A stretch of DNA of 64,000 nt from Candidatus Aenigmatarchaeota archaeon. GTDB lineage: Archaea; Aenigmatarchaeota; Aenigmatarchaeia; Aenigmatarchaeales; Aenigmatarchaeaceae. A model generated the notes under the pieces. It ran no database searches. It worked only from the letters and a program-made list of their open reading frames with translations, and had not been told where the DNA came from. The translations under genes and the position numbers were made by a program. Positions 1 to 64,000 of the stretch are shown in pieces. Each line of letters opens with the position of its first letter. The first letter of the stretch is position 1. Where the stretch lies: NCBI GenBank assembly GCA_043802485.1, contig JAZDKZ010000006.1, forward strand, positions 135,497 through 199,496. The letters are read 5' to 3'.

Positions 1-216
1 GGTTCTATAAGACTTAGCAAAAAGACCTTGAGCAAGATAAAGCAGAACCTTTTCTGGGCGTTCTTCTACAATACGGCAATGATACCTCTGGCAGCGGGCA
101 TTCTATATCCTTCTTTTGGTATTCTGTTGCCACCGATGGCAGCCGGTTTGGCAATGGTATTCAGCGACATTTCTGTCATTGGCAACTCACTTTTGCTCAA
201 AAAGTTCAAAGTCTGA
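1..216 (+). CDS. P1B-type heavy-metal transporting ATPase, C-terminal fragment (5' end outside the window)
   Basis: The frame is open from nt 1. The peptide ...[29 protein letters not shown]...[13 protein letters not shown] matches the conserved last TM hairpin of CopA/ZntA-type pumps. Stop codon at 214-216. Confidence 0.75.
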
Positions 217-223
217 GAAATTT

Positions 224-712
224 CTAATTCTTTTTCCATTCTTCTAATTTTTTCCCTCTGATGTATTTGTCTAGCATTTCTAGCTCTTCATATATGCCTT
301 CTATGAGTTCGTAGCTTTTTGCTTCTTCTAACGTGACCCACGCGTACTCTGTTAGGTCTGGGCAGAGCTTTATTTCCTCACCACAATAATCCGCGAAAAG
401 GCTGACAATGACTGTTGGAATTCCATCCTCTCTAACAAATACCATGCTTGTTAAGTATCTTATGTTTTTTATTTCCAAACCAACTTCTTCTAGAACCTCT
501 CTTTTTAATGTTTTTTCAAAAATATTGTACCAGTGCTGGGTTGTGTCTTTGGGTTCGTTAGCATAGTCGTTCATGACTAGTTTGCCTCCGGGCACAGTCC
601 ATTTGTTTGGAAACGCTTTTTCCGTTGCTGCTCTTTTTACAATCAAGAATTTACCATCATTGACTATTATGCCTGTGACAGCTATGTAGTGCGCTTTGTT
701 CTTGTCATACAC
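224..712 (-). CDS. NUDIX hydrolase
   Basis: 162-aa ORF with a Nudix box (GGKL...x...REVLEEVGLE, fitting GX5EX7REUXEEXGU). Confidence 0.85.
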   Translation of the reverse strand: MYDKNKAHYIAVTGIIVNDGKFLIVKRAATEKAFPNKWTVPGGKLVMNDYANEPKDTTQHWYNIFEKTLKREVLEEVGLEIKNIRYLTSMVFVREDGIPTVIVSLFADYCGEEIKLCPDLTEYAWVTLEEAKSYELIEGIYEELEMLDKYIRGKKLEEWKKN

Positions 713-793
713 AATAATAATGATTTTTCTATGAATAAAAATATTCTTCTAACTGGTTTTTTGATAATAATAAAAGAAAAAAGGTAAAAAAAT

Positions 794-1792
794 CTAACAG
801 GATCCGCTAGCAGCTGCAGCAGTTCCTTCCAGAGCTTGAGAACAAGCTGCTGGTGCTTCCGTGAAAGCGTCACAGATAGCCTGCTTGTAGCCTTCTGGTG
901 TTCTTGCCGGGCTGACTCTTACGCCATTGATCATCAAGGTCGGTGAGCCGCTTACGCCATAGATGCTTGCCATGTCTGCGTCCAGTGATATTAACTCAAC
1001 ACTTTCCGAATCAACACAAGTCTTTATCTTTGCCGCGTCAATGCCGTTCTGAGACGCGACATTCTTCCAACAAGGGTCGTATGCTGCGTCGTCTCTGTAC
1101 AAGCTCGAGCATTCTGTGTTTATTCCCATTATATAGTCCCAGAATGTTGCCTGGTCGTAGTACTTCATCACACAGACCTGCCTCAAATCCTCCATAGCCT
1201 CAGGCGCTCCGTGCAAAGATCCGACATCTGCTGGCGTGTCCCCGTTCACATTAACTATGAAACGGACAGTGATGTCTGCCTCGTTACCGAGCAAGTCTAT
1301 CACAGGATCCATCGCAGCCTCTGCCTGCATGCCGTAGGGGCAGAAGGACATTACGTACAAATCCACCTCAGGCCTTGCGGTCTTCACGATCCCAGTTGCC
1401 GGAGGCGTTGTTGCCTCTGCTGTTGGCAATTCCTCTGTTATGTCCAGAGGCGCGGCCAAGAACATGTATTTGCCGTCCATTGTCACGTACACAGGAATGT
1501 TGTTGTCCTGGTAGGAGACAGTGACGTTGTACAAGCCTCCTGCCTCGTCAACAGAAACGAAAGATGCCGTGGTTCCAGGCTGGACCAGATTCGTGTTTAT
1601 GAATCCGACCGCTGCGTCTGAAGCGTCTTCCGAACTTATCTGAGGCGTTGCTCTGCTCGTACCCACCCCGACGATGAAGAAAATGCTCACGCAGAGCAGC
1701 ACTATCAGAGCCAGAGAAACTAACTTCCACCTGTTTGTTTCCTTTTTATGTGTTTTATGTTCTATTTTTTTATGTTCTGCCATGTTTATCAT
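794..1792 (-). CDS. Membrane-anchored thioredoxin-fold / DsbA-like protein
   Basis: 332 aa. N-terminal basic stretch plus a TM helix (WKLVSLALIVLLCVSIFFIVGV). C-terminal DsbA/thioredoxin-like region (DLYVMSFCPYGMQAE ... GSPTLMINGV). The active-site position reads CPYG, so it has a single Cys. Confidence 0.6.
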   Translation of the reverse strand: MINMAEHKKIEHKTHKKETNRWKLVSLALIVLLCVSIFFIVGVGTSRATPQISSEDASDAAVGFINTNLVQPGTTASFVSVDEAGGLYNVTVSYQDNNIPVYVTMDGKYMFLAAPLDITEELPTAEATTPPATGIVKTARPEVDLYVMSFCPYGMQAEAAMDPVIDLLGNEADITVRFIVNVNGDTPADVGSLHGAPEAMEDLRQVCVMKYYDQATFWDYIMGINTECSSLYRDDAAYDPCWKNVASQNGIDAAKIKTCVDSESVELISLDADMASIYGVSGSPTLMINGVRVSPARTPEGYKQAICDAFTEAPAACSQALEGTAAAASGSC

Positions 1793-1885
1793 TGCTTTGA
1801 ATTGTTAAATAATTCTTTAGATAAAGTCAATACCTATAGTTGCTATAAAAAGTATTTAAAGATATTGAAAAATTAAGAGCAAAAC

Positions 1886-2194
1886 CTAATCATCTTCCTC
1901 ATCGCCCTGCAGGTCGTCTTCCAGATGCCCGCTATCATATCCCAGTTCTTCATCTTCTATTTCCTTGATGCCCTCATCTACTTCTTTTTCTGTTTCAGTT
2001 TCTCTCTCGCTCTCATCGTCAGCAGTTTTCTCAGATTCTTCGTCTATTGCCATTTCCTTCAAAGTTTCGTGAGTAGACTTTTCCTTTTTGATCTGCTTTT
2101 CGTTGTAGCATTCCAGACATAGGTCATAGTCCTGCTTTGCCTGCCAGTCCTTTAAAGGAACACCGCATTCTATGCAGTCTTTTTTCGGTTTCAT
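1886..2194 (-). CDS. Small Cys4 zinc-ribbon protein with a long polyacidic C-terminal tail
   Basis: 102 aa. CIECG...CLECY forms two CxxC pairs, followed by about 60 residues rich in E/D. No family recognised. Confidence 0.5.
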   Translation of the reverse strand: MKPKKDCIECGVPLKDWQAKQDYDLCLECYNEKQIKKEKSTHETLKEMAIDEESEKTADDESERETETEKEVDEGIKEIEDEELGYDSGHLEDDLQGDEEDD

Positions 2195-2224
2195 AAGAAT
2201 AATTGCTTTCCGAACGTTTTAAAT

Positions 2225-3091
2225 CTATTTTCTCATTTTTTCCAGAGCATAGATATAAGCGCCCAACAGGCCTATGGTGTCTCCGAGTTTTGTCGGAACG
2301 ATTGACGGAACCTTGTTTAGCGTGTATTTTTCTATCTCCTTTCTGCTAGGTATTATTCTTTTGAACTGCTCGACTCCCATGGAGCCCATTATCACTATTG
2401 TGTCCACGGAGAAAGCGTTCAGCATGTTGCCGATTCCCTGAGCATTATAGTCTCGTATGAGACTAACAGCCTTTTTATTAGTTCTGTAAAAGTCGTTGAA
2501 AGACATGTTTTTCTTCTTCATCTTCTCGACTGCCAAGCCGCTGGACATTGCCACCCAACAGCCTTTTCTTCCACAGTTGCATCTCTTAGCCTTTTTAGAG
2601 TATCTTTCTAGTATGTCGTGCCCGAACTCTCCGTAGAAGCTATCGACGGTCTTTCCGTTTATGACAAGTCCAGAACCTATGCCAGTGCTTATGGTTATAA
2701 TATAAAAGTTTTTTGTCTTCTTGCCGACTCCGAATTTAAGTTCGGCCCTTGCCGCAGCTTTCATGTCGTTTATGAGAAATATAGGTTCCTTGATTTTTTT
2801 GCTCAGCTTCTTTGCAACGTCCACACCTTTGATTTTCATGGCAGGAGCTTCCACCAGAATATTGTTCTTTACAGGTCCTGGGAGAGCGATTGACACAGAA
2901 ATGACATTAAAACCTGAAGGTATATAGTTTCTCAGAAGCTTTGACATCTTTGCTATCTGTTCAATGAAAAACAGCGGCTTTTTTCTGGCAGTTCTGCAAT
3001 GCGCTGTCCTGACAAAGGTGCCGTTCTTCTTTATCAGCGCGCCCCTGATGTTGGTCCCGCCAACATCATAGCATTCTACTAGGTATGTCAT
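2225..3091 (-). CDS. ROK-family sugar kinase (glucokinase-like)
   Basis: 288 aa. N-terminal DVGGTNIRGA ATP-binding motif and the ROK zinc motif CNCGRKGCW. Confidence 0.8.
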   Translation of the reverse strand: MTYLVECYDVGGTNIRGALIKKNGTFVRTAHCRTARKKPLFFIEQIAKMSKLLRNYIPSGFNVISVSIALPGPVKNNILVEAPAMKIKGVDVAKKLSKKIKEPIFLINDMKAAARAELKFGVGKKTKNFYIITISTGIGSGLVINGKTVDSFYGEFGHDILERYSKKAKRCNCGRKGCWVAMSSGLAVEKMKKKNMSFNDFYRTNKKAVSLIRDYNAQGIGNMLNAFSVDTIVIMGSMGVEQFKRIIPSRKEIEKYTLNKVPSIVPTKLGDTIGLLGAYIYALEKMRK

Positions 3092-3143
3092 AATAATTAT
3101 TTGCCCAGTTTATAATATATACCAAGAAGCCGATAACTAAAAT

Positions 3144-4328
3144 ATGAAATATGCTGACCGCATCAAAAGGATGAAGGCGTCCGAGATAAGAGAGATGCTT
3201 GCTCTTGTTCACAGACCAGGCATGATATCCTTCGGAGGTGGCATGCCGAGTCCTGATTCCTTTCCTGTCAGCACCATCAAGAGGCTTGCCAACAAGGTTC
3301 TGAACGAGCACGGTCCTGATGCCTTGCAGTACGGCTCGACCGAAGGTTACATGAAGCTGAGGGAGGAGATAGTGAAGAAGAGCAGGAAAAGAGGAATAAA
3401 ATGTGATATTGGAAATGTAATTGTGACAGCCGGTTCTCAGCAGGTTCTTGACCTGACTGCCAAAATCTTTCTCAACCCAAAGGATTATGTTTTCATAGAA
3501 TCTCCCACCTATATGGGAGCTTTAGTGGCTTTCAACTGCTACCAGCCCAAATACATCGGAGTTACGATGGACGATCAGGGCATGATTACGGATGAGCTTG
3601 AAAGAAAATTAAAGGGGATAAGAAGGTGCAAGATGGACTTTGTCTACACCGTGCCCACGTTTCAGAACCCCTCTGGAGTTACAATGTCCTTGGAAAGGAG
3701 AAAGCACCTGCTGGAGATTGCTGAAGAGCACGACCTGTTCATCCTGGAGGACGATGCCTATTCTGATTTGAGATATTCTGGCAAGCCTGTTAGGTCGATG
3801 AAAAGCATGGACAAGAACAATCGCGTTCTTTATACTCATACCCTTTCCAAGACCTTGGCGCCTGGCTTCAGGCTGGGTTATGTGATAGCCGACAAAGAAA
3901 GAATCAAGAAATTAGGCATAGCAAAGCAGGCCTCCGACATCTGCACCAATGTCTTTGCCCAGTATATTGCTTACGAATACCTGAAGCAGGGCATGATAGA
4001 CAGGCAGCTGAAGAAAATAAAGAAGATGTACAAGAAGAAGTTGGATGCGATGCTCAACGCTTTGGAGAAACACTTCCCAGAGGGCTGTGAATGGACAAGG
4101 CCTGAGGGAGGCATGTTCATATGGGCTACTCTGCCATCCAAAATAGACACAAGGGAGTTGTTTGTGCAAGCTGTAAAGGAGAATGTCATCTTTGTCCATG
4201 GTTCTGTTTTCAGGGTGGACGGCAAAGGCCATAACACGATGCGTCTGAACTTTACCAACACTAGCGAAAGGAAGATAGATATAGGTGTGAAGAGACTTGG
4301 AAATCTTATCAAAAGGAAGATGAAATAA
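3144..4328 (+). CDS. Fold-type I PLP-dependent aminotransferase (ARO8/LysN-like)
   Basis: 394 aa. Carries SFGGGMPSPDSFP, FQNPSG and TLSKTLAPGFRLGY (PLP lysine context). Lies directly upstream of iorAB. Confidence 0.85.
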   Translation: MKYADRIKRMKASEIREMLALVHRPGMISFGGGMPSPDSFPVSTIKRLANKVLNEHGPDALQYGSTEGYMKLREEIVKKSRKRGIKCDIGNVIVTAGSQQVLDLTAKIFLNPKDYVFIESPTYMGALVAFNCYQPKYIGVTMDDQGMITDELERKLKGIRRCKMDFVYTVPTFQNPSGVTMSLERRKHLLEIAEEHDLFILEDDAYSDLRYSGKPVRSMKSMDKNNRVLYTHTLSKTLAPGFRLGYVIADKERIKKLGIAKQASDICTNVFAQYIAYEYLKQGMIDRQLKKIKKMYKKKLDAMLNALEKHFPEGCEWTRPEGGMFIWATLPSKIDTRELFVQAVKENVIFVHGSVFRVDGKGHNTMRLNFTNTSERKIDIGVKRLGNLIKRKMK

Positions 4329-4356
4329 TTTTATATAACGGAAGTGTATTAATTAT

Positions 4357-6225
4357 ATGCACAACGTCCTTGAGAAAACAGGGAAGAAAGTTCTCCTTCT
4401 AGGCAACGAGGCAATAGTGAGGGGGGCGTTGGAGTCTGGGGTCGGATTAGCTTCTACTTATCCTGGCACGCCGTCATCCGAGATAGGCTCGACCTTTGCG
4501 AAGATAGCAAAGGAAGTCGGCATCTATTTCGAGTACTCGACTAATGAAAAAGTTGCTTTGGAAGTATCAGCAGGAGCTGCTTTGTCTGGCGTCAAATCAA
4601 TGGCTTTCTTCAAGCATTTTGGTTTGAATGTTGCCTGCGAGAGCGTCTTTCCTCTGGCATATGCAGGAGTAAAGGCAGGCATGGTTATAGTTGTTACAGA
4701 CGACCCGTCAGGCCACAGCTCGGGGCAGAGCGAGGAGGACACAAGAGCTTTTGCAAGGATAGCTCACCTGCCAATGCTGGAGCCGGCCAATGCCCAGGAA
4801 TGCGTTGATTTTGTCAAGGAGGCCTACCGAATTTCTGATTTATTCAAGCTTCCTGTTTTCATAAGAACCACCACCAGAGTTTCCCACATGAGGAGCGTTA
4901 TCAAGCTAGGTAAGATAATCAAAGGAAAGACCAAGGGCAAGTTCATAAAAGATGTCGCTTTCAAGGCGTTCCCGCCTTTCGTAATTGATACACATAGAGA
5001 CTTGCACGGCAAACTGGAAGCATTGGGTAAGGTTTCTGACAAGTCTCCGTTAAACTTTATCATCAACAAGAATGCAAAGAGCAAGACAGGGATTATAGTT
5101 ACTGGCGTCTCGTTCGATTATGTGATGGACGCCATGACTGATTTGAAAGTCAAGATGCCTGTTCTCAAGATAGGTTTTACCTATCCTCTGCCTGACAAGT
5201 TGATAAGTAATTTCATCAAAAAGTTCAATCAGGTTCTTATCGTTGAAGAGCTGGAGCCTTTCATAGAGAATCATGTCAAGATTCTTGCGAAGGAGGTCAA
5301 TCCCAAACTCAAGGTTTTTGGCAAGGCGGATGAGCACTTTCCATACCAGGGCGAATACAACGAGGAAATGCTTGTCAACGCTTTGAGCAGGGTTACAGGG
5401 AAGAAGTACAGGTTTGATCTGGCAGCCCACAAGAAAATGTACCAGAAGATAAAGGAGCCGAAAAGAACGCCTCTGTTCTGTGCAGGCTGTCCGCACAGAG
5501 CCACATTCTACGCAGCAAAGCAGGCTACAAAGGGTATGGACGTTGTCTATGGAGGAGATGTCGGCTGCTATCTGCTTGGTATATTCAAGCCGTATGAGGA
5601 GCAGGATTTCATGTTTTCGATGGGAGCCAGCGAAGGTATTTGTCATGGCATCATAAAATCAACTGACCAGAAGGCAATAGCCTTTGTAGGAGACTCGACG
5701 TTCTTCCATGCAGGCATGCCTGGAGTAGTTAATGCTGTTTTTAACAAGTCTAATATGTTGGTAATTGTTTTAGATAACAGGATAACTGCTATGACTGGCC
5801 ATCAGAATAATCCGAGTACTGGTATAACAGCTATGGGAGAACTAACCAAAGAGGTAAGGATAGAGGAAATTGTAAAGGGTATGGGAGTCGAGGACGTTAG
5901 GGTTGTTGATCCGTTCAATGTCAATTTGATGATAAAGACAATCAGAGAGATGTTGCAGAACGACAAGGTTTCTGTTCTGGTCGCCAAGAGAGAGTGTCAA
6001 TTGTTGGTAATGAGGAAAAGAAAGAGGCAAGGCATCAAGACAGTAAAGTTTGAGATTGACCAAAAGGTTTGCAAGAACATTGAGAAATGCCTAAAGGAAC
6101 TAGCATGCCCTGCAATAATGAAGAAGAAAGACAGTGTGGTTATTGACAAGAACATCTGTACAGGCTGTTCGGTCTGCGCTCAGATATGCCCTGCCAAGGC
6201 GATAAAGCCGGTGAAAGCGAAATGA
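4357..6225 (+). CDS. iorA: Indolepyruvate:ferredoxin oxidoreductase, alpha subunit
   Basis: 622 aa. Has a TPP-binding region (GDSTFFHAG) and a C-terminal 2x[4Fe-4S] ferredoxin domain (CTGCSVCAQICP). The iorB partner follows with an ATGA overlap. Confidence 0.9.
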   Translation: MHNVLEKTGKKVLLLGNEAIVRGALESGVGLASTYPGTPSSEIGSTFAKIAKEVGIYFEYSTNEKVALEVSAGAALSGVKSMAFFKHFGLNVACESVFPLAYAGVKAGMVIVVTDDPSGHSSGQSEEDTRAFARIAHLPMLEPANAQECVDFVKEAYRISDLFKLPVFIRTTTRVSHMRSVIKLGKIIKGKTKGKFIKDVAFKAFPPFVIDTHRDLHGKLEALGKVSDKSPLNFIINKNAKSKTGIIVTGVSFDYVMDAMTDLKVKMPVLKIGFTYPLPDKLISNFIKKFNQVLIVEELEPFIENHVKILAKEVNPKLKVFGKADEHFPYQGEYNEEMLVNALSRVTGKKYRFDLAAHKKMYQKIKEPKRTPLFCAGCPHRATFYAAKQATKGMDVVYGGDVGCYLLGIFKPYEEQDFMFSMGASEGICHGIIKSTDQKAIAFVGDSTFFHAGMPGVVNAVFNKSNMLVIVLDNRITAMTGHQNNPSTGITAMGELTKEVRIEEIVKGMGVEDVRVVDPFNVNLMIKTIREMLQNDKVSVLVAKRECQLLVMRKRKRQGIKTVKFEIDQKVCKNIEKCLKELACPAIMKKKDSVVIDKNICTGCSVCAQICPAKAIKPVKAK

Positions 6226-6818
6226 AAGAATACAATGTTATTGTTACTGGTGTTGGAGGCCTAGGGGCTATGACTCTTGGAACCGTCATAGCTCAAGCAG
6301 CTTTGAAACAGGGATATGATGTGAGGACTTCCGAGCTTCATGGTCTGGCGCAAAGAGGCGGAAGCATGCTGCTGCATTTGAGAATCGGCAAGAAGCTGTA
6401 CACGCCGCTGGTTCTGGAAGGGGAGGCTAATCTCGTTATTGCTCTTGAGCCTCTGGAGGCTCTGAGAACTACATACTTTGGCTCAAAGAAACAGAAGACT
6501 ACATTCCTTATTGATAATTTCATCCTTCCTCCAATGACTGTTTCGGTTCTAGGAGAGGAATACCCAACCATGAAGAGCATTGTCAAAAAGATAAAGCCCT
6601 TTGCAGGGAAGGTAATAACTCTCGATGCTTCAGATATTGTTGAGAAGGAGACAGGTTCTATAATAGCATCAAATATCTTTGTCTTCGGCTATACCATCGG
6701 CAAGAAGCTGCTGCCGATAAAGAAGAAGTTTGCTCTTGAGGCTTTGGCAGAGGTTGTGCCTCCGAAATACCTGGAAATGAACAAGAAAGTCTTTGAGATG
6801 GGCTTGAATCACAAATAG
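6222..6818 (+). CDS. iorB: Indolepyruvate:ferredoxin oxidoreductase, beta subunit
   Basis: The start was moved to ATG 6222, which overlaps the iorA stop as ATGA. MKEYNVIVTGVGGLG...SELHGLAQRGG is typical of IorB / pyruvate-ferredoxin oxidoreductase gamma-like subunits. Confidence 0.85.
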   Translation: MKEYNVIVTGVGGLGAMTLGTVIAQAALKQGYDVRTSELHGLAQRGGSMLLHLRIGKKLYTPLVLEGEANLVIALEPLEALRTTYFGSKKQKTTFLIDNFILPPMTVSVLGEEYPTMKSIVKKIKPFAGKVITLDASDIVEKETGSIIASNIFVFGYTIGKKLLPIKKKFALEALAEVVPPKYLEMNKKVFEMGLNHK

Positions 6819-6820
6819 TT

Positions 6821-7051
6821 CTACCAGTTCTCTTCTGTCTCGCTATCCAGCTCTTCCACCATCTCTTTCAGCTCTTCCTTTTCCATCTCGTCTGTGTCAT
6901 CCTTTCTTTCCAAAAGAGAGGCGCTTATGTCGCCGAACTTTTGCATGGGCCTGTCGCAGCATATCAGGGTGCCGCCGCCCACGCTCACCATCTCTACCAC
7001 GTTGCCGCAGACATTGCACTTGTACTTGTCACCGACGTTCTTGGTGCTCAT
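6821..7051 (-). CDS. Desulforedoxin-domain protein with an acidic C-terminal tail
   Basis: 76 aa from the internal ATG at 7049-7051. YKCNVCGNVVEMVSVGGGTLICCDRPM is the Dx-type CxxC...CC iron site. The tail is E/D-rich. A BRE/TATA-like box lies about 35 nt upstream. Confidence 0.6.
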   Translation of the reverse strand: MSTKNVGDKYKCNVCGNVVEMVSVGGGTLICCDRPMQKFGDISASLLERKDDTDEMEKEELKEMVEELDSETEENW

Positions 7052-7083
7052 AATATAGATGTTTTGTTCCAAGTTCTTAAATT

Positions 7084-7097
7084 TTGCTATAAGCTTT
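7084..7097 (-). promoter_or_regulatory. BRE/TATA-like promoter box for the desulforedoxin-like gene
   Basis: The coding strand reads AAAGCTTATAGCAA about 35-40 nt upstream of ATG 7051. It fits the box recurring across the window. Confidence 0.4.
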
Positions 7098-7187
7098 AAA
7101 TTCCGGCTTTTCCATATCTTTAATATGGACAAGCTTGAAATTATTGAAGAATTGGAAGACCATGATCTTTTGATATTCCACTACTGA

Positions 7188-7769
7188 TTAATCTACCAGA
7201 CCTTTTTCTAAGCAGTGTTTCATGAACTGGTAGATGTTCTTTTTGGATTTTATCCATAAAGGTTCCAGTTCAATTGACTTGTCTATCGCGGCTTTATAGA
7301 GCTTATTATTCAGTTCAGATTTCACATAGCCTTTGTATTTCGGGAACAATTCTTCTGCTATTCTGTTAAGAACAAGATAAACAGGTATATGTGTGAAGGT
7401 TTTGGGATTTTTTGATTTGTTGATAAGATATCTGAATTTTATTGGAGTGTTATAGTGTATGAGTTCATGAGTCAGAAGTTTTATTCTCCAGTTATTATCA
7501 CCCATTTTTACTGTTAATGGTGACGAAATGCCTGCTGCAGGCTTTGGTAAATCTTCAACAATAAAACAATTTATTTCCTTTAATTTCCAATCGAAACCAT
7601 TATACTTTTCTATCCTGTTCAGTATCTTCTTTTCCTTCTTTCTCCAATCCGTTTCAAATTTTTTAGACCACTTTTTTACTTTTTGCAGGTCCTTTTCAGT
7701 ATAATTCTTCCCAACATTTCCCGTTAAAACCATATTATAAGATAATGACACTATGAATTTGACTTTCAT
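7188..7769 (-). CDS. Hypothetical protein with an HExxH motif
   Basis: 193-aa ORF. The only recognisable element is LLTHELIHYN (a possible zinc-metallopeptidase motif). It looks AT-richer than its neighbours. Confidence 0.45.
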   Translation of the reverse strand: MKVKFIVSLSYNMVLTGNVGKNYTEKDLQKVKKWSKKFETDWRKKEKKILNRIEKYNGFDWKLKEINCFIVEDLPKPAAGISSPLTVKMGDNNWRIKLLTHELIHYNTPIKFRYLINKSKNPKTFTHIPVYLVLNRIAEELFPKYKGYVKSELNNKLYKAAIDKSIELEPLWIKSKKNIYQFMKHCLEKGLVD

Positions 7770-7857
7770 TTTATCATCTACTCATAATATGATTCGTTCA
7801 AGTCCCCTATTGTTGCCGCAGATATTACAACGGTATACCTGCTTTTGTACTGTCATG

Positions 7858-8433
7858 CTAATACTCTTCACACTTGAGCTGATAGTAGCTTCTTGGATGG
7901 CCGCAAGCCGGGCACTTTAGCGGTGGCTCCTTGCCGAAATGCGCGTAGCCGCATTCCCTACATATCCACCAGACTTCCTTGTCCTTCTTGAAGACTGTCC
8001 CCTCTTCCAACTGCTTCAAAATTTTCAGGTATCTTTCCTCATGATGCTTTTCTGCAACAGCTATCGACCTTAGCCTTGCCGCAATCTCGGGAAAGCCCTC
8101 CTTTTCTGCAATGTCTGCGAATCCAGGGTACATCTTGGTGTGTTCATAGTTCTCTCCTGCTATCGCTGCCTTGAGGTTTTCCTTTGTCGTACCCAAAGTT
8201 GTGGGCGCTGCTGCTTCTATGATTATCTCGTCCATTCCCTTGTCTTTCAGTTCGTTTATCAGCTTGAAGAGCCAGCTCGCGTGCTCCTTCTCATTGTCTG
8301 CGGTTATCAAGAAGATTTCTGCGATTTGCTCGAAACCTTCTTTCTTCGCAATTTTCGAATAGAAGGTGTACCTGTTTCTTGCCTGGCATTCGCCGATAAA
8401 GGCCTTTGTCAAATTTTTTATAGTCTCATTCAT
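7858..8433 (-). CDS. rbr: Rubrerythrin
   Basis: 191 aa. Ferritin-like diiron domain (ExxH motifs) plus a C-terminal rubredoxin-like CRECG...CPACG. Confidence 0.9.
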
Positions 8434-8502
8434 TTTTTCACCTGCTTAATTAACATAAGAAAATATAGAATATAATTAGATTTCAGAAGTTTTTATAAGT
8501 TT

Positions 8503-8853
8503 CTAAAGTTCACAACCTGACAAGTTTGATAAGTTTTGCAGTGTCTTTTCTCCGGGGTAGTTGCTGTCGTCTATCCTCCATGTGGGATAGCCCTCGACTC
8601 CTGCGTTGTCGCAAAGCAGTTTGTTCTGGTCGCAGTCCACAAAATCCACATACTTGAAAGAGCTACCAAACATATCTTTCTGATTGTTGCAATGGCTGCA
8701 CCAACTAGTACCGTACATTGTCGCTCCATTCTCTGTCAGGCATTTGGCAAACTCGTCATAGTTTCCACCAGAATCTGCAGAGAAAATAAACCATATAATA
8801 ACTATTATGGCGATTAACACAATAAGCAAGAAGTACTTTATATTATTTTTCAT
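8503..8853 (-). CDS. Membrane-anchored thioredoxin-like protein (VKOR-associated Trx-domain type)
   Basis: 116 aa. N-terminal TM helix, then MYGTSWCSHCNNQKDMFG...VDCD...GVEGYPTW. This resembles the Trx-like domain that is fused to VKOR in other organisms. Confidence 0.6.
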   Translation of the reverse strand: MKNNIKYFLLIVLIAIIVIIWFIFSADSGGNYDEFAKCLTENGATMYGTSWCSHCNNQKDMFGSSFKYVDFVDCDQNKLLCDNAGVEGYPTWRIDDSNYPGEKTLQNLSNLSGCEL

Positions 8854-9188
8854 TACAAGTAACCTTTTACTTTAGAATTCAAGACATCATAGGGCATTGC
8901 CCCTATTATCTTGTCAACTAGTTTGCCTTCCTTGAAGACAAGAAGGGTTGGTATGCTCATTACCTCGTATTTTCCAGGGATCATGCTGTTCTCGTCAATA
9001 TTAAGTTTTCCAAAGACTATCTTTCCCTTGTGTTCCTGAACCAGCTTCTCTATCATGGGTGCTAACATCTTACAAGGTGGGCACCACTCTGCCCAGCAGT
9101 CCAGAATAAACATGGGGTACTTGTCCATCTCTTCTTTGAAATTCTCATCCGTTACCTTCAATACTCCGTCTGGAAAATCAGAAACCAT
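8853..9188 (-). CDS. trxA: Thioredoxin
   Basis: 111 aa with a WCPPC active site and a classical Trx layout (IPTLLVFKEGK). Confidence 0.85.
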   Translation of the reverse strand: MVSDFPDGVLKVTDENFKEEMDKYPMFILDCWAEWCPPCKMLAPMIEKLVQEHKGKIVFGKLNIDENSMIPGKYEVMSIPTLLVFKEGKLVDKIIGAMPYDVLNSKVKGYL

Positions 9189-9203
9189 AAAAATCTTTAC
9201 ACT

Positions 9204-9503
9204 TTATCTTTTAAAAAGCTTATAATCTCCGCCTTGAATCCTTATGGCTTTGCCCTTTACAATAGCTTCTGAGACCTTCTTTCTGGCAGAACTTAATAAT
9301 CTAAAAAAAGTGGGTTGGGATATATTCATTTTCTTAGCTGCGGTTTCCTGATCGTTGCCTTCTATATCCTTTAGTCGAAGCGCCTCAAGCTCTTCGATGG
9401 TCAGTATTATCTCTTCAAGCTCCCTTACAGGTATTCCTGCTGGCTTGAAATAGGTTGTGTCAGGCTGGAATCTGACATGCCTGCATTTTTTTGGTCTTGG
9501 CAT
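9204..9503 (-). CDS. DUF134 (UPF0251) predicted DNA-binding protein
   Basis: 99 aa. [14 protein letters not shown]...FKPAGIP...[13 protein letters not shown]...SQPTFFRLL is the DUF134 signature with a sigma-70 region-4-like HTH. Confidence 0.8.
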
Positions 9504-9531
9504 AAACCTATTTCTTATTATGAATATATAT

Positions 9532-9774
9532 TTATTTCAGTTCTTCCAGTCTCTTGTCTATTTCTGCTAACGCTGTTTTGATGTCTTCTTTCTCTACTTT
9601 CAGCATCTCTATCTCTTCTTCTTTTGTCGGCCTTCTATAGGCCATTCCGTAACCAGACCCTCTGAAGCCCATACCTCTTCCAAATCCTCTACCGAAGCCT
9701 CTTCCACAAGGTCCTAGGCCTCTTCCGGTCAATGGTCCTCTTCCTTCTGGTCCTGTTCCGTCTCTCCATGGCAT
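9532..9774 (-). CDS. DUF5320 domain protein
   Basis: The start was moved to ATG 9772-9774 ([24 protein letters not shown]). It is preceded by AGGAGGTG at a 6-nt spacing. The track start at 9783 is a GTG inside that Shine-Dalgarno sequence. Confidence 0.75.
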
Positions 9775-9790
9775 CCTTTTCACCTCCTTT

Positions 9791-9806
9791 ATGAATTGTT
9801 ATTCAT
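9791..9806. promoter_or_regulatory. Inverted repeat ATGAAT-N4-ATTCAT in the 5' UTR of the DUF5320 operon
   Basis: Perfect 6-bp arms read directly from the sequence. It lies between the TATA-like box and the Shine-Dalgarno sequence. Confidence 0.45.
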
Positions 9807-9816
9807 TATATTGTAT

Positions 9817-9830
9817 TGAATATATATTCA
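9817..9830. promoter_or_regulatory. Perfect 14-bp palindrome TGAATATATATTCA, a candidate operator
   Basis: Read directly. It sits just downstream of the BRE/TATA-like box at 9836-9849. The same half-site ATGAATATATAT recurs at 9520-9531. Confidence 0.45.
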
Positions 9831-9835
9831 TAACA

Positions 9836-9849
9836 TTATTTAAAGCTTT
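9836..9849 (-). promoter_or_regulatory. BRE/TATA-like promoter box of the DUF5320-DUF134-trx operon
   Basis: The coding strand reads AAAGCTTTAAATAA about 65 nt upstream of ATG 9774. Confidence 0.45.
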
Positions 9850-10004
9850 CATTTCAATAACTTTTTAAATCTAAGAACAATATTATATAACGGGTCAGTA
9901 TGGCCGGGGAATTACTTTGTCAATAAAAGTGTAAATGATTTCTCCAGCCATGTTTCTAGAAAAATAGTTCATTTAAATAAAGAAAGGATAAAAGATATTT
10001 CTAT

Positions 10005-10075
10005 GCGGGGATGGCAGAACGGCCATGCGGTCGCCTGCAGAGCGACAGACCTGGGTTCGACTCCCGGTCCCCGCT
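10005..10075 (+). tRNA. tRNA-Cys (GCA)
   Basis: Hand-folded cloverleaf. Acceptor stem GCGGGGA/TCCCCGC, anticodon arm GTCGC-CTGCAGA-GCGAC, T arm CTGGG-TTCGACT-CCCGG. The discriminator U73 is the tRNA-Cys identity base. A TATA-like TTTAAATAAA lies about 27 nt upstream. Confidence 0.9.
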
Positions 10076-10088
10076 TCATGGTGCTTCT

Positions 10089-10988
10089 ATGATATACAAG
10101 AACATACTAGAGACTATTGGTAAAACGCCTTTGGTAAGAATAAACCGATTAACAGGAAAGGAAGACGCGACCGTTCTTGTAAAGATGGAAAAGTTCAATC
10201 CTGGCGGTTCTGTCAAGGACAGGATTGCAAAGTACATGATTGAGAACGCCGAGAAAGAGGGAAAGCTGACAAAGGACAAGATAATTCTGGAGCCAACTTC
10301 AGGTAATACTGGTATTGGTCTGGCAATGGTGGCTGCTGTTAAGGGCTACAAGGTGCTTTTCACAATGTCCGAATCTGTCAGTGTCGAGAGGAGAAAAATA
10401 CTGAAAGCTTTCGGAGCAGATCTCTTGCTCACTCCGAAGAGCAAGGGTACTGACGGCGCCATAGAAAAGGCATACATGATGGCTAGGGAAAAACCTAAAA
10501 AATATTTCTTGCCTGACCAATTCAACAACAAGTACAATGTTCTTGCCCATTACGAGACGACCGGCGAGGAGATAATCAAGGACACCAAAGGAAAGATAGA
10601 CATGTTCATTGCTTCTATAGGGACAGCAGGAACAATAACAGGAGTGGGAAAAAGACTAAAGGAGTTCAATCCAGATATTAAAGTGGTTGGTGTTGAGCCC
10701 CACTTTGGTCATAAAATCCAGGGGTTGAAAAGCATGAAAGAGGCCTACCGGCCAGGCATATACAATAGGAAGGCAATGGACGAGAAAGTTTTCATTGATG
10801 ACGAGGACGCTTTTGAGACAGCAAGGCAGATGGCTAAGCAAGAGGGTCTGCTTGTTGGCATGAGCTCAGGAGCAGTCGTGTTTGTAGCACTAAAAAAAGC
10901 AAAAGAATTAGGTAAAGGAAAGACAATAGTAGTAATACTGCCTGACGGTGGAGAAAGATACCTGACTACAAAACTGTTTGATGATTAA
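10089..10988 (+). CDS. cysK: Cysteine synthase / O-acetylserine sulfhydrylase family PLP enzyme
   Basis: The start was moved to ATG 10089, because the track ORF runs through the tRNA. TPLVRINRL, KMEKFNPGGSVKDR (PLP lysine) and TSGNTGIGLA are signatures of the CysK/CBS fold-type II family. GGTG lies 5 nt upstream of the ATG. Confidence 0.85.
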   Translation: MIYKNILETIGKTPLVRINRLTGKEDATVLVKMEKFNPGGSVKDRIAKYMIENAEKEGKLTKDKIILEPTSGNTGIGLAMVAAVKGYKVLFTMSESVSVERRKILKAFGADLLLTPKSKGTDGAIEKAYMMAREKPKKYFLPDQFNNKYNVLAHYETTGEEIIKDTKGKIDMFIASIGTAGTITGVGKRLKEFNPDIKVVGVEPHFGHKIQGLKSMKEAYRPGIYNRKAMDEKVFIDDEDAFETARQMAKQEGLLVGMSSGAVVFVALKKAKELGKGKTIVVILPDGGERYLTTKLFDD

Positions 10989-12396
10989 TATGACACTGAA
11001 AATTTTCAATACATTGACTAGGAGCAAAGAGGTATTCAAACCGATAGATGAGAAAGAGGTGACCATGTACACGTGCGGTCCTACTGTTTACGGTATTCCT
11101 CACATTGGCAATTACAGGAGCTTTGTTCTGGAGGACATGATGAGAAGATATCTAGAGTATCTAGGTTACAAGGTCAAGCAGGTCATGAACATCACTGACA
11201 TAGACGACAAGACCATAAGGGATTCTGGGAAAGAGAACGTTTCTCTGAAGGATTTCACTGAGAGGTACACGAAAATATTCATGGAAGATCTGAAAACACT
11301 GAACGTTCAGAAGGCCTTCATGTATCCAAAGGCTACAGAGCATTTTGAAGAAATGGTGAAAATAGTAAGGTTTCTGTTCGAGAAAGGCTACGCTTACGAG
11401 AAGCTGGGGAGCGTCTATTATGATATTTCTAAATTCAAGGGATATGGCAAGCTGTCCAAAGTCGATCTCAGCGGCATAAAGAATGGTGCAAGGGTTGATG
11501 TCGACGAATACGAGAAGGACAATCCTCAGGATTTTGTTCTCATGAAGAGGTCTACCACAGAAGAGTTGAAAAGAGGGATATTCTATGAGAGTAAATGGGG
11601 CAAGGTCAGGCCTGGATGGCACATCGAGTGCTCGACAATGTCCATGAAATATCTCGGCGAGACTATTGACATACACACAGGCGGGGTCGACAACATGTTT
11701 CCGCACCATGAGAACGAGATAGCTCAGTCAGAGGCGTATACAGGGAAGAAGTTTGTCAACTACTGGATGCACATCGAGCATCTGATAGTTAATGGCGAGA
11801 AGATGTCAAAGTCCTTGGGCAACTTTATTACTCTCAGGGATCTTCTTGAGAGGGGTTATGATTCCAAGGCTATAAGGTATCTGTTATTGTCTGCTCATTA
11901 CAAAAGCATCCTTAACTTTACTGACGAGAGCTTGAAGGACGCTGAGAGGACAGTGAACAATATCAATGACTTTGTTGATAGGATCAGCAAGCTGAAGATA
12001 ACAGGAGATTATAGTGATGATTTGAGCGGCAAAGTAAAGGAAGCTAAGGCAAAGTTCGAGGGCTACATGAATGATGATTTCAACACACCGCAGGCCCTGT
12101 CAGCTGTCTTCGAGCTGATAAAGGAGACCAACAAGGCTATTGACAAGCTCTATCTTTCAGAGGCTAATCTGAAAGAGGTCTACAATCAGATGCTGGAGTT
12201 TGACAAGGTTCTTGGTGTTATCGAGATAAGGAAGAAAGAGCTTCCCAGAGAAATTCTAGAGCTGATAGTCAAAAGAGAAACTTATAGAAAGATGGCTGAC
12301 TTTGACGCTGCAGACAAGGTCAGAAAAGAATTGAACGAAAAGGGCTTTTGGGTTGAAGATGGACCGGAAGGACCCAGATGGAAGAAGGTAAGATGA
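10981..12396 (+). CDS. cysS: Cysteinyl-tRNA synthetase
   Basis: Class I motifs HIGN and KMSKS plus the overall CysRS layout. ATG 10981 overlaps the cysK stop by 8 nt (alternative ATG at 10990). Confidence 0.9.
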   Translation: MINMTLKIFNTLTRSKEVFKPIDEKEVTMYTCGPTVYGIPHIGNYRSFVLEDMMRRYLEYLGYKVKQVMNITDIDDKTIRDSGKENVSLKDFTERYTKIFMEDLKTLNVQKAFMYPKATEHFEEMVKIVRFLFEKGYAYEKLGSVYYDISKFKGYGKLSKVDLSGIKNGARVDVDEYEKDNPQDFVLMKRSTTEELKRGIFYESKWGKVRPGWHIECSTMSMKYLGETIDIHTGGVDNMFPHHENEIAQSEAYTGKKFVNYWMHIEHLIVNGEKMSKSLGNFITLRDLLERGYDSKAIRYLLLSAHYKSILNFTDESLKDAERTVNNINDFVDRISKLKITGDYSDDLSGKVKEAKAKFEGYMNDDFNTPQALSAVFELIKETNKAIDKLYLSEANLKEVYNQMLEFDKVLGVIEIRKKELPREILELIVKRETYRKMADFDAADKVRKELNEKGFWVEDGPEGPRWKKVR

Positions 12397-12669
12397 TTAT
12401 TTTCTCAGGCGCTTTAGCTCTTTCTGCTTCACTGTCAGCCTTCTTATTGACTCGAAGACCTCTATGAAGCCTATGCCAATCAGAATGTAGCCTACTATCT
12501 GGGCCAGTTCAAAGTTCTGGAAGAAGCCTGCGACAGCGATTCCTGCCACGATGAACGTCAGGCCAGTCCTCATGAACGAGAGGATGGTCCTCTGCTTTGC
12601 CAGGACGACCTGCTCTTCCTGCATTAAAATTATTCTTGATTTCCTTTTAGGCATACTCTTATTTCTCAT
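12397..12669 (-). CDS. DUF202/YidH-like small membrane protein
   Basis: 90 aa with QRTILSFMRTGLTFIVAG and two TM helices. Confidence 0.5.
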   Translation of the reverse strand: MRNKSMPKRKSRIILMQEEQVVLAKQRTILSFMRTGLTFIVAGIAVAGFFQNFELAQIVGYILIGIGFIEVFESIRRLTVKQKELKRLRK

Positions 12670-12689
12670 AACTTGAATAAAAAGATTTT

Positions 12690-13838
12690 CTATAATTTAT
12701 TCAGCTTCGGTTTTTCAGTATTTTTCCATATTTCTACAAGTCTGTCATGTTTTGCCTTTCTCTCTCTTCCGAAAATGCCGCACTTTATCAGCGGCGAGCC
12801 TATACCAACAGCCAAATCAGAAATAAAGTCGTCCATGGTTTCCCCTGACCTGTGTGACACAATAGTTTTGAACTTTGCCTTGTTGGCCAATTTCACAGTC
12901 TTTAATGTCCTGGAAACAGTTCCTGCTTGGTCAGGTTTGATTATTATCGCATTGCCTGCCTTCTTCTTTATTCCCTGCTTCAGCCTTTCCTCTTGCGTCA
13001 CGAAAAGGTCATCGCCCACTATTAGACATTTAGCTTTCCTTGTTAGCTCGGAAAAGTTCTTGAAATCGTCCTCGTGAAAAGGATCCTCTACGTATTCAAG
13101 CTTGTAAGCATTTATCAGGCCAAGAATGAATTCCATCTGCTTTTCAGGCGAAAGCTTCCTCTCAGGATTCTTGTAATAATAAATGCCGTTCTTGAAGTTC
13201 TCCGAGGCGGCAAAGTCTATGCCAATGCCAGCATCATATTGTTCTGCTACCTGGCTCAGCAAATCCAGGGTTTTGATGTCGTCAAGCTTGCACATCCATG
13301 CTCCTTCATAGTTGTTGCCGTCCACCATTCTCTTTGATTTTAGTATCTTGCCCACAGTTTCCCATATTTTCTGGTTGGTCTCCAAAGCCTCTTTCATGGT
13401 CTTGGCCTTCTTCGGAAAAACCAGGAACTCCTGCTCTGTCAAGTAACCCTTGTGCACCCCTCCCCCTATGACATTGCCCAGTGGCAACGGGAATTTTAGT
13501 TCTTTCGGATTAAGAAATTGGTAAACATTATTGTTTGACACTGCTCTGATGCCTGCCATAGACAGTGCTATGGATATGTGAGCTCCCAGATTGTCAAGAC
13601 CCACCTCTTCTATCAGCCTGTCAACATGCTTCTCGCTCTGTCCTATGAAATGAGGCTTGTATCTGGGAAAATACCTTATGGCGTTTTCTATTTTTATTGA
13701 CTTGGCTTCATGGCTGCCTTCCGAAGTTCCGGCAGCTGCGCGGGCAATGAAATCACCCTTGTCAGTTTTTAGTGTAACCCTAACAGTCTTCTTGCCGCAA
13801 GAATTGTCAATCGGTCTTATCATGATGTCTTTTATCAT
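12690..13838 (-). CDS. eno: Enolase (short form, 382 aa)
   Basis: Carries SHRSGETMDD, IVGDDLFVT, YVEDPFHEDD and IIKPDQAGT, matching the enolase metal- and substrate-binding motifs. It is about 45 aa shorter than typical enolases. Confidence 0.85.
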   Translation of the reverse strand: MIKDIMIRPIDNSCGKKTVRVTLKTDKGDFIARAAAGTSEGSHEAKSIKIENAIRYFPRYKPHFIGQSEKHVDRLIEEVGLDNLGAHISIALSMAGIRAVSNNNVYQFLNPKELKFPLPLGNVIGGGVHKGYLTEQEFLVFPKKAKTMKEALETNQKIWETVGKILKSKRMVDGNNYEGAWMCKLDDIKTLDLLSQVAEQYDAGIGIDFAASENFKNGIYYYKNPERKLSPEKQMEFILGLINAYKLEYVEDPFHEDDFKNFSELTRKAKCLIVGDDLFVTQEERLKQGIKKKAGNAIIIKPDQAGTVSRTLKTVKLANKAKFKTIVSHRSGETMDDFISDLAVGIGSPLIKCGIFGRERKAKHDRLVEIWKNTEKPKLNKL

Positions 13839-13867
13839 GATATACTAATTTAGAAAGCTGGTATAAA

Positions 13868-14035
13868 TTATTTCTTGATGTCAATCGGTATTACGCCTTT
13901 TTTGAATTCCAGCTCTGCTATGCTGATGGGGTCCTTGACATCAGTCTTCATCATCAGAGGCGCTCCCCTAGCTATCTGCAAGGCCCTTGCGCCTATGATT
14001 CTCGCCTTTTCGAATCTTGAGTAATCTTTTTGCAT
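13868..14035 (-). CDS. rpoK: DNA-directed RNA polymerase subunit K (Rpo6/omega-like)
   Basis: 55-aa ORF below the track cut-off. MQKDYSRFEKARIIGARALQIARGAPLMM... matches the conserved RpoK core (F-E-x-A-R-I-I-G-A-R-A-L-Q-I). It lies adjacent to eno, as in many archaea. Confidence 0.8.
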   Translation of the reverse strand: MQKDYSRFEKARIIGARALQIARGAPLMMKTDVKDPISIAELEFKKGVIPIDIKK

Positions 14036-14071
14036 AGAATCACTTTTTGTAAATTATTATTTAAAATTGTA

Positions 14072-14084
14072 CTATATAAGCTTT
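14072..14084 (-). promoter_or_regulatory. BRE/TATA-like promoter box for rpoK-eno
   Basis: The coding strand reads AAAGCTTATATAG about 40 nt upstream of ATG 14035. Confidence 0.4.
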
Positions 14085-14746
14085 TAATTATTTCGTCTTC
14101 TCTTCATGTTTCCTCGGTTAAGTCTAATATATTGGAAATAAGAATATAACACCAGATATATGGAACCTACAATGATTGGTAAAAGAACCAAGAATATACT
14201 ATAAACAGGAATCAATATGGAGATAGTGGCGATTATGCCAGAAACCTTGAATATCTTTCCACCTAGTTTGTTGGTCTTTTTCCATACCCTTTCATCACTC
14301 AATGTCCACGGAGTTTTTATTCCTATGAACCAGTTCATTTCAGATTTCTCGGTCAACACTCCTGCACAAAAGAGAAGCAAGCCTATTGGAGGAATTATAA
14401 GTTGAGACATATCGAACCTTATTCCTAGGTTCCAGATAATTGTTAACAGATAAATATAGAACATGAAAACAATAGTGACTAACGCAAATATGTCAAAATA
14501 GCTTCTGAACTTTTTTATGTTCTTCTTTAGAGGGTCTATTTTCGGTATTATTACGAACATGGTCATCAAAGCAACAGAAACAATAGGCATTAAGAAAAGA
14601 CCCCAAAACTTTGACATGTAGCCGTCCACTTCTCCTTGGGCATTCCAGTGCGATGCCAGTTCATCGGGCATTATGGGATAAAAGTAAAGACTTGTCATCA
14701 AAGATGTAAGAACAATCAATAGAGACAATATGTAAACTTTTCTCAT
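14084..14746 (-). CDS. DUF1648 / SdpI-family membrane protein
   Basis: 220 aa. YPIMPDELASHWNAQGEVDGY (DUF1648) and NWFIGIKTPWTLSDERVW (SdpI-like), with multiple TM helices. Confidence 0.65.
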   Translation of the reverse strand: MRKVYILSLLIVLTSLMTSLYFYPIMPDELASHWNAQGEVDGYMSKFWGLFLMPIVSVALMTMFVIIPKIDPLKKNIKKFRSYFDIFALVTIVFMFYIYLLTIIWNLGIRFDMSQLIIPPIGLLLFCAGVLTEKSEMNWFIGIKTPWTLSDERVWKKTNKLGGKIFKVSGIIATISILIPVYSIFLVLLPIIVGSIYLVLYSYFQYIRLNRGNMKRRRNN

Positions 14747-14753
14747 AAAAATA

Positions 14754-15527
14754 TCAGCCTATGTATTTCAGCTCTTCCGACTTCTTTTCCTTGCCTAATT
14801 GCTCCATGGCCTGCTTCTGGATGCTTTCCAGCTTATTGATAAAGTCGTGCATTGCCTTGACCTTTTCATCGAGTTTAGATAGGTCAATCTTGAGGTTCAG
14901 CATCTTTTTCAGAATGTTCAGGACAGCTTCCGCGGCTGTTGGGTCAGTGATTATAGGGAAGCCCGTCGTCTCTCCCAGCAAAACCATACCCTTTATGTCA
15001 TAAAGCTTTGACAAGCCAACCAATAAACCTGACGCTCCGACTATGGTGCCTATCTGGCCGCTTATGTCAAAGTTTATCCCCAGTTTCTTGTAGTTCTTGG
15101 TTGACTCGTTCTCTGTTATCGAGCCATAGACAGTCGGCTTTTCAGAAACATGGCCAGTGCCAAAACCGCCTACAGTTATTATCTGCTTGCAGCCCATCTG
15201 CTGCAGGAATTCTAATATCTTGCCAGCAACCTCATAGTGACCTTTCGGATCATAAGTCTGGCAGTCGCCTATCAAAAGTATCAGGTCGTGCTCCTTGCCC
15301 TTGCAATAGTAGAACTCGTTTCTAAGGGTGTGTATCTTGTTGTTGTGTATCATTACAAACGGGAAGAAAAATGGCGAGTACAGTTCTGCGAACTTTTTCG
15401 CCTTCAGTTCATGAACCATGTAGCCCACGGCAATCCTGCCTATGTTGCCTATGCCCGGCAGGCCGACGATGCAGACAGGGCTTTTCAGCTTGGGTTTTTT
15501 TTCGATAAGAATCTTCGTCTCAAGCAT
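14754..15527 (-). CDS. PAC2-family proteasome assembly chaperone-like protein
   Basis: PVCIVGLPGIGNIGRIAVGYMVHEL is typical of archaeal PAC2/PbaB-like proteins. ATG 15525-15527 is preferred over the track GTG at 15536. Confidence 0.7.
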   Translation of the reverse strand: MLETKILIEKKPKLKSPVCIVGLPGIGNIGRIAVGYMVHELKAKKFAELYSPFFFPFVMIHNNKIHTLRNEFYYCKGKEHDLILLIGDCQTYDPKGHYEVAGKILEFLQQMGCKQIITVGGFGTGHVSEKPTVYGSITENESTKNYKKLGINFDISGQIGTIVGASGLLVGLSKLYDIKGMVLLGETTGFPIITDPTAAEAVLNILKKMLNLKIDLSKLDEKVKAMHDFINKLESIQKQAMEQLGKEKKSEELKYIG

Positions 15528-15528
15528 G

Positions 15529-15702
15529 TTAAACACTTTTATTTTCCTCTAATTTAAATGTTTGCCTTCTATATTTGCCGTATTTCTTCTCCTTTTTCAT
15601 GGAGAACTTTGGCGGGTAGGCTGTCACTGACTTTTCCTTGCATTCAGAACATGCGTCCTTCATGGTGTATTTCTTGCACTTGGGACATCTTTTCAGCAGC
15701 AT
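15529..15702 (-). CDS. nop10: H/ACA RNP protein Nop10
   Basis: 57-aa ORF below the track cut-off. MLLKRCPKCKKYTMKDACSECKEKSVTAYPPKFSMKKEKKYGKYRR has the Nop10 zinc ribbon and the PPKFS...Y..YRR motif. It starts 1 nt after the aIF2-alpha stop, the conserved archaeal gene order. Confidence 0.8.
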   Translation of the reverse strand: MLLKRCPKCKKYTMKDACSECKEKSVTAYPPKFSMKKEKKYGKYRRQTFKLEENKSV

Positions 15703-16485
15703 CTAATCAACTTTCAGGACGCCTTCGCCGTTGCATTCCTTCAGCTTGCTGATGATCTCTTCACCAACTTCTCTCAGTTCCTTTTCTCCTGCTTTCGCGT
15801 CCTTTGTCTTCAGTAAAATGGAATATTTGGGTGCTGATATGTACCTTAGCTCTATGTCATGCTTTTTTTTGGCATCCTTCAGAAGCTTTTTTATAACAGT
15901 TACACCATCAGGCTGGTAGCACTTTAGTTCTATGTCAGCCTTTATCTCGATTTCCTTCAGTTCCATCTGCTCATCGGCAATTTCCTTTATCTGTTTTGCC
16001 CATTTCTCAGGAACTCCCTTCTTTATCAATAATTCGTAACCTTTGTCTGACAGGGACATGTGGAAAGCCTTGAAAATCTCGCCGAATATGTCACGCAGCT
16101 GGAAGCCTATCTCCTTGTAGGCCTGGTCCAATGTCATCTTGTTCTTTTCCGCCAGAACGTTGAGCATCTTCTCGGCCTTTATCTCCCTCTTGTACTCTTT
16201 CATCTTTTTATCAGAATCGTACTTTTTGACCCTTTTCAGGCTCAGGGTGATGTGACCCTTCAGCTTGTCAGTTCTCATTACCAGGGCGACTACTTTCTGG
16301 CCCGGTTTGACGAACTTTCTGATGTCCTTTACCCACTTGCCAGCGACTTCAGATATATGGATCATTCCTTCCAATTTCTCATACTCGTCCAGATTTACGA
16401 AAGCAGAAAATGGATTGACCTTTGATACAGTCCCTAGAACTATTTCTCTTCTCTCCGGCCACCCTTCTTTCTTCGGCATAAACAC
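15703..16485 (-). CDS. eif2a: Translation initiation factor aIF2, alpha subunit
   Basis: 260 aa. N-terminal S1 domain (GTVSKVNPFSAFVNLDEYEKLEGMIHISEV) and an aIF2-alpha C-terminal domain. Confidence 0.9.
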   Translation of the reverse strand: MFMPKKEGWPERREIVLGTVSKVNPFSAFVNLDEYEKLEGMIHISEVAGKWVKDIRKFVKPGQKVVALVMRTDKLKGHITLSLKRVKKYDSDKKMKEYKREIKAEKMLNVLAEKNKMTLDQAYKEIGFQLRDIFGEIFKAFHMSLSDKGYELLIKKGVPEKWAKQIKEIADEQMELKEIEIKADIELKCYQPDGVTVIKKLLKDAKKKHDIELRYISAPKYSILLKTKDAKAGEKELREVGEEIISKLKECNGEGVLKVD

Positions 16486-16517
16486 TTATAGAGAAAGAGA
16501 ATTTTTAAGCTTATTTG

Positions 16518-16703
16518 TTAGAATACTTGAAGAACCTTTGACTTTATCTTGCCCTTGCCGCCTGTTGACTCTGCCAGTTCCGTGCCGCAAACTAGGCACT
16601 TTACTTTAGAGCTGGGCTTGTTGAAGATTATCTGCTCGTTGTTGCACTTTTCGCATATAACCTTAAGGAACTTGCTAGTTGTTTTTGGTATCATACTTTT
16701 CAT
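16518..16703 (-). CDS. rps27e: Ribosomal protein S27e
   Basis: 61 aa with a C4 zinc ribbon (CEKCNNEQ...CLVCG). Confidence 0.9.
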   Translation of the reverse strand: MKSMIPKTTSKFLKVICEKCNNEQIIFNKPSSKVKCLVCGTELAESTGGKGKIKSKVLQVF

Positions 16704-16708
16704 TTAAA

Positions 16709-16999
16709 TCACATCTTCTTTTTTAATTCGAACTTTTTGACTCTGAAACCCTTACCAATGCATTGCTCCTTGCCACAAGTCTTGCACTTGTATCTCAGGT
16801 CGACCTTCTTTGTTGGTTTTGACCTTCCCCTAGGGTTGGGTTTGGGGAAGCTTCCGAACCCCTTCATCTTCCTCTTGAACCTTCTCTGGCCCTGAGCCAT
16901 TTTTCTCTTTACCTTGCTCGCGCTCATCCTTCTTACCGTATGTACGGTGTGCTTCTTGCACTTTGGGCAGTGCCTGTTTTGGGTTTTTGGCATATCCAT
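16709..16999 (-). CDS. rpl44e: Ribosomal protein L44e (eL42)
   Basis: 96 aa. PKTQNRHCPKCKKHTVHTV...KCKTCGK is the L44e signature. Confidence 0.9.
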   Translation of the reverse strand: MDMPKTQNRHCPKCKKHTVHTVRRMSASKVKRKMAQGQRRFKRKMKGFGSFPKPNPRGRSKPTKKVDLRYKCKTCGKEQCIGKGFRVKKFELKKKM

Positions 17000-17003
17000 A
17001 CTA

Positions 17004-17606
17004 TCACTCTAAAATGTTCTCGGCTACCTTTCTTGTAAGCAGTATGTTCCCGACCTCATTCGGCAGCGACACGACATCGCCAGTCTTCAGAGGCCCGTAT
17101 GACTGCATGTTGGAGCCGACAAATCTTGGCAAATCGGCCAATATTTTAACCATTAATTTGCCATTAGGCTTAATAAATTTTTGCCCTTCGATTGTTTTCT
17201 CGGGTTTGAGCTCTTTTATGCTGCTTTTGGCTTCCTCTATCTTTTCCTCTACTATGTCATCATAGTTCCTGAATTTCTCATTCATATTGTTACTGAAATC
17301 TTTTAATATGTTTACCATCTGGTCGAAAAAGCCCCTTTCCTCGTCGTTAAGGTTAACAGGTGGCATGTCGCCTCTCACAGTCCTTAGGGCTGAAAGAACT
17401 ATTTTCTTCTCCCTTCTGTTTATTATCTTGTCCAGCAGCTTTTTGGCATTCTCCACTTCCAGCAGGGAAGTGGTGTCTTTCATGTTTTCTTTGTGCTTGA
17501 ACCAGCTTCTGATGGACTCGAAAAAGCCTTCCGGCAGCTTCTGCAGCTCGTCGTCCTTCTCGGATCGGTGGGCGTTCCTTATGGTTTCGTAGGTTATGAG
17601 CTCCAT
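17004..17606 (-). CDS. GINS complex subunit (Gins51-like)
   Basis: 200 aa. The N-terminal pattern resembles the archaeal Gins51 A domain (LTYETIRNAHRSEK...LQKLPEGFFESI...RREKKIVLSA). The C-terminal pattern resembles the B domain (LADLPRFVGSNMQSYGPLKTGDVVSLP). The gene is adjacent to the primase gene. Confidence 0.6.
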   Translation of the reverse strand: MELITYETIRNAHRSEKDDELQKLPEGFFESIRSWFKHKENMKDTTSLLEVENAKKLLDKIINRREKKIVLSALRTVRGDMPPVNLNDEERGFFDQMVNILKDFSNNMNEKFRNYDDIVEEKIEEAKSSIKELKPEKTIEGQKFIKPNGKLMVKILADLPRFVGSNMQSYGPLKTGDVVSLPNEVGNILLTRKVAENILE

Positions 17607-17627
17607 TCGAATCAGATAATAGTTTTG

Positions 17628-17640
17628 CTTTAAAGCTTAA
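17628..17640 (-). promoter_or_regulatory. BRE/TATA-like box upstream of the GINS gene
   Basis: The coding strand reads TAAGCTTTAAAGC about 26 nt upstream of ATG 17606. Confidence 0.35.
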
Positions 17641-17650
17641 AAATCAGTTT

Positions 17651-18895
17651 TCATCCACCTTTCTTCACTTTCAGCTTCTTGTAGACATAATTGACAGGAT
17701 TCTTCCTGCAGTACCTTTCCTTTTGGCAGACACCTATTGACTTGTAGAACATGCTTGATTCGCAGTTGGCAGGCATCAGGTCCCTGTTCTGTCTGGTGTG
17801 CCACTTTAGCTGGGTCTTGATAAACCTGTTGCTCAAGGGCTTGTAGTTCTCGTTGTTCCAATCCATAATCCTTTTCTCAATGTCCTCGGGGGTCCAGTTC
17901 ATGTTCTTCAGGAAGGTTATCAAAGTAAAAAGCGATCTCTTCTTGCCGTCTGGTATGCCTTTCAATATGTTCTTTATGCAAGGAGGAAAGTTCTCCTCTG
18001 CAATGGGTGTCGAGAACTTCTTGCCCTTAAACTCTCTTACGATTTCTTTCTCCTTGGGCTGCTTGGCCTTCCATTCCAACGACTTTAGCAGCAATTCTGC
18101 TGCCTCGCCTTCCTTGTTGACAAGAAACTTTACATCGGTTTTGACATTCTCCGGCTTGGCAATATCCTTATTGAAATGCTTCAGGTCCTCGAACCTTATG
18201 GGCTTTGAGACTAGCCAGAACTTTGTATGTAGAGAATAGGGCATCCTGAAAAGGTGGCGGTTGCCCCAGTCCTTTTCTATCTCAAGGAATTCGTAAGGCG
18301 ACAATTCTGACACCGAGTCAACGGTCTTGATAAGTGAGGACACACCTCCTTCCATTTCTATCAACTCTTCTAATAACCTTTCCTTTACAGAGTACCTTAT
18401 GTACTCGGCTAGGGTTCTAGGTATCTCGGGATATCTTTTGCTGATTTCCTTGAAGTCTATCTTCTCTGGGAAAGCTTCCTTGGCTATGGCTATGTGAAAA
18501 CCACGGGAACCGCTGAACTTGATGGTGGGCATCACGCCCATGTCCTTGAGGAAGTTGTAGACCACTCTTGTCCCGACAACAGCATGCTCCAGCTTTGCCT
18601 TGGCGTCAATGTCTATTATGAAATCAAAGCCGCTTCTCATGCTGTTTATTTCCTTCGGGCTCAGCTCGGTAGACAGCTGCATGGGCTGGGTCCATCTTTC
18701 AACAGAGCAATGGAAAGAGACTACCCCTTTTTTCACACGCTCCATTATGTCGTTAGGATAAACTATGATGTCAGGCCTGCTAAGAAAGGAACCATTCTCC
18801 AAGGAGCCGACGACCTCCCTGCCCTTTGCTATCATAGTAATCTCCTTCTGTATATCGTCCCTAGAATAGTACTTGATGACCTCGGACAGATTCAT
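17651..18895 (-). CDS. DNA primase, fused PriS catalytic domain plus PriL C-terminal-like Fe-S domain
   Basis: 414 aa. PriS motifs are FDFIIDIDAK and FSGSRGFHIAI. The C-terminal third has the PriL-type FPPCIKNIL...KRSLFTLITFL motif plus three further Cys (C-x16-C-x6-C). Confidence 0.8.
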   Translation of the reverse strand: MNLSEVIKYYSRDDIQKEITMIAKGREVVGSLENGSFLSRPDIIVYPNDIMERVKKGVVSFHCSVERWTQPMQLSTELSPKEINSMRSGFDFIIDIDAKAKLEHAVVGTRVVYNFLKDMGVMPTIKFSGSRGFHIAIAKEAFPEKIDFKEISKRYPEIPRTLAEYIRYSVKERLLEELIEMEGGVSSLIKTVDSVSELSPYEFLEIEKDWGNRHLFRMPYSLHTKFWLVSKPIRFEDLKHFNKDIAKPENVKTDVKFLVNKEGEAAELLLKSLEWKAKQPKEKEIVREFKGKKFSTPIAEENFPPCIKNILKGIPDGKKRSLFTLITFLKNMNWTPEDIEKRIMDWNNENYKPLSNRFIKTQLKWHTRQNRDLMPANCESSMFYKSIGVCQKERYCRKNPVNYVYKKLKVKKGG

Positions 18896-18928
18896 AGATA
18901 GAATTTTGGGATTGAACTATTTAAAAAA

Positions 18929-19216
18929 TCATCTTCCAATAATTTTAGAAATCCCTTTGCCTATAGGTTTGACAAAATTACTATAAAAATCAGAGGGATG
19001 TTCTCTGTTGTATGTTCTTTTAAGATCATAAGCAGTCTTTACACCACTTGCGGCTAGAAAGGTCAGTAACAAAGCTTCATTTTGAATTTGAGGACCAATA
19101 ATAAGAGGTACATAAATATTTCCTGATAGTTCTATAACATCCTTTACTGTCTTTGTTTTGTCCTCGTTCCATCTTTCGTTTACGAAATTACGAAGCTTGT
19201 ATCTTATGTTTTTCAT
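18929..19216 (-). CDS. Hypothetical protein (95 aa)
   Basis: An internal ATG at 19216 avoids overlap with the deoxyhypusine synthase gene. No recognisable domain. AT-rich. Confidence 0.3.
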   Translation of the reverse strand: MKNIRYKLRNFVNERWNEDKTKTVKDVIELSGNIYVPLIIGPQIQNEALLLTFLAASGVKTAYDLKRTYNREHPSDFYSNFVKPIGKGISKIIGR

Positions 19217-19248
19217 ATTTAGAATATGAAGCGGAAGCTTTAAAATGT

Positions 19249-20181
19249 TTAACTTAATCTTTCCTTCAAAGAGGAAACTATCAAGGGCAAAGCGATGGTC
19301 GCGTCGCAGTTGACACAACATATGTCAGAATCCTTTGTTAGCTTGCCCCAGCTTATGGCTTCTCTTAGCGTGGCTCCGGAAAGACCTCCGAATTGGGGCT
19401 TGTCTGTTGTTATCTGGACAGCGTACTTGTGCGGCTTTTCCGGTATAAGGGCAGATTGCAGGATATAGTTCTTTGGCACGCCGCCACCAAGGATGAAAAC
19501 CCCGCTGCTTCCCCCCTTGTCCTTAATATCATAGTTAAGCTTTATCATCAAGTCCAGGTCCTTTCTAGGATTGATACTAAGCTTCTTGTCCTGGGAATAC
19601 ATCCATACCTGCAGGCCGAGTATGGAATCGAAAAATGCTGGAATTATTATCTTGACCCCGCTTTCGGCGGCAGCCTTTGCTATAGAGTCCTTGTCGTCAA
19701 TCCTTTTTCCTATCTCCTCCATCAGCTCGTATGTGGAGAAATCGCCTTCACATATTTTTTCCAGTATCTTTTGTATGTTCTTCTCGAAAGCTACAAAAGT
19801 CCTGTCAGGCGACAGAACGTCGTATATCCTGCTCATCTTCTCTTCGGCCATCTTGACGTCGTCAACAGTGTCAGGATTGCAGTGCAGATAATGCTCCTTG
19901 CCAAGCGATATTGACAGGTCGTGTGTTATGTTGGCGCCGGTTGATACTATCACGTCAACCCAGCCGTTCCTAATCATCTCCACTATGCATTTTCTCATGC
20001 CTGCCGGAACCAGAGCTCCTGACAGACCAAGGAACTTTACGCATTTCTTGTCCCTTATCATCTTTTCCAGAACATCGACAGAATCACTGAGCTTTCTGGC
20101 GTTGAAGGCTGTCGATTTCATCTGCCGTATCAGCTCATCCACGGTTTGTTTCTTTGGCTCAATATCCTTGACATTAGTCAT
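19249..20181 (-). CDS. dys: Deoxyhypusine synthase
   Basis: 310 aa with the typical DHS layout (FLGLSGALVPAGMR, GGGVPKNY, WGK near the C-terminus). Confidence 0.9.
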   Translation of the reverse strand: MTNVKDIEPKKQTVDELIRQMKSTAFNARKLSDSVDVLEKMIRDKKCVKFLGLSGALVPAGMRKCIVEMIRNGWVDVIVSTGANITHDLSISLGKEHYLHCNPDTVDDVKMAEEKMSRIYDVLSPDRTFVAFEKNIQKILEKICEGDFSTYELMEEIGKRIDDKDSIAKAAAESGVKIIIPAFFDSILGLQVWMYSQDKKLSINPRKDLDLMIKLNYDIKDKGGSSGVFILGGGVPKNYILQSALIPEKPHKYAVQITTDKPQFGGLSGATLREAISWGKLTKDSDICCVNCDATIALPLIVSSLKERLS

Positions 20182-20268
20182 GAGACTAATTCCTTCCTTA
20201 AGAATATAAATTATTAGCGGTTTCGTTGATTTGACAAGGTTTAAGAACTTCTTAAGGAAATAAGTATC

Positions 20269-20853
20269 ATGGCAAAAAAAGAAAAACCATTCTATTCAAA
20301 GCCATGGTTCTGGGCTCTGGTCATAGTCGCTGTTGTTGCAATCTGGATTGTAGGCACATACAACAGCTTCATTTCTATGGATCAGGCAATAAACAACCAA
20401 TGGGCTCAGGTAGAGACACAGTACCAGAGAAGGGTAGACCTTATACCTAATCTTGTGAACACAGCCAAAGGCTACATGCAGTTCGAAAAGTCACTTCTGG
20501 AAGAGATAACAGCTCTCAGGAGCCAGTGGACATCCACATCTGATATCGATGACAAGGTGAACATAGGCAATGCTTTGGACTCTGCTCTAGGAAGGTTGAT
20601 AGTTGTCTATGAGAACTATCCTCAGCTGCAGTCGATACAGGCTGTTTCATCATTGATGGACGAGCTGTCAGGAACAGAGAACAGAATAGCTGTTGAAAGG
20701 ATGAGGTACAACGAAAAGGTCAGGAGCTTCAACACGGCAGTTCTGGTGTTCCCGTCAAACATGCTCGCAGGCATGTTCGGGTTCAGCGAGAGGCCGTACT
20801 TTGAGGCCCAGGAAGGCGCTGACGTCGTACCTGTTGTGAACATAACGGTCTGA
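20269..20853 (+). CDS. lemA: LemA family protein
   Basis: 194 aa. N-terminal TM helix plus YNSFISMDQAINNQWAQVETQYQRRVDLIPNLV, the LemA signature. Confidence 0.9.
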   Translation: MAKKEKPFYSKPWFWALVIVAVVAIWIVGTYNSFISMDQAINNQWAQVETQYQRRVDLIPNLVNTAKGYMQFEKSLLEEITALRSQWTSTSDIDDKVNIGNALDSALGRLIVVYENYPQLQSIQAVSSLMDELSGTENRIAVERMRYNEKVRSFNTAVLVFPSNMLAGMFGFSERPYFEAQEGADVVPVVNITV

Positions 20854-20861
20854 GTGTTTGA

Positions 20862-21671
20862 ATGAAACGCATTTTGTTTTTTATTCTATTCCTAATTTTC
20901 ATTAGCTCTGTCGCTTTTGCAGAGGTTCCCACGCTCCAAAAATACGTCAATGACAATGCCAATGTTCTTTCGGATGCTGACGAGGCAAGACTGAACTCTC
21001 TGGCAGCTATGATAGAGGAGAACACCACCGTAGAGATTGCTATTCTTACGGTTAACAGCCTGGAAGGCGTGTCAATAGAAGAGTACGCTGTGGAGACGTT
21101 TGAGAAGAACGGAATAGGCAAGAAGGATGTTGACAACGGGCTTTTGATAATGGCTACCATCGAGGACAGGGAATGGCGCTTCGAGGTCGGTTATGGCTTG
21201 GAGGGCGTTCTGAACGACGCCAAAGTCGGGCTAATTGGTAGGACATATCTGACGCCTGCTTTCAGGGAAGAGATGTATGGAGACGGTTTCTACGATGCTG
21301 TCAGCGCTGTGTTTATTGTCATACAGAATGGCGGGGACACTTCTTTCATATCAGAGCAGGCGGACTATGAGGAAATCTCTACTATCATCATCTCGCTTGC
21401 TTTTACGCTGATACCAATCGTCTTGATAATAGCATCTATCACAGCGACCCCCAAGTGCCCCGGATGCGGCGGAAAGATGAAGTGCCACGAAGAGGGTGAC
21501 TATTTTGTCTGTGAATGCCTCAAGTGCAAGAAGACTATAAAGAAGAAGAGGGATCGCATTCCGTGGTGGCTGCTGTTCTTCGCAGGCTCTCGAGGACATG
21601 GTAGTAGAAGTGGTGGCGGAGGTTTTGGTGGCGGCTCTTCTGGCGGGGGCGGAGCTTCTGGTAGATGGTAG
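20862..21671 (+). CDS. TPM-domain (YgcG-like) protein with a zinc ribbon and Gly-rich tail
   Basis: Signal peptide, TPM domain (YVNDNANVLS...EIAILTV), a TM helix, CPGCGG...CECLKC, and a C-terminal GGGGFGGGSSGGGG. This is the classic LemA-TPM gene pair. Confidence 0.8.
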   Translation: MKRILFFILFLIFISSVAFAEVPTLQKYVNDNANVLSDADEARLNSLAAMIEENTTVEIAILTVNSLEGVSIEEYAVETFEKNGIGKKDVDNGLLIMATIEDREWRFEVGYGLEGVLNDAKVGLIGRTYLTPAFREEMYGDGFYDAVSAVFIVIQNGGDTSFISEQADYEEISTIIISLAFTLIPIVLIIASITATPKCPGCGGKMKCHEEGDYFVCECLKCKKTIKKKRDRIPWWLLFFAGSRGHGSRSGGGGFGGGSSGGGGASGRW

Positions 21672-21672
21672 C

Positions 21673-22014
21673 ATGCACATCGAGAAAGAAATTGCTAGTT
21701 ATCTTTTACAAAAAGGCGATTCTGTAAGATATTCAGAATTTAGAAAAAGATTCCCTGGCTCTAGTTCTTTAGACAGGCTTCTGTTTCTGATTACTGTCGG
21801 AAAGGTGTGTGTCGTAGGCCAGAGCGAAGATAACGTCATACATGACAAAGAATTTTGCCTTGTAAACAGGTTATGGAACCAGTATGATAGCTTTAGAGAA
21901 CCGCCGTTGGACGAAGACAATGCATACATTCCGCATGACTTAGAAGAAAGAGAACCACTGTTGGCACATATTGAAGTAAGAAAAAAGGTTCCGGAACAAT
22001 GGTTCAAATTTTAA
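21673..22014 (+). CDS. Hypothetical protein (113 aa)
   Basis: ATG 21673 lies directly after the TPM gene stop. No recognisable domain. Confidence 0.35.
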   Translation: MHIEKEIASYLLQKGDSVRYSEFRKRFPGSSSLDRLLFLITVGKVCVVGQSEDNVIHDKEFCLVNRLWNQYDSFREPPLDEDNAYIPHDLEEREPLLAHIEVRKKVPEQWFKF

Positions 22015-22039
22015 ATTAAGAGCAACCCATATCTTCTCT

Positions 22040-22144
22040 ATGATGTCAACCCCAAAGAAATACGCTTTAGCCTTTCTTTTAGCAATAGCAACCTTGATAG
22101 TAATACTGATTATATCGGTTCTGTCTTCTAGGCTTGTCTTCTAA
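22040..22144 (+). CDS. Possible 34-aa single-TM micro-protein
   Basis: MMSTPKKYALAFLLAIATLIVILIISVLSSRLVF. Supported only by the open frame and a clean TM helix. Confidence 0.2.
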   Translation: MMSTPKKYALAFLLAIATLIVILIISVLSSRLVF

Positions 22145-22897
22145 TCATTCTTCAGAAACCCTGGGAGCCAGCACAATGTTCAGGAGAGCGTCCTTGCCCT
22201 TGAATATCATCTTCAATGGGAAATCCTTCCCCATCTTCATGATTATCTTGTCAGAAATCCTCGCGCCCTTGACCATCTTCTTCAGGTAGTCTATCGAATA
22301 TCTGGAGCTCATGATCTCAGGGGTCTCCAGCTTTGTCAGTACGTCGGTTCCCTTGAAGAGCTTCAGCTCGCTCTTGCTGCTGTTGCCAGAAGCATACATC
22401 CTCATGTTATCCGGCGAGAGCTCGATTATTATAGAATCAGCAACAATATCGGCGTCGTTTATGCCCTGCTCTATGACATCAGACCTAACCTCTGCCTCTG
22501 CGGCAAATTCCAGCTTGTCGACCTGGGGCATCTCCTCCCTTCTTATCTCTAGCATAGGTATGGCGAACTTTCTCTTGGAAACGCCGTCCAGGGTGATTTC
22601 CAGCTTGTTCTCCTTCTCGTCAAGTTCCAGGGTCAGCTTGTCGTCGCTGTTGGCCCTTTTCAGAATCGTGAGAAAGTTTATCATATTCAAACCCACTTCC
22701 TTTTCAGCATCGCACGTGTACTCGTCAAAAGCCGAGGACTTTAGCTTGAAATCTACAAAAGAGACTGTGGCACGGTCAGCTGCTGACAGCTCTATGCCGT
22801 CCTTTTTCAGCTTGAACAGACCATCGTCTATCAAAAGGGATATGGTATCAATACTGTCCCTTAGTAATTTTGAATCAGATGTAACTGCCTTGAACAA
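22145..22897 (-). CDS. pcn: DNA polymerase sliding clamp (PCNA)
   Basis: 250 aa with the typical archaeal PCNA N-terminus (MFKAVTSDSKLLRDSIDTISLLIDDGLFKL) and length. Confidence 0.9.
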   Translation of the reverse strand: MFKAVTSDSKLLRDSIDTISLLIDDGLFKLKKDGIELSAADRATVSFVDFKLKSSAFDEYTCDAEKEVGLNMINFLTILKRANSDDKLTLELDEKENKLEITLDGVSKRKFAIPMLEIRREEMPQVDKLEFAAEAEVRSDVIEQGINDADIVADSIIIELSPDNMRMYASGNSSKSELKLFKGTDVLTKLETPEIMSSRYSIDYLKKMVKGARISDKIIMKMGKDFPLKMIFKGKDALLNIVLAPRVSEE

Positions 22898-22901
22898 AAA
22901 A

Positions 22902-23228
22902 TCACCTATTAGCTATTTCCTTTGCCTTTTTATATAAATCGATATTAAAGCCGTCCATGTTCTGTATGGCCTCTCCCCTACACTCGAACCCGTCAATCAT
23001 GGGCATTATTCTGGTTATAACCCTGATCATCTGGCCCTGCCTTACCATGGGGTCCTTTTCAAGGAAAATCTCCACTTTGCCTGTACCGTCATCTATGACA
23101 ACAGAGTTCGGGCTAGAGTCTATGACGGTTCCTGTCAGTCTTAACCTCACATCCAGTTCAGGCTGTATCGAGCATATGTCCTTTTCCTTTGCAGGCAGCC
23201 TTCTTCTTACTATATTTTCCTGAACCAT
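22902..23228 (-). CDS. OB-fold nucleic-acid-binding protein (RPA-small-subunit-like)
   Basis: 108 aa. RLTGTVIDSSPNSVVIDDGTGKVEIFL fits an OB-fold anticodon-binding/RPA-like pattern. The gene ends 4 nt upstream of the PCNA start. Confidence 0.5.
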   Translation of the reverse strand: MVQENIVRRRLPAKEKDICSIQPELDVRLRLTGTVIDSSPNSVVIDDGTGKVEIFLEKDPMVRQGQMIRVITRIMPMIDGFECRGEAIQNMDGFNIDLYKKAKEIANR

Positions 23229-23325
23229 ACAGATTCTATATGGTCCAACAAATAAATAGGTTATTTACAACCTAGTTAACGCATATTCCGTAAGATTTTA
23301 AATACGGATTATAGAATATTATACT

Positions 23326-24120
23326 ATGGTTTTGGAATCGATATTACCGGTAAAAAAGGTGATAAGGAACCCTGTGGAGATGTTCATCTTCTCCATGATA
23401 ATCACCTTTGCGTCAATATACCTTGCAGAGCTCATATTTCCCGGACCGTCCACAGGCAAGATAATAACCCTTTTCATAACAGTGGCTGTGACTCCCATGA
23501 TATACGGCCTTTTCAAGGAGGATGAAAAGGTAGAAAGGGATTGCGCAGAGCACAAGAACAAAAAGTCCTTCTTCGACAGGCACGACGAGATAATATGGTG
23601 CTTCAGCTTCCTGTTCCTCGGGGTCTTTCTGGCAGTATTCACTGTGGCTGTGCTGGCTCCAGAGGCTTATGTGACTTCCATGTTCGACGACCAGATGTCC
23701 GAAATAGAGCGGGTTACCTCCATATCAGGCAGCTTTAGCGTTGCCAGCATTCTCAATATAATAATAATGAACAATCTTAGGGTCATGGCGCTTTCATTCG
23801 TTCTGTCATTCCTTTTAGGAAGCGGTGCGGTCGTGATAATGGCCTGGAACGCCTCTATCCTTGGACTTTATCTAGCATCTTTCGTACGCCAGGGACTTAT
23901 GGAAGAGTTTGTGATGAGAACAGTCGGTCTCATACCTCATGCTCCTATTGAGATAATGGCCTACTTCCTGGCAGGCATAGCAGGCGGCATAATATCTGTC
24001 GGCCTGATAAGGGAGAAGCTGATGAGCAAAGAGTTCGGTCTGATATTCAAGGATGCGCTAATACTGATGGGCCTGGCAGTTCTGGCTGTTCTAATAGGGG
24101 CGGTCATCGAGGTTCTTTAG
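23326..24120 (+). CDS. SpoIIM-like / DUF95 integral membrane protein
   Basis: 264 aa with multiple TM helices. The motif IPHAPIEIMAYFLAGIAGG is typical of the family. Confidence 0.7.
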   Translation: MVLESILPVKKVIRNPVEMFIFSMIITFASIYLAELIFPGPSTGKIITLFITVAVTPMIYGLFKEDEKVERDCAEHKNKKSFFDRHDEIIWCFSFLFLGVFLAVFTVAVLAPEAYVTSMFDDQMSEIERVTSISGSFSVASILNIIIMNNLRVMALSFVLSFLLGSGAVVIMAWNASILGLYLASFVRQGLMEEFVMRTVGLIPHAPIEIMAYFLAGIAGGIISVGLIREKLMSKEFGLIFKDALILMGLAVLAVLIGAVIEVL

Positions 24121-24155
24121 AATTAAATATAAAGAATATACATCAATAATTCTTA

Positions 24156-24230
24156 GGGCTCGTAGTATAACTTGGCTTAGTATTCCAGCTTCGGGGGTTG
24201 GAGATCGGAGTTCAAATCTCCGCGAGCCCA
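24156..24230 (+). tRNA. tRNA-Pro (CGG)
   Basis: Hand-folded. Acceptor stem GGGCTCG/CGAGCCC, anticodon arm CCAGC-TTCGGGG-GTTGG (anticodon CGG, G37), T arm CGGAG-TTCAAAT-CTCCG, discriminator A. A TATA-like TTAAATATAAA lies about 30 nt upstream. Confidence 0.85.
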
Positions 24231-24270
24231 CTTGCTATATCATAATATTATCATTTCTAGGTAGTGAATA

Positions 24271-24287
24271 AACGATAGCTTTAAATA
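24271..24287 (+). promoter_or_regulatory. Extended promoter box AACGATAGCTTTAAATA
   Basis: It lies about 40 nt upstream of ATG 24324. Near-identical 17-mers occur at 56016 and 58162. Confidence 0.55.
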
Positions 24288-24323
24288 GTTTTTCTTTGTA
24301 TTATGTTACTATAGAGTGGTAAC

Positions 24324-26582
24324 ATGAACAGAAACGTTTTGATTGCAACGATTGTTTTGACAATCTTGTCTCTATTGCCAATAATCGGTTATGCATGCGA
24401 TGCGGAATTGTCCCAGGTGAGCGTCAACAGCTGCACGGGTTCAGGAGAGCTCTTGTTGTATGTTGGAGAGCAGACACAGGATCCAGAAACATCTTTCACT
24501 GTTCAGAGAGACCAGGTATTGATATTTACAAAGCTTAATTATGTGTCTTGGATAGAGGTCAAGATAGACAATGTTGCTGTGACACCACAGGTCGTTCTTG
24601 AAAAGTCAACCTCATTTGGTGTAAATGTTTATGCTGTAAGCACAACGCCGGGTTCGGTTGTTTCTATTAAAGCAGAGACAACTTACGGAGCAAGGGCAAT
24701 ACAGGGTTACCTTGCGCAGGATTCGGCAAATCCTTATATGGATGTTAACACCATCGAGATAGTTTATGACGAAGTCCAGGACAGCACAATGCAGCTTTTG
24801 CCAGGCGTTTATAATTATATAGTTTTCGACAAGTATACCAAACATAATGGTGGTTCTGTTGACAACAGGTATGTCAGCGTTTACATAGAGGGTCCTGAGG
24901 GGGTTGTTTATGACCTGACATACAGACAACCTTTCCCGACAGGAACTGAGGGAGTTGTAGTTGATAGTTTTACAGTGGAAGGCGGCTCTTATCTGTTCTC
25001 AGTGGACACTGATGACAGCACATATCTGCCTCTTTTCAACTGCCCTGAGTACGAGTGCTACAAGGACTCTGCTTGCGAGGCTTACTGTGATGGTTCTGTA
25101 AGGTACTATGACGGCGTATGCTCTGAAGGCACATGCTCCTACCAGAGCCAGGACTGTGGCGAATTGACAGCAGGGATCATCTGCTCTGGCGCAGGAACTG
25201 ACACCTTGGAAGGGGTAACAGCTGAATACGATTGCAGCTGCGGCGAGTGCCTGATCGGCGAGCCAATAATCACCAGCTGGACTTGTGATGTTGAGATGGA
25301 GTACGAGTCACAGGAATGCGGCGGTGATTATTATTATTGCTATTATGATGACGGCTATGTGTGGGGCGAGTCTTGGCCCGAATTTGAGACCGACTGCTAT
25401 GACGGACATGACAATGATAATGACGATCTCATAGATGGGGACGACGATGATTGTTATGAATGCTTTGCTAATGAAGATTGTGACGATTCTAACGCATGCA
25501 CAATAGACGAATGTGTTCTTGGGGCATGCACTTATACATGCGTGGAAGATGGGACAGAATGTGACGACGGAAATTCAAATACGGTGAACGATGCATGCTA
25601 TTCGGGTTCTTGTGTAGGCGAAACAGACAACGATGGTGACGGTTATGGTGATGATGACTGTGATGACTCTAATCCTGCTATAAACCCTGGCGCAGAGGAA
25701 GTGTGCTGCGACGAGATTGATAATGATTGTGACGGCGAGGTCGACGAGGGATGTGAGTGCTCAACTGACGAGGACTGTGATGATTTTAATGTTTGTACAA
25801 TCGACAAGTGTGTAGAGGGCTTTTGTACTTACACCAATGCGGAGAACGGCACCGTCTGCAACGACAGCAACTCTAGCACTGTAAACGACGTGTGCATGCT
25901 TGGTGTGTGCGGCGGTGAAGACGACGATGATGGCGATGGTTATGGTGATGATGACTGTGATGATTCCAACCCAGACGTCCATCCAGGCGCTATAGAATTG
26001 TGCGCAAACGGTGTGGATGACGATTGTGATGGCCAGACTGATTGTAAAGACTCAGACTGCTCAAGTTATTCTACATGCCTGCCGAGAGCTCCTTCTGGAG
26101 GCGGTGGTGGAGGCTTTTTCACAGCAGCAATAGTAACAAGCACAGAGTGCGGTAACGATAAGTGCGAATACAAGGAGAACTGCATTAACTGCCCTGAGGA
26201 CTGTAAGAAAGCAGACGAGGTCTGCTGTGCCAACGTGACATACAGCGGAGAATGCTGCACAGACTATGACTGCGGGGCTGGCTTTGAGTGCACAGTCGGC
26301 AAGCAATGCCAGCTTTTGGAAGGCGGCGCTGTAGAGACACCTTGCCTCGAGGACTGGACATGCTCTAATTGGTCTGTTTGTCTGGGTGGTAAGCAGAAAA
26401 GAACATGCGTCGACCAGAACGACTGCGACACTGTCTTCAACAAGACTGCAGAAATGCAAGAGTGTGTAGAGATATTGCCGATAACAGGTCTTTTCGCTTT
26501 CATGACTTCACCTTTGTTCGGGGTAATAGTTTCAGCATTTGTAGTGTTCCTGATACTGTTTCTCTGGAGAAGGAAGAAGTAG
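24324..26582 (+). CDS. Cysteine-rich secreted surface protein with MopE-like metal-binding repeats and a C-terminal LPXTG-type sorting signal
   Basis: 752 aa. The N-terminus has a Sec-type signal peptide. Two 99-aa repeats contain DCDDSNPxxxPGAxExCxxxDxDCDG. The protein is very rich in Cys and Asp. The C-terminus reads LPITG, then a 26-residue hydrophobic stretch, then RRKK. Confidence 0.8.
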   Translation: MNRNVLIATIVLTILSLLPIIGYACDAELSQVSVNSCTGSGELLLYVGEQTQDPETSFTVQRDQVLIFTKLNYVSWIEVKIDNVAVTPQVVLEKSTSFGVNVYAVSTTPGSVVSIKAETTYGARAIQGYLAQDSANPYMDVNTIEIVYDEVQDSTMQLLPGVYNYIVFDKYTKHNGGSVDNRYVSVYIEGPEGVVYDLTYRQPFPTGTEGVVVDSFTVEGGSYLFSVDTDDSTYLPLFNCPEYECYKDSACEAYCDGSVRYYDGVCSEGTCSYQSQDCGELTAGIICSGAGTDTLEGVTAEYDCSCGECLIGEPIITSWTCDVEMEYESQECGGDYYYCYYDDGYVWGESWPEFETDCYDGHDNDNDDLIDGDDDDCYECFANEDCDDSNACTIDECVLGACTYTCVEDGTECDDGNSNTVNDACYSGSCVGETDNDGDGYGDDDCDDSNPAINPGAEEVCCDEIDNDCDGEVDEGCECSTDEDCDDFNVCTIDKCVEGFCTYTNAENGTVCNDSNSSTVNDVCMLGVCGGEDDDDGDGYGDDDCDDSNPDVHPGAIELCANGVDDDCDGQTDCKDSDCSSYSTCLPRAPSGGGGGGFFTAAIVTSTECGNDKCEYKENCINCPEDCKKADEVCCANVTYSGECCTDYDCGAGFECTVGKQCQLLEGGAVETPCLEDWTCSNWSVCLGGKQKRTCVDQNDCDTVFNKTAEMQECVEILPITGLFAFMTSPLFGVIVSAFVVFLILFLWRRKK
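25473..26066 (+). repeat. Intragenic tandem duplication, 2 x 297 nt
   Basis: Unit 1 starts at GAAGATTGTGACGAT (25473) and unit 2 at GAGGACTGTGATGAT (25770). For example, GGTTATGGTGATGATGACTGTGATGA is identical at 25641 and 25938. Confidence 0.8.
26475..26489 (+). other. LPITG (LPXTG-type) motif codons
   Basis: ttg ccg ata aca ggt, in frame, 31 codons before the stop. Confidence 0.7.
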
Positions 26583-26613
26583 GACTTAAATTCTTTTATT
26601 CTTAATTTACTTT

Positions 26614-27225
26614 ATGAATGTTGCTGAGAAAGGAAAGTTTATAGTATTCTACGGCGTCAACTCTACTGGCAAATCAACGCAGAAGGATATGCTTGTCAAC
26701 GCCTTCTTGAAAAAAGGACTGAAAGCAGAAGGCATAAAATATCCTATATATGATTCAGAAAGTGGGAGAAAGATAAACTCTATTCTAAGAGGCGGTAAAA
26801 AACAGGAAATATCAGAATTCGACCTTCAGTCGCTTTACACAGACAATAGAGATGAGTATGAGCCTGTATTGAAAAGTAAGCTGGAGAACGGGGTAAATGT
26901 AGTGTCAGAAGACTACAGATGGACTAGTCTTGCTTGGGCAAAAGCCAAGGGAATAGATAATGATGCGTACGTTTTACTGGAGCTTATGAATTCCTATCTG
27001 CTTTCAGAAGACATAGCTTTTTTCTTTGACGGCAAGCCTTTCAAGGAGGCTTTGGAAAAGAACCATATTCACGAGTCTGACTTGAAGCTTATGAAAAGAA
27101 GCAGGGAGACGCATCGAGAGCTGGCGAAAAAATATAGTTGGATAAGGATAGACTCCAACCAACCAGTGGAAGTGGTGCACAAATCTATTACCAAAGAACT
27201 TAGAAATAAACTGGGAATTCTTTGA
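26614..27225 (+). CDS. tmk: Thymidylate kinase-like P-loop kinase
   Basis: 203 aa. KFIVFYGVNSTGKSTQ P-loop and a dTMP-kinase-like layout. Confidence 0.6.
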   Translation: MNVAEKGKFIVFYGVNSTGKSTQKDMLVNAFLKKGLKAEGIKYPIYDSESGRKINSILRGGKKQEISEFDLQSLYTDNRDEYEPVLKSKLENGVNVVSEDYRWTSLAWAKAKGIDNDAYVLLELMNSYLLSEDIAFFFDGKPFKEALEKNHIHESDLKLMKRSRETHRELAKKYSWIRIDSNQPVEVVHKSITKELRNKLGIL

Positions 27226-27226
27226 G

Positions 27227-27889
27227 CTATATTATTTTCTTTATTTCAATTAAATTGTTTATTACATAATCCGGCTTTGTATTAACAATTTTTTTGGAGA
27301 AATGTTCGGTGTGATAATAGGCCATTTCCTTATTGTAGTCACAAAGAACAGTCTTGAAGCCTAGTTTTTTCGCAGGCGTTATGTCTTGTGAGAGCTCGTC
27401 TCCAACAGAGAATGACATGCTGGGTTCTATGTCCAGTTTCTCGATTACGTACTTCAGGTGCTTGCCTTTGGACTTTAGTGCCTTTACAGTATCGCTTCCC
27501 ACTATAAGGTCGAACTGGTTTACCAACCTACCCATCCTGAACTTTATCACTTCCTCGACAGCATTGGTGGTGAGGCAGTTGTAATAGCCCTTTCTTCTGG
27601 AGTATTTTAGGACCTTTTCCACATTAGGCAGAACCTCCAGTAAATCAATGTTAGCTATGTGGGCCATTTTCCAGTCAACACCCATCTCTTTGGCATGGTT
27701 TATGTAGTCGTGCCATTTCCAAGTGTTTTCTGTCTTTTTCAGGATATCCTTGAAAGCTTTGCTTGCTTCTACCAGTGTTATTTTGTTCTTTCTCGCATAC
27801 TCCTTTTCCATGCTTTCGCAGACGTTCCTGTCGAAATCTGCCTCATCAGCCAGGGTCGCTGACCAGTCCCAAAAAACAGCTTTTGCCAT
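27227..27889 (-). CDS. HAD-superfamily hydrolase
   Basis: 220 aa. Motif I variant FWDWSATL and motif IV SVGDELSQD. Confidence 0.6.
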   Translation of the reverse strand: MAKAVFWDWSATLADEADFDRNVCESMEKEYARKNKITLVEASKAFKDILKKTENTWKWHDYINHAKEMGVDWKMAHIANIDLLEVLPNVEKVLKYSRRKGYYNCLTTNAVEEVIKFRMGRLVNQFDLIVGSDTVKALKSKGKHLKYVIEKLDIEPSMSFSVGDELSQDITPAKKLGFKTVLCDYNKEMAYYHTEHFSKKIVNTKPDYVINNLIEIKKII

Positions 27890-27973
27890 ATTATCATTCC
27901 GAAATATACTTTCCTTGTTAGATTCTGTGTGAGATAAAAGGATTTAAAGTTTTTCGTGCAATTAGTAGGTAAC

Positions 27974-28744
27974 ATGAAACACGTTAACATAAAATCTTTT
28001 GACATTCCTGATGCATGGTACAAGAATTTGAGTGAGATATGGTATAATGGAGATATTTTTAAAGTCGGTTACGGTTCTGAAGAAACAGAAACTAAAAAAT
28101 TAAATGTTACCATAGAAATTACAAATCCTGAAAACCCACCTTTAGTTCATGAAAAGGCTCCTTGTGATATGAAATACGTTAACGAATATGCATTAACCTA
28201 TTTGTATACGGATTTTATTGAGGACGAAACTTACACTTATGGCAGCAGATTAAGAATGCCTTTTGATCAAGTAGAAACTGCAATGAATAGATTTGTTGAA
28301 TCACTGTTCGATAGACAAGTAACATTACTCATAAGAAGACCAGAAGATATTAAAAAACAAATAAAAACAGATAGAAAAAAACAATTAGAAACTGATAAAA
28401 AACATGCTCCGCCTTGTTGGACAATTTCAGATTTAGAAATTATGAAAGAAAATGGCGAACTTAAATTGAATTCTACAGGATATTTTAGATCATGGGATGC
28501 ATATGCCGGTCTCCCTGCTAATATTGCAGGCATACAAATTTTCAACGAATCCTTTGTCAAAGAACTGAATATGAAAGGAAGAGAATATGATAAAAAATGG
28601 GAGGATGTTTCAACTGGTAAAATGGTTTTCCATTCTAAAAATTGCCACATATATGAAAGACAATACAAACTTGTAGAGGAATTACTAAGTCATAAGACAC
28701 AAAGTCATAGTGAAAGACTTGCAAACGTAAATAATAAAGAATGA
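27974..28744 (+). CDS. thyA: Thymidylate synthase, archaeal (methanogen-type ThyA-like)
   Basis: ATG 27974 is preferred over the track GTG at 27956. IPDAWYKNLSEIWYNG..., YGSRLR, PPCW (catalytic Cys context), FRSWDAY and CHIYE match ThyA-family motifs. Confidence 0.65.
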   Translation: MKHVNIKSFDIPDAWYKNLSEIWYNGDIFKVGYGSEETETKKLNVTIEITNPENPPLVHEKAPCDMKYVNEYALTYLYTDFIEDETYTYGSRLRMPFDQVETAMNRFVESLFDRQVTLLIRRPEDIKKQIKTDRKKQLETDKKHAPPCWTISDLEIMKENGELKLNSTGYFRSWDAYAGLPANIAGIQIFNESFVKELNMKGREYDKKWEDVSTGKMVFHSKNCHIYERQYKLVEELLSHKTQSHSERLANVNNKE

Positions 28745-28749
28745 AAAAT

Positions 28750-29271
28750 TTACTTTTTTCTTAATCTTAAGATCAAACTTACTGCTATCAAAATTATACC
28801 AATAGACACAAGTCCTATCATCAGCCAGTCTGTTGGTGCTGTTGGAACGGTTTCCATAATAATTTCTTTCGCCGCGTCTGCTGCAGTTTCCTCAACAGCT
28901 TGAGCCATAGGCGTACCCAAAACTCTTGTTTTGTTAGTCATACCCTGATTGAAGATGTATTTCAAAGCTCCGGAGAACACGAAAAAGATTCCCAACGACA
29001 GCATGAGCACGAACTGAACAGGATATTTCGGCTTGACCAAGCTCTCGCCTTTGTTAGTGAGATTATAGTAAACCCACTTGTGTCCGGTCTTCTCCCTTCT
29101 TACCAGATTGGCCTTTTCCAGCTTGTTCAGATGTTCCAGGATGGTGGAAGGAGCCAGGCTCATCTCTTTGGAAAGTTCGGAGGGCATCTTTCTCCTTTTG
29201 CCAAGGCTCTTTAATATGTCAAGGCGCGTGTCTGCTGCCAGAGCCTTTAGCGTCTTCCTGTCTATCTCCAT
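28750..29271 (-). CDS. ArsR-family winged-helix regulator with C-terminal TM segments
   Basis: 173 aa. LKALAADTRLDILKSL...PSTILEHLNKLEKANLV forms the HTH, followed by two hydrophobic helices. Confidence 0.7.
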   Translation of the reverse strand: MEIDRKTLKALAADTRLDILKSLGKRRKMPSELSKEMSLAPSTILEHLNKLEKANLVRREKTGHKWVYYNLTNKGESLVKPKYPVQFVLMLSLGIFFVFSGALKYIFNQGMTNKTRVLGTPMAQAVEETAADAAKEIIMETVPTAPTDWLMIGLVSIGIILIAVSLILRLRKK

Positions 29272-29291
29272 AGAATAAGTTTAAAATCTAA

Positions 29292-29306
29292 GATTTTATA
29301 AGCTTT
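29292..29306 (-). promoter_or_regulatory. BRE/TATA-like box for the ArsR-like gene
   Basis: The coding strand reads AAAGCTTATAAAATC about 25-30 nt upstream of ATG 29271. Confidence 0.4.
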
Positions 29307-29874
29307 CTTTTTGTTCGGTCACTGCCGAATCAACCTTTTCTAAAATTTCTTCGTCCTTCTCTATTGTGTTAACGGTCTTCTCCACTCCTTCAAAGAACTT
29401 TTTAACGTCCTCTGGATCCTCCAGACCAAAGTAATTGGCAAATTCCTTTGTCGGAACCAGGGCCTTTGTCCTGCTCTTTTTTATTGTGTTTATCAAACCC
29501 TTTTCTTTCAGAACCTTCACATACTCGTAGGTCCTGTTGCCTATCACCTTCACTATTTCCGACTGGGTTATGGGCTGCTTGTACGCAACCAAGGCCAGCA
29601 CCCTCAGCAAGCCCCTTCCCAGGTCCTTGTACGGGGTAAGGCTTCTCACAGAATGCGCATACTCTGGCTTTACCCTTATCTGGAAGCCTTGGATTGTTTC
29701 AAGAATGTAGACGCCATGCGACGACAAGCCCATCTCTTTTTTTAATTCCTCGATAATATCCTTGACTTTCTCCTCGTCGCTCTTGAACATCTTCGAAAGG
29801 TCCTTTAGGGAAATCGGCTCATTGGACATGTACAGGGCTGCTTCGATTGATGACCTTAGCTTTTCTTCTCTCAT
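29296..29874 (-). CDS. scpB: Segregation and condensation protein B
   Basis: 192 aa. IEAALYMSNEPISLKDL and a second winged-helix region (VLALVAYKQPITQSEI). Confidence 0.85.
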   Translation of the reverse strand: MREEKLRSSIEAALYMSNEPISLKDLSKMFKSDEEKVKDIIEELKKEMGLSSHGVYILETIQGFQIRVKPEYAHSVRSLTPYKDLGRGLLRVLALVAYKQPITQSEIVKVIGNRTYEYVKVLKEKGLINTIKKSRTKALVPTKEFANYFGLEDPEDVKKFFEGVEKTVNTIEKDEEILEKVDSAVTEQKESL

Positions 29875-29919
29875 TAAATCCCTAATTAATATTACCAGAC
29901 AATTAAAATATGCTTTGCG

Positions 29920-30609
29920 TCACTCGGCCTTCTTCAGCTTCACGGTTATCTCTTTGAACATTTCGTTCTGCATCAAATCTATCTTGCCGTCCTGAGCCAA
30001 GTGCAGTAGCGGTATCAGCGTTTCAACTATCTCCTTTCTTGCCCATTTTTTCACAACCCTGGAGAACTCTATGTCGTCCACTTCTGTAAGAGCATGGTTT
30101 ATGTCTGCCAGCAACCTGTTTATCCTTTCTGTTATGTCCTCCTCTGCTTGCGGCATGGCAAAGTTCACAGCCCTTTTCACCCTTCTCTTTCTATCAACTC
30201 TTCTTTCCTGTACGTCGTATGCCTTCTTCAGGGCGGATATCAGCTCGTCCAAGGAAACATTCCTTAAAGGCAGTCTCTTGATGGGCGGTTCCAATGGAGG
30301 CACCTGAGCGAGAACGCGGAGCATGTCGTCCGGTTCCTTTTCAGATTCAGGTATCAGGACCCTATCCTTTTTCTTTGTCAGCACGTCTGACTTCATCCTC
30401 AGCAATATCGAGGCTATCAGAATGAACCTTGCCGGAATCCTAAGGTCCATGCTTTCTATCCTCTTGAGATAATCGAGAAAAACGTTGGAAAGCCTTATTA
30501 TGTCAACAGACCACGGGTCCATCCCCTCCTCAGCAATTATTTTTACTATTACGTCCTCCCAGCTGGGCTCGGAAACCATCAAATCGATGAGCTGTTGGTC
30601 AGTTAGCAT
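29920..30609 (-). CDS. scpA: Segregation and condensation protein A (kleisin)
   Basis: 229 aa. DPWSVDIIRLSNVFLDYL...ARFILIASILLRMKS is the ScpA signature. Confidence 0.85.
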   Translation of the reverse strand: MLTDQQLIDLMVSEPSWEDVIVKIIAEEGMDPWSVDIIRLSNVFLDYLKRIESMDLRIPARFILIASILLRMKSDVLTKKKDRVLIPESEKEPDDMLRVLAQVPPLEPPIKRLPLRNVSLDELISALKKAYDVQERRVDRKRRVKRAVNFAMPQAEEDITERINRLLADINHALTEVDDIEFSRVVKKWARKEIVETLIPLLHLAQDGKIDLMQNEMFKEITVKLKKAE

Positions 30610-30621
30610 CTAAATCCAATA

Positions 30622-30634
30622 AAAGCTTTATATT
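30622..30634 (+). promoter_or_regulatory. BRE/TATA-like promoter box
   Basis: AAAGCTTTATATT about 30 nt upstream of ATG 30663. Confidence 0.4.
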
Positions 30635-30662
30635 GTCCTCATATAAATTTATGTAGAGCATT

Positions 30663-31979
30663 ATGAGGAAAAACGTTATTATAATGGGAGCAGCTGGCAG
30701 GGACTATCACAACTTCAACATGTTCTTCCGCGACAACAAGAACTACAAGGTCGTTGCCTTCACGCATGCCCAGATACCCTACATTGTCAACAGGTTCTAT
30801 CCGAAGGTCCTGGCTGGCAAGCTTTACCCCAAAGGCATACCAATATTTCCCGAAAGCAAGCTGCAGAGCCTTATTGAAAAGTACAATGTTGACGAGGTCG
30901 TTTTTGCTTATTCTGACGTATCGCATCTGGAAGTGATGGAAAAGGCTTCACTTGTCCTAGCTAGCGGAGCTGATTTCAAGATAATGGGTCCCAAGTCCAC
31001 AATGCTGAAATCAAAGAGGTTCGTGATATCTGTCTGCGCCTCTAGAACAGGAGCAGGCAAGGGTCCGGCTACGAGAAGGATATGCCATATCCTGAGATCA
31101 AAAGGCATAAACTATGTGATCATAAGGCATCCCATGCCTTACAAGGATTTGAGCAAGATGATTGTTCAGAGGTTCGCCTCTGTCGACGATTTGAAGATTC
31201 ATGATCTGACAATAGAGGAGAGGGAAGAGTACGAGCTGCATGTTGAGGACGGGGACGTTGTCTATGCTGGCGTTGATTATGAAAAGATTTTAAGGCAGGC
31301 TGAGAAGGAGGCCAAGGTCATCATCTGGGAGGGCGGCAACAACGATTTGCCGTTCATCAAGCCTGACTTCCATATCGTGGTCGTGGATGCCAGAAGGCCT
31401 GGTCACGAGGTTTACTATTATCCTTCTGAAGCTAACTTGAGGATGGCTGATGTTGTCATAGTCAACAAGGTGGCGACTGCCAATCCAGTGGACATAGAAA
31501 AGGTGGTCAGGAACGTGGAAGCCATAAACAGCAAGGCCAAGATAATCAAAGCAGCGATGCCTATTTCTGTTGACAGGCCTGAGCTGGTCGAGAGAAGGAG
31601 GGTCCTGCTGATAGAGGACGGGCCCACGCTTACGCACGGCGGTCTTGACTTTGGTGCTGCGACCATAGCTGCAAAGAGCCTTGGCGCCTATGTCATCAAC
31701 CCGAGGATGCAGGCTGTCGGCTCGATCAAGGACGCTTTCATAAAGTACCCTCACCTAGGAGCCGTGCTTCCTGCCATGGGATACTCCAGGAAGCAGCTGA
31801 GCGAGCTGGAACAGACCATCAACAATATAGACTGCGACACCGTGCTGATAGGGACGCCTGTTGATTTGAGGAACATTCTCAACATAAACAAGCCTTCTGT
31901 GCGTGTCCGCTACGAGATGAAAGAGATTACAAAACCTGACTTGGAAGATGTTTTGAAGAACGCTCTGAGAAAGGTTTAG
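30663..31979 (+). CDS. COG2403-family predicted P-loop GTPase-like protein
   Basis: 438 aa. IIMGAAGRDYHNFNMFFRDN..VVAFTHAQIP and CASRTGAGKG resemble the conserved N-terminus and P-loop of this family. The function is unknown. Confidence 0.6.
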   Translation: MRKNVIIMGAAGRDYHNFNMFFRDNKNYKVVAFTHAQIPYIVNRFYPKVLAGKLYPKGIPIFPESKLQSLIEKYNVDEVVFAYSDVSHLEVMEKASLVLASGADFKIMGPKSTMLKSKRFVISVCASRTGAGKGPATRRICHILRSKGINYVIIRHPMPYKDLSKMIVQRFASVDDLKIHDLTIEEREEYELHVEDGDVVYAGVDYEKILRQAEKEAKVIIWEGGNNDLPFIKPDFHIVVVDARRPGHEVYYYPSEANLRMADVVIVNKVATANPVDIEKVVRNVEAINSKAKIIKAAMPISVDRPELVERRRVLLIEDGPTLTHGGLDFGAATIAAKSLGAYVINPRMQAVGSIKDAFIKYPHLGAVLPAMGYSRKQLSELEQTINNIDCDTVLIGTPVDLRNILNINKPSVRVRYEMKEITKPDLEDVLKNALRKV

Positions 31980-32066
31980 TTCTACAAAGTTGAAAGCCTC
32001 GAGAGGGATACACTAAAAAGTTAGAAGCCCTTAATTTTATAATCTGATTTTACCTATAATTTTAGT

Positions 32067-32498
32067 ATGGCAAGACAATATGGTTTTGGAATCAAGCCTA
32101 TCAAAATTCAACCTATAGGACTTGGCTTTGAAAGAAAAGATAAAAAAAGAATTCCAAAAAAGATACTACGAAGAATGGTCTGGGAAAGGGATAAAGGTAG
32201 ATGTAAGCTATGTGGAGTTAAAATTCGTGCTGGTGAAGATTGGGATTTAGCAAGAATAAAAGCAGGTTCTAAAGGAGGAGAATATACTTATGCTAATTGT
32301 TTTGTAGCTCATCATACTTGTAATACATCTCAAGGAAATCTGTCTCTAAAGCAAGCTAAACGCTCAATAGGAGTATCTAAAGGAAATAAGAAAAAATCAA
32401 CTAAAAAGAAGAAAAGGTCAAAAAGTAAAAGCAATAATCTTTTGGGTTTCAAGCCAATAAAAATGAAGAAATTGAAACCCTTTAAACTTGGTTTATAG
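32067..32498 (+). CDS. HNH-like endonuclease domain protein with a Lys-rich tail
   Basis: 143 aa. CKLCG...DLARIKAGSKGG...NCFVAHHTCNTSQGN fits an HNH/zinc-finger scaffold. The usual D-H-I position reads L-A-R-I. AT-rich gene. Confidence 0.5.
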   Translation: MARQYGFGIKPIKIQPIGLGFERKDKKRIPKKILRRMVWERDKGRCKLCGVKIRAGEDWDLARIKAGSKGGEYTYANCFVAHHTCNTSQGNLSLKQAKRSIGVSKGNKKKSTKKKKRSKSKSNNLLGFKPIKMKKLKPFKLGL

Positions 32499-32603
32499 AG
32501 GTGAAAATGTGGGTATAAATGTCTGGAAAGAAATGAAAAAGAAGCCGAAGAAAGGCAGTATAATGCATGAAATAGAAAAAGTTGGAAAAAAGAAGAAGAA
32601 ATA

Positions 32604-32618
32604 ACCACTTTTAGTGGT
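32604..32618 (+). terminator. Hairpin ACCACT-TTT-AGTGGT downstream of the HNH-like gene
   Basis: Perfect 6-bp stem in a convergent intergenic region. Confidence 0.3.
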
Positions 32619-32627
32619 CAAAAGACC

Positions 32628-32659
32628 TTATGCTTAAAAATAGGCTATTCTAAGCATAA
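32628..32659. terminator. Hairpin TTATGCTTA-N14-TAAGCATAA between convergent genes
   Basis: Perfect 9-bp inverted repeat just downstream of the smc stop (32678). Confidence 0.3.
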
Positions 32660-32677
32660 TAGTTCTTCATCCATAAT

Positions 32678-35155
32678 CTAAGCAGGCATCTTTATTCCGA
32701 CTAACCTAGATTCTCCGTTCTCCATCGACACGCCATATACGCAACCGGCAGCCTGTATGGTAGCCTCGTTATGAGAAATGACAATGAACTGGGAGCTGTC
32801 TGAATACTTGTTTATCAGGTCAATAGCCTTCTTCGAGTTGGGCTTGTCCAGGGCAGCGTCAATCTCGTCCAAGACATAGAACGGCGCAGGCCTGAACCTT
32901 TGTATGGCAAACAAAAACGCCAGAGCAGTCAGGGTTTTTTCGCCGCCAGACATCAGATCTATGTTCATTAATTTTTTACCTTTAGCGCTTCCTTCTATCA
33001 ATAAACCGCTGTCCAGACCGCCTATCAATCTTAAATCAGCAGGCCCACTCATCAGGTCCTTGAAGACAATCTTGAACTCCTCCCTCAGCCTCTCCAAAGT
33101 TTTGTTGAAAGTCTCAATCCTCCTGCCCTCTATCTCTGCTATTATCTCAAGAATCTTGTTCCTCTCCTCTGTGAGCTTGTCAACCCTTTCCTTCAGCTGG
33201 TCATAGATATTCTTCTGCTGCTCGAACTCCTCAAGGGCCTTCATATTTATCAGGCCGAGCGCCTTTATCTGCAAAGTCGTGTCAAGTATCCTTCTTTCCA
33301 GGACAGATGGCGCAGCCTCAATCAGCTCGGTATTTTCGAAAGCAGAAAATTCTAATTTAATATTCTCAAGCTCGGCCTCAAGCCTTGCCTTGCTTATCCT
33401 CAAGCGGTTGATGTCCTCCTGCTGGCTCATCCTGTCCCTGAACATCTTCTTCTTCTTGCCCTCCAGGGAATCCAGCATGCCCTCCAACTCGTGCTTCCTC
33501 TTCTGCATGTTGACGAGTTCCTTGTCGCCCATCTTCTCCTCTGTGGTAAGATTGGCAAGCTTCTTGTCCATCACAGAAACTTCCATCTCCGTTTCCTCTA
33601 TCTCTTTCTGCAGGTTAGCCATCTCCTCTTTGTATTTTTCAGTCTCATCCTTGCCGACAAGCATGTTCTTCTTGCGATAGAAACCTCCTATGATAGCTCC
33701 AGACCTTTCGACTAGGTCACCATCCAAAGTAACATAACGCGTCTTGCCTATTCCCAGGCTTCTGACAGTCTCTATCCTGTCAGCGACAAGGGTCTCGCCG
33801 AACACGAATGAGAAGGCATGGTAATAGCGCTGGTCGTATTCTATCAGATCCAGGGCAATGCCGATAACGCCCTTCTCACCCTTGAATTTTCTCAACTTGG
33901 AGCTGTCCCTTTCCCTTATCTTGTCCAACGGTAAGAAAGTGGCCCTACCTATCCTGTTTGCTTTCAAAAAGTTAACACACTTGACAGCAACGTCCTGATT
34001 AGAAACAATGATATCGTTAAGATGCGGGCCTGCAGTAACCTCGATGGCTGTCTGGTATTTGTTGGGAACAGTTATCAGGGAGGCGACTGTGCCGTAAACT
34101 CCGTCAAGCCCGAGCTTCATCACCTCTGTCACAGCTCTGCTTGACGAACCTTCCCTCTCCTTTTGCTTGAGCGCCTCCAGCCTGTTTATTACCTCCTCGA
34201 TCCTTTTTATGCTGTGACGGGCCATGTCGGCTCTGTCCTTTCTCCTGCTAATGTCAGACCTGAGCTTCTCGACCTCCTTTATTATGGCAATGTCCTTGGT
34301 CCTGTCAAAAAGCCTCTTGTCTATCTGGTCCAGCTCCTTCTCGACGCCCTCAAGCTCCTTGTCAATGTTCTCGACATCCAGCTCAATGTCCTGCGTTTCC
34401 ATCTTGCCTATCTTCTCGTTCAGCGTTTCCATCGCCTTCTCGGCAACGACCAGCTTATGTTTTGACAGCGAAGCCCTTGCCTTTTCCAGACTTTCGGTAA
34501 GCCTCTTATGTTTCTGTGCGTCTTTGGCCTCATTCTCCAGCCTGTCAATGGAAGACCTTTTCTCGTTAAGGACAATGTGCGACTCTTTCAGCCTGTCCTC
34601 GACAGTCATGAGCTCGTGCTGGGCCTTGTCTCTCTTCTGGTCGAACTCGCTTATGCCTGATATCTCGTCGATTATCTCCCTCCTTTCCATGGGGTTCATC
34701 TCGACTATCTCGGTGATGTCTCCCTGCAGAATTATGTTGTAGCCGTCAGACTGTATCCTGACAGGTCTGAGAACCTCCTGTATCTTCTCCCTTGTCACAG
34801 TTCTGCCGTTCAGCTTGTACATGGAGACTCCCTTCTTGTTGACCCTTCTTGATACGACAAGTCTGTCGTCGTCGAACGGAAACTCCCTTTTGGTATTGTC
34901 AAAATAAATAGAGACCTTTGCCAGCTCAGACGCCGGCCTTGTCGTCGTGCCGTGGAAGACCATCTCCATGAGACGGTCTGCCCTCAGGCTCTTGGCAGAC
35001 TTTCTTCCCAGCACAAAGCAGATGGCATCGAGAACGTTGGATTTGCCCGAGCCGTTGGGCCCGCAGATAACTGAAAAGTTATTCGGAAAGGTAAGCAAAG
35101 TCTTTTTGGCAAAGGACTTGAACCCCTGTATCTCGAGCTTCTCTATTCTTGTCAT
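32678..35155 (-). CDS. smc: SMC chromosome segregation ATPase, short form (825 aa)
   Basis: Walker A GPNGSGKSN, a hinge region (GVYGTVASLITVPNKYQTAIEVTAG...RATFLPLDKI), the signature LSGGEKTLTALAFLFAI and Walker B FYVLDEIDAALD. Confidence 0.9.
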   Translation of the reverse strand: MTRIEKLEIQGFKSFAKKTLLTFPNNFSVICGPNGSGKSNVLDAICFVLGRKSAKSLRADRLMEMVFHGTTTRPASELAKVSIYFDNTKREFPFDDDRLVVSRRVNKKGVSMYKLNGRTVTREKIQEVLRPVRIQSDGYNIILQGDITEIVEMNPMERREIIDEISGISEFDQKRDKAQHELMTVEDRLKESHIVLNEKRSSIDRLENEAKDAQKHKRLTESLEKARASLSKHKLVVAEKAMETLNEKIGKMETQDIELDVENIDKELEGVEKELDQIDKRLFDRTKDIAIIKEVEKLRSDISRRKDRADMARHSIKRIEEVINRLEALKQKEREGSSSRAVTEVMKLGLDGVYGTVASLITVPNKYQTAIEVTAGPHLNDIIVSNQDVAVKCVNFLKANRIGRATFLPLDKIRERDSSKLRKFKGEKGVIGIALDLIEYDQRYYHAFSFVFGETLVADRIETVRSLGIGKTRYVTLDGDLVERSGAIIGGFYRKKNMLVGKDETEKYKEEMANLQKEIEETEMEVSVMDKKLANLTTEEKMGDKELVNMQKRKHELEGMLDSLEGKKKKMFRDRMSQQEDINRLRISKARLEAELENIKLEFSAFENTELIEAAPSVLERRILDTTLQIKALGLINMKALEEFEQQKNIYDQLKERVDKLTEERNKILEIIAEIEGRRIETFNKTLERLREEFKIVFKDLMSGPADLRLIGGLDSGLLIEGSAKGKKLMNIDLMSGGEKTLTALAFLFAIQRFRPAPFYVLDEIDAALDKPNSKKAIDLINKYSDSSQFIVISHNEATIQAAGCVYGVSMENGESRLVGIKMPA

Positions 35156-35224
35156 AGTCTCACTAGAACTATTTTATAATTAACATTAAACTATGGATTA
35201 AATAAATATTTCTTTTGAAGAAAA

Positions 35225-36385
35225 TCACAGCAAGTGCTTGGCCAGAGTGACCAACCTGGGCTTTCTCATCAGTATCTTTGCCAAAGTTGATAGCTTGGCG
35301 CCTCTTGAAAACTCTATTATGTCATTCGGGTTCAGGGCGTCAGCCAGATCGTTCAGGTCCTCGTCTGAAAGCTTCTCTACAACTTCCCTCAGCTTCTCGA
35401 CATTCCTCATGAGATGACCTCTCTCGTCCCACCAAAGCTTGTTGAAGATTGAAAGAGCCTTTTCAGAAACATTGCCTCTTTTCAGGCATTCGCTGATAAC
35501 ATCAGCGGCAAGTATGCCTGATATCACAGCCTCCTTTATGCCGCCGCCGTGTATCGGGTTGACCTGATGGGCAGCCTCGCCGCAAACTAGGAAGCCGTCA
35601 GCAACCATGTTCTTCTCCATGCCGCCTACAGGAACGCAACCGCCATTGACCTCTATTATCGAGCCCTTCTTCAGCCCAGGGTGCTTTTCTATGAAATTGT
35701 TCAAGTAGAATTTTGCAGTCTTTTCTCCAGGAATTATACCAACGCCAACATTGGCCCTGTCCTTTCCTTTCGGGAATATCCACACATAGCCCCTAGGACT
35801 TATGTCATGACCAACATAGATGTGGATAAAGTCAGGATCAAAGTCTATGCCAGACATCTCATATTGCAAACAGGAATCAATCACGTCAGGATTTGACACT
35901 ATGCCGAGCGCCTGCTTCCTCAAAGGAGATTCAGCACCTGTGGCGCACACTATAACTTTCGCCCTTTCCTCAAACTTGTCGCCGACAAACTCTCCCTTCA
36001 CGCCGACGAATTTGCCATCTTCTTTTATCAATTCAGAAATAAAGCTGTCTGACTGTATCACAGCACCAGCCTTTACAGCCCTTTCTGCCAGCCACTTGTC
36101 AAACACCTTCCTCTCAAGAACAAAGCCACCATATTCAAGTAAAGCATCAACGCTCTTGCCGTTAGGAGCATAAATCCTAGAACCCTTGATTCTCTTGGCT
36201 ATACATCTCTCTGGAATCTCTCCGACGTACTGCTTTATGGACTCGCTAAGACCTTCTCCGCAACGTTTTGGGGAGCCTATCTCCCTTCTTCTATCAAAAA
36301 CTTTTACAGAGAAACCGTTCTCTGCCAGCTTCTTTGCGCAGCACGTACCTGCAGGGCCGGCGCCAATAATGATTACATCGTACAT
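35225..36385 (-). CDS. Geranylgeranyl reductase family flavoprotein (archaeal lipid saturation)
   Basis: 386 aa. YDVIIIGAGPAGTCCAKKLA FAD motif and a GGR-like layout (CGEAAHQVNPIHGGGI). Confidence 0.85.
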   Translation of the reverse strand: MYDVIIIGAGPAGTCCAKKLAENGFSVKVFDRRREIGSPKRCGEGLSESIKQYVGEIPERCIAKRIKGSRIYAPNGKSVDALLEYGGFVLERKVFDKWLAERAVKAGAVIQSDSFISELIKEDGKFVGVKGEFVGDKFEERAKVIVCATGAESPLRKQALGIVSNPDVIDSCLQYEMSGIDFDPDFIHIYVGHDISPRGYVWIFPKGKDRANVGVGIIPGEKTAKFYLNNFIEKHPGLKKGSIIEVNGGCVPVGGMEKNMVADGFLVCGEAAHQVNPIHGGGIKEAVISGILAADVISECLKRGNVSEKALSIFNKLWWDERGHLMRNVEKLREVVEKLSDEDLNDLADALNPNDIIEFSRGAKLSTLAKILMRKPRLVTLAKHLL

Positions 36386-36456
36386 AGAATCATTTATTCT
36401 GCTTTCTCTCTTTGGAGTACTTCCACTGGGATTTTTTCAGCTTCCATCCTCTTTTT

Positions 36457-36636
36457 TTAGGCATCTTTTTCCACCTTTATTGCCTTTACAGGGCATACCT
36501 TTTCGCACACGCCACATAGCGTGCACAGGCTTTCATCATGAATTATGTGCTCTTTCAATTCCAAGGCTGCGAACGGGCAAACCGACACACATCCGCCGCA
36601 TCTCAAGCATTTTTTGTTGTCTATAATCCAAGCCAT
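36457..36636 (-). CDS. 2x[4Fe-4S] ferredoxin
   Basis: 59-aa ORF below the track cut-off. It has CLRCGGCVSVCP and CTLCGVCEKVCP and lies directly upstream of the GGR gene on the same strand. Confidence 0.75.
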   Translation of the reverse strand: MAWIIDNKKCLRCGGCVSVCPFAALELKEHIIHDESLCTLCGVCEKVCPVKAIKVEKDA

Positions 36637-36645
36637 TAAATCAAC

Positions 36646-36677
36646 TTTTGAAACTTTTCAAAACTTGTAAAAGTTTT
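36646..36677. promoter_or_regulatory. Two overlapping perfect hairpins
   Basis: The hairpins are TTTTGAAA-CT-TTTCAAAA and AAAACTT-GTAA-AAGTTTT. They share the AAAA at 36660-36663, so they are mutually exclusive. They lie between the aspS stop and the ferredoxin start. Confidence 0.35.
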
Positions 36678-36699
36678 ATGTTTGACAGAATATTTAAGC

Positions 36700-38016
36700 T
36701 TATGGAATCAGCCTTTCCTTTGTCCTTGGAAAGAGGCTGGCTTCTTTTATATTGGCTAGCTTCAAAAGCGTCATAGTAAGCCTTTCAAGCCCTATGGACC
36801 AGCCACCATGAGGAGGCATGCCGTACCTGAAAGCGTCAAGATAGAAGCTGAAATCCTCGGGATTAAGCCCTTTTTCTTTTATGTTCTTGACCAATTCATC
36901 ATATCGATGCTCCCTTTGGGCACCACTGCTTATTTCCGTTCCGTTAAGCAGCAGATCAAAACCTTTGCTGTACTTTGGATCGTCCTCCTTCATGCAGTAA
37001 AATGGTTTAACGGAAGAAGGCCATTTTGTTACAAGAATAGGATTGAACAATTCGCACAACTTTTTCTCGGCCTCAGGTGTCAAATCTTCTCCCCAAGCGA
37101 TACTAATACCTACTTTTTCCAATTCCTTGAGGGCATTATCATATGCAAGCCTTTTTATCGGAAACTTTAGGCCTTCTATCTTGAAATCTAAGAGTTTCAA
37201 CGAATCTGCACAGTCCTTGTTAACATTATCTATTGCAAACTGCAAATAACCATCAAAATGCTTCAGAACATCCTCGTCGTTTCTGATAAAAGCCTCCTCC
37301 ATGTCCATCTGAACCAGCTCATTCAGATGTCTCGGTGTGTCATGAGGCTCAGCCCTGAAGACCCTTGATATTATGTTCACCTTGTCAAAACCCGAAGCCA
37401 GAACCATTTGCTTGTACAACTGCGGACTCTGGTTGAGATAAGCCTCCTTACCAAAATAATCCACTGAAAACATTGTTGCTCCACCTTCAGCAGCTGCCTC
37501 GACTATTATAGGTGTGTTCAAATCTATGAAACCAAGCTTTCTGAAATAGTCTGAAAAGCTCCTTTTCAAAGAGTCTGAAATACAGAAAATAGCCGCCACT
37601 TCATGTTTTCTCAGGTCCAAGAACCTCACATTTAGTCTTGTAACAAGCTCGGCAGGCGTCTTTCTTGTCTCCATTTCTAGGGGCAACGGCTTTTCAGAAA
37701 CATTGAGAACCCTTATCTCGGAAGGAACTATCTCCACTCCGTTCGGGGCCTCATTGCTGGCTTTGACCTTGCCTTTGACAGCAATGACATCCTCCCTGCC
37801 AAGGCTTTTGACCTTCTCTATAAGCTCTGCTGGAAGGTCCTTTTTCGCTATTATTTGCGTGAAGCCCTCGCGGTCAGCCAGTTTTATGAACTTTATCTTT
37901 CCCAAGTCCCTCAGTTCCCTGACCCAGCCCATCACTATCACTTCCTGACCGTCCAAACCCCCGCTCAGCTGCTTGGAGTAATGGGACCTTTGCCAGTCCC
38001 CTATGTTTTCGATCAT
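36700..38016 (-). CDS. aspS: Aspartyl-tRNA synthetase, archaeal type
   Basis: 438 aa. N-terminal OB fold and class II motifs (FRAEPHDTPRHLNE, GGWSIGLERL). Confidence 0.9.
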   Translation of the reverse strand: MIENIGDWQRSHYSKQLSGGLDGQEVIVMGWVRELRDLGKIKFIKLADREGFTQIIAKKDLPAELIEKVKSLGREDVIAVKGKVKASNEAPNGVEIVPSEIRVLNVSEKPLPLEMETRKTPAELVTRLNVRFLDLRKHEVAAIFCISDSLKRSFSDYFRKLGFIDLNTPIIVEAAAEGGATMFSVDYFGKEAYLNQSPQLYKQMVLASGFDKVNIISRVFRAEPHDTPRHLNELVQMDMEEAFIRNDEDVLKHFDGYLQFAIDNVNKDCADSLKLLDFKIEGLKFPIKRLAYDNALKELEKVGISIAWGEDLTPEAEKKLCELFNPILVTKWPSSVKPFYCMKEDDPKYSKGFDLLLNGTEISSGAQREHRYDELVKNIKEKGLNPEDFSFYLDAFRYGMPPHGGWSIGLERLTMTLLKLANIKEASLFPRTKERLIP

Positions 38017-38020
38017 AAAA

Positions 38021-38266
38021 TCACAAGTTGAAGAATACCACCCATGTTATGAACCAGATGAACAGGTAGAGCCATCCTCCGTTGGACCAGAACCACTTGA
38101 ACTTCTCTTCTACCTTGAAGGCTTTCTTGACAAGTCCTGCAACAAGCACGAAAGAGACTATGGCCAGTCCCAGGGACATGAACTCGTCGTTCAGCAAGTA
38201 GCTCATATAGCCTATAACAATACCTGCCAGCACATAGATAAGGTTTGATTTTGTCTTTGTTTTCAT
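38021..38266 (-). CDS. Small membrane protein (81 aa, 3 TM)
   Basis: Open frame with three clean hydrophobic helices, tightly packed between rnhB and aspS. Confidence 0.4.
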   Translation of the reverse strand: MKTKTKSNLIYVLAGIVIGYMSYLLNDEFMSLGLAIVSFVLVAGLVKKAFKVEEKFKWFWSNGGWLYLFIWFITWVVFFNL

Positions 38267-38290
38267 GTTTATCCTCCTTATTTATTTCTA

Positions 38291-38944
38291 CTATACATCT
38301 TTTAATGTTTTTTGTTCCCTCTTATTCTTAAGGTTCTGCACAGTGGACCAGGAATGCCTCAGATATTCGGTGTATTTCTTCTCTTTCAGGGCCTTTTTCA
38401 CAAAGTCTATGCTTCTCTGGTCATGAGGATAACCCACGCCAAAGTCAAAGCCCACCTTCTCCTTTATCTTATCAATATAATTGTCCCTGTCGACCTTTGC
38501 CAATATGGCAGCTGCTGAAACAACCGGGAACTTTAGGTCAGCATGGTTCTCGGCTATTATCTCCGTACGGTTCTTGGCCATTGCCAAGAGAATGTTTTTG
38601 AACTTGTCTGTCGAGACCTGCGGAGCGTCTATGTAAGCCTTGTCAGCCTTCATGGCCCTTATTATCTCGGCCATCTTCTGGGCCTCTATGACGTTTAGGT
38701 TAATCTCCTTCATCAGGCGGTCAATGTCCTTGGCAGTTACCTTCAGAACAATATAATCCTTGGCAATTGCCTTTATCTTTGGATAGAGCTCCTCTCTCTG
38801 CTTGCGCGAGAGCAGCTTGCTGTCCTTGACACCAAGAGCTTTCAGCTTATCAGAGTCCTTCTCGTCTATGACAACTCCGCCGATGAACATGGGCCCGATA
38901 ACAGAGCCGCGCCCCGCCTCGTCAATGCCAAGAATGGTTGTCAT
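38291..38944 (-). CDS. rnhB: Ribonuclease HII
   Basis: 217 aa. ILGIDEAGRGSVIGPM and later catalytic Asp motifs. Confidence 0.9.
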   Translation of the reverse strand: MTTILGIDEAGRGSVIGPMFIGGVVIDEKDSDKLKALGVKDSKLLSRKQREELYPKIKAIAKDYIVLKVTAKDIDRLMKEINLNVIEAQKMAEIIRAMKADKAYIDAPQVSTDKFKNILLAMAKNRTEIIAENHADLKFPVVSAAAILAKVDRDNYIDKIKEKVGFDFGVGYPHDQRSIDFVKKALKEKKYTEYLRHSWSTVQNLKNKREQKTLKDV

Positions 38945-39030
38945 AATAACACTTTGTAGTAACTTTATATAACTTTTAACATCTTATTATTAAAACAATA
39001 GCGGGGTAGGGCAGCCAGGAGTGCCCGTCG

Positions 39031-39051
39031 AGATGTTAAAACATCGCGGAT
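39031..39051 (+). other. tRNA intron 1 (21 nt, non-canonical position 29/30)
   Basis: Central helix CCGT (39025-28) pairs with GCGG (39046-49). It is flanked by the 3-nt bulges CG|A and AT|G. The intron hairpin is GATGT/ACATC. Confidence 0.6.
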
Positions 39052-39054
39052 GGC

Positions 39055-39753
39055 TCATAAGGATGTCTTGGGACACCCGAAGGTCGGAGGTTCAAATCCT
39101 TCCCCCGCTATCATTATTTTTCTATATCTTTCTATTTTTTTAGAATTAGAAAAGCCTATTCTTTTATGCCATTTCATTAGCTCTTTAATACCATTTAGCT
39201 GTATTCTTATATTTTCGTTATCTATCTTGTAAGCACCAAATCTGAATTTATTTCTTTCCATAATCTCTATGAACTGTTGTTGCATGGGAGATTTACAAAT
39301 CTTCATCTCTAACCTTGGGTATTGAATGCCGTTGTTATTTACTATTGTCAAACACCCATCAGTATCAAAATACCCTTTTAAAACAAAGTTCTCTAATTTG
39401 TTTCCAAAGTAAATACTAGGTATTCTGGCTCGATTTCTTTTTGGAGACAGCGACATACCCAATCTTTCCGTCAAAAACTTTAAAACACCCTTGTTGAATA
39501 ACAGCAAATCAAGAGTGTTTTCTCCTTTTCTGAACCTTTTCAGCGGTCTTAGGCCGAATAGATTCTCTACAAGATTTTCTATATAGGCCGCATACTTTGT
39601 TTCATCTTTAGAGTTCAAAGAAATTTTTATTCTATTTTGGATACTTATCTTGTTCTTAAATTTACATTTGTACACGCCTATAGAACCGTCCCCCAACATT
39701 ATCCCAACAAATTCAGCAAGTTTCTTGTCACATAAGGTGGGTGTCTTCACCAT
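39055..39753 (-). CDS. Double-motif LAGLIDADG homing endonuclease
   Basis: 232-aa ORF. First motif LAEFVGIMLGDGSIG, second motif FVLKGYFDTDGCL. The last ~18 codons (IAGEGFEPPTFG...) are antisense read-through of the tRNA 3' half. Confidence 0.8.
   Translation of the reverse strand: MVKTPTLCDKKLAEFVGIMLGDGSIGVYKCKFKNKISIQNRIKISLNSKDETKYAAYIENLVENLFGLRPLKRFRKGENTLDLLLFNKGVLKFLTERLGMSLSPKRNRARIPSIYFGNKLENFVLKGYFDTDGCLTIVNNNGIQYPRLEMKICKSPMQQQFIEIMERNKFRFGAYKIDNENIRIQLNGIKELMKWHKRIGFSNSKKIERYRKIMIAGEGFEPPTFGCPKTSL
39060..39074 (+). other. tRNA intron 2 (15 nt, canonical position 37/38)
   Basis: Central helix CTCA (39054-57) pairs with TGGG (39069-72). It is flanked by the 3-nt bulges TA|A and AC|A. 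Confidence 0.6.
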
Positions 39754-39814
39754 GTAATACTGAATTTCTTTTGTTTTAATGTTATTTTACCAAGAAAAGT
39801 TGTAATAAATACCT

Positions 39815-39967
39815 TTATTTCTTGAAACCCAGAGTCTGAAAAATATTAATGTCGTCACCGACTTCCACATCGTCAGTAACACTGATTTCCTTCTTGGTGC
39901 CCTCGACCAGAACGATGGCCTTCTTGTCCTTCAGTTCAAGAACTTTGCCTTTTTGTAACAAACACAT
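39815..39967 (-). CDS. hypC: HypC/HupF-like hydrogenase maturation chaperone (short, 50 aa)
   Basis: An internal ATG gives the N-terminus MCLLQKGKVLEL...AIVLVEG..KEISV...VGDDINIF. The essential Cys2 and a beta-barrel-like pattern are present. Confidence 0.5.
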   Translation of the reverse strand: MCLLQKGKVLELKDKKAIVLVEGTKKEISVTDDVEVGDDINIFQTLGFKK

Positions 39968-39977
39968 GGTTCTATTA

Positions 39978-40505
39978 TTAGTTTTGCTCTCTTTTAAACC
40001 TATTATAATATTCAGAAGCGGTTTCAAACTCCTTCTGACTCAATACCATATGAATTTTATCTCTATGAAGAATTACCAAATCTCCAATTTTCAAGACACT
40101 CTCAGTTATTATTCCAGGGTAGCACTCTGAGTCTGTTATTATTTCTTTGCTGTCTATTCTTTCAACAACCCATTTGGAATCTTTCCTTTTAACTATTCTG
40201 CTTGGGTAAGCAGTGCACCATTCGACCAGCTTGTTTTTTGTGTACTTTTCCAACATACATATTGTTCTATTATGGACCAAGAAAAAATACTCAAAGAAAC
40301 CGTATTCTTTGACACCTTCATATGCCATGGGAAAAAATCTCTCTAGAAAGCTCTCGTCAACTTCTCCTGTTTTAATAGATTCTTTTATTTTGATGATAGT
40401 GTTTTCGGAAGGAACATCAGGACTGAATATAGGCCTATCGTCACCTGCTCTCCTCAAACAGGAAATGGCCATCTTAAGAAATTTTATCTTCTCGTCACTA
40501 TCCAT
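39978..40505 (-). CDS. Hypothetical protein with a HypC-like C-terminal half
   Basis: 175 aa. The C-terminal ...WCTAYPSRIVKRKDSKWVVER...IGDLVILHRDKIHMVLSQKEFETASEYY resembles MCLAIPGKVV...GDYVLVHAGFAI..eeA. The Cys is internal, after a ~95-aa extension. Confidence 0.35.
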   Translation of the reverse strand: MDSDEKIKFLKMAISCLRRAGDDRPIFSPDVPSENTIIKIKESIKTGEVDESFLERFFPMAYEGVKEYGFFEYFFLVHNRTICMLEKYTKNKLVEWCTAYPSRIVKRKDSKWVVERIDSKEIITDSECYPGIITESVLKIGDLVILHRDKIHMVLSQKEFETASEYYNRFKREQN

Positions 40506-40539
40506 ACATTAATTAATCATGTTGAACCTAATAAATTTT

Positions 40540-40944
40540 ATGAAGGTCATCATGAGCATCGGCAACCCCATAAAGTCTGACGACAACATAGGCAACATTG
40601 TTCTTGAAAAAATCGAAACCGATGCTCTCAAAATAAGGGCAGAAACGTCTCCTGAGAACTTTATAGATAGGATGAAGGGTTGTGATGAGATAATAATTCT
40701 TGATGCCCTTCAGTTCGGGGGAGATGTGGGTGAGGTGAAAGTTTTCGAACTATATGACGTTGAGGACAGGTTGCTGTCAACGCACAGCATACCGATTGAA
40801 CTTTTGAAAAAGTTCTTTCCTAATTCTAAAATAAAGGTAATAGGGATTCAGCCAAAGAATCTTGACTTTGGAGAAGAAATAAGCAAAGGGCTTGAAGTTA
40901 AGATGGATGAAATCGTTAAAAAGGTCACTTTATTTTCAAAATAA
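40540..40944 (+). CDS. hycI: Hydrogenase maturation endopeptidase (HycI/HybD family)
   Basis: MKVIMSIGNPIKSDDNIGN...IILDAL...LSTHSIP matches the GNxxxxDDG / D / H metal-ligand pattern of the family. Confidence 0.7.
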   Translation: MKVIMSIGNPIKSDDNIGNIVLEKIETDALKIRAETSPENFIDRMKGCDEIIILDALQFGGDVGEVKVFELYDVEDRLLSTHSIPIELLKKFFPNSKIKVIGIQPKNLDFGEEISKGLEVKMDEIVKKVTLFSK

Positions 40945-41794
40945 AGAACGCGCCAATCAGAATCAAAATGGATCCTATAATTTGGAATTCTGATAAAATT
41001 TCTTCTAAAAATAAATAAGAGAAAAATAAAGAAATTGGTGGTGACAGTAAAAGCAAAGTAGAGGCCTTGGAAACGCTTATCATTTTTATCGAATAGTACC
41101 AGAAAAATACATAGAGGAACAGAAGAGATGTTGAAATTCCAATGTAAAAAATCTGTTCATACGTTAATAGCAACAACTGGTTGAAACTCCCTGTCAAAAC
41201 CACAATGGAAAAAAGAACAACCGACGCAAAAAACATTCTGCAAAAAGAAACAACAAAGTTTGACTCCTTTTTTATCATCGCGCTTTTTGATATTATGTTT
41301 TCAATCGCAAAAAGAACAGTTGCAGCAATAACTAAAATATCCCCGACAGCAATGTCAAAAGTTATTGCACTAGAAGATAATAGGTATGTTCCCAGAATCA
41401 TTACGAACATTGAATATATCTGTAGTCTTTTTAGTTTTTCCTTTAAAAAAGCAAAGGCAAGGACTGTGATGAACAAAGGCAGGAGCTTATGCAGAAAGGA
41501 TGCTCTTCCTGCGGTTGTTAAACTCAACCCGTTGAAGAATGCTAGAAATCCTAAACCAGCAACAAAGCCTATAGAAATCAGAGTTTTCCAAGAGACTGTG
41601 TTTAATTTCTTAAAGCTTAGTTTGTTTCTATAAAATGAAATAAAAAAGAACCCGATTCCCACAAAAAATGTCCTTAACGCAGTGAACAGTGTCGGATCCA
41701 ATGAAACAAGAAAGGATTTGTTAGCAACAAAAGCAATACCGCTAACTAAAGCAGTTATTATGGCAAACAATATTCCAAGCTTTTCCTTTTTCAT
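40925..41794 (-). CDS. EamA/DMT-superfamily transporter
   Basis: 289 aa, about 10 TM helices, with two EamA-like halves. Its start overlaps the stop of the upstream hydrogenase ferredoxin subunit (ATGA). Confidence 0.75.
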   Translation of the reverse strand: MKKEKLGILFAIITALVSGIAFVANKSFLVSLDPTLFTALRTFFVGIGFFFISFYRNKLSFKKLNTVSWKTLISIGFVAGLGFLAFFNGLSLTTAGRASFLHKLLPLFITVLAFAFLKEKLKRLQIYSMFVMILGTYLLSSSAITFDIAVGDILVIAATVLFAIENIISKSAMIKKESNFVVSFCRMFFASVVLFSIVVLTGSFNQLLLLTYEQIFYIGISTSLLFLYVFFWYYSIKMISVSKASTLLLLSPPISLFFSYLFLEEILSEFQIIGSILILIGAFFILKIK

Positions 41795-42123
41795 TTTACC
41801 AGGTTTTTAAGTTTTTTCTTGTTTTGATCAGAAAACTCGAAATCGTTGCCGATTTCTATCGACTTGGGATTGGTCGGGCAGACGTCCTGGCACATGCCGC
41901 ACACGACGCATATCCCAAGGTCAAAGTCTATCTTGCCCTTCTTGTAGAATTTCACAGCGCCCACAGGGCAGTACCTTTCGCACATCCTGCATCCAATGCA
42001 CCTTTCCGAGTAATAATTGATCCTGCCCCTGAACCTCTTGAAAGGCTTCAGCTTTTCCTTAGGATACCTTCTTGTAAAAGGCCTCTTGAACAAGCTAAGC
42101 AGAGCCTCCTTTATGATGCTCAT
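41791..42123 (-). CDS. Group 4 [NiFe]-hydrogenase 2x[4Fe-4S] subunit (MbhN/EchF/NuoI-like)
   Basis: 110 aa with CIGCRMCERYCP and CVVCGMCQDVCP. Confidence 0.8.
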   Translation of the reverse strand: MSIIKEALLSLFKRPFTRRYPKEKLKPFKRFRGRINYYSERCIGCRMCERYCPVGAVKFYKKGKIDFDLGICVVCGMCQDVCPTNPKSIEIGNDFEFSDQNKKKLKNLVK

Positions 42124-42968
42124 AGCACGCCCCTCATTATCAGTATGAAATCAACAAGCACGAAGAACATCACAAAAAAGTAGAAGCGGAAAGCCTGGTC
42201 TACCCTGAACCTAGAAGTTGTCGCCTGGGCCAGACCATACATGAAAAGGAAGAGAACGCTCATCGGCAGCAATATCATTATGTCCCTTCCGAAGAACAGC
42301 AGCGGCAGGAGGAAAACAAAAAACAGCCTCTTTACGGACATCGCCAAATTCATCAAAGCAAGGTTCTTCCCGCTGTACTCTGTCCTGCTCCCTCCCATTA
42401 TCTCTGTCGGAGCCTCTGTTGTATCGAATGGGGTAACATGAACTTCTAACAATGATATCAGCACCAAGCAAACAGAGGTTATGGGAAGAGCCAACAACAT
42501 CAAATTAGGCTGCAAGGCTATGAAAGAAATCACATTCGCATGCAGCATGAAGTTGAATATGGCTATGACAAGGGTTATCTCGTATACAATCATCAATATC
42601 ATCTCTCTCATAGAACCGATTATTGAAAAGGGATTGTCTGATGAAAGTCCTGCCAAAACATAGAACGAACTGGCCAGTATCGTCAAGTAGAGTAAAAGGA
42701 CGAAATCATAAGAGAAGCTTATTATTGAAAAAGGTATGAAGAGGAACAGGGCGTAGACTGACAGGAAATAGAGCAGAGGCGCATGCTTGTAGAACGGGTC
42801 GTTCTGCGTTTCCAGCGGCTTCTTGTCAAGCAGCTTCAGCAAGTCATAGAAGGGCTGGAGAACCGGCGGACCGATCCTGTTCTGGAACCTTGCGTTCAAC
42901 TTTCTCAATAAACCCTCGTACAACAACGCGATAAACGGAACAAGTAAAAAGAAAACTATCTCGTACAT
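42120..42968 (-). CDS. Group 4 hydrogenase membrane subunit (MbhM/EchB/NuoH-like)
   Basis: 282 aa, polytopic. The N-terminal RKLNARFQNRIGP is the NuoH/HycD hallmark. Confidence 0.8.
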   Translation of the reverse strand: MYEIVFFLLVPFIALLYEGLLRKLNARFQNRIGPPVLQPFYDLLKLLDKKPLETQNDPFYKHAPLLYFLSVYALFLFIPFSIISFSYDFVLLLYLTILASSFYVLAGLSSDNPFSIIGSMREMILMIVYEITLVIAIFNFMLHANVISFIALQPNLMLLALPITSVCLVLISLLEVHVTPFDTTEAPTEIMGGSRTEYSGKNLALMNLAMSVKRLFFVFLLPLLFFGRDIMILLPMSVLFLFMYGLAQATTSRFRVDQAFRFYFFVMFFVLVDFILIMRGVL

Positions 42969-44134
42969 GCATACTTCCTCCTGAACTCTGACTCACAATT
43001 CGATTCAACCTTGCCGTCCTTTGCCACAAGGACCCTTTCAAGGCAACTGAAGCAAGGATCGAGCGAGCCTATTATGACAGGTATGTCCCCTATCTCCCTT
43101 TCCAAAAGTATCTTCTCTGCAATCTTCAGATATGCGAAAGTGGGCGTTCTCATCTTGACCCTTTCTATCTTGCCGTCATTGAACTTCATGTAGTAGAACA
43201 GTTCTCCCCTCGGAGCCTCGACTCTTCCAGTGCCCTCACCGTCAGGCACGTTAGTGATCAAGAACTTTGGTATCTGCTTGCTCGGCAGCATGTCAAGTAT
43301 CTGTCTTATTATCTTGTTGGACTCCAGAACTTCGGCTATCCTGACATAGGTCCTGTCAAAGGAGTCGCCATTGCTTGCAAGCACCTCTTTGAACTCGAAC
43401 TTTTTGTATATGCCGTAAGGCGGGTCAAACTTTCTTATGTCGCACGAAACGCCGCTAGCCCTTGCGTTCGGACCGATAAGACAGTACCTCTTGGCATCCT
43501 TTTTGGTTATTATTCCGACATCCTTTAGCCTAGCCTTTATGACCTTGTCAGTCTTTATTTCCTTCAGGTAGTCCTGAATCCTCCTGTCAACGCTTTCTAT
43601 TCTTTCAAGAATGAACTTCTTGCTGCCGTCCTCCAAGTCGTAGCGGACAGTCTTTATCTTGTTAAAGTTGTGGTGGACCCTTCCGCCCGTCAGCTTCTCG
43701 AAGATGTCAATTATCTTCTCCCTCTCCCTCCAGAAATACATGAACATGGTCTCGTAGCCTATCTCGTGGGCAATGACGCCCAACCAGAGAATGTGGCTAT
43801 GCAGCCTTTCCAGCTCCATCATCAACGCCCTTATCAGTTTCACCTTTTCCTCTGGCTCATACTTGAGTATCCCTTCGACCGTTCTGCAATAAGCATTTTC
43901 ATGGGCAGCAGAGCATATGCCGCAGATTCTCTGAGAAGTGTAGAGTGCAGAATCAGGGTTCTTGCCTTCCATAACCTTCTCTATGCCTTTGTGTGTGTAA
44001 CCCATCCTTATGTTTACGTCCTTGATTATGTTGCCGTCTAGGCTAATCCTCAGGCACATTGGCTCTTTCAATGTAGGGTGCTGCGGACCTATGGGCAATG
44101 TATAGTCATGTGTTATCTCATGCATTCTTATCAT
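42956..44134 (-). CDS. Group 4 [NiFe]-hydrogenase large subunit (MbhL/EchE/NuoD-like)
   Basis: 392 aa. The N-terminal Ni-Fe ligand motif is RICGICSAAH and the C-terminal one is DPCFSCLER. A ~25-aa C-terminal extension follows. Confidence 0.9.
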   Translation of the reverse strand: MIRMHEITHDYTLPIGPQHPTLKEPMCLRISLDGNIIKDVNIRMGYTHKGIEKVMEGKNPDSALYTSQRICGICSAAHENAYCRTVEGILKYEPEEKVKLIRALMMELERLHSHILWLGVIAHEIGYETMFMYFWREREKIIDIFEKLTGGRVHHNFNKIKTVRYDLEDGSKKFILERIESVDRRIQDYLKEIKTDKVIKARLKDVGIITKKDAKRYCLIGPNARASGVSCDIRKFDPPYGIYKKFEFKEVLASNGDSFDRTYVRIAEVLESNKIIRQILDMLPSKQIPKFLITNVPDGEGTGRVEAPRGELFYYMKFNDGKIERVKMRTPTFAYLKIAEKILLEREIGDIPVIIGSLDPCFSCLERVLVAKDGKVESNCESEFRRKYACTR

Positions 44135-44435
44135 CCTTAAGCATTGGCGGCTTTCCCTTCCAGTTGTCTGGCAGGAACAGTTTTAGATGAAGGTTGAGAT
44201 TGCCCACAAATTCCACCCCGAAAAAATCATGTATCTCTCTCTCATAGTAATCAGCGCTGGGATATTCCTCGGTTATGCTCTCGACCTTTGTGTCATCCTT
44301 TGGAACCTTGAACGTTAGAGTTTCGACCTTACCTTTGCTGTCAAAATAATAGTTCAAGAGGAAGTCGCCTTCCTGCCTGCATACTATCGCAACCAGCCTA
44401 AGGCCTTTTTTTAGTTTTTCTCTTACCTTTATCAT
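44118..44435 (-). CDS. NuoC/MbhK-like hydrogenase subunit (short)
   Basis: 105 aa. ...YPSADYYEREIHDFFGVEF resembles the conserved NuoC core (W.ERE..D.FG). Confidence 0.65.
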   Translation of the reverse strand: MIKVREKLKKGLRLVAIVCRQEGDFLLNYYFDSKGKVETLTFKVPKDDTKVESITEEYPSADYYEREIHDFFGVEFVGNLNLHLKLFLPDNWKGKPPMLKDDKNA

Positions 44436-44835
44436 CCTTCACACCCAGCAGTTTTATTATCCCGTCTATTATCGCTTCAGGCCTCGGGGGGCAGCCTGGT
44501 ATGTACATGTCAACAGGTATCACCTTGTCAACCGGCCCTGCGAAATTGTAGCACTCCTTGAAAGGGCCTCCGGTTATGGCGCAAGAGCCTATGGCGATGA
44601 CCTTCTTGTCCCCAGCCATCTGATCATATATTGTTTTCAGTCTTTCCTTGCTCTGGTTGTTCACTATGCCGCTTACCAGCAAAATATCAGCATGCCTTGC
44701 GCTCTCCTTGAGCTGGCAGCCGAACCTCTCGATGTCGTACCTGGGAGTTATGAGAGCGAATATCTCCAGTGTGCAACCGTTGCAACCTCCTGCGTCAAAG
44801 TTGCTCACCCATGGAGACTTTATTATCCTCTTCAT
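44398..44835 (-). CDS. Group 4 hydrogenase small subunit (MbhJ/EchC/NuoB-like)
   Basis: 145 aa. GGCNGCTLE, GSCAITGG and PGCPPRPE provide the ligands of the proximal [4Fe-4S] cluster. Confidence 0.85.
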   Translation of the reverse strand: MKRIIKSPWVSNFDAGGCNGCTLEIFALITPRYDIERFGCQLKESARHADILLVSGIVNNQSKERLKTIYDQMAGDKKVIAIGSCAITGGPFKECYNFAGPVDKVIPVDMYIPGCPPRPEAIIDGIIKLLGVKDDKGKRKTKKRP

Positions 44836-44993
44836 ATGGCAACACCTGCTATAAGCAGCATTATCAATAATACAATGAAGACTAGAAATATTCTCTTCTT
44901 GTCAAAGAACTTGCCAAGGTCCTTTGGCACTATTATCTTCGCAGGGTCCCTTTCCCCTCCCATGTAGATGTCGATCTTGTTTTTCTTCTTCAT
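44832..44993 (-). CDS. 53-aa single-TM protein in the MbhI position of the hydrogenase operon
   Basis: MKKKNKIDIYMGGERDPAKIIVPKDLGKFFDKKRIFLVFIVLLIMLLIAGVAI. ATGA overlaps with both flanking genes indicate translational coupling. It is below the track cut-off. Confidence 0.5.
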   Translation of the reverse strand: MKKKNKIDIYMGGERDPAKIIVPKDLGKFFDKKRIFLVFIVLLIMLLIAGVAI

Positions 44994-45874
44994 GCCATCA
45001 CCAGGTTAAGCAGCTCCACCTGCAGGTGGGGCAGTATCCCTAAAATAATACATGTGATCGCCAAAAGGCCGTTCACAACGGTTATCGGCTCCGGTATCCT
45101 CTTCTGCCTGCCCTCGCCCACCAGTAGGACGTAGACAATCTTGTAGTACATTATGAAAAGCAGAAGGGCGATGAAGATGCCCATGACAGTTATTATGGGC
45201 GTCAGAACAAAGCTGCCCACGAACAGGAACCATTCTGAAACAAACATATTGAAAGCTGGAAGGCCTGCAAGGGACAGGCAGGCTATCGTTGCAAAGATGT
45301 CGTTCGACCTGCTCTGGAAGTACGAGCCCTCCAGCTCGTGGATAAAGGTCTTCTTCCTACCGAATATCCAGAGGGTCAGGAAAAACAAAAGACCTGTGAA
45401 AGTGTAGTTGAATATCTGTATAACGCTCAGTATGCCTGCCTTGCCAAGCAGCATTGTCACAGACAGATCAAGGACAACGAACAGCACCTGTATGGTGTTG
45501 GAAATTATGAGATATTTTTTCAGCTTGTTCTCGAATATGCCGAATATGGAAAGCAGGGACATGAATACTAGACACGACAGGGCTATCATGTAAAAGGGGA
45601 AGGCTATCCCGGTCTGGAAAAGGTTCAGGAAAAACCACGACATAAGCACGGCTGAAAACATGTTGAGCGTGGCGAACTCGCCAAAGTCATAGTGCTTGTA
45701 GAAAAGGAACAACAAAAGCACGAACGCGGAAATGTACCAGTAGAAGAGCGAAGTTATTGAGAATATCATCAGCGAAATTATCAGAATAAAGTTCTTCTTC
45801 TCATAGAAGAACGAATGCACGGCGAACGAGAGCCCTAGTATGGATATAAGAGCAGCGAAAAAAACCTGCAGCAT
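44990..45874 (-). CDS. Truncated Mrp/NuoL-like antiporter-type membrane subunit (MbhH position)
   Basis: 294 aa, polytopic. LKKYLIISNTIQV and LAGLPAFNMFVSEWFLF resemble the conserved central helices of the NuoL/M/N family. It is roughly half the usual length. Confidence 0.5.
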   Translation of the reverse strand: MLQVFFAALISILGLSFAVHSFFYEKKNFILIISLMIFSITSLFYWYISAFVLLLFLFYKHYDFGEFATLNMFSAVLMSWFFLNLFQTGIAFPFYMIALSCLVFMSLLSIFGIFENKLKKYLIISNTIQVLFVVLDLSVTMLLGKAGILSVIQIFNYTFTGLLFFLTLWIFGRKKTFIHELEGSYFQSRSNDIFATIACLSLAGLPAFNMFVSEWFLFVGSFVLTPIITVMGIFIALLLFIMYYKIVYVLLVGEGRQKRIPEPITVVNGLLAITCIILGILPHLQVELLNLVMA

Positions 45875-45939
45875 AAACTTATTTTGCTAGGGCCGCCTCT
45901 TATTATTAACTATCTTGCCAAAACAACACACTGTTTTGC

Positions 45940-48654
45940 TCAGATCCTATTTTTTATAAACTTGTACATCTCCCCGGACCAGAAAACCATGGACGAGAAA
46001 AGCACTATTGTCAATAGCTCCTTATAGCTCAGGGAGACGAACTGGAATATGCTCTGGAAAAACGGCGTGTATATCACCATAATCAAAAGAGCGACCGAGA
46101 CTAAAAGTGATAAGACAACATACCTGTTGCTAAAGAACCCTATCTTGAAGACGGATTTCTTGAGAGACCGCATGTTAAGCACATTGAAAAGCTGGGTGAA
46201 TACCATGACAGCAAAGGCTCCTGTTCGCGCCTTTTCCAGTCCTTGCGGCAGATATATGTTAAAAATAGACAAGGTGAAAACGACCATAATGCTTGTCATC
46301 AAAAGCAGAAACGGTATTATCTCCTTTGATAAAATACCTTCTTTTGCTTTTCGTGGCGCTTCTTCTAAAACATCTCCGTGTCCTGGTTCAAAAGCTAAAG
46401 CAGAAGCATTAGTGCCATCTGTAACCAAGTTAAGCCACAGTATCTGAGCAGGCAACAAAGGCAAAGGCAGACCAAGAAGCAATGTGCTTATAATAGTTAT
46501 AGATTCTGCAAAATTGGTAGTGACAAGAAAAGCGCTTGTTTGGCGAGTATTTTTAAAAACAATCCTTCCTTCTTCTATTGCATTAACAATAGAAGCAAAA
46601 TTATCATCAACAAGCACGATCTCGCTAGACTCCCTGGACACGTCTGTGCCAACTATCCCCATAGCAATGCCCACGTCAGCCTTCTTCAGCGCCGGAGCGT
46701 CGTTCACCCCGTCGCCAGTCATTGCAACAACATGACCTTGCTTCTGCAGAGTCTCGGCAATCCTCAACTTCATGTCTGGCGTCAGGCGGGCAAAAACAGA
46801 AACGTTTTTCACAGCGTCGTCAAATTCCTTTTCTGACATGTCTGACAGTTCCTGGCCTGTGAGGGCTTCCGGATGTCTGCTCTTTGTTTCTTTGTCAATA
46901 AGACCGACCTCTTTGGCAATCGCAACAGCAGTTCCCTTGTGATCTCCTGTTGTCATTACAACACGGATGCCGGCCTTCCTGGCTTTGACAATAGCTTCTC
47001 TTACTTCTGGTCTTGTGGGGTCTTTCATTCCAACCATACCAACGAAAACAAGCTTATTAACTAAGGTCTCTGACAAGCCGTTCATATGGGACGGCACCTC
47101 CCTGTAAGCCAAGGCAAGGACCCTCATTGACTGGTTTGTCAGACGCTCCATCTGGGACGAGATGTCTTTACGATGCTTTTGTGTTATCTTCTTGCACTTG
47201 CTGTTTTCAAGGATGCAGGTAGAATTGTTAAGAATGGCTTCAGGCGCGCCGACAACATATATCTCCTTTCTTTTGGATTTCTCCGGGAAAATCAGGAGGG
47301 ACGCCTCACACCTCATGTCCTGGTTAAAGGGCAGCTCGTCTATCTCCTTGACATTCTCCAATATCTTTTCCTTTGTCAAACCTGCCTTTTCTGCCAAGAC
47401 AGTAAGGGCAGCCTCTGTAGGGTCGCCGACAACCTCATACCTGTCGCCCTCTTTCAAAAGCTCGGCATCGCTGGATACAGCAGCAATCTCGAGCAGCTTT
47501 GTCAGGGAGGGATTGCTTGAGGGATGGATGATTTTCTCTTCCTGATAGAAGCTTCCAGACGGCACCCAGCCCTTTCCAGATACTGTAATCTCGGCATCAC
47601 CTGGCAGAATAACCTTCTCCACATTCATCGTGTTCTCGGTGAGCGTCCCTGTCTTGTCTGTCATGATGACTGTCACCACGCCCAGCGTCTCTGTCGACGG
47701 CAGGGTCCTGATGATGGCGTTCCTCTTCGCCATCCTGTGCGCACCAATGGAAAGCACGATTATCAGCACTGCAGGCAATCCTTCAGGAATGCCTGAAACA
47801 AGCGAAGCCAAAGTAAATAGAAATATCTCCATGAACTCAAAGCCCCTGACAAAGAAGCCGACAAAGAATGTTATCGATGCACCGGCAGCTGCTATGATGC
47901 CCATCTGCTTTGCCAGCTTGTCGGTCTTTTCCTTGAAATGCCCCTTTACCCGTTTTATCTTTTCAATGTCCTGGGCTATCTTGCCGAACGCCGTGCTGAT
48001 GCCTGTTGCAGTGACAACCGCCTTGGCTTGCCCCCTTGCCACGAAAGTGCCCATCCAGACCATGTTCTTGCGGTCGGCCAAGGCAGTCCTTTCGGGTAGA
48101 GCTTTGATGTCCTTTTCAACTGGCAGCGACTCTCCTGTCAGGGAAGCCTCCACTGTACTGAAAATTTTTTCTTCCACAAGCCTTGCGTCCGCAGGGACCT
48201 TGTCGCCCTCCTCCAACAGGATAATGTCGCCGGGCACCAGCTCCCTTGCGGCTATTTGCAGCAATTCTCCCCCTCTGTAGACCTTTGCGTGAGGCACAAT
48301 CATCTTTTTCAATGCCTGGATTGATTGGTCAGCCCTGTACTCTTGCACAAATCCCACCACAGCGTTAATCAGGATAACGCCAGTGATTATGTAGACGTCG
48401 ATTATGCTGTCTGAAAGAAAAGAGATGCCAGCAGCAATGATGAGAATGTAAATCAGAATACTATTGAACTGCTTGAGAAAAGTCAGAACAGGATTCCTTG
48501 CCTTTTTTTCAGGTATTTCATTGGCGCCGAATTTTCCTAGGCGGCTCTTTGCCTCTTTCCCCGAAAGCCCGTTTATGTTGGAAGACAGTCTCTCCATTGT
48601 TCTCTCAACAGTCTGCGAATGGGGCAGATTGCTGTTGTATTTTTTCTTTTTCAT
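45940..48654 (-). CDS. P2-type cation-transporting ATPase (Ca2+-ATPase-like)
   Basis: 904 aa with DKTGTLT, IPEGLPAV, TGD and VAMTGDGVNDAPALKKADVGIAMG. Confidence 0.9.
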   Translation of the reverse strand: MKKKKYNSNLPHSQTVERTMERLSSNINGLSGKEAKSRLGKFGANEIPEKKARNPVLTFLKQFNSILIYILIIAAGISFLSDSIIDVYIITGVILINAVVGFVQEYRADQSIQALKKMIVPHAKVYRGGELLQIAARELVPGDIILLEEGDKVPADARLVEEKIFSTVEASLTGESLPVEKDIKALPERTALADRKNMVWMGTFVARGQAKAVVTATGISTAFGKIAQDIEKIKRVKGHFKEKTDKLAKQMGIIAAAGASITFFVGFFVRGFEFMEIFLFTLASLVSGIPEGLPAVLIIVLSIGAHRMAKRNAIIRTLPSTETLGVVTVIMTDKTGTLTENTMNVEKVILPGDAEITVSGKGWVPSGSFYQEEKIIHPSSNPSLTKLLEIAAVSSDAELLKEGDRYEVVGDPTEAALTVLAEKAGLTKEKILENVKEIDELPFNQDMRCEASLLIFPEKSKRKEIYVVGAPEAILNNSTCILENSKCKKITQKHRKDISSQMERLTNQSMRVLALAYREVPSHMNGLSETLVNKLVFVGMVGMKDPTRPEVREAIVKARKAGIRVVMTTGDHKGTAVAIAKEVGLIDKETKSRHPEALTGQELSDMSEKEFDDAVKNVSVFARLTPDMKLRIAETLQKQGHVVAMTGDGVNDAPALKKADVGIAMGIVGTDVSRESSEIVLVDDNFASIVNAIEEGRIVFKNTRQTSAFLVTTNFAESITIISTLLLGLPLPLLPAQILWLNLVTDGTNASALAFEPGHGDVLEEAPRKAKEGILSKEIIPFLLLMTSIMVVFTLSIFNIYLPQGLEKARTGAFAVMVFTQLFNVLNMRSLKKSVFKIGFFSNRYVVLSLLVSVALLIMVIYTPFFQSIFQFVSLSYKELLTIVLFSSMVFWSGEMYKFIKNRI
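46658..46734 (-). repeat. 77-nt segment nearly identical (75/77) to 51571-51647 in inverted orientation
   Basis: Base-by-base comparison of the GDGVNDAPALKKADVGIAMG coding stretch of the two ATPase paralogs. Confidence 0.85.
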
Positions 48655-48705
48655 TTGTTATTAATAGACAATGCCCCATAAAATAGCTTTGCTTCCAGGC
48701 GACAG

Positions 48706-49653
48706 CTAAGCAACATGTCTCATCAAAATGCTGGCTACCACGAACAGAACATAGAGCAATATGAGCACAGAGCCCTCCCTTCTTGTCATGACCTTCCCTG
48801 TCTCTGCAAACACCAAGAATGTCACAAGGGAGACCACTATGAAGACAGAGCTGATGGCAAAGGAGGTGAAAGGTGCTTGAATCGGGCTTATGATAGAGAC
48901 CAAGCCGAGCACAAGAGTGGAATTGAACGCCAAGCTTCCAAGAAGATCACCAAGGGCAACGCTGCTGTGACCACGCATCACGCAGCCCAGCTCAAAAGAG
49001 AGCTCAGGAAGGGAAGTTCCCGGAGAAACTATCAGCAGGCCTATGAGAACAAGGGGAAACGCCAATATTGTCGCTATTTCCGTTGCCACATGAACAACCA
49101 CCCTGGCAGAGACCACCAGTAATATCAGGCTTAATACGAATATTGCCAAGTTGCGGTAAAGCCTTATCTTGACAAAGCTCTTTTTCTTGGCAGTCTTGAA
49201 CTTCTTTCTCACCGTGAACAGCCTTACCACATAGAGGGCAAAAGCCGCAACCAAGATGATGCCGTCTGTCCTTGACAGCTCTTGGTCCAAAAACAGGATC
49301 AGGGGCAGGACAACAAGAAAGGCGATGATGAACAAAGTGCTTTTCTCCAGCTGGGATTCGAACTTTATTTTTTTACCGACAAACGCGACAAGCCCCATCA
49401 CTAGGGCAATGTCTACAACAGCAGCGCCGAGAACATTGCCGAAAGAGAGCGACGAAATGCCGCCCAACGCGGACAGAATGCCCACAGAAATCTCTGGCAA
49501 TGACGTGAGTATTCCTATCAGGAGAAAGCCTACCAGGAACTCCCTCAGATGATAGTACTGCTCAACCTTTATTATGCTCTTCACAACAAAGTGGCTGCTC
49601 ATAATCAAGCCAGTGCAGCCTGCAATAAAAATAAGGAAATCAATAAACAGCAT
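48706..49653 (-). CDS. CaCA-family sodium/calcium exchanger (YrbG-like)
   Basis: 315 aa. The two alpha-repeats are GNVLGAAVVDIALVMG and GDLLGSLAFNSTLVLG. Confidence 0.85.
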   Translation of the reverse strand: MLFIDFLIFIAGCTGLIMSSHFVVKSIIKVEQYYHLREFLVGFLLIGILTSLPEISVGILSALGGISSLSFGNVLGAAVVDIALVMGLVAFVGKKIKFESQLEKSTLFIIAFLVVLPLILFLDQELSRTDGIILVAAFALYVVRLFTVRKKFKTAKKKSFVKIRLYRNLAIFVLSLILLVVSARVVVHVATEIATILAFPLVLIGLLIVSPGTSLPELSFELGCVMRGHSSVALGDLLGSLAFNSTLVLGLVSIISPIQAPFTSFAISSVFIVVSLVTFLVFAETGKVMTRREGSVLILLYVLFVVASILMRHVA

Positions 49654-49731
49654 GAGAATAACTTATGAAAACCCAATTATAAAGTTTATTCGCATGGTTA
49701 AACTTTAAGTCCAGAAAATCAACAAAATAGT

Positions 49732-52389
49732 ATGAAGAAATGGCATGCCATGAATTCTAACGACGTTTTCATGGACCTGAAGACTAACAAGAACGGCCTT
49801 GACAGCTCCGAGGCAAAGCTGAGAATAAACCAGTACGGCCCGAACCAGCTGGAAGGCAAAAAGGGAAAGAATGTCCTTGCCATTCTCGTTAACCAGTTCA
49901 AGAGCTTCCTGGTCATCCTGCTGCTTCTGGCTGTGGCCATATCAGTCTTCCTCGGCTTTTACTCTGACGAAAGCCACTTTGTGGATGCGGCGGTGATAGG
50001 CTCCATAATAGTTTTGAACTCCATCCTCGGCTTTTACCAGGAATTCAAGGCAGAAAAAACGCTGGAAGCCCTGAAAAGGATGGTGGTAAGGAAGGTCCAT
50101 GTTATCAGGAACGGAGAGAATGTCCAAATAAAGACAGAAGAGCTTGTCCCTGGGGACATTGTTCTTCTGGAAGCAGGCAACAGGATACCAGCAGACTTGC
50201 GACTTTTCGAGACGCTTGACCTGAAGATAGACGAATCAGCGCTAACCGGCGAATCTGTTCCTGTAAGCAAAACTACCAAAACCCTCAAAAGCGCAGAACC
50301 ATCCGAAAGGAACAACATGGCGTTCATGGGAACACTTGTTTCATATGGCAAGGGAAAAGGCATTGTTGTTTCTACAGGCATGTCCACAGAGATGGGCAAC
50401 ATAGCCCATATGGTCCAAGAGAGGGAAGAGGAGACTCCTCTGCAGAAAAAACTGCAGAAATTTGGAAAAACCATAGGTCTGGTCGTTTTTGCGATAACGC
50501 TTATAATTTTCATTCTAGGTATCATCAGGTCAGAAGACATTTTTAACATGTTCATGACAGCTATGAGTCTGGCCATATCTGCCGTGCCCGAGGGTTTGCC
50601 TGCAGTGATAACTCTGACTCTGGCAATAGGAACGCAGAGAATGTTGAAAAGGAATTCCATTGTAAAGAGGTTGGCAGCAGTGGAAGGATTAGGATCAACA
50701 ACAGTCATATGCGCTGACAAGACGGGGACAATGACTACGAACGAGATGACTGTCAGAAAGGTTTGGGTCTCTGGAAAGACGATAGACGTTACAGGCGTTG
50801 GCTTTGAACCAAAAGGAGAGTTTCTCCTCGGCAAAGGGAAAGTGGACCCGCGCAAGGAAGGAGCCCTTGGCCTGCTACTTAGGATATCATATTTTTGCAA
50901 CGATTCTGTGCTAAAGGAAAAGCCCAAATGGTATGTGATAGGCGACCCCACAGAAGGCGCGCTGAAAGTTCTCGCGATAAAAGGAGGCATAATTCAGGAT
51001 TCATCTACCATTGATGAGATACCGTTCTCTTCTGAAAGAAAGAAGATGACCACCATACACAAAATAGGCAACGATGTTGTTGCCTATACCAAAGGCGCGC
51101 CTGAGACTATTCTAAACGACTGTGACAAGATGTACGTCAGCAGAAAATTGGGCAGCAATGACAGGGAAACCATACTGAAAACTGTCCGGAAGCTTTCCTC
51201 CCAAGGCCTTAGAGTGCTGGCCTTTGCCTACAAACCGTTGGACAAAAAGTATTCGCTAAAGTCTGTTGAAAAGAACATGACCTTTGTCGGCCTGGCCGCT
51301 ATGATAGACCCTCCGAGAAAGGAGACCAAAGAAGCCATAAGGCTGTGTAAGCAGGCTGGCATAAGGACGATAATGATAACAGGCGACCATGAGCTGACAG
51401 CAAAGGCAATAGGCTCTGAAATCGGGCTCAACGGAAACGCGATAAGGGGCGAGGATCTGGACAAACTGACTGATGAGAAATTTAGGGAAGTGATCAATAA
51501 TACTACAATATTCGCCAGAATATCGCCCCAGCACAAAATGAGGATAGTTGACACCCTGAGGTCGATGGGCCATGTTGTTGCAATGACTGGCGACGGGGTG
51601 AACGACGCGCCGGCGCTGAAGAAGGCTGACGTGGGCATTGCCATGGGCATAAAGGGAACAGACGTGGCAAAAGAGGCTGCTGACATGGTGCTGCTTGACG
51701 ACAACTTCTCAACGATAGTGGCTGCTGTCGAGGAGGGAAGGGGAATCTATGACAACATAAAGAAGTTCGTAAAGTTCCTTCTATCCGCCAACTTTGACGA
51801 GCTGTTCATCGTAACTGCTGCAGTTCTGCTAAGCATAAAGGACCCTTCGACAGGCTTGATAGTGATACCTTTTACGGCTGTCCAGATTCTCTGGATAAAC
51901 CTGATAACAGACGGCATGCCTGCCCTAGCGCTTGGCGTTGACCCGAAGGAGAAGGACATAATGAAAAGGCCTCCCAGAGACCCGAAAAAAGGCATTCTTA
52001 ACGGAATCATATTGTTCATAATTGTCGCTGCAATATTGGATTTTACTACATCGTTCATTCTTTTCAACGACGTTCTGGCAACAACAGGAAACATAAACAA
52101 GGCAAGAACCATGCTCGTCACCCAGTCGATACTGTTCGAGTTCCTCTTCATCTTCAACTGCAGGTCTGAGACAAAGTCAGTGTTCAGGAAGAACCCGCTG
52201 GAAAACAAGAAGCTGTTGCTTGCGATAGCTGTATCTATTGTGCTGCAGCTGACAATGATATACACGCCGCTCAGGAGCATCCTAGGGTTTGTCGAACTGA
52301 CAGCCATGGACTGGGTGCCTATATTATTGTTCTCCTCTGTAGGACTCTTGGTCTTGCCTGAAATTTTTATAAGAAAACATAAAAAATGA
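49732..52389 (+). CDS. P2-type cation-transporting ATPase (Ca2+-ATPase-like), second paralog
   Basis: 885 aa with DKTGTMT, VPEGLPAV, TGD and VAMTGDGVNDAPALKKADVGIAMG. Confidence 0.9.
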   Translation: MKKWHAMNSNDVFMDLKTNKNGLDSSEAKLRINQYGPNQLEGKKGKNVLAILVNQFKSFLVILLLLAVAISVFLGFYSDESHFVDAAVIGSIIVLNSILGFYQEFKAEKTLEALKRMVVRKVHVIRNGENVQIKTEELVPGDIVLLEAGNRIPADLRLFETLDLKIDESALTGESVPVSKTTKTLKSAEPSERNNMAFMGTLVSYGKGKGIVVSTGMSTEMGNIAHMVQEREEETPLQKKLQKFGKTIGLVVFAITLIIFILGIIRSEDIFNMFMTAMSLAISAVPEGLPAVITLTLAIGTQRMLKRNSIVKRLAAVEGLGSTTVICADKTGTMTTNEMTVRKVWVSGKTIDVTGVGFEPKGEFLLGKGKVDPRKEGALGLLLRISYFCNDSVLKEKPKWYVIGDPTEGALKVLAIKGGIIQDSSTIDEIPFSSERKKMTTIHKIGNDVVAYTKGAPETILNDCDKMYVSRKLGSNDRETILKTVRKLSSQGLRVLAFAYKPLDKKYSLKSVEKNMTFVGLAAMIDPPRKETKEAIRLCKQAGIRTIMITGDHELTAKAIGSEIGLNGNAIRGEDLDKLTDEKFREVINNTTIFARISPQHKMRIVDTLRSMGHVVAMTGDGVNDAPALKKADVGIAMGIKGTDVAKEAADMVLLDDNFSTIVAAVEEGRGIYDNIKKFVKFLLSANFDELFIVTAAVLLSIKDPSTGLIVIPFTAVQILWINLITDGMPALALGVDPKEKDIMKRPPRDPKKGILNGIILFIIVAAILDFTTSFILFNDVLATTGNINKARTMLVTQSILFEFLFIFNCRSETKSVFRKNPLENKKLLLAIAVSIVLQLTMIYTPLRSILGFVELTAMDWVPILLFSSVGLLVLPEIFIRKHKK
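51571..51647 (+). repeat. Partner of the 77-nt inverted repeat at 46658-46734
   Basis: See 46658-46734. Confidence 0.85.
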
Positions 52390-52940
52390 TAAACATGAAA
52401 GACTTTGTCCTTAAGCTTACCAGAAAAGTTGTAGAGAACTTTGTGAAAACCGGCAAAAAGGTTGCTATTCCTAAGAAATATCCAGAAGAAATGAAAAAAA
52501 AGAGGGGTGTCTTTGTCACTCTGCACAAGAAAGGCATGCTCAGGGGCTGCATAGGGCTTCCCTATCCACAAAAACCTCTGATAGAAGGCCTTATCGACGC
52601 TGCCTGCTCAGCTTGCCAGGATCCAAGATTCAATCCATTGGAGGAAGATGAGCTAGAAGACATCAAAATAGATGTCTCTGTGCTGACAGAACCAGAACTG
52701 ATTAAAACAAAACCAGAAAACTATTCAAAAGAGATAGAAATAGGCAAGCACGGCCTGATAATAAGGAGTGGTATGTTCAGCGGCCTGTTCCTGCCCCAGG
52801 TTCCAGTGGAACAGGGCTGGAAATTGGAAGAATACCTAGAAAACCTGTGCCACAAGGCTGGTCTACCTGGAAGGGCTTGGCAAGACCCTGAAGCAAGGCT
52901 CTTCAAATTCGAGACAGAGGCCTTCTCAGAGGGTATTTAA
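52386..52940 (+). CDS. AMMECR1 domain protein
   Basis: 184 aa. RGVFVTLHKKGMLRGCIG and PRF..L motifs. Its ATG overlaps the ATPase stop (ATGA). Confidence 0.85.
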   Translation: MINMKDFVLKLTRKVVENFVKTGKKVAIPKKYPEEMKKKRGVFVTLHKKGMLRGCIGLPYPQKPLIEGLIDAACSACQDPRFNPLEEDELEDIKIDVSVLTEPELIKTKPENYSKEIEIGKHGLIIRSGMFSGLFLPQVPVEQGWKLEEYLENLCHKAGLPGRAWQDPEARLFKFETEAFSEGI

Positions 52941-53012
52941 AACTTCCCAGTTCTACATCTGACGAAGATACTTTTAATAGGCAGGTTTTTAATAGAATTT
53001 ATAGGTGAAACA

Positions 53013-53390
53013 ATGGCCAAAAAACAAACAGGATGGGTCAAAGCAAGTGGTTGGCTTTTTGTACTAGGTATTTTGATTTCAGTTGTGGCGGGTTTGGTTC
53101 CTAGTATCGAACCGGCTATGGTAACGGGTGTTTTAGCAGTGATGGGTTTCGTCATCGGTTTACTCGGTGCATTGGGCGTTGGAAGCATTGACAAGACAGA
53201 CGTCAACATGTTCCTTTTAGCTGTAGTCGCATTGATGGCAGCAGGAGGCGCAGGAACAGCTTTCGCAAACGTAATGTACATTGGAAGCTACATGATGGCG
53301 ATAGTGAACTACATAGGTGTCTTAGTAGTACCAGCAGCAGTCTTAATTGCCTTGAAGGCATTATGGACTTCAGCATCGACAAAGTTCTAG
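53013..53390 (+). CDS. Small polytopic membrane protein (125 aa)
   Basis: Four hydrophobic helices, with AGGTGA 6 nt upstream of the ATG. It may be distantly related to the 57.7-59.3 kb membrane-protein family (shared AAG..A.F stretch). Confidence 0.45.
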   Translation: MAKKQTGWVKASGWLFVLGILISVVAGLVPSIEPAMVTGVLAVMGFVIGLLGALGVGSIDKTDVNMFLLAVVALMAAGGAGTAFANVMYIGSYMMAIVNYIGVLVVPAAVLIALKALWTSASTKF

Positions 53391-53446
53391 TGACATCTTA
53401 TCTTTTTTAGAAACACCCCCTCCTTTCTTTTTTTATTCAAAAAACA

Positions 53447-54289
53447 ATGATTATTATGAGTTTTAGCAAGATTCTTAGGGAAGCTTTGAAGGGCAAGCTA
53501 TCTGAAAACAAACTCAAGCTCCTGCCAGGAGGCTACCAGATAATAGGGGACATAATGATTGTCAAGCTGGACAGAATGCTTGTGAAGCAGAGAAAGCTGA
53601 TAGGCAAAGCCATAATAAAGATATTTCCCAATGTCAGAACGATTTGCCTTTTCAAGAAGCTTGGACCAGTGACAAGGAAGCCTGACCTAGAAGTGATAGC
53701 AGGTTGCTGCTCAACTCTTACGCTTCACAAAGAACATGGCTGCCAGTTCCTGATCGATGTTTCCGCATCAATGTGGTCCAAGGGCAACAAGAACGAAAGA
53801 AAAAGGATGATAGAAATTGCTAAAACTGGAGAAACGATAGTTGACATGTTCGCAGGCATAGGCTATTTCTCCATATTCCTAGCAAAATACTCCCGACCCA
53901 AGAGATTATACGCCATAGATATCAACCCAAAGGCTGTGGAATTTTTGAGAAAGAATGCCTTTCTGAACAAGGTTGAGAGCAAAATAGAGATTCTGGAGGG
54001 AGACTGTAGGAAGCTATCCAAACTATTGGAGAACACGGCCGACAGGATTGTCATGGGCTACCTTTTTGATACGGAAAAGTTCCTGCCGCATGCTTTCAGG
54101 ATTGCGAAGAAGAGATGCACGATACATTTCCACAGGAATGCAAAGAATCCTGACAAAATTATAGATAAACTAGAAAAAATAGCTGAAAAGAACAAGGTAA
54201 AGCTGAAAGTGTTGAGAACTGTTAATGTAAAATCATATTCTCCTGGCACATGTCACTATGTATTTGACCTAAGAATCACAAAATCTTGA
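53447..54289 (+). CDS. Met-10+/Trm5-TYW2 family SAM-dependent tRNA methyltransferase
   Basis: 280 aa. GYQIIGDIMIVKL and the SAM motif VDMFAGIGYFSIFLA. Confidence 0.75.
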   Translation: MIIMSFSKILREALKGKLSENKLKLLPGGYQIIGDIMIVKLDRMLVKQRKLIGKAIIKIFPNVRTICLFKKLGPVTRKPDLEVIAGCCSTLTLHKEHGCQFLIDVSASMWSKGNKNERKRMIEIAKTGETIVDMFAGIGYFSIFLAKYSRPKRLYAIDINPKAVEFLRKNAFLNKVESKIEILEGDCRKLSKLLENTADRIVMGYLFDTEKFLPHAFRIAKKRCTIHFHRNAKNPDKIIDKLEKIAEKNKVKLKVLRTVNVKSYSPGTCHYVFDLRITKS

Positions 54290-55034
54290 TATCAAGTCGA
54301 TTCTTCGAGACCCTTGGCGAAAAGGGTAGCACATTCTGTCTACCTACTATCTTGTATCTGAAGTTGTACGTCTCAGCTTTCTCCTTTACCTTCTTCTCCA
54401 GTTCAGCAAAGCCTCTGGAAAAGCCATAAAGGTGTATTATGGTCCCCTTCTTGGAATGGAGAATAGCCACATCCAGGAACTCAACGGCTGTTTCAGGCAG
54501 GGGCATTATGATCCTATCGAAAATGCCGAGATTCCTAGACTTTCTCACGTCCCAGCACAGGTTCTTTACGTTGGTAAGCTTGTTTAAACGGACGTTCTTC
54601 ACAGCATATTCTACTGCCTTGAGGTTCATCTCAACGCAGACTATCTTGTTATGAGGATACTTCTTGCCAATAGCAATGGCGAAGGGCGCCACGCCCGAGA
54701 ACATTACCAGAATCTTCTCGCCGTTCTTGACAAGCTCAACAATCCTCTGCCTTTCCGTGCCTTCCCTGGGCGAAAAGTAGCTCTTTCTGGGATCGACCTT
54801 TATCAGGTAGTTGTTCTCCTTGTGGATGACTTCTGTTTCCTTCTTGCCTGTCACCAGTTTTGACGGATGAAGCCTGAATTCTCCCTGCCTTTTGTCTGTT
54901 TTCTGAAGAACCGAAAGAACAGCCTTGTGCCTTTCCATTATCTCCTTGGCAGCTTTCTTCGGGTTCTTGACGTCTGAACCTATTATTGCCACTGATTTCT
55001 CTCGGCTGCCGATAATCTCATAAGCTATTCGCAT
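54276..55034 (-). CDS. Second Met-10+/Trm5-TYW2 family tRNA methyltransferase
   Basis: 252 aa with YEIIGSREKSVAIIG, VMFSGVAPFAIAIG and DRIIMPLPE. Its 3' end overlaps the convergent paralog by 14 nt. Confidence 0.7.
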   Translation of the reverse strand: MRIAYEIIGSREKSVAIIGSDVKNPKKAAKEIMERHKAVLSVLQKTDKRQGEFRLHPSKLVTGKKETEVIHKENNYLIKVDPRKSYFSPREGTERQRIVELVKNGEKILVMFSGVAPFAIAIGKKYPHNKIVCVEMNLKAVEYAVKNVRLNKLTNVKNLCWDVRKSRNLGIFDRIIMPLPETAVEFLDVAILHSKKGTIIHLYGFSRGFAELEKKVKEKAETYNFRYKIVGRQNVLPFSPRVSKNRLDIKIL

Positions 55035-55067
55035 GTTTTATATATTTCTCTGGACCACATTAAAAAT

Positions 55068-55787
55068 ATGCTGTATCTGATAGGTCTTGGCCTTAATGAC
55101 GAGAAGGACTTGTCGTTGAAAGCGGTTGAAATAGCCAAAAACTGCGACTGCTATGCAGAGCTGTACACCTCTGTATGGCAAGGTTCTTTAGCAGGCTTGG
55201 AAGAGATTTTAGGGAAGAAGGTTACTCTGCTGAAAAGGGAGAACATGGAGGAGAAATCGGATTTCATAATAGAGGAGGCCAAGGAAAAGGACGTTGCCGT
55301 CTTTGTACCAGGCGACCCTTTGTCAGCAACTACCCATATTAACCTTATCTATGATGCCAGAAGAAGGAAGATACCTTTTCAGATTATTCACAACGCTTCT
55401 ATTGTTTCTGCTGTAGGCGAAACTGGCCTGCAGATATACAAGTTTGGCAAGACAGCGACCATACCCATGTCAGGAAAGCTGGAGAACGTCAAAAAGACAA
55501 TAAAAGGCAACAAAAAGCTTGGTCTTCACACGCTGCTTCTTTTGGACATTGACAGGGAGATCAACATCAACATAACTGTGCCGGATGCTTTGAGAATGCT
55601 GAAGAAAGCCAGGCAAGTGAAAGAAACTGATTCTCTGGTAGTCTTCTCAAGGGCTGGGGGTGAATCCCAGCTGTACTATGACAGCGTCAGAAATCTTGTC
55701 AAAAAGGAGATAGCGCTGCCTGCTGTCATAATCATACCCGGCAAGCTGCACTTTAGCGAAAAGGACTTTTTGGAGCTGTTGAGATGA
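55068..55787 (+). CDS. dphB: Diphthine synthase
   Basis: 239 aa. MLYLIGLGL...DLSLKAVE and GDPLSATTH are signatures of the tetrapyrrole-methylase fold. Confidence 0.9.
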   Translation: MLYLIGLGLNDEKDLSLKAVEIAKNCDCYAELYTSVWQGSLAGLEEILGKKVTLLKRENMEEKSDFIIEEAKEKDVAVFVPGDPLSATTHINLIYDARRRKIPFQIIHNASIVSAVGETGLQIYKFGKTATIPMSGKLENVKKTIKGNKKLGLHTLLLLDIDREININITVPDALRMLKKARQVKETDSLVVFSRAGGESQLYYDSVRNLVKKEIALPAVIIIPGKLHFSEKDFLELLR

Positions 55788-56023
55788 AAGAGATGCTTGA
55801 AGAGATCAAGGTCATGACAGAAAAGATAGAGCCTTTGGTCGAAAAGGTAGTGATTAAAGATGAAAAAGGTCAGGAGATGCTCACCAACATGAAGGCCTAC
55901 ATAGAGGATTCCAAGCACTTTCTTGAGAAAGGCAAGGAATTGAAGAGTTATGAGGCCATTGTCTGGGCATGGGCTATCCTTGAGATTTGTGAAGAATTGG
56001 ACGTTTTTTCTATAGAACGATAG
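55784..56023 (+). CDS. DUF357-like small protein
   Basis: 79 aa. AYIEDSKHFLEKGKELKSYEAIVWAWAILEICEELDVF fits my recollection of the DUF357 pattern. ATGA overlap with dphB. Confidence 0.45.
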   Translation: MKEMLEEIKVMTEKIEPLVEKVVIKDEKGQEMLTNMKAYIEDSKHFLEKGKELKSYEAIVWAWAILEICEELDVFSIER

Positions 56024-56032
56024 CTTTATATT
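56016..56032 (+). promoter_or_regulatory. Extended promoter box AACGATAGCTTTATATT
   Basis: 46 nt upstream of ATG 56078. Identical 17-mer at 58162 and 16/17 identity at 24271. A second shared block, ATATTACTGTTAGGTAGTAAAT, follows. Confidence 0.55.
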
Positions 56033-56077
56033 CTTTGTGAAAGATATTACTGTTAGGTAGTAAATAATAGTGATAAT

Positions 56078-57085
56078 ATGGCTGAAGGTCAAGTTACTCC
56101 AGGAGAATATGCAATATTGAAAGGTTTGGGAGTGTTGGATAAAAAAATAGACAAAACAGAAAAATTCCCTACATATATTGCAAGAAATGATGACCAGATG
56201 GAAAACGAATTGAGACAAAAGGGTAGATTAAGGCCGGAGCCAAAAAAAGGTCCATGGGATGAACTCCACGAAGCTTTCAAGTTTCTATACAAAATCGACG
56301 AGAAAGGAGGTATAGTAGATGCTATTGTAGGACCTGATGGCCAACTACCAACTCTAATGGATATATATGGAAAGATGGACTTTCGTGGTGTAGCTTGGAA
56401 CTATGGCCTAGGTTATGTCAACTCCTTCTTAAGTGGATGGAGTGACGGAGGAATAGAAGCTGATGCAGAAGTAAAAGGTATAGTTCATGATATAAAAATA
56501 AAATATCCCACAAGTGATGTTTTTGATGATGGTTCTATGCTGGAATATTATGAAAAAATAAGAATTCCTTTGGATAGAATGAAAAAGATGGTTCCTATAA
56601 AAGACGAGAACGGAAACAATACGGGTGGGTGGGAATACAAAACAGGTTCACCAATTTCCGAATTCGTATACAACGACAAAGGTCAGTTAATTGCTGCTGG
56701 AGGAAACTTTGGAGGCAACCTACCAGATAACTCTAATTTTTACGGAATTAATGGTAGAAATGGTGGTATTGGTATTCCTGTAGAAACAGGAAATATAGAA
56801 TATATCATAAAGATGAAAAATAAACAGGAGGTTAAAAAAATGAGCAACAAAAAAACAAACGGACCAACATACATGGTTCTTAATGGACTTGAAAACGGCG
56901 GAGGAATTTCGATTCCTATGAAAGAAACAGAGGTAGCATCTCAAAGAATAACAGAGCAATTAATGAAACCGTCAGAAAGCGACTATCATATCAGAAATGT
57001 AATTAATAGTAGAGATAAACAGATTTCCTACCTGAAAGGCCAAGTAACAAGATACAAGAACAAACTGAAGAAGCAAAAACAGTAG
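56078..57085 (+). CDS. Hypothetical soluble Gly/Asn-rich protein with a basic coiled-coil C-terminus (335 aa)
   Basis: Long open frame behind a strong promoter box. No signal peptide or TM helix, and no family recognised. Confidence 0.6.
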   Translation: MAEGQVTPGEYAILKGLGVLDKKIDKTEKFPTYIARNDDQMENELRQKGRLRPEPKKGPWDELHEAFKFLYKIDEKGGIVDAIVGPDGQLPTLMDIYGKMDFRGVAWNYGLGYVNSFLSGWSDGGIEADAEVKGIVHDIKIKYPTSDVFDDGSMLEYYEKIRIPLDRMKKMVPIKDENGNNTGGWEYKTGSPISEFVYNDKGQLIAAGGNFGGNLPDNSNFYGINGRNGGIGIPVETGNIEYIIKMKNKQEVKKMSNKKTNGPTYMVLNGLENGGGISIPMKETEVASQRITEQLMKPSESDYHIRNVINSRDKQISYLKGQVTRYKNKLKKQKQ

Positions 57086-57121
57086 TTAATTTATAAATAT
57101 GCAGTTTTGTATATTCTTCAT

Positions 57122-57691
57122 ATGGCTTCAGTTGATCTGATAAACCTGCTGTTCAACGAGATACTGAAAATAGACCCGTCTATAATGTACAACTACACGA
57201 CTTTGTCAGATCAAATCCTTTATTTATTCTTTATACCTCATGTTTTACTGTTCCTGTTTATTTACGCTTTCTCTTTCGGTATGGTAAAAAAGGTCGTAGG
57301 AGATAACAAGACCTTTAGCTATCTATTGGGTCTGGCGTCTTACATATATTTGGTATATGCCGGCTGGTACGGAAGGCTAGTAACACTCTTTTTGGGATGG
57401 TTGTACATTGCCCTAGGTCTGGCCCTGTTCCTGTTTTTCGTGAGCATAATATGGCATCCTTCGGCAACTTCGGCAGGAATGAAACTTGTCGGAGAGGCTG
57501 GGAAAGAACTGAGAAAGAAGGCGAGCAAGGGGAATCAGATAGAAGCATTGGAAGACGAATTGAAATTCATTAAAAAGAGAATGAAAGATTTAGACGGGCA
57601 GCGTTCATCCAACCCGGCAGCTGCTTACGAATATGAGAACTATAAGAGACAGGAAGAGGCTCTGAAAAGAGAGATCAAAAAATTAAGTTGA
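57122..57691 (+). CDS. Membrane protein (3-4 TM) with a cytoplasmic coiled-coil tail
   Basis: ATG 57122 is preferred over the track TTG at 57107. Hydrophobic helices are followed by KKASKGNQIEALEDELKFIKKRMKDL...EEALKREIKKLS. Confidence 0.5.
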   Translation: MASVDLINLLFNEILKIDPSIMYNYTTLSDQILYLFFIPHVLLFLFIYAFSFGMVKKVVGDNKTFSYLLGLASYIYLVYAGWYGRLVTLFLGWLYIALGLALFLFFVSIIWHPSATSAGMKLVGEAGKELRKKASKGNQIEALEDELKFIKKRMKDLDGQRSSNPAAAYEYENYKRQEEALKREIKKLS

Positions 57692-57695
57692 TAAG

Positions 57696-58169
57696 ATGGT
57701 ATTCGACACTTTAATGCTCCAGTCAACAGAATTTCTAGTACCTTTCCTTTTTTCTTTGGCAGTCATATTTGGTATTTTGGAAGTAACAAGAATCTTTAGA
57801 AACAAGGCAGTAAACTTCATAGTATCTTTTGCTCTTTCTTTTTTTGCTCTGGCTTATCCCGGTTTCATGGCTTTCATGTGGGCTAACTTCGGGCTAGTCG
57901 CCATGTTCTTCATAGCCATGTTCTTTATGTTGTTTATTCTAAAGGTTTTTGGGATGGGTGGCAAAAGCAGCCAGGATTCTGTAATAATAAACGGTGCCAT
58001 ACTTTTTGTTCTATTATCTTTAAGCTACTTGTACGTAGATTCTTTCCCATCAGTCCCTATTATTGGAGAGGGACAGAATCTTATTCTTCTGATATCTGTA
58101 GTGCTTATCATATCGATATTCTGGGCAGCCTACAAAATGGGCTCTGGAAGCGGTCAAGAAAAACGATAG
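57696..58169 (+). CDS. Small polytopic membrane protein, family member 2
   Basis: 157 aa, starting 4 nt after the preceding stop. It shares FSLAVIFGIL...ALSFFAL...PSVPIIG with the next two genes. Confidence 0.55.
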   Translation: MVFDTLMLQSTEFLVPFLFSLAVIFGILEVTRIFRNKAVNFIVSFALSFFALAYPGFMAFMWANFGLVAMFFIAMFFMLFILKVFGMGGKSSQDSVIINGAILFVLLSLSYLYVDSFPSVPIIGEGQNLILLISVVLIISIFWAAYKMGSGSGQEKR

Positions 58170-58178
58170 CTTTATATT
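58162..58178 (+). promoter_or_regulatory. Extended promoter box AACGATAGCTTTATATT
   Basis: 38 nt upstream of ATG 58216, followed by ATATTACTATAAGGTAGTAAAT. Confidence 0.55.
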
Positions 58179-58215
58179 CAAGTTCCAAGTAATATATTAC
58201 TATAAGGTAGTAAAT

Positions 58216-58779
58216 ATGAAGCATAATAAAATCGCATCAGTTTTGATCGGAATGTTGCTGGCAGCAACGCCCGTTTTTGCCAATCCTATGGAGGATATGA
58301 TAAAAGGCCTTAGGGCAGCAGGCTTCCAGCTGGTTTTGTTATGGTTATTGACGCTGGCAATAGTCTACGGCGTGCTTTCGCACCTGAATTTGCCAAAGTC
58401 TATATCGACAAGAGGAGTCATAGCAATTGTCTCTTCGTTCATGGTTTTGATTGCAGCAGCAGGAACTCAGGCAGCCAACTTTGTGAGCACCCTGACAACC
58501 TCTTCAATAGTGGTCGCATTTGGCTTGATGATAGCCATGATATTCCTGGAGATAACCGGGGCAAAGGTAGGAGACGTCCATATATTCGGCAAGTATCCAA
58601 AGTTTTTTGCAGGAGCAATAATAGTGCTTTTCATATTGATATTCATAGGAGCAGGAGGACTAGGGATACTGAACCTTCCTTCAATAGGATTTTCACTATC
58701 TGATCCCCTGTTAGCAATAGTTTTTTTCCTCATAATCATGGTGGCAAGTATTTGGATATTGGTTAAAGAAAGTAAATAA
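58216..58779 (+). CDS. Small polytopic membrane protein with a signal peptide, family member 3
   Basis: 187 aa with LLWLLTLAIVYGVLSHLN...SSFMVLIAAAG...LPSIGFS. Confidence 0.6.
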   Translation: MKHNKIASVLIGMLLAATPVFANPMEDMIKGLRAAGFQLVLLWLLTLAIVYGVLSHLNLPKSISTRGVIAIVSSFMVLIAAAGTQAANFVSTLTTSSIVVAFGLMIAMIFLEITGAKVGDVHIFGKYPKFFAGAIIVLFILIFIGAGGLGILNLPSIGFSLSDPLLAIVFFLIIMVASIWILVKESK

Positions 58780-58807
58780 ATTAAATAAAAAAATTAGGTG
58801 AAAAAAA

Positions 58808-59350
58808 ATGACTAACTTGATAAACATGGTATGTCCGCCAGGAACAAGCTGCGCATTAATGGGTGGATTCGGTTTGCCAGAAATATTATTGTGGGTGTTG
58901 TCATTCGCAATAGTCTACACAGCTACGACAAAACTGAATTTCATGGGCAAAAAGCCAGCATTGCTAGCATCATTAGCAATCAGCTTTTTCGTCTTAATGG
59001 CAGCTCCAGCGGCTTTGATAACAGCAATAGCAGGCATGTCAACAGGTTTCCTTGCATTGATGACAGGCGCAATAGTAATAATTGCTCTGTTCGGTGCATT
59101 CAGACCTATGCAACTCAAATATAAAGCAAATAAAGATGGGAAAATGGTTTTAGACGAGCAAAATGACATGTTAGCACAACACTCAACAGCAGTATCTGTT
59201 GTGTTGCTGTTAGCAGCTGGTTTGATATTCTGGACATACGGCGGAGCACAGTTGATAGGAATAACATCTATTCCTTCGATAGGTGCTGTGCCATGGATAT
59301 TGGTCATAATCGGTGCAGCAGTCTTGTGGATGCTTACAGGAAAAGATTAG
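58808..59350 (+). CDS. Small polytopic membrane protein, family member 4
   Basis: 180 aa. LLWVLSFAIVYTATTKLN...ISFFVLMAAPA...IPSIGAV is collinear with member 3. AGGTGA lies upstream of the ATG. Confidence 0.6.
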   Translation: MTNLINMVCPPGTSCALMGGFGLPEILLWVLSFAIVYTATTKLNFMGKKPALLASLAISFFVLMAAPAALITAIAGMSTGFLALMTGAIVIIALFGAFRPMQLKYKANKDGKMVLDEQNDMLAQHSTAVSVVLLLAAGLIFWTYGGAQLIGITSIPSIGAVPWILVIIGAAVLWMLTGKD

Positions 59351-59382
59351 AAGTAGCAAACCAAGGCTAGTGATTTCAGTGA

Positions 59383-59404
59383 CCTTTTTTTTCTTTTTCT
59401 TTTA
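59383..59404 (+). terminator. Oligo-T tract (T8 then T5) after the membrane-protein array
   Basis: CCTTTTTTTTCTTTTTCTTTT in a convergent intergenic region. Archaeal terminators are typically oligo-T. Confidence 0.45.
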
Positions 59405-59436
59405 TCTTATCAGCATAAGCTATATTTCTAAAAGAA

Positions 59437-60174
59437 TCAGTCTCTATAAGAAGGCTGTTTCTCGCTCTTTACCTTGTCAATCAGTTCGGTCATGTTCTTG
59501 ATGTTCTGTGACAATTCTGGTAGGAAATCCTTGAAAACCTTCTCTATGGAACCGATTCTTCCTTCGATGTGCTCGACAGAGCCGCCGAAATCATCTAACT
59601 TGGAGGTAAGGCCCGTATCCCTCTGCTTGATGGAAGTCTCTAGCTCCTTTATCCTCTTCCTTAGGTCATCTAGCTGGGATTGAAGCATCATGTCCCTTCT
59701 CTCATAATCAAGCAGCCTCTCCTCGAACTCTTGCCATTTCTCCTCGACAATGCCCTCGATAATCTCCTCGATGGTAATCTCGCCCATAGGGCTCTCTGCC
59801 TGTCTGACATCTGTCTGCTCAAAGGTAAAGGGCTGGGCAGCCTGCTGGGCAGGAATCTGTCTTGGCTCGTCCGGCGACACTAGTCTCTCAGGGGGATAGC
59901 CCAAAGGCATGGGATGCCGCTGGATATCCATTGACATGGGCTCTGGCATCTGTATTGCAGGCGGCGCCTGCATATGAGGCATCTCAGAGCTAACCTTCTC
60001 CTTTACAGCAATCCTCAAGGCTTTTTCAATAACATCGCCTGAAAAGCCCTGATTTTGTAAGTGGTTCCTTATCTCATTCTCAGAAAGACCTTGTGAGGCA
60101 TAACTCAGAACAAGGTCGACAGGAACGTAAACCTTCTTTACTTCAGGATGCTTTTTCTTCGGCAGTAAAAACAT
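59437..60174 (-). CDS. Hypothetical protein: small helical N-domain, Pro/Gln-rich linker, C-terminal coiled coil (245 aa)
   Basis: Open frame. Heptad-rich C-terminus (LQSQLDDLRKRIKELETSIKQRD...). No family recognised. Confidence 0.5.
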   Translation of the reverse strand: MFLLPKKKHPEVKKVYVPVDLVLSYASQGLSENEIRNHLQNQGFSGDVIEKALRIAVKEKVSSEMPHMQAPPAIQMPEPMSMDIQRHPMPLGYPPERLVSPDEPRQIPAQQAAQPFTFEQTDVRQAESPMGEITIEEIIEGIVEEKWQEFEERLLDYERRDMMLQSQLDDLRKRIKELETSIKQRDTGLTSKLDDFGGSVEHIEGRIGSIEKVFKDFLPELSQNIKNMTELIDKVKSEKQPSYRD

Positions 60175-60548
60175 TATCTCAAATCCCTAATAATCCTTCG
60201 GACGTCTTCCTTTGTTACAAAGTTTGTCTTTAATGGATTAAATAACTCTATCATGTTCTCCAATTCCCTCAATTCTGTCCTCTTGGCCATCTTTTCCATG
60301 TTCTTGTTCATCCTTAATAATTCATTGTCGAACCTCAATATATTGTTTTCAATTTCAGTCAATCTCTGGTCCAGGTCTTCGCTAAGGGCCCTCCTCTCCT
60401 CGTTTATTTTTAGCAAGGCATCCTGCAAGGTGGAGGTACGGCCTTCGATAAGGGACGACCTTTCCTCTAGGTCTCTCAACCTTCTGGTCGTCTCGTTAGC
60501 CCTTCTTACCAACTCGTTGAGAATAGCTTGGATATTTCTTTCTGCCAT
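60174..60548 (-). CDS. Hypothetical coiled-coil protein (124 aa)
   Basis: Open frame overlapping the downstream gene start by 1 nt. Heptad-rich throughout. Confidence 0.45.
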   Translation of the reverse strand: MAERNIQAILNELVRRANETTRRLRDLEERSSLIEGRTSTLQDALLKINEERRALSEDLDQRLTEIENNILRFDNELLRMNKNMEKMAKRTELRELENMIELFNPLKTNFVTKEDVRRIIRDLR

Positions 60549-60622
60549 TATATCACATTATTATTTTAAAATCGCCATTTATATATAATTATTGAATTTT
60601 CATATTAAAGTTAGGTGTTATA

Positions 60623-62854
60623 GTGGTTTTTGAGACAGATGTGAAAGATGGAGTTCTAAGGATGAACTGCCTAGGTTCGATATTCGGCTTTACTGTCGAG
60701 GATTCTGACGTTGTCATGGCCCGCGTCATAGAGAAGCTGATAGAGGAGAAGAGGGTTGTGAGCGTTGTTCTTGCCGAGACCCGTGAATACGAGTATGATT
60801 ATGACCAGACAAGGATGCTGAAGGAGATTGCCAATGTAGTGACAGTGGCTGTGAAGGAGAAGAAGCTGCTGTCTGTCAGAAACATCGCTGTGGGTGAATG
60901 CTCCAAATATCTGGCCCAGTGGTACGGCTGGATCAGGGACCTTGTCACCTTGCAGATGAGAGGCGACCCGATAGGAGCCTATGTTTCCCTGAACAGGGAG
61001 ATACGCCATCTGAAAACAAAGATGGTTTCTGATGAATACGTCAACTGCATAAAGTACTATCTTGACAACTGTTTGATGCCTTTGAAAGACATGCTCGACG
61101 CAACAGAGCTCATAGACAAGGCAAAGCCCTACGTGTCAGGCTACCATATCGGCGACAGGTCACTTTACAGAAGGTTCTTCAAGCCCACCATAAGGCCGAA
61201 CTTTATGTATACCAAATTCATGGCCCAGCCGCCACCTGGTGAAACTGTAGCAAGGTATAAGGTAGGAGATACGGACGTCGAGATTTTCAAGGTCCCTGGC
61301 AAGGTGCGTTACATCTACCACGCTGTCCCGCCAGAGTTCAAGCTGAACGAGGACGAGTACAACTTGTTGGATGCTGCCCGTAGAATTTTGGAGGAAAGAA
61401 GACCTAAAGAACTGGAGATGACCGGACAGCAGAGGATGAGGGAAATATTCCATACATTAAGTTTAGATCTATTAAGAGATTTGGCAGAGGAAGCTGGCAA
61501 GACTTTCGAGCCAGGCCAGTTGGAGAAGCTAGCCGAGATATTGACAAGGTACACGGCCGGTCTGGGTATTCTCGAAGTCTTGCTAAAGGACGACAAGATA
61601 CAGGACATTTTCATCAACTCACCAATGGGAAACATCCCTGTTTATATTTATCACCAAGATTATGAGGAATGCGAAACCAACCTTGTCCCGACAAGAGAGG
61701 ACGGAGACAGGTGGGCAACCCGTTTCAAGCTATTGTCTGGAAGGCCCTTAGACGAGGCCAATCCTGTTCTTGATTCAGAATTCGTTGTGCCTGGCGGAGT
61801 GGCCAGAGTCGCAGCCATTAATCCGAGACTGTCGCCTGACGGCTTGGGCTTTGCAATAAGAAGGCACAGATTCAAGCCATGGACTTTCCCTCTTTTCATG
61901 AAAGAGAAATACTTTGATTCGTTGTTCGGAGGCCTGCTATGGTTTATCGCATCCTACGGAAGGACCATACTTGTGGCAGGCACAAGAGGTGCCGGAAAGA
62001 CCTCTTTATTGGGAAGCATGATGCTCCAGATTCTCCCATATTACAGGATTGTTACATCAGAAGATACGCTGGAACTTCCTGTTGAGCAACTGAGGGTTTT
62101 GGGCTATAACATAGAAAGGTTGAAATCAAGATCTGTCATCACAAGAGTGGAGTTGGAACTGCCGGCAGAGGAAGTGATAAGGACTTCTTTGAGATTAGGC
62201 GACTCTTGTCTGTTCATAGGCGAAATCCGTTCGACAGAGGCAAGAGCCTTGTTTGAGGCCATGAGAATCGGGGCTATGGCCAATGTTGTCGCCGGAACAG
62301 TTCACGGCGACTCTGCCTACGGAGTTTACGACAGAATCATCAACGACCTGGGAGTACCTCCTACCAGTTTCAAGGCAGTCGATTTCATTGTTGTTTGTAA
62401 TAAACTGAAGACTTCTGACGGCCTGAGAACCTTCAGAAGAGTGACCGAGATAACAGAGGTGAGAAAGCACTGGAAGAAGTATCCGGACGACGAGGGCGGC
62501 TTTGTCAACCTCATGGAGTACGACTCGACAACTGACAAGCTGAAGGCTACTGACACGCTTCTGAACGGAGAGTCTGTCATTCTGAACCAGCTAGCTTCCA
62601 ATGTTCCTGGATGGGCAGGAAGATGGGACTATGTCTGGGACAATATCAACCTGAGGGCAAAGATTCTGGAAACAATCCTCAGAATATCGGAAGAAATGGA
62701 CAAGCCGGATCTACTGGAAGCAGAGACAACTGTAAAGGTCAACCAGATGTTCCACACACTTTCCGAGAAATCCAGGAAGGAACTGGGCCACATAGACTCC
62801 AAGAGAGTCTACGAGGAATGGCTTGAATGGTTTAAAGAATACGCAAGTGTCTAA
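60623..62854 (+). CDS. Type II/IV secretion-system family ATPase (FlaI/PilB/VirB11-like) with a long N-terminal extension
   Basis: 743 aa. Walker A GTRGAGKTS, Asp box/Walker B SCLFIGEIRSTEA and His-box-like VAGTVHG. The GTG start lies 5 nt after AGGTG. Confidence 0.85.
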   Translation: MVFETDVKDGVLRMNCLGSIFGFTVEDSDVVMARVIEKLIEEKRVVSVVLAETREYEYDYDQTRMLKEIANVVTVAVKEKKLLSVRNIAVGECSKYLAQWYGWIRDLVTLQMRGDPIGAYVSLNREIRHLKTKMVSDEYVNCIKYYLDNCLMPLKDMLDATELIDKAKPYVSGYHIGDRSLYRRFFKPTIRPNFMYTKFMAQPPPGETVARYKVGDTDVEIFKVPGKVRYIYHAVPPEFKLNEDEYNLLDAARRILEERRPKELEMTGQQRMREIFHTLSLDLLRDLAEEAGKTFEPGQLEKLAEILTRYTAGLGILEVLLKDDKIQDIFINSPMGNIPVYIYHQDYEECETNLVPTREDGDRWATRFKLLSGRPLDEANPVLDSEFVVPGGVARVAAINPRLSPDGLGFAIRRHRFKPWTFPLFMKEKYFDSLFGGLLWFIASYGRTILVAGTRGAGKTSLLGSMMLQILPYYRIVTSEDTLELPVEQLRVLGYNIERLKSRSVITRVELELPAEEVIRTSLRLGDSCLFIGEIRSTEARALFEAMRIGAMANVVAGTVHGDSAYGVYDRIINDLGVPPTSFKAVDFIVVCNKLKTSDGLRTFRRVTEITEVRKHWKKYPDDEGGFVNLMEYDSTTDKLKATDTLLNGESVILNQLASNVPGWAGRWDYVWDNINLRAKILETILRISEEMDKPDLLEAETTVKVNQMFHTLSEKSRKELGHIDSKRVYEEWLEWFKEYASV

Positions 62855-64000
62855 ATGTTCAAAAAGAAAAATAAAGTTGACAAGGCTCTTGAAAAAGCCA
62901 ATATAGTAAAGAAGGAACAGCTAAAAAAAGCCCTGAAGACGACTGAGATACAAATGCCTGAAGAGAAGAAGTTTGTTCCGTATGCCACCGAATATATCAG
63001 CTTCATGCAAGAGATAAAGCAAAAGCCTGTAACGCTTTACGAAAAGGCGTGTTCTGTCGCTGAAAAAATATTTCCTGTGAAACCTGACGAGAAAGCGGAA
63101 GACAAGATAGACACTGCGTTGAAGGCGGCTTACATCAACGCAACGCCAAAGGGCGTTTTCTCTTTGACCGTCCTGATGACTGTACTCCTAATCATGATTG
63201 TCATGGTAGGAGTTATACTTGGATTAGGAATGGTTATCGGACTTGTAGGTCTAATACTATCAACTGTCGCCTTCTTCTATCTTTACAACTACCCAGAATC
63301 AGAAGCAAAGACAATGAGGATGAGGATGTCGTCCGACAGCGTGCTCGCCATCCTGTACATGATAATATACATGAGAGCATCCCCGAATCTGGAGGGTGCA
63401 ATAAGATTCGCGTCACAGTACCTGGACGGTCCGTTGGCATGGGACCTAAGGAAGCTGCTGTGGGATATAGAGGTGGGAAAATACGCTTCTGCTGATTTTG
63501 CCCTGATAGACTACATAAACAGATGGAAGGACAAGAACAGGGAATTCTCCGAAGCCTTGAACCTCCTAAGAGGCTCCCTGGTAGAGGAGAAAAGAAGAGA
63601 GATGGTCTACGAAGAGACAATAAACGTCATACTCAACGGCACAAGGGAGAGAGCCAGGCACTATGCAGCAGACCTGAGAATGCCCATGATGCTGATATAC
63701 GCGCTAGGCGTCCTGCTACCTGTGATGGGCCTTATTCTGTTCCCTGTGATAATGATATTCATATCAGACACAGTGAAACCGTCAATTGTATTCTTGGGCT
63801 ATGACGTAATACTGCCTGCTGCCCTATATTTCATTGTCAGCTATCTGCTTTCGTCCAAGCCAACGACTTTCTCGCCGCCAGACATTTCAAAAGCCAAGAA
63901 TGTCCCGTTGATGGGCAAGATGGCACTAGGAAAAAAGATGGTTCCTATACTGCCGATATCGATTGCAATAGCCGTACCCTTTATCATAGTGGGTTTCACG
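62855..64000 (+). CDS. FlaJ/TadC/PilC-like polytopic platform protein (3' end outside the window)
   Basis: ATG lies 1 nt after the ATPase stop. The frame is open for 382 codons to the window edge, so it is missing from the ORF track. It has a TM pair and a cytoplasmic domain (RASPNLEGAIRFASQYLDGPLAWDLRKLLWDIEVG) resembling a T2SS-F domain, then further TM helices. Confidence 0.55.
   Translation, partial: MFKKKNKVDKALEKANIVKKEQLKKALKTTEIQMPEEKKFVPYATEYISFMQEIKQKPVTLYEKACSVAEKIFPVKPDEKAEDKIDTALKAAYINATPKGVFSLTVLMTVLLIMIVMVGVILGLGMVIGLVGLILSTVAFFYLYNYPESEAKTMRMRMSSDSVLAILYMIIYMRASPNLEGAIRFASQYLDGPLAWDLRKLLWDIEVGKYASADFALIDYINRWKDKNREFSEALNLLRGSLVEEKRREMVYEETINVILNGTRERARHYAADLRMPMMLIYALGVLLPVMGLILFPVIMIFISDTVKPSIVFLGYDVILPAALYFIVSYLLSSKPTTFSPPDISKAKNVPLMGKMALGKKMVPILPISIAIAVPFIIVGFT

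Follow-up and report, generated by a model that had tools for sequence, protein, structure and literature searches.

Can a membrane-bound [NiFe] hydrogenase whose antiporter-like subunit is only half-size, encoded in a genome of 0.77 Mb, still evolve H2 and energise a membrane? This question is raised by a seven-gene cassette on the minus strand (41791-45874) of the window, by which we mean the whole stretch of 64,000 nucleotides analysed. Its source, a MAG that is 89% complete, is assigned to the DPANN phylum Aenigmatarchaeota, in line with the reduced DPANN-like genome suspected in the initial annotation. All seven open reading frames were recovered where that annotation had placed them (Table 1), in a subunit order identical to the MbhH-I-J-K-L-M-N of the Pyrococcus membrane-bound hydrogenase (MBH). 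The junctions from H to N overlap by 4, 4, 38, 17, 13 and 4 nt, those of H/I, I/J and M/N being ATGA, in agreement with the range and the first two ATGA overlaps already described, and the seven genes are thereby tightly coupled in translation. Since an ATGA overlap also ties the gene for an EamA-family transporter to the NuoI-like gene, the transcription unit probably comprises eight genes in this lineage. The predicted transporter, probably a lineage-specific eighth member, is syntenic 3' of N in loci L003, L006, L007 and L009, and missing from L002, L004 and L008. Upstream, the next gene is a P-type ATPase, as previously noted, and the spacer below it contains TTAATAATAA at 45900-45909, 26-35 nt ahead of the H ATG. 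A promoter-like box had been proposed at about 45905-45920; the AT-rich stretch is a candidate archaeal TATA-like box, promoter-like by its letters only. The ion transporter genes that flank the operon (a CaCA exchanger, and two P-type ATPases nearby) are syntenic across loci.

Table 1. Features of the hydrogenase locus and the matches on which their assignments are based.
Feature	Coordinates	Strand	Basis
H: antiporter-like subunit, 294 aa, half-size	44990..45874	-	NuoM/NuoN/MrpD model matches
I: 53-aa single-helix peptide	44832..44993	-	NuoA/MbhI remnant, probable
J: NuoB/MbhJ-like small subunit, 145 aa	44398..44835	-	PF01058 at 7e-33
K: NuoC/MbhK-like, 105 aa	44118..44435	-	PF00329 at 1.8e-19, profile positions 25-118
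L: [NiFe] large subunit, 392 aa (389 aa from Met4)	42956..44134	-	PF00346 + PF00374
M: NuoH/MbhM-like membrane subunit, 282 aa	42120..42968	-	PF00146 at 5e-53
N: NuoI/MbhN-like 2x[4Fe-4S] ferredoxin-docking subunit, 110 aa	41791..42123	-	TIGR01971 NuoI 2.7e-23 + two Fer4 motifs
EamA-family (DMT) transporter	40925..41794	-	PF00892 at 6e-41
HycI-type large-subunit C-terminal endopeptidase	40519..40944	+	PF01750 at 1e-10; TIGR00072
175-aa HypC-like fusion protein	39978..40505	-	weak PF01455 match, residues 97-165
50-aa HypC-like protein, N-terminus MCLLQKGKV...	39815..39967	-	PF01455 E 1.1e-4, residues 1-38, below cut-off
65-nt spacer 5' of H	45875..45939	-	AT-rich TTAATAATAA, read from sequence
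P-type ATPase, upstream neighbour	45940-48654

As read from the alignments, the peripheral arm predicted from J, K, L and N is complete, with each cluster and Ni-Fe ligand present. The large subunit carries its ligand cysteines, C71, C74, C361 and C364, in RICGICSAAH and DPCFSCLER, motifs that align with those of MbhL (6cfw_L, 8e-72, 38% identity) and HycE (1e-57), and DPCFSCLER is followed by a tail of 25 residues, presumably released by HycI cleavage after R367. Both the four cysteines and the tail, here of 21-38 aa, are kept in 118 of 118 full-length homologues, and E24, which aligns with the proton-relay residue Glu21 of MbhL, is conserved in each homologue examined. The small subunit J retains four cysteines for one [4Fe-4S] cluster (motifs GGCNGC, GSC and GCPPRPE), all of them aligned with its closest solved structure, MbhJ (6cfw_J, 2e-44), whereas K is shortened N-terminally when compared with outgroup proteins of 140-220 aa, which align with it from residue ~50-70 on. 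The nearby HycI-type protease gene scores 80.2 bits against TIGR00072 (cut-off 47.45), and adjoins the operon in 14 of 16 DPANN loci as well as in L026, L027 and L033.

The antiporter-like subunit had been described as about half the normal length, and indeed H matched the NCBIfam NuoM, NuoN and MrpD models only at model positions ~250-490, their C-terminal half, a condition conserved in the DPANN loci. Its family profile aligns to MbhH 282-481, and hhalign against full-length relatives paired residues 1-294 with 170-490 of 506, confidently only from ~95 on. Residues ~95-294 match helices 9-14 of MbhH, NuoN and MrpD; the ~95 residues ahead of them make up four helices that are specific to the family and carry no conserved charge. 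An AF2 model of H (pLDDT 88.9, 12 helices) retrieved NuoN, NdhB, HycC and MbhH with Foldseek, the TM-score being 0.6-0.72 when normalised to the query and ~0.4 when normalised to the target. H is thus a distinct family, in which the antiporter-like subunit is reduced to the second five-helix repeat. When its residues were mapped onto MbhH K409, H346, H350 and K354, by profile alignment and published assignments (PMC8679088), E214 fell on K409, the TM12 Lys, a position that Glu occupies in 110 of the 111 homologues. H has kept none of the canonical residues TM5 Glu, TM7 Lys, TM8 Lys and TM11 His/Lys. What is conserved is a broken TM12 with SLAGLP, the near-invariant E115 and D136, the invariant K245, and Q129, Q153, N156 and Y157. 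In Micrarchaeota, H is smaller still (~232 aa).

The 53-aa I peptide sits between H and J in all DPANN loci, including those missed by tblastn. It has the motif Y-x-G-G-E ... P ... FF-x-K-K, with invariant Y10, G13, E14, P23, F29 and F30, followed by one TM helix. Searches of PDB and Pfam gave no direct match to it, but hhalign related it, through a Y-A-C-G-E loop, to three-TM outgroup proteins of ~110 aa in the equivalent position (probability 68%, E 4.7e-5), which are themselves NuoA/ND3 homologues (PDB E 4.5e-7; PF00507). This suggests that the peptide is probably a one-helix remnant of the NuoA/MbhI loop-1 subunit. In turn, M aligns with MbhM (6cfw_M, 4e-26), its E130 matching MbhM E141.

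We rejected a local truncation of the cassette, given its synteny across 18 DPANN loci, the large subunits of which group in a single clade (SH-aLRT 100). The H-I-J-K-L-M-N order recurs in Aenigmat-, Woese-, Iain- and Micrarchaeota (16 loci), together with L026, L027 and L033. In the large-subunit tree, which covered the DPANN loci, outgroup loci and P. furiosus MbhL, the last falls outside the DPANN clade on a long branch. Accordingly, the label Mbh-type given in the initial annotation holds for gene order and nearest solved structures (MbhJ, MbhL and MbhM) only. Group 4 hydrogenases have already been published for non-thermal Aenigmarchaeota (PMC8407114), and their presence is therefore known; the missing maturases and ATP synthase are additions to the initial annotation.

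Every characterised [NiFe] hydrogenase requires HypCDEF (PMC12134894), and for [NiFe] enzymes the literature that could be searched yielded no account of organisms without HypDEF. Yet HypD, HypE and full HypF were not found in the present genome, which encodes HypC-like proteins, and tblastn with the Hyp proteins of outgroup operons gave no matches in it. HypD was found in none of 31 relatives, 14 further operon-bearing DPANN genomes, or 22 genomes of the phylum with a large subunit at least 49% identical to the present one; elsewhere in the phylum it was readily detected, in 11 genomes (E from 1e-114 to 1e-149). HypE was absent from all 23 genomes searched, full HypF from 31 and HydG from 29. 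Hydrogenase activity is therefore not assured. The earlier claim of a genuine hydrogenase, which ligands, tail and HycI support, is unsettled because the clade is without HypD, HypE, HypF and HydG, the known makers of the Fe(CN)2CO group.

The two HypC-like proteins deserve description. The larger is a fusion (AF2 pLDDT 94) of an N-terminal helical domain of ~95 aa, with invariant C16, R18, RPIFS and H78-N79, for which Foldseek gave zero matches, and a C-terminal HypC-type OB fold, whose C97 and H147 correspond to HypC Cys2 and His51 and whose matches include T. kodakarensis HypC (2z1c, target TM-score 0.68). The fusion family has 37 members; those with a named source, a minority, all come from Aenigmatarchaeota/Aenigmarchaeota, and for two members the JGI annotation reads 'hydrogenase maturation factor'. 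The fusion gene is syntenic in L003, L004, L006, L007 and L008, and the 50-aa gene in L003, L006, L007 and L008.

With respect to ion modules, the lack of MbhA-G counterparts noted at the outset extends beyond the locus: no Mrp module was found beside the operon or throughout 21 operon-bearing genomes, nor any other PF00361 (antiporter-like) protein in these, and ATP synthase A/B subunits are missing from 20 of the 21. No A/V-ATP synthase was detectable in the present genome, so that 'energy-converting', as the enzyme had been called, cannot mean ATP synthesis. The candidate ferredoxin-reducing partner that had been suggested is encoded by IorA/IorB-like genes (4357-6818), accompanied by an aminotransferase gene.

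Taken together, we consider it somewhat better than an even chance that the operon represents a miniaturised type of group 4 (Mbh/Ech-like) membrane-bound [NiFe] hydrogenase conserved across DPANN, and that the complex most likely oxidises ferredoxin and evolves H2 as an electron sink, perhaps energising the membrane as it does so. In this proposal, the IOR-like enzyme and other 2-oxoacid:ferredoxin oxidoreductases would supply reduced ferredoxin, which would dock on N, and three [4Fe-4S] clusters would carry the electrons to the Ni-Fe site, where protons would be reduced to H2. As ferredoxin electrons would end in H2, the enzyme would be the cell's fermentative electron sink. L would presumably be processed by the adjacent HycI protease, helped by the two HypC-like proteins. 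Judging from the Pyrococcus MBH structure, the half of H retained here would face M and I, and the lost half, with Glu143 and Lys225, would face the Na+ (Mrp) module, itself missing. What remains around M(E130) and H(E214) probably still carries at most one ion (H+ or Na+) in each turnover; that ions are translocated is something we infer, and the TM5, TM7, TM8 and TM11 residues are gone. Given the lack of a rotary ATP synthase, any gradient would drive secondary transport rather than ATP synthesis, perhaps through the coupled EamA transporter and the adjacent CaCA exchanger, and would save ATP otherwise used by the two neighbouring P-type ATPases.

An active hydrogenase could instead vent reductant from ferredoxin without pumping ions, H and the 53-aa peptide being an anchor or scaffold for M. 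The loss of all proton-relay residues of the first half-channel, and of the TM11 His/Lys, speaks for this, as do the shrunken H of Micrarchaeota and the lack of an ATP synthase that could draw on a gradient. We nevertheless regard it as unlikely, if worth keeping in mind: an anchor needs none of the channel features that H conserves, from the broken TM12 and its Glu to K245, M retains the Glu opposite Lys409 of MBH, and ATPase-less cells still require a membrane potential for transport. The missing maturases bear on two further readings. The organism may be unable to mature the complex alone, relying on Fe(CN)2CO or Hyp proteins supplied by a host, with the HypC-like proteins as acceptors or carriers, or on a novel route that replaces HypDEF. 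We know of no precedent for one cell passing the Fe(CN)2CO synthon to another, which counts against supply by a host. Retention of HycI and of syntenic HypC-like carriers, strict conservation of ligand cysteines and cleavable tail, and the hypA-F genes beside non-DPANN operons all favour outside or novel maturation, and DPANN archaea rely on hosts for many building blocks (PMC8407114). However, MAGs are incomplete, including the present one, no host has been identified, and the Cys of the fusion is internal whereas functional HypC has an N-terminal Cys, which leaves this reading quite doubtful. A hydrogenase-derived enzyme that neither makes nor uses H2, be it a relic like Ehr, Mbx and Mbs or one with an altered metal site, would account at once for the missing maturases. 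It is very improbable, for in Ehr, Mbx, Mbs and Nuo the large subunit has lost its ligand cysteines together with the C-terminal tail, whereas every homologue examined here retains the four cysteines, E24, the tail and a dedicated HycI protease.

Compared with known systems, the preferred reading, a miniaturised H2-evolving complex, stands closest in layout to P. furiosus MBH (MbhA-N, PDB 6CFW, group 4d, Mrp-linked), which shares its Ni-Fe and proximal-cluster ligands and MbhM Glu141, and provides the closest solved structures. It differs in having no MbhA-G (Mrp/Na+) module, in an H of 294 rather than 510 aa, without the half bearing Glu143, Lys225 and Lys256 and with Lys409 replaced by Glu, and in shorter K, M and N, and its L is not nested with MbhL. 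MbhI, a NuoA-derived loop subunit without TM1 (PMC8165549; PMC8679088), to which the 53-aa peptide can be likened, has a lateral helix and two TM helices (PMC8165549), against one helix in the peptide. Like Ech (EchA-F, group 4e), the minimal six-subunit enzyme, the DPANN operon encodes a small ferredoxin-dependent core without Mrp, with one antiporter-like, one NuoH-like and four peripheral subunits. In Ech, the gene order is NuoL-like, NuoH-like, NuoB, NuoC, NuoD and NuoI, and EchA is full-length, whereas the DPANN operon has NuoH after NuoD, a half-size H and a NuoA-like peptide. Omnitrophota loci with the NuoH-like ahead of the NuoB-like gene (L095 and L101) are placed far from the DPANN clade; a Micrarchaeota hydrogenase has been called '4e' in print (PMC8561730). 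The nearest non-DPANN relatives by sequence (large subunit 39-47% identical) are uncharacterised group 4 operons found in Anaerolineae, Omnitrophota, Hadarchaeia, Asgard and Bathyarchaeia, which share the J-K-L-M-N-HycI core and a NuoA-like protein directly 5' of J. In these, however, that protein has three TM helices, the antiporter-like subunits are full-length (470-580 aa), often two, or one plus NuoJ/NuoK-like proteins, and several have hypA-F directly adjacent. A parallel for the maturation problem is found in archaeal [FeFe] hydrogenases encoded without the maturation enzymes HydEFG (Greening et al., 2024; PMC11216029), likewise in streamlined archaea, although enzyme class and cofactor differ. 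Finally, metazoan mitochondrial ND2 offers a precedent for a working antiporter-like subunit without N-terminal helices, and mammalian ND2 chains (346-347 aa) are among the Foldseek matches of H (target TM-score 0.49-0.53). ND2 is without TM1-3 only and keeps both half-channels, whereas the DPANN H has no recognisable first repeat at all.

The seven minus-strand genes that the initial annotation of the window presented as a minimal [NiFe]-hydrogenase operon, here lettered H to N after MbhH-N of Pyrococcus furiosus MBH (PDB 6CFW), are present as described, and every detail that could be checked, namely, ORFs, domains, overlaps and flanks, was borne out. Subunits J to N were identified with Pfam and NCBIfam, and the features of this region are collected in the table below. 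The whole operon product amounts to about 1,380 residues. Overlaps of 4 to 38 nt had been claimed for every junction, the first two being ATGA; from H to N they measure 4, 4, 38, 17, 13 and 4 nt, with ATGA at H/I, I/J and also M/N. A 65-nt spacer, which includes an AT-rich TTAATAATAA located 26-35 nt ahead of the H start codon, separates H from the P-type ATPase correctly named as the next gene upstream. Six related loci have the same arrangement of P2-type ATPases and CaCA exchanger beside the operon, a conservation that suggests a neighbourhood for ion homeostasis. At the other end, the HycI-type protease gene was found nearby, as reported, and the EamA/DMT gene that follows the operon occupies the same position in four related loci and is missing there in three others.

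Features in and around the hydrogenase operon, in window coordinates.
Feature	Coordinates	Strand	Length	Remarks
Aminotransferase and IorA/IorB-like genes	3144-6818			
50-aa mini-HypC	39815-39967	-	50 aa	Begins MCL; adjoins hycI
175-aa HypC-like fusion	39978-40505	-	175 aa	Novel N-terminal domain and internal-Cys HypC fold; adjoins hycI
HycI-type protease gene	40519-40944	+		~0.85 kb from operon 3' end
EamA/DMT-family transporter gene	40925-41794	-		ATGA overlap with N; gene count seven (or eight)
Operon, H to N	41791-45874	-		Seven ORFs
H, half-size antiporter-like		-	294 aa	
I, peptide		-	53 aa	
J, NuoB-like		-	145 aa	PF01058
K, NuoC-like		-	105 aa	PF00329
L, NuoD/[NiFe] large subunit		-	392 aa	PF00346 and PF00374
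M, NuoH-like		-	282 aa	PF00146
N, NuoI-like		-	110 aa	Two Fer4 domains
Two P2-type cation ATPases flanking a CaCA Na+/Ca2+ exchanger	45940-52389		904 and 885 aa (ATPases)	Directly upstream of hydrogenase

The genome to which the window belongs, a MAG like all genomes compared here, spans 768,849 bp in 7 contigs (89% complete, 0% contamination) and contains a single [NiFe] large-subunit gene. The closest loci to its 294-aa subunit H are from Aenigmatarchaeota MAGs, with 88% and 78% identity. ORFs of ~450-490 aa are arrayed in tandem on two contigs of this genome, three on C5 (67312-71634) and two on C2 (34255-37030), each with a CxxxCxxC radical-SAM motif ~190-225 residues in. Within the window, a LAGLIDADG-type ORF (39055-39753, weak Pfam matches) abuts a candidate intron-containing tRNA-Asn(GTT) (~38999-39112), detected by ARAGORN in intron mode only; relative to related loci, this pair is an insert between the HypC-like gene and RNase HII.

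The best solved-structure match of the large subunit L is P. furiosus MbhL (6cfw_L, 8e-72), with E. coli HycE (1e-57) next. Its RICGICSAAH and DPCFSCLER sequences, which conform to the N- and C-terminal Ni-Fe ligand motifs of group 4 (RxCGxCxxxH and DPCxxCxxR), are in exact register with the ligand motifs of these two proteins, so that all four cysteine ligands originally called, C71, C74, C361 and C364, are aligned. Together with R367 and many other active-site residues, they are invariant across the DPANN homologues, MbhL and HycE; the Glu aligned to MbhL Glu21, a proton-relay residue (PMC8679088), is conserved in the same alignment. The C-terminal extension, estimated initially at ~25 aa, consists of exactly 25 aa after R367, and all the full-length large-subunit homologues retrieved (118/118) have the four Cys and a tail of 21-38 aa after DPCxxCxxR. 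This tail and the nearby hycI-like gene would constitute the pair of cleavable tail and HycI-type endopeptidase expected of a group 4 enzyme. The accompanying subunits of group 4 are also represented, that is, a NuoB-like subunit with one [4Fe-4S], a NuoI-like subunit with 2x[4Fe-4S] and a NuoC-like subunit: J matches MbhJ (2e-44) with its four cluster cysteines all aligned, and M matches MbhM (4e-26) with E130 corresponding to MbhM Glu141. As far as can be judged from sequence, the catalytic arm looks fully functional. Insertions were observed in related loci: the NuoB-like gene of L014 (3419-5252) is apparently interrupted by an intein, the frame running from NCSG into CITGDTEVIL at the cluster-binding GGCNGC motif; a ~1.1-kb insert lies between the NuoH-like and NuoI-like genes of L006 (11725-12826); and another lies between the NuoC-like and large subunit genes of L017 (9648-10811).

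The H-I-J-K-L-M-N order, identical to MbhH-N as the initial annotation had proposed, recurs in 16 loci, whose MAGs carry the labels Aenigmatarchaeota, Woesearchaeota, Iainarchaeum and Micrarchaeota, and there are three further H-N loci (L026, L027 and L033). HycI nearly always adjoins the 16 loci, joined in closer relatives by the two HypC-like genes. A quick maximum likelihood tree was built from 97 large subunits, with no references from Ech, Eha, Ehb or Coo among them. The 18 short-H loci group in a single clade of this tree (SH-aLRT 100), with MbhL and HycE outside it on long branches (1.59 for MbhL). Next in similarity, at 39-47% identity, are large subunits of Anaerolineae, Omnitrophota, Hadarchaeia, Asgard archaea, Bathyarchaeia and others. 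These outgroup operons have the same J-K-L-M-N-HycI core as the DPANN operon but differ in their upstream part, which encodes a ~110-aa three-helix NuoA-like protein, full-length antiporter-like subunits of 470-580 aa and, often, NuoJ/NuoK-like proteins. The shared core and differing upstream part point to the DPANN form as a reduced derivative inside a larger, mostly uncharacterised group 4 branch. The original label, Mbh-type group 4, holds for the gene order and, in addition, for the nearest structure; in the quick tree the large subunits form a clade apart from MbhL, and the label is used here in that sense, membership in subgroup 4d not being demonstrable. A second type of group 4 hydrogenase, with a large subunit ~40% identical, occurs in loci L109, L110 and L111, from other Aenigmatarchaeota families with larger genomes; its ligands and tail are intact, and it has a full-length antiporter-like subunit (471 aa) at least in L111. 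Most genomes with this second type also lack HypD.

Subunit H, which had been described as about half the normal length, gave no above-threshold Pfam match, and it matches the NCBIfam NuoM, NuoN, MrpD and HyfB/D models over model positions ~250-500 only; with Pfam, too, any correspondence is confined to the second half of the model. Likewise, it is only residues ~245-480 of full-length antiporter-like proteins that match the H profile, at positions ~75-295. The AlphaFold model of H (pLDDT 88.9, pTM 0.88) has 12 helices, and its TM-scores against NuoN, NdhB, HycC, MbhH and MrpD reach 0.6-0.72 for the query and no more than ~0.4 for the target, so that H covers about half of the antiporter-like fold. 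Homologues are abundant, and the uniform length of 288-317 aa in more than 100 of them led us to reject a local truncation or assembly artefact. When the H profile was searched against 1.84 billion representatives, only 18 clusters appeared at E <= 1e-30, 16 of them of 288-317 aa; the remaining two, of 178 and 222 aa, align only with the profile's C-terminal part. The Micrarchaeota H is even shorter (~232 aa), and a short H in the Hadarchaeia locus L041 (333 aa) was discarded as an artefact, its ORF beginning at contig base 13 in a cut gene. A split gene, with the N-terminal half of H encoded elsewhere, was also rejected, because the 21 operon-bearing genomes contain no second PF00361 fragment. 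The same result, which covers PF00361 and not MrpB, C, E, F or G, implies that these genomes lack an Mrp antiporter and, with no Mrp gene beside the operon and nothing upstream but the P-type ATPase, it upholds the claim that the Mrp module is lacking.

To place H on MbhH, an alignment recommended in the initial annotation, we used the MBH residue roles of PMC8679088. The family profile aligns to MbhH 282-481; in a global profile-profile alignment, H 1-294 falls on positions 170-490 of 506 in full-length relatives, with real confidence only from about residue 95, hhalign confidence being near zero before it. The helices from this point on survive. Residues 1-95, comprising the first four helices, have no conserved charged residue in the family alignment, so the equivalents of Glu143, Lys225 and Lys256 are missing; H accordingly lacks the first five-helix repeat of the PF00361 family, with its TM5 Glu, TM7 Lys and TM8 Lys. 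The second five-helix repeat, in which a broken TM12 bears Lys or Glu, is recognisable by the motif SLAGLP...FVSEW, and the model confirms its fold. In the broken TM12, MbhH Lys409 is replaced by E214 (Glu in 110/111 homologues), and in TM11 His346, His350 and Lys354 are replaced by Q153, Y157 and G161, respectively. The polar set conserved in the family consists of E115, Q129, D136, Q153, N156, Y157, E214 and K245. In MBH, Lys409/TM12 faces MbhM and MbhI, and the Glu143/Lys225 pair is turned towards the Na+ module MbhG/D (PMC8679088). By analogy with this layout, the half of H missing from the DPANN enzyme would be precisely the one in contact with the Mrp module, and the two may have been lost together, the half kept being the one that faces MbhM in the Pyrococcus structure.

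The 53-aa peptide I is present in all loci, also where tblastn had missed it, and has no Pfam or NCBIfam match and no direct PDB match; a match to EMC10 (E 1.4) was dismissed as chance. Its pattern, M-K-K-K ... Y-x-G-G-E-x-D ... P ... F-x-x-F-F-x-K-K, is followed by a single hydrophobic helix. The three-helix proteins at the same position in the outgroup operons are NuoA/ND3 homologues (PDB 4.5e-7; PF00507) with Y-A-C-G-E in the corresponding loop, and this loop aligns with the Y-x-G-G-E loop of the peptide in hhalign (probability 68%, E 4.7e-5). MbhI itself represents the N-terminal part of NuoA, with "loop 1", a lateral helix and two TM helices (PMC8679088), the peptide being smaller still. 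Equating the peptide with MbhI, as had been done from gene order, is thus reasonable, though their homology is only moderately supported by these sequence profiles.

In its maturation the enzyme departs from expectation, since HypA-F are stated to be required for all [NiFe] hydrogenases (PMC12134894, PMC12130793). The search for hypA-F that had been called for recovered HypC-like proteins in the window's genome, but not HypD, HypE, full HypF or HypA. HypD (PF01924) was found neither in this genome nor in 30 relatives, of which 14 have a completeness of 90% or more, nor in 14 further cassette-carrying DPANN genomes (0/45 operon-related genomes in total); HypE was found in 0/23 operon-bearing genomes; and full HypF in 0/31, where stand-alone acylphosphatase, YrdC-like and Kae1-like pieces occur, none near the family cut-off. 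HypA is encoded in only three distinct operon-bearing genomes. Poor sensitivity does not account for the HypD negatives, because HypD was readily detected in 11 of the 371 genomes of a phylum scan (E 1e-114 to 1e-149). In that scan, 102 genomes have a homologue of the window's large subunit, only 8 combine it with HypD, and HypD is missing from all 22 genomes with a large subunit that shares 49% identity or more with the window's. Non-DPANN relatives encode hypA-F directly beside the operon, and tblastn of outgroup Hyp proteins against the window's genome returned acylphosphatase only. A HydG route replacing the maturases was rejected for the clade, HydG being absent from 29 operon-bearing genomes, and so were, as new maturases, the genes syntenic beyond the HypC-like genes, which are RNase HII, a small membrane protein, AspRS and geranylgeranyl reductase.

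Retained in synteny are HycI, the 50-aa HypC-like protein and the 175-aa HypC-like fusion, the latter known so far from no MAGs but those with the label Aenigmatarchaeota. The C-terminal OB fold of the fusion is HypC-like, with C97 and H147 equivalent to HypC Cys2 and His51. Its N-terminal 95 aa form a helical domain in which Cys, Arg and His residues are invariant and for which a fold search gave no structural match. As carriers in a maturation route other than the canonical one, both HypC-like proteins are candidates.

As for the bioenergetic context, only one of the 21 operon-bearing genomes, an Iainarchaeum MAG, has the A/B subunits of a rotary ATP synthase (PF00006), the other 20 lacking them, and tblastn of the A-ATPase genes of that MAG against the window's genome yielded no match. 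The ferredoxin-reducing partner sought since the initial annotation is encoded in the window itself, where the aminotransferase and IorA/IorB-like genes are a plausible source of reduced ferredoxin. Beside these 2-oxoacid:ferredoxin oxidoreductase genes there is a rubrerythrin, an oxygen-defence protein (window 3144-8433 for the whole cluster).

Taken together, the best-supported reading of these sequences is a ferredoxin:H+ oxidoreductase serving as a fermentative electron sink, in which reduced ferredoxin would be oxidised and protons reduced. Residual ion translocation is plausible because the TM12 Glu of H and the matching Glu of M are strictly conserved, and in cells devoid of ATP synthase the ion gradient would serve transport and ion homeostasis. 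A rival is an active but non-pumping hydrogenase, merely anchored in the membrane: the missing first repeat of H and its lost charges would fit it, and the two conserved Glu residues speak for translocation. That the operon is a non-hydrogenase relic is the least likely alternative. The initial claim of a genuine hydrogenase is weakened by the absence of HypD, HypE and HypF, and it is sustained by the four ligand cysteines, the tail and the HycI gene. The same absence also admits an enzyme matured only with a host-derived cofactor or by an as yet unrecognised pathway, an alternative that the retained HypC-like proteins would fit.

We also put forward a broader proposal, tentatively and with somewhat more doubt than confidence. 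In it, this DPANN clade has a ligand-complete, protease-processed [NiFe] hydrogenase with HypC-type iron carriers and without HypD, HypE, HypF or HydG; if active, the enzyme would obtain its Fe(CN)2CO from the host ("cofactor piracy" via HypC-like proteins, including the Aenigmatarchaeota-specific 175-aa fusion) or by an undescribed route, and the complex would rank as the smallest naturally occurring ion pump of the complex I family and as the only redox-driven generator of membrane potential in these cells, which have no ATP synthase. An active enzyme would set the lower size limit of the complex I and energy-converting hydrogenase superfamily at one NuoH-like subunit, an antiporter-like subunit halved in size and a NuoA remnant of a single helix, a natural experiment on the elements needed to couple redox chemistry to ion movement. 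It would also provide DPANN cells lacking ATP synthase with plausible means of electron disposal and membrane energisation, which bears on symbiont lifestyle. Furthermore, the consistent HypDEF absence would then challenge the textbook rule of six Hyp proteins for every [NiFe] hydrogenase, and host-dependent cofactor assembly, or a new assembly route, would become directly testable.

Group 4 membrane-bound hydrogenases have already been reported in non-thermal Aenigmarchaeota (PMC8407114), and a group 4e enzyme in a Micrarchaeota genome (PMC8561730). In the literature searched, we did not find described the antiporter-like subunit reduced to its second repeat with Lys409 replaced by Glu, the NuoA-loop peptide, the lack of HypDEF and HydG throughout the clade, or the absence of ATP synthase in those same genomes; nor, within this incomplete coverage, was there any report of HypDEF-less [NiFe] hydrogenase carriers among DPANN.

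Compared with group 4 at large, the membrane part has the NuoH-like subunit and the C-terminal half only of the antiporter-like subunit, and of HypC, HypD, HypE and HypF the genome encodes HypC-like proteins only. With Mbh (group 4d) the operon shares the mbhH-N gene order but not the Mrp-derived Na+ module MbhA-G. Ech (group 4e) has six genes, echA(NuoL)-B(NuoH)-C(NuoB)-D(NuoC)-E(NuoD)-F(NuoI), and its EchA is full-length, in contrast with the half-size H and the order H-I-NuoB-NuoC-NuoD-NuoH-NuoI of the window. Eha and Ehb (groups 4h and 4i) comprise 17-20 subunits, among them polyferredoxins and numerous membrane proteins specific to methanogens (PMC3087415, PMC9635834), as opposed to only seven (or eight) genes here; the sole link to them is one H homologue that JGI labels "energy-converting hydrogenase B subunit F", the literature on EhaH/EhbF being uninformative on subunit length.

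Follow-up and report, generated by a model that had tools for sequence, protein, structure and literature searches.

Published surveys describe archaeal type IV pilus (T4P) loci as often encoding uncharacterized membrane and coiled-coil accessories that evolve fast (PMC4858521; PMC6393860). Archaeal T4P and Tad-like loci with such proteins were described by Makarova, Koonin and Albers (2016; PMC4858521), among them the T4P subclade 4F, which has the intracellular coiled-coil protein arCOG07564, and the bindosome locus, which has the membrane proteins arCOG07264 and arCOG07329. In the archaellum, membrane-anchored or soluble coiled-coil proteins (crenarchaeal FlaX; euryarchaeal FlaC/D/E) form a cytoplasmic ring that docks the FlaI ATPase. 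In bacterial type IVa pili, the small coiled-coil membrane proteins of the PilM/N/O/P alignment subcomplex, encoded beside the motor genes, scaffold the platform and the ATPase.

Here we analysed a locus within a 64,000-nt stretch of DNA (the window) from a Candidatus Aenigmatarchaeota MAG, a tiny symbiotic DPANN archaeon, a possibility that an initial annotation made from the sequence had raised. The five co-oriented genes that it proposed (g1–g5) are real ORFs, all on the plus strand, and lie where it placed them. Topologies of g2–g5 were derived from hydropathy, positive-inside charges and an AF2 model. The features of the locus, numbered from the first letter of the window, are as follows.

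56016–56077, plus strand: g1 promoter and leader; BRE/TATA box AACGATAGCTTTATATTC, then leader ATTACTGTTAGGTAGTAA
56078–57085, plus strand: g1, ORF; product soluble, 335 aa, Gly/Asn-rich segment, basic tail
57090–57099, plus strand: TATA-like element TTTATAAATA, about 32 nt upstream of the g2 ATG
57122–57691, plus strand: g2, ORF for 189 aa; by hydropathy, N-terminus outside, three TM helices and a cytoplasmic coiled-coil hairpin
57696–58169, plus strand: g3, 157 aa, five TM helices, member of the g3/g4/g5 family
58162–58215, plus strand: g4–g5 promoter and leader; 18-mer box AACGATAGCTTTATATTC, then leader ATTACTATAAGGTAGTAA
58216–58779, plus strand: g4, 187 aa, Sec-type signal peptide and five TM helices
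58797–58801, plus strand: Shine–Dalgarno sequence GGTGA, 7 nt upstream of g5
58808–59350, plus strand: g5, 180 aa, five TM helices, member of the g3/g4/g5 family
59385–59404, plus strand: oligo-T tract TTTTTTTTTCTTTTTCTTTT, between the convergent g5 and cc1
59437–60174, minus strand: cc1, 245 aa, cytoplasmic
60174–60548, minus strand: cc2, 124-aa coiled-coil protein with the conserved C-terminal motif FNPLKTNFVTKEEV
60623–62854, plus strand: secretion ATPase of the FlaI/TadA/PilB superfamily, 743 aa, PF00437
62855–64000, plus strand: TadC/FlaJ-type platform, 5′ part only by translation; the gene runs beyond the window

Searches of g1–g5 against Pfam, NCBIfam, PHROGs and PADLOC matched no family, whether transporter, pilin or housekeeping, and PDB sequence searches returned no match for the proteins, so the orphan status first assigned to them holds. 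A Foldseek search with the AF2 model of g5 (pLDDT 73.7) likewise matched no known fold in the PDB (best E 2.2) and no viral fold in BFVD (best E 0.16). The g2–g5 genes are real and under selection. Dozens of genomes conserve their sequences (30–70% identity), their order and their position.

Both the Gly/Asn-rich segment and the basic C-terminal tail reported for g1 are present. Its relatives number only 7 among 5.8 billion proteins, its AF2 model is of poor quality (pLDDT 37.5), and it is AT-rich (GC 0.365 vs 0.435 for the window). The position of g1 is occupied in relatives by at least five unrelated proteins and is thus a hypervariable slot, which removes g1 from the five-gene cluster originally proposed: judged by these comparisons, g1 is a lineage-variable slot occupant and no conserved component. 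This slot alone behaves in an island-like manner.

Profile comparison revealed that g3, g4 and g5 belong together. Full-length homology between g4 and g5 was recovered by hhalign at 99.9% probability (E 7e-36), g3 aligned with g4 at 96.1% (E 3e-9, 147 columns) and with g5 at 96.6%, and g3 matched distant family members at 99.6% (E 5e-25); by this measure the three are true full-length paralogues. They carry the three collinear motifs listed initially, and their alignment adds a signature in TM1, G-F-[FY]-x-[FY]-x-L-P-[FW]-L-L-x-F-A-[IV]-x-Y-G-x-L. Each is predicted to have five TM helices with the N-terminus outside; g4, the most conserved member, has in addition a Sec-type signal peptide (MKHNKIASVLIGMLLAATPVFA|NP), matching the cleavable-looking one noted before, and g5 a beta-hairpin on the cytoplasmic side, linking TM3 to TM4. 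With 126 representatives among 1.84 billion proteins, the family is, by these searches, new and very narrow. Gly, Pro, Ala, Leu and Trp make up most of the conserved positions, and the alignments contain no invariant charged residue and no conserved polar residue in the membrane helices, a pattern that suits helix packing over catalysis or ion coupling. Pfam DUF5518 and DUF2070 likewise comprise small, polytopic predicted membrane proteins of archaea whose function is unknown; membership was rejected because no match (g4 with DUF5518, E 0.029; 4 of 27 distant members with DUF2070, best E 1.9e-4) reaches its curated cut-off and the matches vary from member to member.

The initial annotation had counted g2 as a fourth member of this tandem family. 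Its best comparison, with a profile of distant g3/g4/g5 members, gave 17% probability and E 1.4e-3 over 80 collinear columns, compared with E 0.013–0.27 over at most 25 columns for reversed-profile controls. Paralogy thus stands for g3, g4 and g5, whereas kinship of g2 is unproven; on these profiles g2, with orthologues in ~34 loci, is a conserved family that is separate from the others or at best remotely related to them. Its three TM helices are followed by a charged C-terminal coiled-coil hairpin (about residues 120–189), the cytoplasmic coiled coil previously seen in one member. When g2–g5 were aligned by hhalign with the families of the platform, the ATPase, cc1 and cc2, probabilities did not exceed 2.3%.

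The box AACGATAGCTTTATATTC occurs as an exact 18-mer at 56016 and 58162, and a copy with three mismatches precedes the major Cys-rich surface protein, at 24271, as had been claimed; 0.07 matches would be expected by chance and 0 of 100 shuffles reached three. The g1 upstream region aligned with those of g4 and the surface protein and is similar in four relatives (L001, L002, L008 and L009). The g4–g5 promoter box overlaps the g3 stop codon, and its TATA at −45 and leader are conserved in L001, L002, L004, L006, L007 and L008. g5, which has no promoter and a GGTGA Shine–Dalgarno sequence that is kept in all loci compared, is therefore co-transcribed with g4; the oligo-T tract beyond it is a probable archaeal terminator. 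g3 abuts g2 with a 4-nt gap, and g2 has its own TATA, conserved at −28 to −32 in L002, L004, L006, L008 and L009, so that TTTATAAATA is probably the promoter of a leaderless g2–g3 transcript. The two transcription units proposed at first thus become, probably, three: g1, g2–g3 and g4–g5.

Next to the cluster, the assignment of a type IV-filament-like ATPase and platform was borne out. The ATPase matches PF00437 at 51.5 bits (cut-off 24.9; residues 447–586), carries the Walker A motif GTRGAGKTS and has an N-terminal extension of ~220 aa. An archaellum was considered and rejected: the ATPase scores 127 bits against NCBIfam FlaI NF058587, far under the cut-off of 550, and the neighbourhood yielded no FlaF/G/H families. 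The platform fragment scores 21.4 bits against T2SSF, under the 25.2 cut-off because the window truncates the gene, and the full-length orthologue of locus L002 reaches 31.9 bits. The same truncation would explain why the module had seemed to lack pilin genes. The ORF that directly follows the platform gene starts with a [KR][GA]+hydrophobic N-terminus in 15 of 33 related loci, compared with 113 of 1910 background ORFs (6%), although no Pfam class-III model matched the ORFs there. Together with these class-III-signal-like proteins, the neighbouring module is, by predicted gene content, probably a complete type-IV-filament system.

Between g2–g5 and the ATPase lie cc1 and cc2, which the initial annotation had left out. 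cc1 consists of a small helical N-terminal domain, a Pro-rich linker and a C-terminal coiled coil; in Pfam it gave only weak coiled-coil matches, all below cut-off (DUF7310; FlaC_arch, 14.8 vs 27.8 bits, E 0.039), and it has an orthologue in Nanohaloarchaeota (E 2e-21). cc2 has weak sub-threshold matches to CdvA-type coiled coils. Known T4P and archaellum accessories (PilM/N/O, FlaF/G/H/X, FlaC/D/E, TadB/Z) gave no match above curated cut-offs to g2–g5, cc1 or cc2.

The order g2-g3-g4-g5, then cc1 and cc2, then ATPase and platform recurs in ~40 loci. It is kept in 7 related contigs, in 10 of 11 Aenigmatarchaeota species-representative loci (two others were too short), in the majority of distant metagenomic loci and in one Nanohaloarchaeota MAG with unrelated flanks; synteny with the ATPase and platform therefore extends well beyond close relatives. 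In the 19 informative metagenomic loci (at least 4 kb on both sides of the cluster), cc1 and cc2 were the most faithful neighbours (16 each), followed by the platform (14), the ATPase (13), DUF357 (10) and Dph5 (9). Nucleotidyltransferase-like pairs are inserted near the cluster in L021 and L102.

Conservation of this neighbourhood with pilus-machine genes suggests that g2–g5 are probably unrecognized parts of that machine, with which these archaea may reach their hosts. More specifically, we give an even chance to the synteny-based proposal that, specific to this lineage, they serve a type-IV-pilus-like machine as accessory membrane subunits, linked to its ATPase through coiled-coil adaptors. 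In this model, g3, g4 and g5 would form with g2 a hetero-oligomeric collar or scaffold in the cytoplasmic membrane beside the TadC-like platform; the coiled-coil hairpin of g2 and the soluble cc1 and cc2 would form an adaptor layer for docking or regulating the FlaI/TadA-like ATPase with its N-terminal extension; and ATPase and platform would polymerize the class-III-signal proteins encoded just downstream. g1 would lie outside this core, as one of many interchangeable soluble proteins sharing a strong promoter. The topology of g2 places its coiled coil in the cytoplasm, where cc1, cc2 and the ATPase also reside, which supports the proposal, as do membrane helices suited to packing, the gene content of the neighbouring filament module and the accessory proteins described from other archaeal T4P loci. 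In L049 and L064, cc1 and cc2 remain with the cluster and no ATPase lies within 8–10 kb, and in L020, where the cluster is gone, cc2 is still with the ATPase, as a bridging role predicts.

The functional case for g2–g5 is one of guilt by association, and physical assembly, the adaptor role and any role in filaments or host contact are inferred from it. Counting against a pilus role, the membrane genes lie without a pilus gene nearby in L072, L081 and L102 (3 of the 19 informative loci) and in L023, the ATPase of L020 lacks the cluster, and membrane genes and ATPase have different promoters. Part of the synteny may reflect history, as these are small genomes whose gene order tends to be well preserved. 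We know of no type-IV-filament system that uses small 5-TM paralogues, so the proposed role is without precedent.

Some of these observations feed an alternative that we consider possible but rather doubtful, in which g2–g5 and cc1/cc2 form an autonomous membrane and coiled-coil apparatus that has nothing to do with the pilus machine (one that shapes the envelope or membrane, divides the cell or anchors the S-layer, for instance) and adjacency to the ATPase is inherited order. The linkage of the cluster to cc1/cc2 (16/19), tighter than that to the ATPase (13/19), would suit such an apparatus, as would L049 and L064, the four loci without pilus genes, a g1/g4 promoter common to the surface protein and not to the ATPase, and the CdvA-type matches of cc2. 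However, cc2 directly adjoins and diverges from the ATPase in 12 of 12 cc2-seeded genome loci, the whole block persists in the Nanohaloarchaeota MAG despite otherwise different flanks, and the CdvA and FlaC matches, far under curated cut-offs, are generic coiled-coil noise.

An extension of the pilus reading, which we regard as unlikely, would make g2–g5 and cc1/cc2 the base of a pilus-derived organelle for host contact or uptake, specific to the Aenigmatarchaeota–Terrarchaeota–Nanohaloarchaeota (ATN) clade of DPANN, with the g1-slot proteins as host-specific effectors or cargo. If so, a type-IV-filament machine would have been rebuilt with a novel polytopic collar, and the organelle would handle the slot proteins, whose genes share the strong promoter and would be co-expressed.

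Somewhat less probable still is that the 5-TM paralogues are small transporter or channel subunits for host ions, nutrients or lipids, either merely neighbouring the pilus or forming a conduit with it. DPANN cells rely on imported metabolites, the proteins are polytopic, probably form oligomers and are probably expressed at a high level, and one source labels the family member P0035 'amino acid transporter'. Yet no transporter profile matched, the best sub-threshold matches being scattered and inconsistent, the g5 model has no structural match in the PDB, and helices without conserved charged or polar residues argue against a transporter and against the conduit first suggested; lipid uptake is further weakened by the inference that Aenigmatarchaeota ancestors made their own phospholipids (PMC13195033). 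A mobile, viral or defence island, or spurious ORFs, is very improbable and, for g2–g5, largely refuted: the GC content and hypervariability of the g1 slot and the nearby nucleotidyltransferase-like insertions would fit it, but g2–g5 are conserved as described, PHROGs, PADLOC and BFVD gave no match, no integrase or repeats were seen, and island-like behaviour is confined to the g1 slot.

The uncharacterized membrane apparatus tied to a filament machine that was originally envisaged thus remains the best reading for g2–g5 on synteny, with g1 excluded; conduit or contact-device roles are speculation. Among known systems, the PilM/N/O/P subcomplex offers a working analogy to g2–g5 and cc1/cc2 and no homology: PilN and PilO cross the membrane once and have periplasmic domains, and PilM resembles actin, whereas the proteins here are polytopic with minimal extracellular loops. 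FlaX and FlaC/D/E are again analogous in how they may work, g2, cc1 and cc2 having the right architecture and compartment, but sequence similarity is not significant (cc1 with FlaC_arch included), FlaX has one TM helix and g2 three, and the ATPase here is not the archaellum FlaI. Closest are the archaeal T4P and Tad-like loci. Tandem 5-TM paralogues with a 3-TM coiled-coil protein occur in no described system, and the g3/g4/g5 family matches no Pfam or NCBIfam model; shared with those loci are a FlaI/TadA-type ATPase, a TadC-type platform and putative class-III-signal proteins, accompanied by extra lineage-specific membrane and cytoplasmic coiled-coil genes whose products evolve fast and escape profile detection.

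Five co-oriented open reading frames (ORFs), g1–g5, lie on the plus strand where the initial annotation had placed them. They are followed 3′ of g5 by an oligo-T tract, the convergent/divergent coiled-coil genes cc1 and cc2, an ATPase gene and a platform gene, in that order:

56078-57085, plus strand: g1, ORF of 335 aa
57122-57691, plus strand: g2, ORF of 189 aa
57696-58169, plus strand: g3, ORF of 157 aa
58216-58779, plus strand: g4, ORF of 187 aa
58808-59350, plus strand: g5, ORF of 180 aa
59385-59404: oligo-T tract downstream of g5
59437-60174, minus strand: cc1, coiled-coil gene
60174-60548, minus strand: cc2, coiled-coil gene

Exact-match homologues, tagged V1818_03665 and V1818_03685, lie on a 265-kb contig of a Candidatus Aenigmatarchaeota MAG, which bears out the DPANN affiliation that had been guessed. 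The g1 product is soluble, with both the Gly/Asn-rich stretch and the basic tail previously described. Topologies were derived from hydropathy, positive-inside charges and an AF2 model: g2 is predicted to have an outside N-terminus, three transmembrane (TM) helices and a charged, cytoplasmic C-terminal helical hairpin of ~70 residues; g3 and g5 to have five TM helices, with the N-terminus outside and the C-terminus inside; and g4 to have a Sec-type signal peptide followed by the same 5-TM arrangement. The signal peptide and the coiled coil noticed earlier are those of g4 and g2. None of g1–g5 matched Pfam, NCBIfam, PHROGs or PADLOC above noise, and PDB sequence searches with g1 and with the g5-family profile were empty, in agreement with the absence of a recognizable family. 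Pfam searches of 27 distant family members returned only scattered sub-threshold TM noise (for example, DUF2070 and TauE), and literature searches found no description of these proteins, of the g3/g4/g5 family or of the module that contains it.

The four membrane proteins had been regarded as a tandem family with at least three clear paralogues. Pairwise BLAST among them supported g4–g5 only (E = 3e-5). Profile comparison using deep alignments of sequences gathered from related loci linked g4 to g5 (99.9%, E = 7e-36), g3 to g4 (96.1%, E = 3e-9, 147 columns) and g3 to distant members (99.6%, E = 5e-25), indicating that g3, g4 and g5 are clearly homologous along their full length. The best g2 match reached only 17% probability (E = 1.4e-3; collinear across 80 columns, with reversed-profile controls at ≤25 columns); at the profile level g2 therefore forms a conserved family of its own, or is at most a distant, truncated relative. 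The three collinear motifs reported earlier are real; in distant members the first reads G-F-[FY]-x-[FY]-x-L-P-[FW]-L-L-x-F-A-[IV]-x-Y-G-x-L and has an amphipathic helix ahead of it. When 1.84 billion representative proteins were searched exhaustively by HMM, just 126 members were recovered, all 33–257 aa long, which fall into g5-like, g4-like and g3-like groups; no further copies were found elsewhere in the window. Members with a named source are confined to Aenigmatarchaeota, a 'DPANN group archaeon' and a Nanohaloarchaeota MAG, and a recent phylogeny unites the Aenigmatarchaeota and Nanohaloarchaeota lineages in a monophyletic ATN clade (PMC13195033).

The order g2-g3-g4-g5/cc1 cc2/ATPase platform recurs well beyond the window. 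It was found on seven contigs identified via g5 homologues, with two different upstream flanks; in 10 of 11 Aenigmatarchaeota species-representative loci identified via cc2 (the other 2 are too short); in the Nanohaloarchaeota MAG QJJ-9, with unrelated flanks; and in the majority of 80 metagenomic loci for which a tight distant subgroup of the family served as query. Overall, 40 or more syntenic loci were found. In QJJ-9, three family members stand in tandem and a TM-plus-coiled-coil protein occupies the place that g2 has in the window; cc1 and cc2 have clear orthologues there (E = 2e-21 and 1e-16, respectively), and the platform gene is followed by short ORFs of class-III type. Neighbours were counted only in the 19 metagenomic loci whose flanks reach 4 kb or more on either side; the number of g3/4/5-type copies per locus is two to four.

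Genes neighbouring the family in these 19 metagenomic loci
cc1: 16 of 19
cc2: 16 of 19
g2: 15 of 19
platform: 14 of 19
ATPase: 13 of 19
DUF357: 10 of 19
Dph5: 9 of 19

Judging from gene neighbourhood, topology and residue conservation, the best-supported reading, to which we give even chances, is that g2–g5 act as membrane accessory subunits, specific to this lineage, of the type-IV-pilus-like machine next to them. It is possible, at clearly longer odds, that they form with the coiled-coil proteins an autonomous apparatus that adjoins the ATPase only through inherited gene order. The exceptions to synteny bear on this and are genuine: three loci (L072, L081 and L102) have the cluster and no pilus genes nearby, L023 has one family member beside Dph5/DUF357 only, and L020 has kept cc2, ATPase and platform and lost the cluster. 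cc1 and cc2 remain with the cluster where the ATPase is absent (L049 and L064), and cc2 remains with the ATPase in L020, a distribution that fits an adaptor role. As accessory subunits, g2–g5 could form a membrane collar, which cc1, cc2 and the coiled coil of g2, predicted to face the cytoplasm, would connect to the ATPase.

Several further features of these loci were recorded. In L023, which represents a distant DPANN lineage, a 107-aa protein that combines a single TM helix with a coiled coil (4935-5258, minus strand) is encoded between Dph5 and DUF357, adjoining the single family member, a hint that the family's association with a TM-plus-coiled-coil partner is ancient. In L021, cc1 and g5 are separated by an inserted pair of nucleotidyltransferase-like genes (11365-13196; ~250 and ~360 aa), and L102 has a comparable pair after the membrane cluster (11667-13533); these may be mobile toxin–antitoxin-type or defence cassettes targeting the locus. 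A 125-aa Gly-rich protein with roughly four TM helices and no family assignment (window 53013-53390) is kept in place in relatives (L002 2241-2618, L004 2244-2624 and L008 3126-3506).

The neighbouring ATPase (743 aa) belongs to the FlaI/TadA superfamily (PF00437, 51.5 bits) and is not the archaellum FlaI (127 bits vs the 550 cut-off). Only the 5′ part of the TadC-type platform gene lies in the window, the gene running off its end; T2SSF scores were 21.4 bits for this fragment and 31.9 bits for a full-length orthologue. The machine had been described as lacking pilin genes. In related loci, proteins that start with MKG/MRG followed by a hydrophobic helix are encoded directly after the platform, and the pilin-less impression is therefore probably an artefact of the window edge. 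These candidates had no Pfam match and were consequently scored by motif count: a FlaFind-like motif occurs in the first ORF after the platform in 15 of 33 loci vs 113 of 1910 background ORFs. Archaeal pilins are commonly missed by Pfam (PMC6393860). L102, which has the membrane cluster without ATPase or platform nearby, encodes three successive ORFs with classical archaeal pilin N-termini of the KGQ|TSFEY and KAQ|ASFEF types (18720-20701). Some relatives carry inteins in the ATPase orthologue, and the window copy has none; the L007 orthologue (7040-12322) reaches 1760 aa with two Intein_splicing/LAGLIDADG insertions, and the ATPase ORFs of L014 (6164-9967) and L019 (6157-9939) are ~3.8 kb each.

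Proteins with this many TM helices might instead constitute a small transporter or channel, which we consider unlikely. Conserved positions in the g3/g4/g5 family are mostly Gly, Pro, Ala, Leu and Trp, with no invariant charged residue within the membrane and a semi-conserved Glu alone at the cytoplasmic end of TM3; this pattern is more in keeping with helix packing than with catalysis, ion coupling or substrate binding. The AF2 model of g5 (66-sequence alignment; pLDDT 73.7, pTM 0.45) has five TM helices and a beta-hairpin within the TM3–TM4 loop, and Foldseek found no match to it (best E = 2.2 in PDB and 0.16 in BFVD). Separately, hhalign ruled out that the small membrane proteins are fragments of a split platform protein.

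A promoter box common to the cluster and the Cys-rich surface protein had been proposed, and it is present at all three genes as part of a composite promoter and leader:

24271-24323: composite promoter and leader of the Cys-rich surface protein gene
56016-56077: composite promoter and leader of g1
58162-58215: composite promoter and leader of g4

The 18-mer AACGATAGCTTTATATTC occurs as exact copies upstream of g1 and g4 and with 3 mismatches before the 752-aa surface protein (chance expectation, 0.07). At g1 and g4, the only sites of this leader in the window, the similarity continues through ATTACTATAAGGTAGTAA, whose two arms make an inverted repeat that encloses the AGG of the ribosome-binding site. 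This leader (TTACTA-TAAGG-TAGTAA, a 6-bp inverted repeat with the AGG in the loop; pairing is retained in the g1 copy via a G-U wobble) may act as a hairpin that controls translation, or may be no more than an initiator/SD consensus. The initial annotation divided the genes into two transcription units. The shared box at g1 and g4 stands; g2 has its own conserved TATA ~30 nt upstream of the ATG, a leaderless-transcript geometry, and therefore three units, g1/g2-g3/g4-g5, are likely, with predicted 5′ ends near 56055, 57120 and 58195. g3 directly adjoins g2, orthologous loci keep the g4 promoter and leader with TATA at -45, a GGTGA ribosome-binding site without a TATA invariably precedes g5, and the ATPase promoter differs from those of the cluster. 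The 752-aa protein (24324-26582) has a signal peptide, a C-terminal TM anchor, two MopE-type putative metal-binding repeats (PF11617, 70.7 bits) and Asp-rich CxDxDxDG modules, and is probably the major S-layer-like surface protein; its promoter is closely preceded by tRNA-Pro (24156-24231). Elsewhere in the window, tRNA-Cys (10005-10075; ARAGORN and Rfam) overlaps the start of a mechanical ORF (10011-10988), the true start of which is therefore probably further downstream.

g1 had been counted in a five-gene unit, from which the relatives remove it. It occupies a hypervariable island between DUF357 and g2:

Window 56024-57121: g1 slot
L102 1432-8860: corresponding slot
L084 1128-7722: corresponding slot

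Across relatives the slot spans 0.7–7.5 kb with one to six genes and holds mutually unrelated soluble proteins of at least five groups; the window g1 is kin only to the occupants in L001 and L014, and the Nanohaloarchaeota locus has no counterpart. g1 has seven relatives among 5.8 billion proteins, its AF2 model from the 7-sequence alignment is unusable (pLDDT 37.5), and no other gene of the block is as rich in AT (GC 0.365 vs 0.435 for the window). g1 is a variable-slot gene. A mobile or defence island is plausible only for this slot and, as an account of g2–g5 with their conserved order, is so improbable that we reject it. Judged strongly expressed from its promoter, a hypervariable slot beside the module is a possible host-specificity determinant.

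Type-IV-pilus-like loci are the usual suspects in DPANN attachment to and exchange with hosts, and their components are poorly catalogued. We regard the locus described here as a type-IV-filament locus whose putative polytopic accessory proteins form a novel set, confined to one DPANN clade. Its components are testable candidates, by genomic association, for the cell-surface machinery of episymbiotic archaea, and candidates for complex structure prediction, proteomics and cryo-ET interpretation in ATN-clade enrichments. The proposed linkage of collar to ATPase through the g2 coiled coil, cc1 and cc2 would work like FlaX or FlaC/D/E in archaella and PilMNO in bacteria, an analogy without homology. 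Surveys of archaeal type IV pili list numerous membrane and coiled-coil proteins that are particular to single loci and have no assigned role, including the coiled-coil arCOG07564 in subclade 4F, the ATPase clade of which is also present in nanoarchaea (PMC4858521), and DPANN loci have been noted to have undetectable pilins (PMC6393860; PMC9563170). New here are a very narrow family of membrane proteins and a conserved module of ten genes, in which g2, three to four 5-TM paralogues and two coiled-coil proteins accompany the ATPase, the platform and pilin-like proteins.
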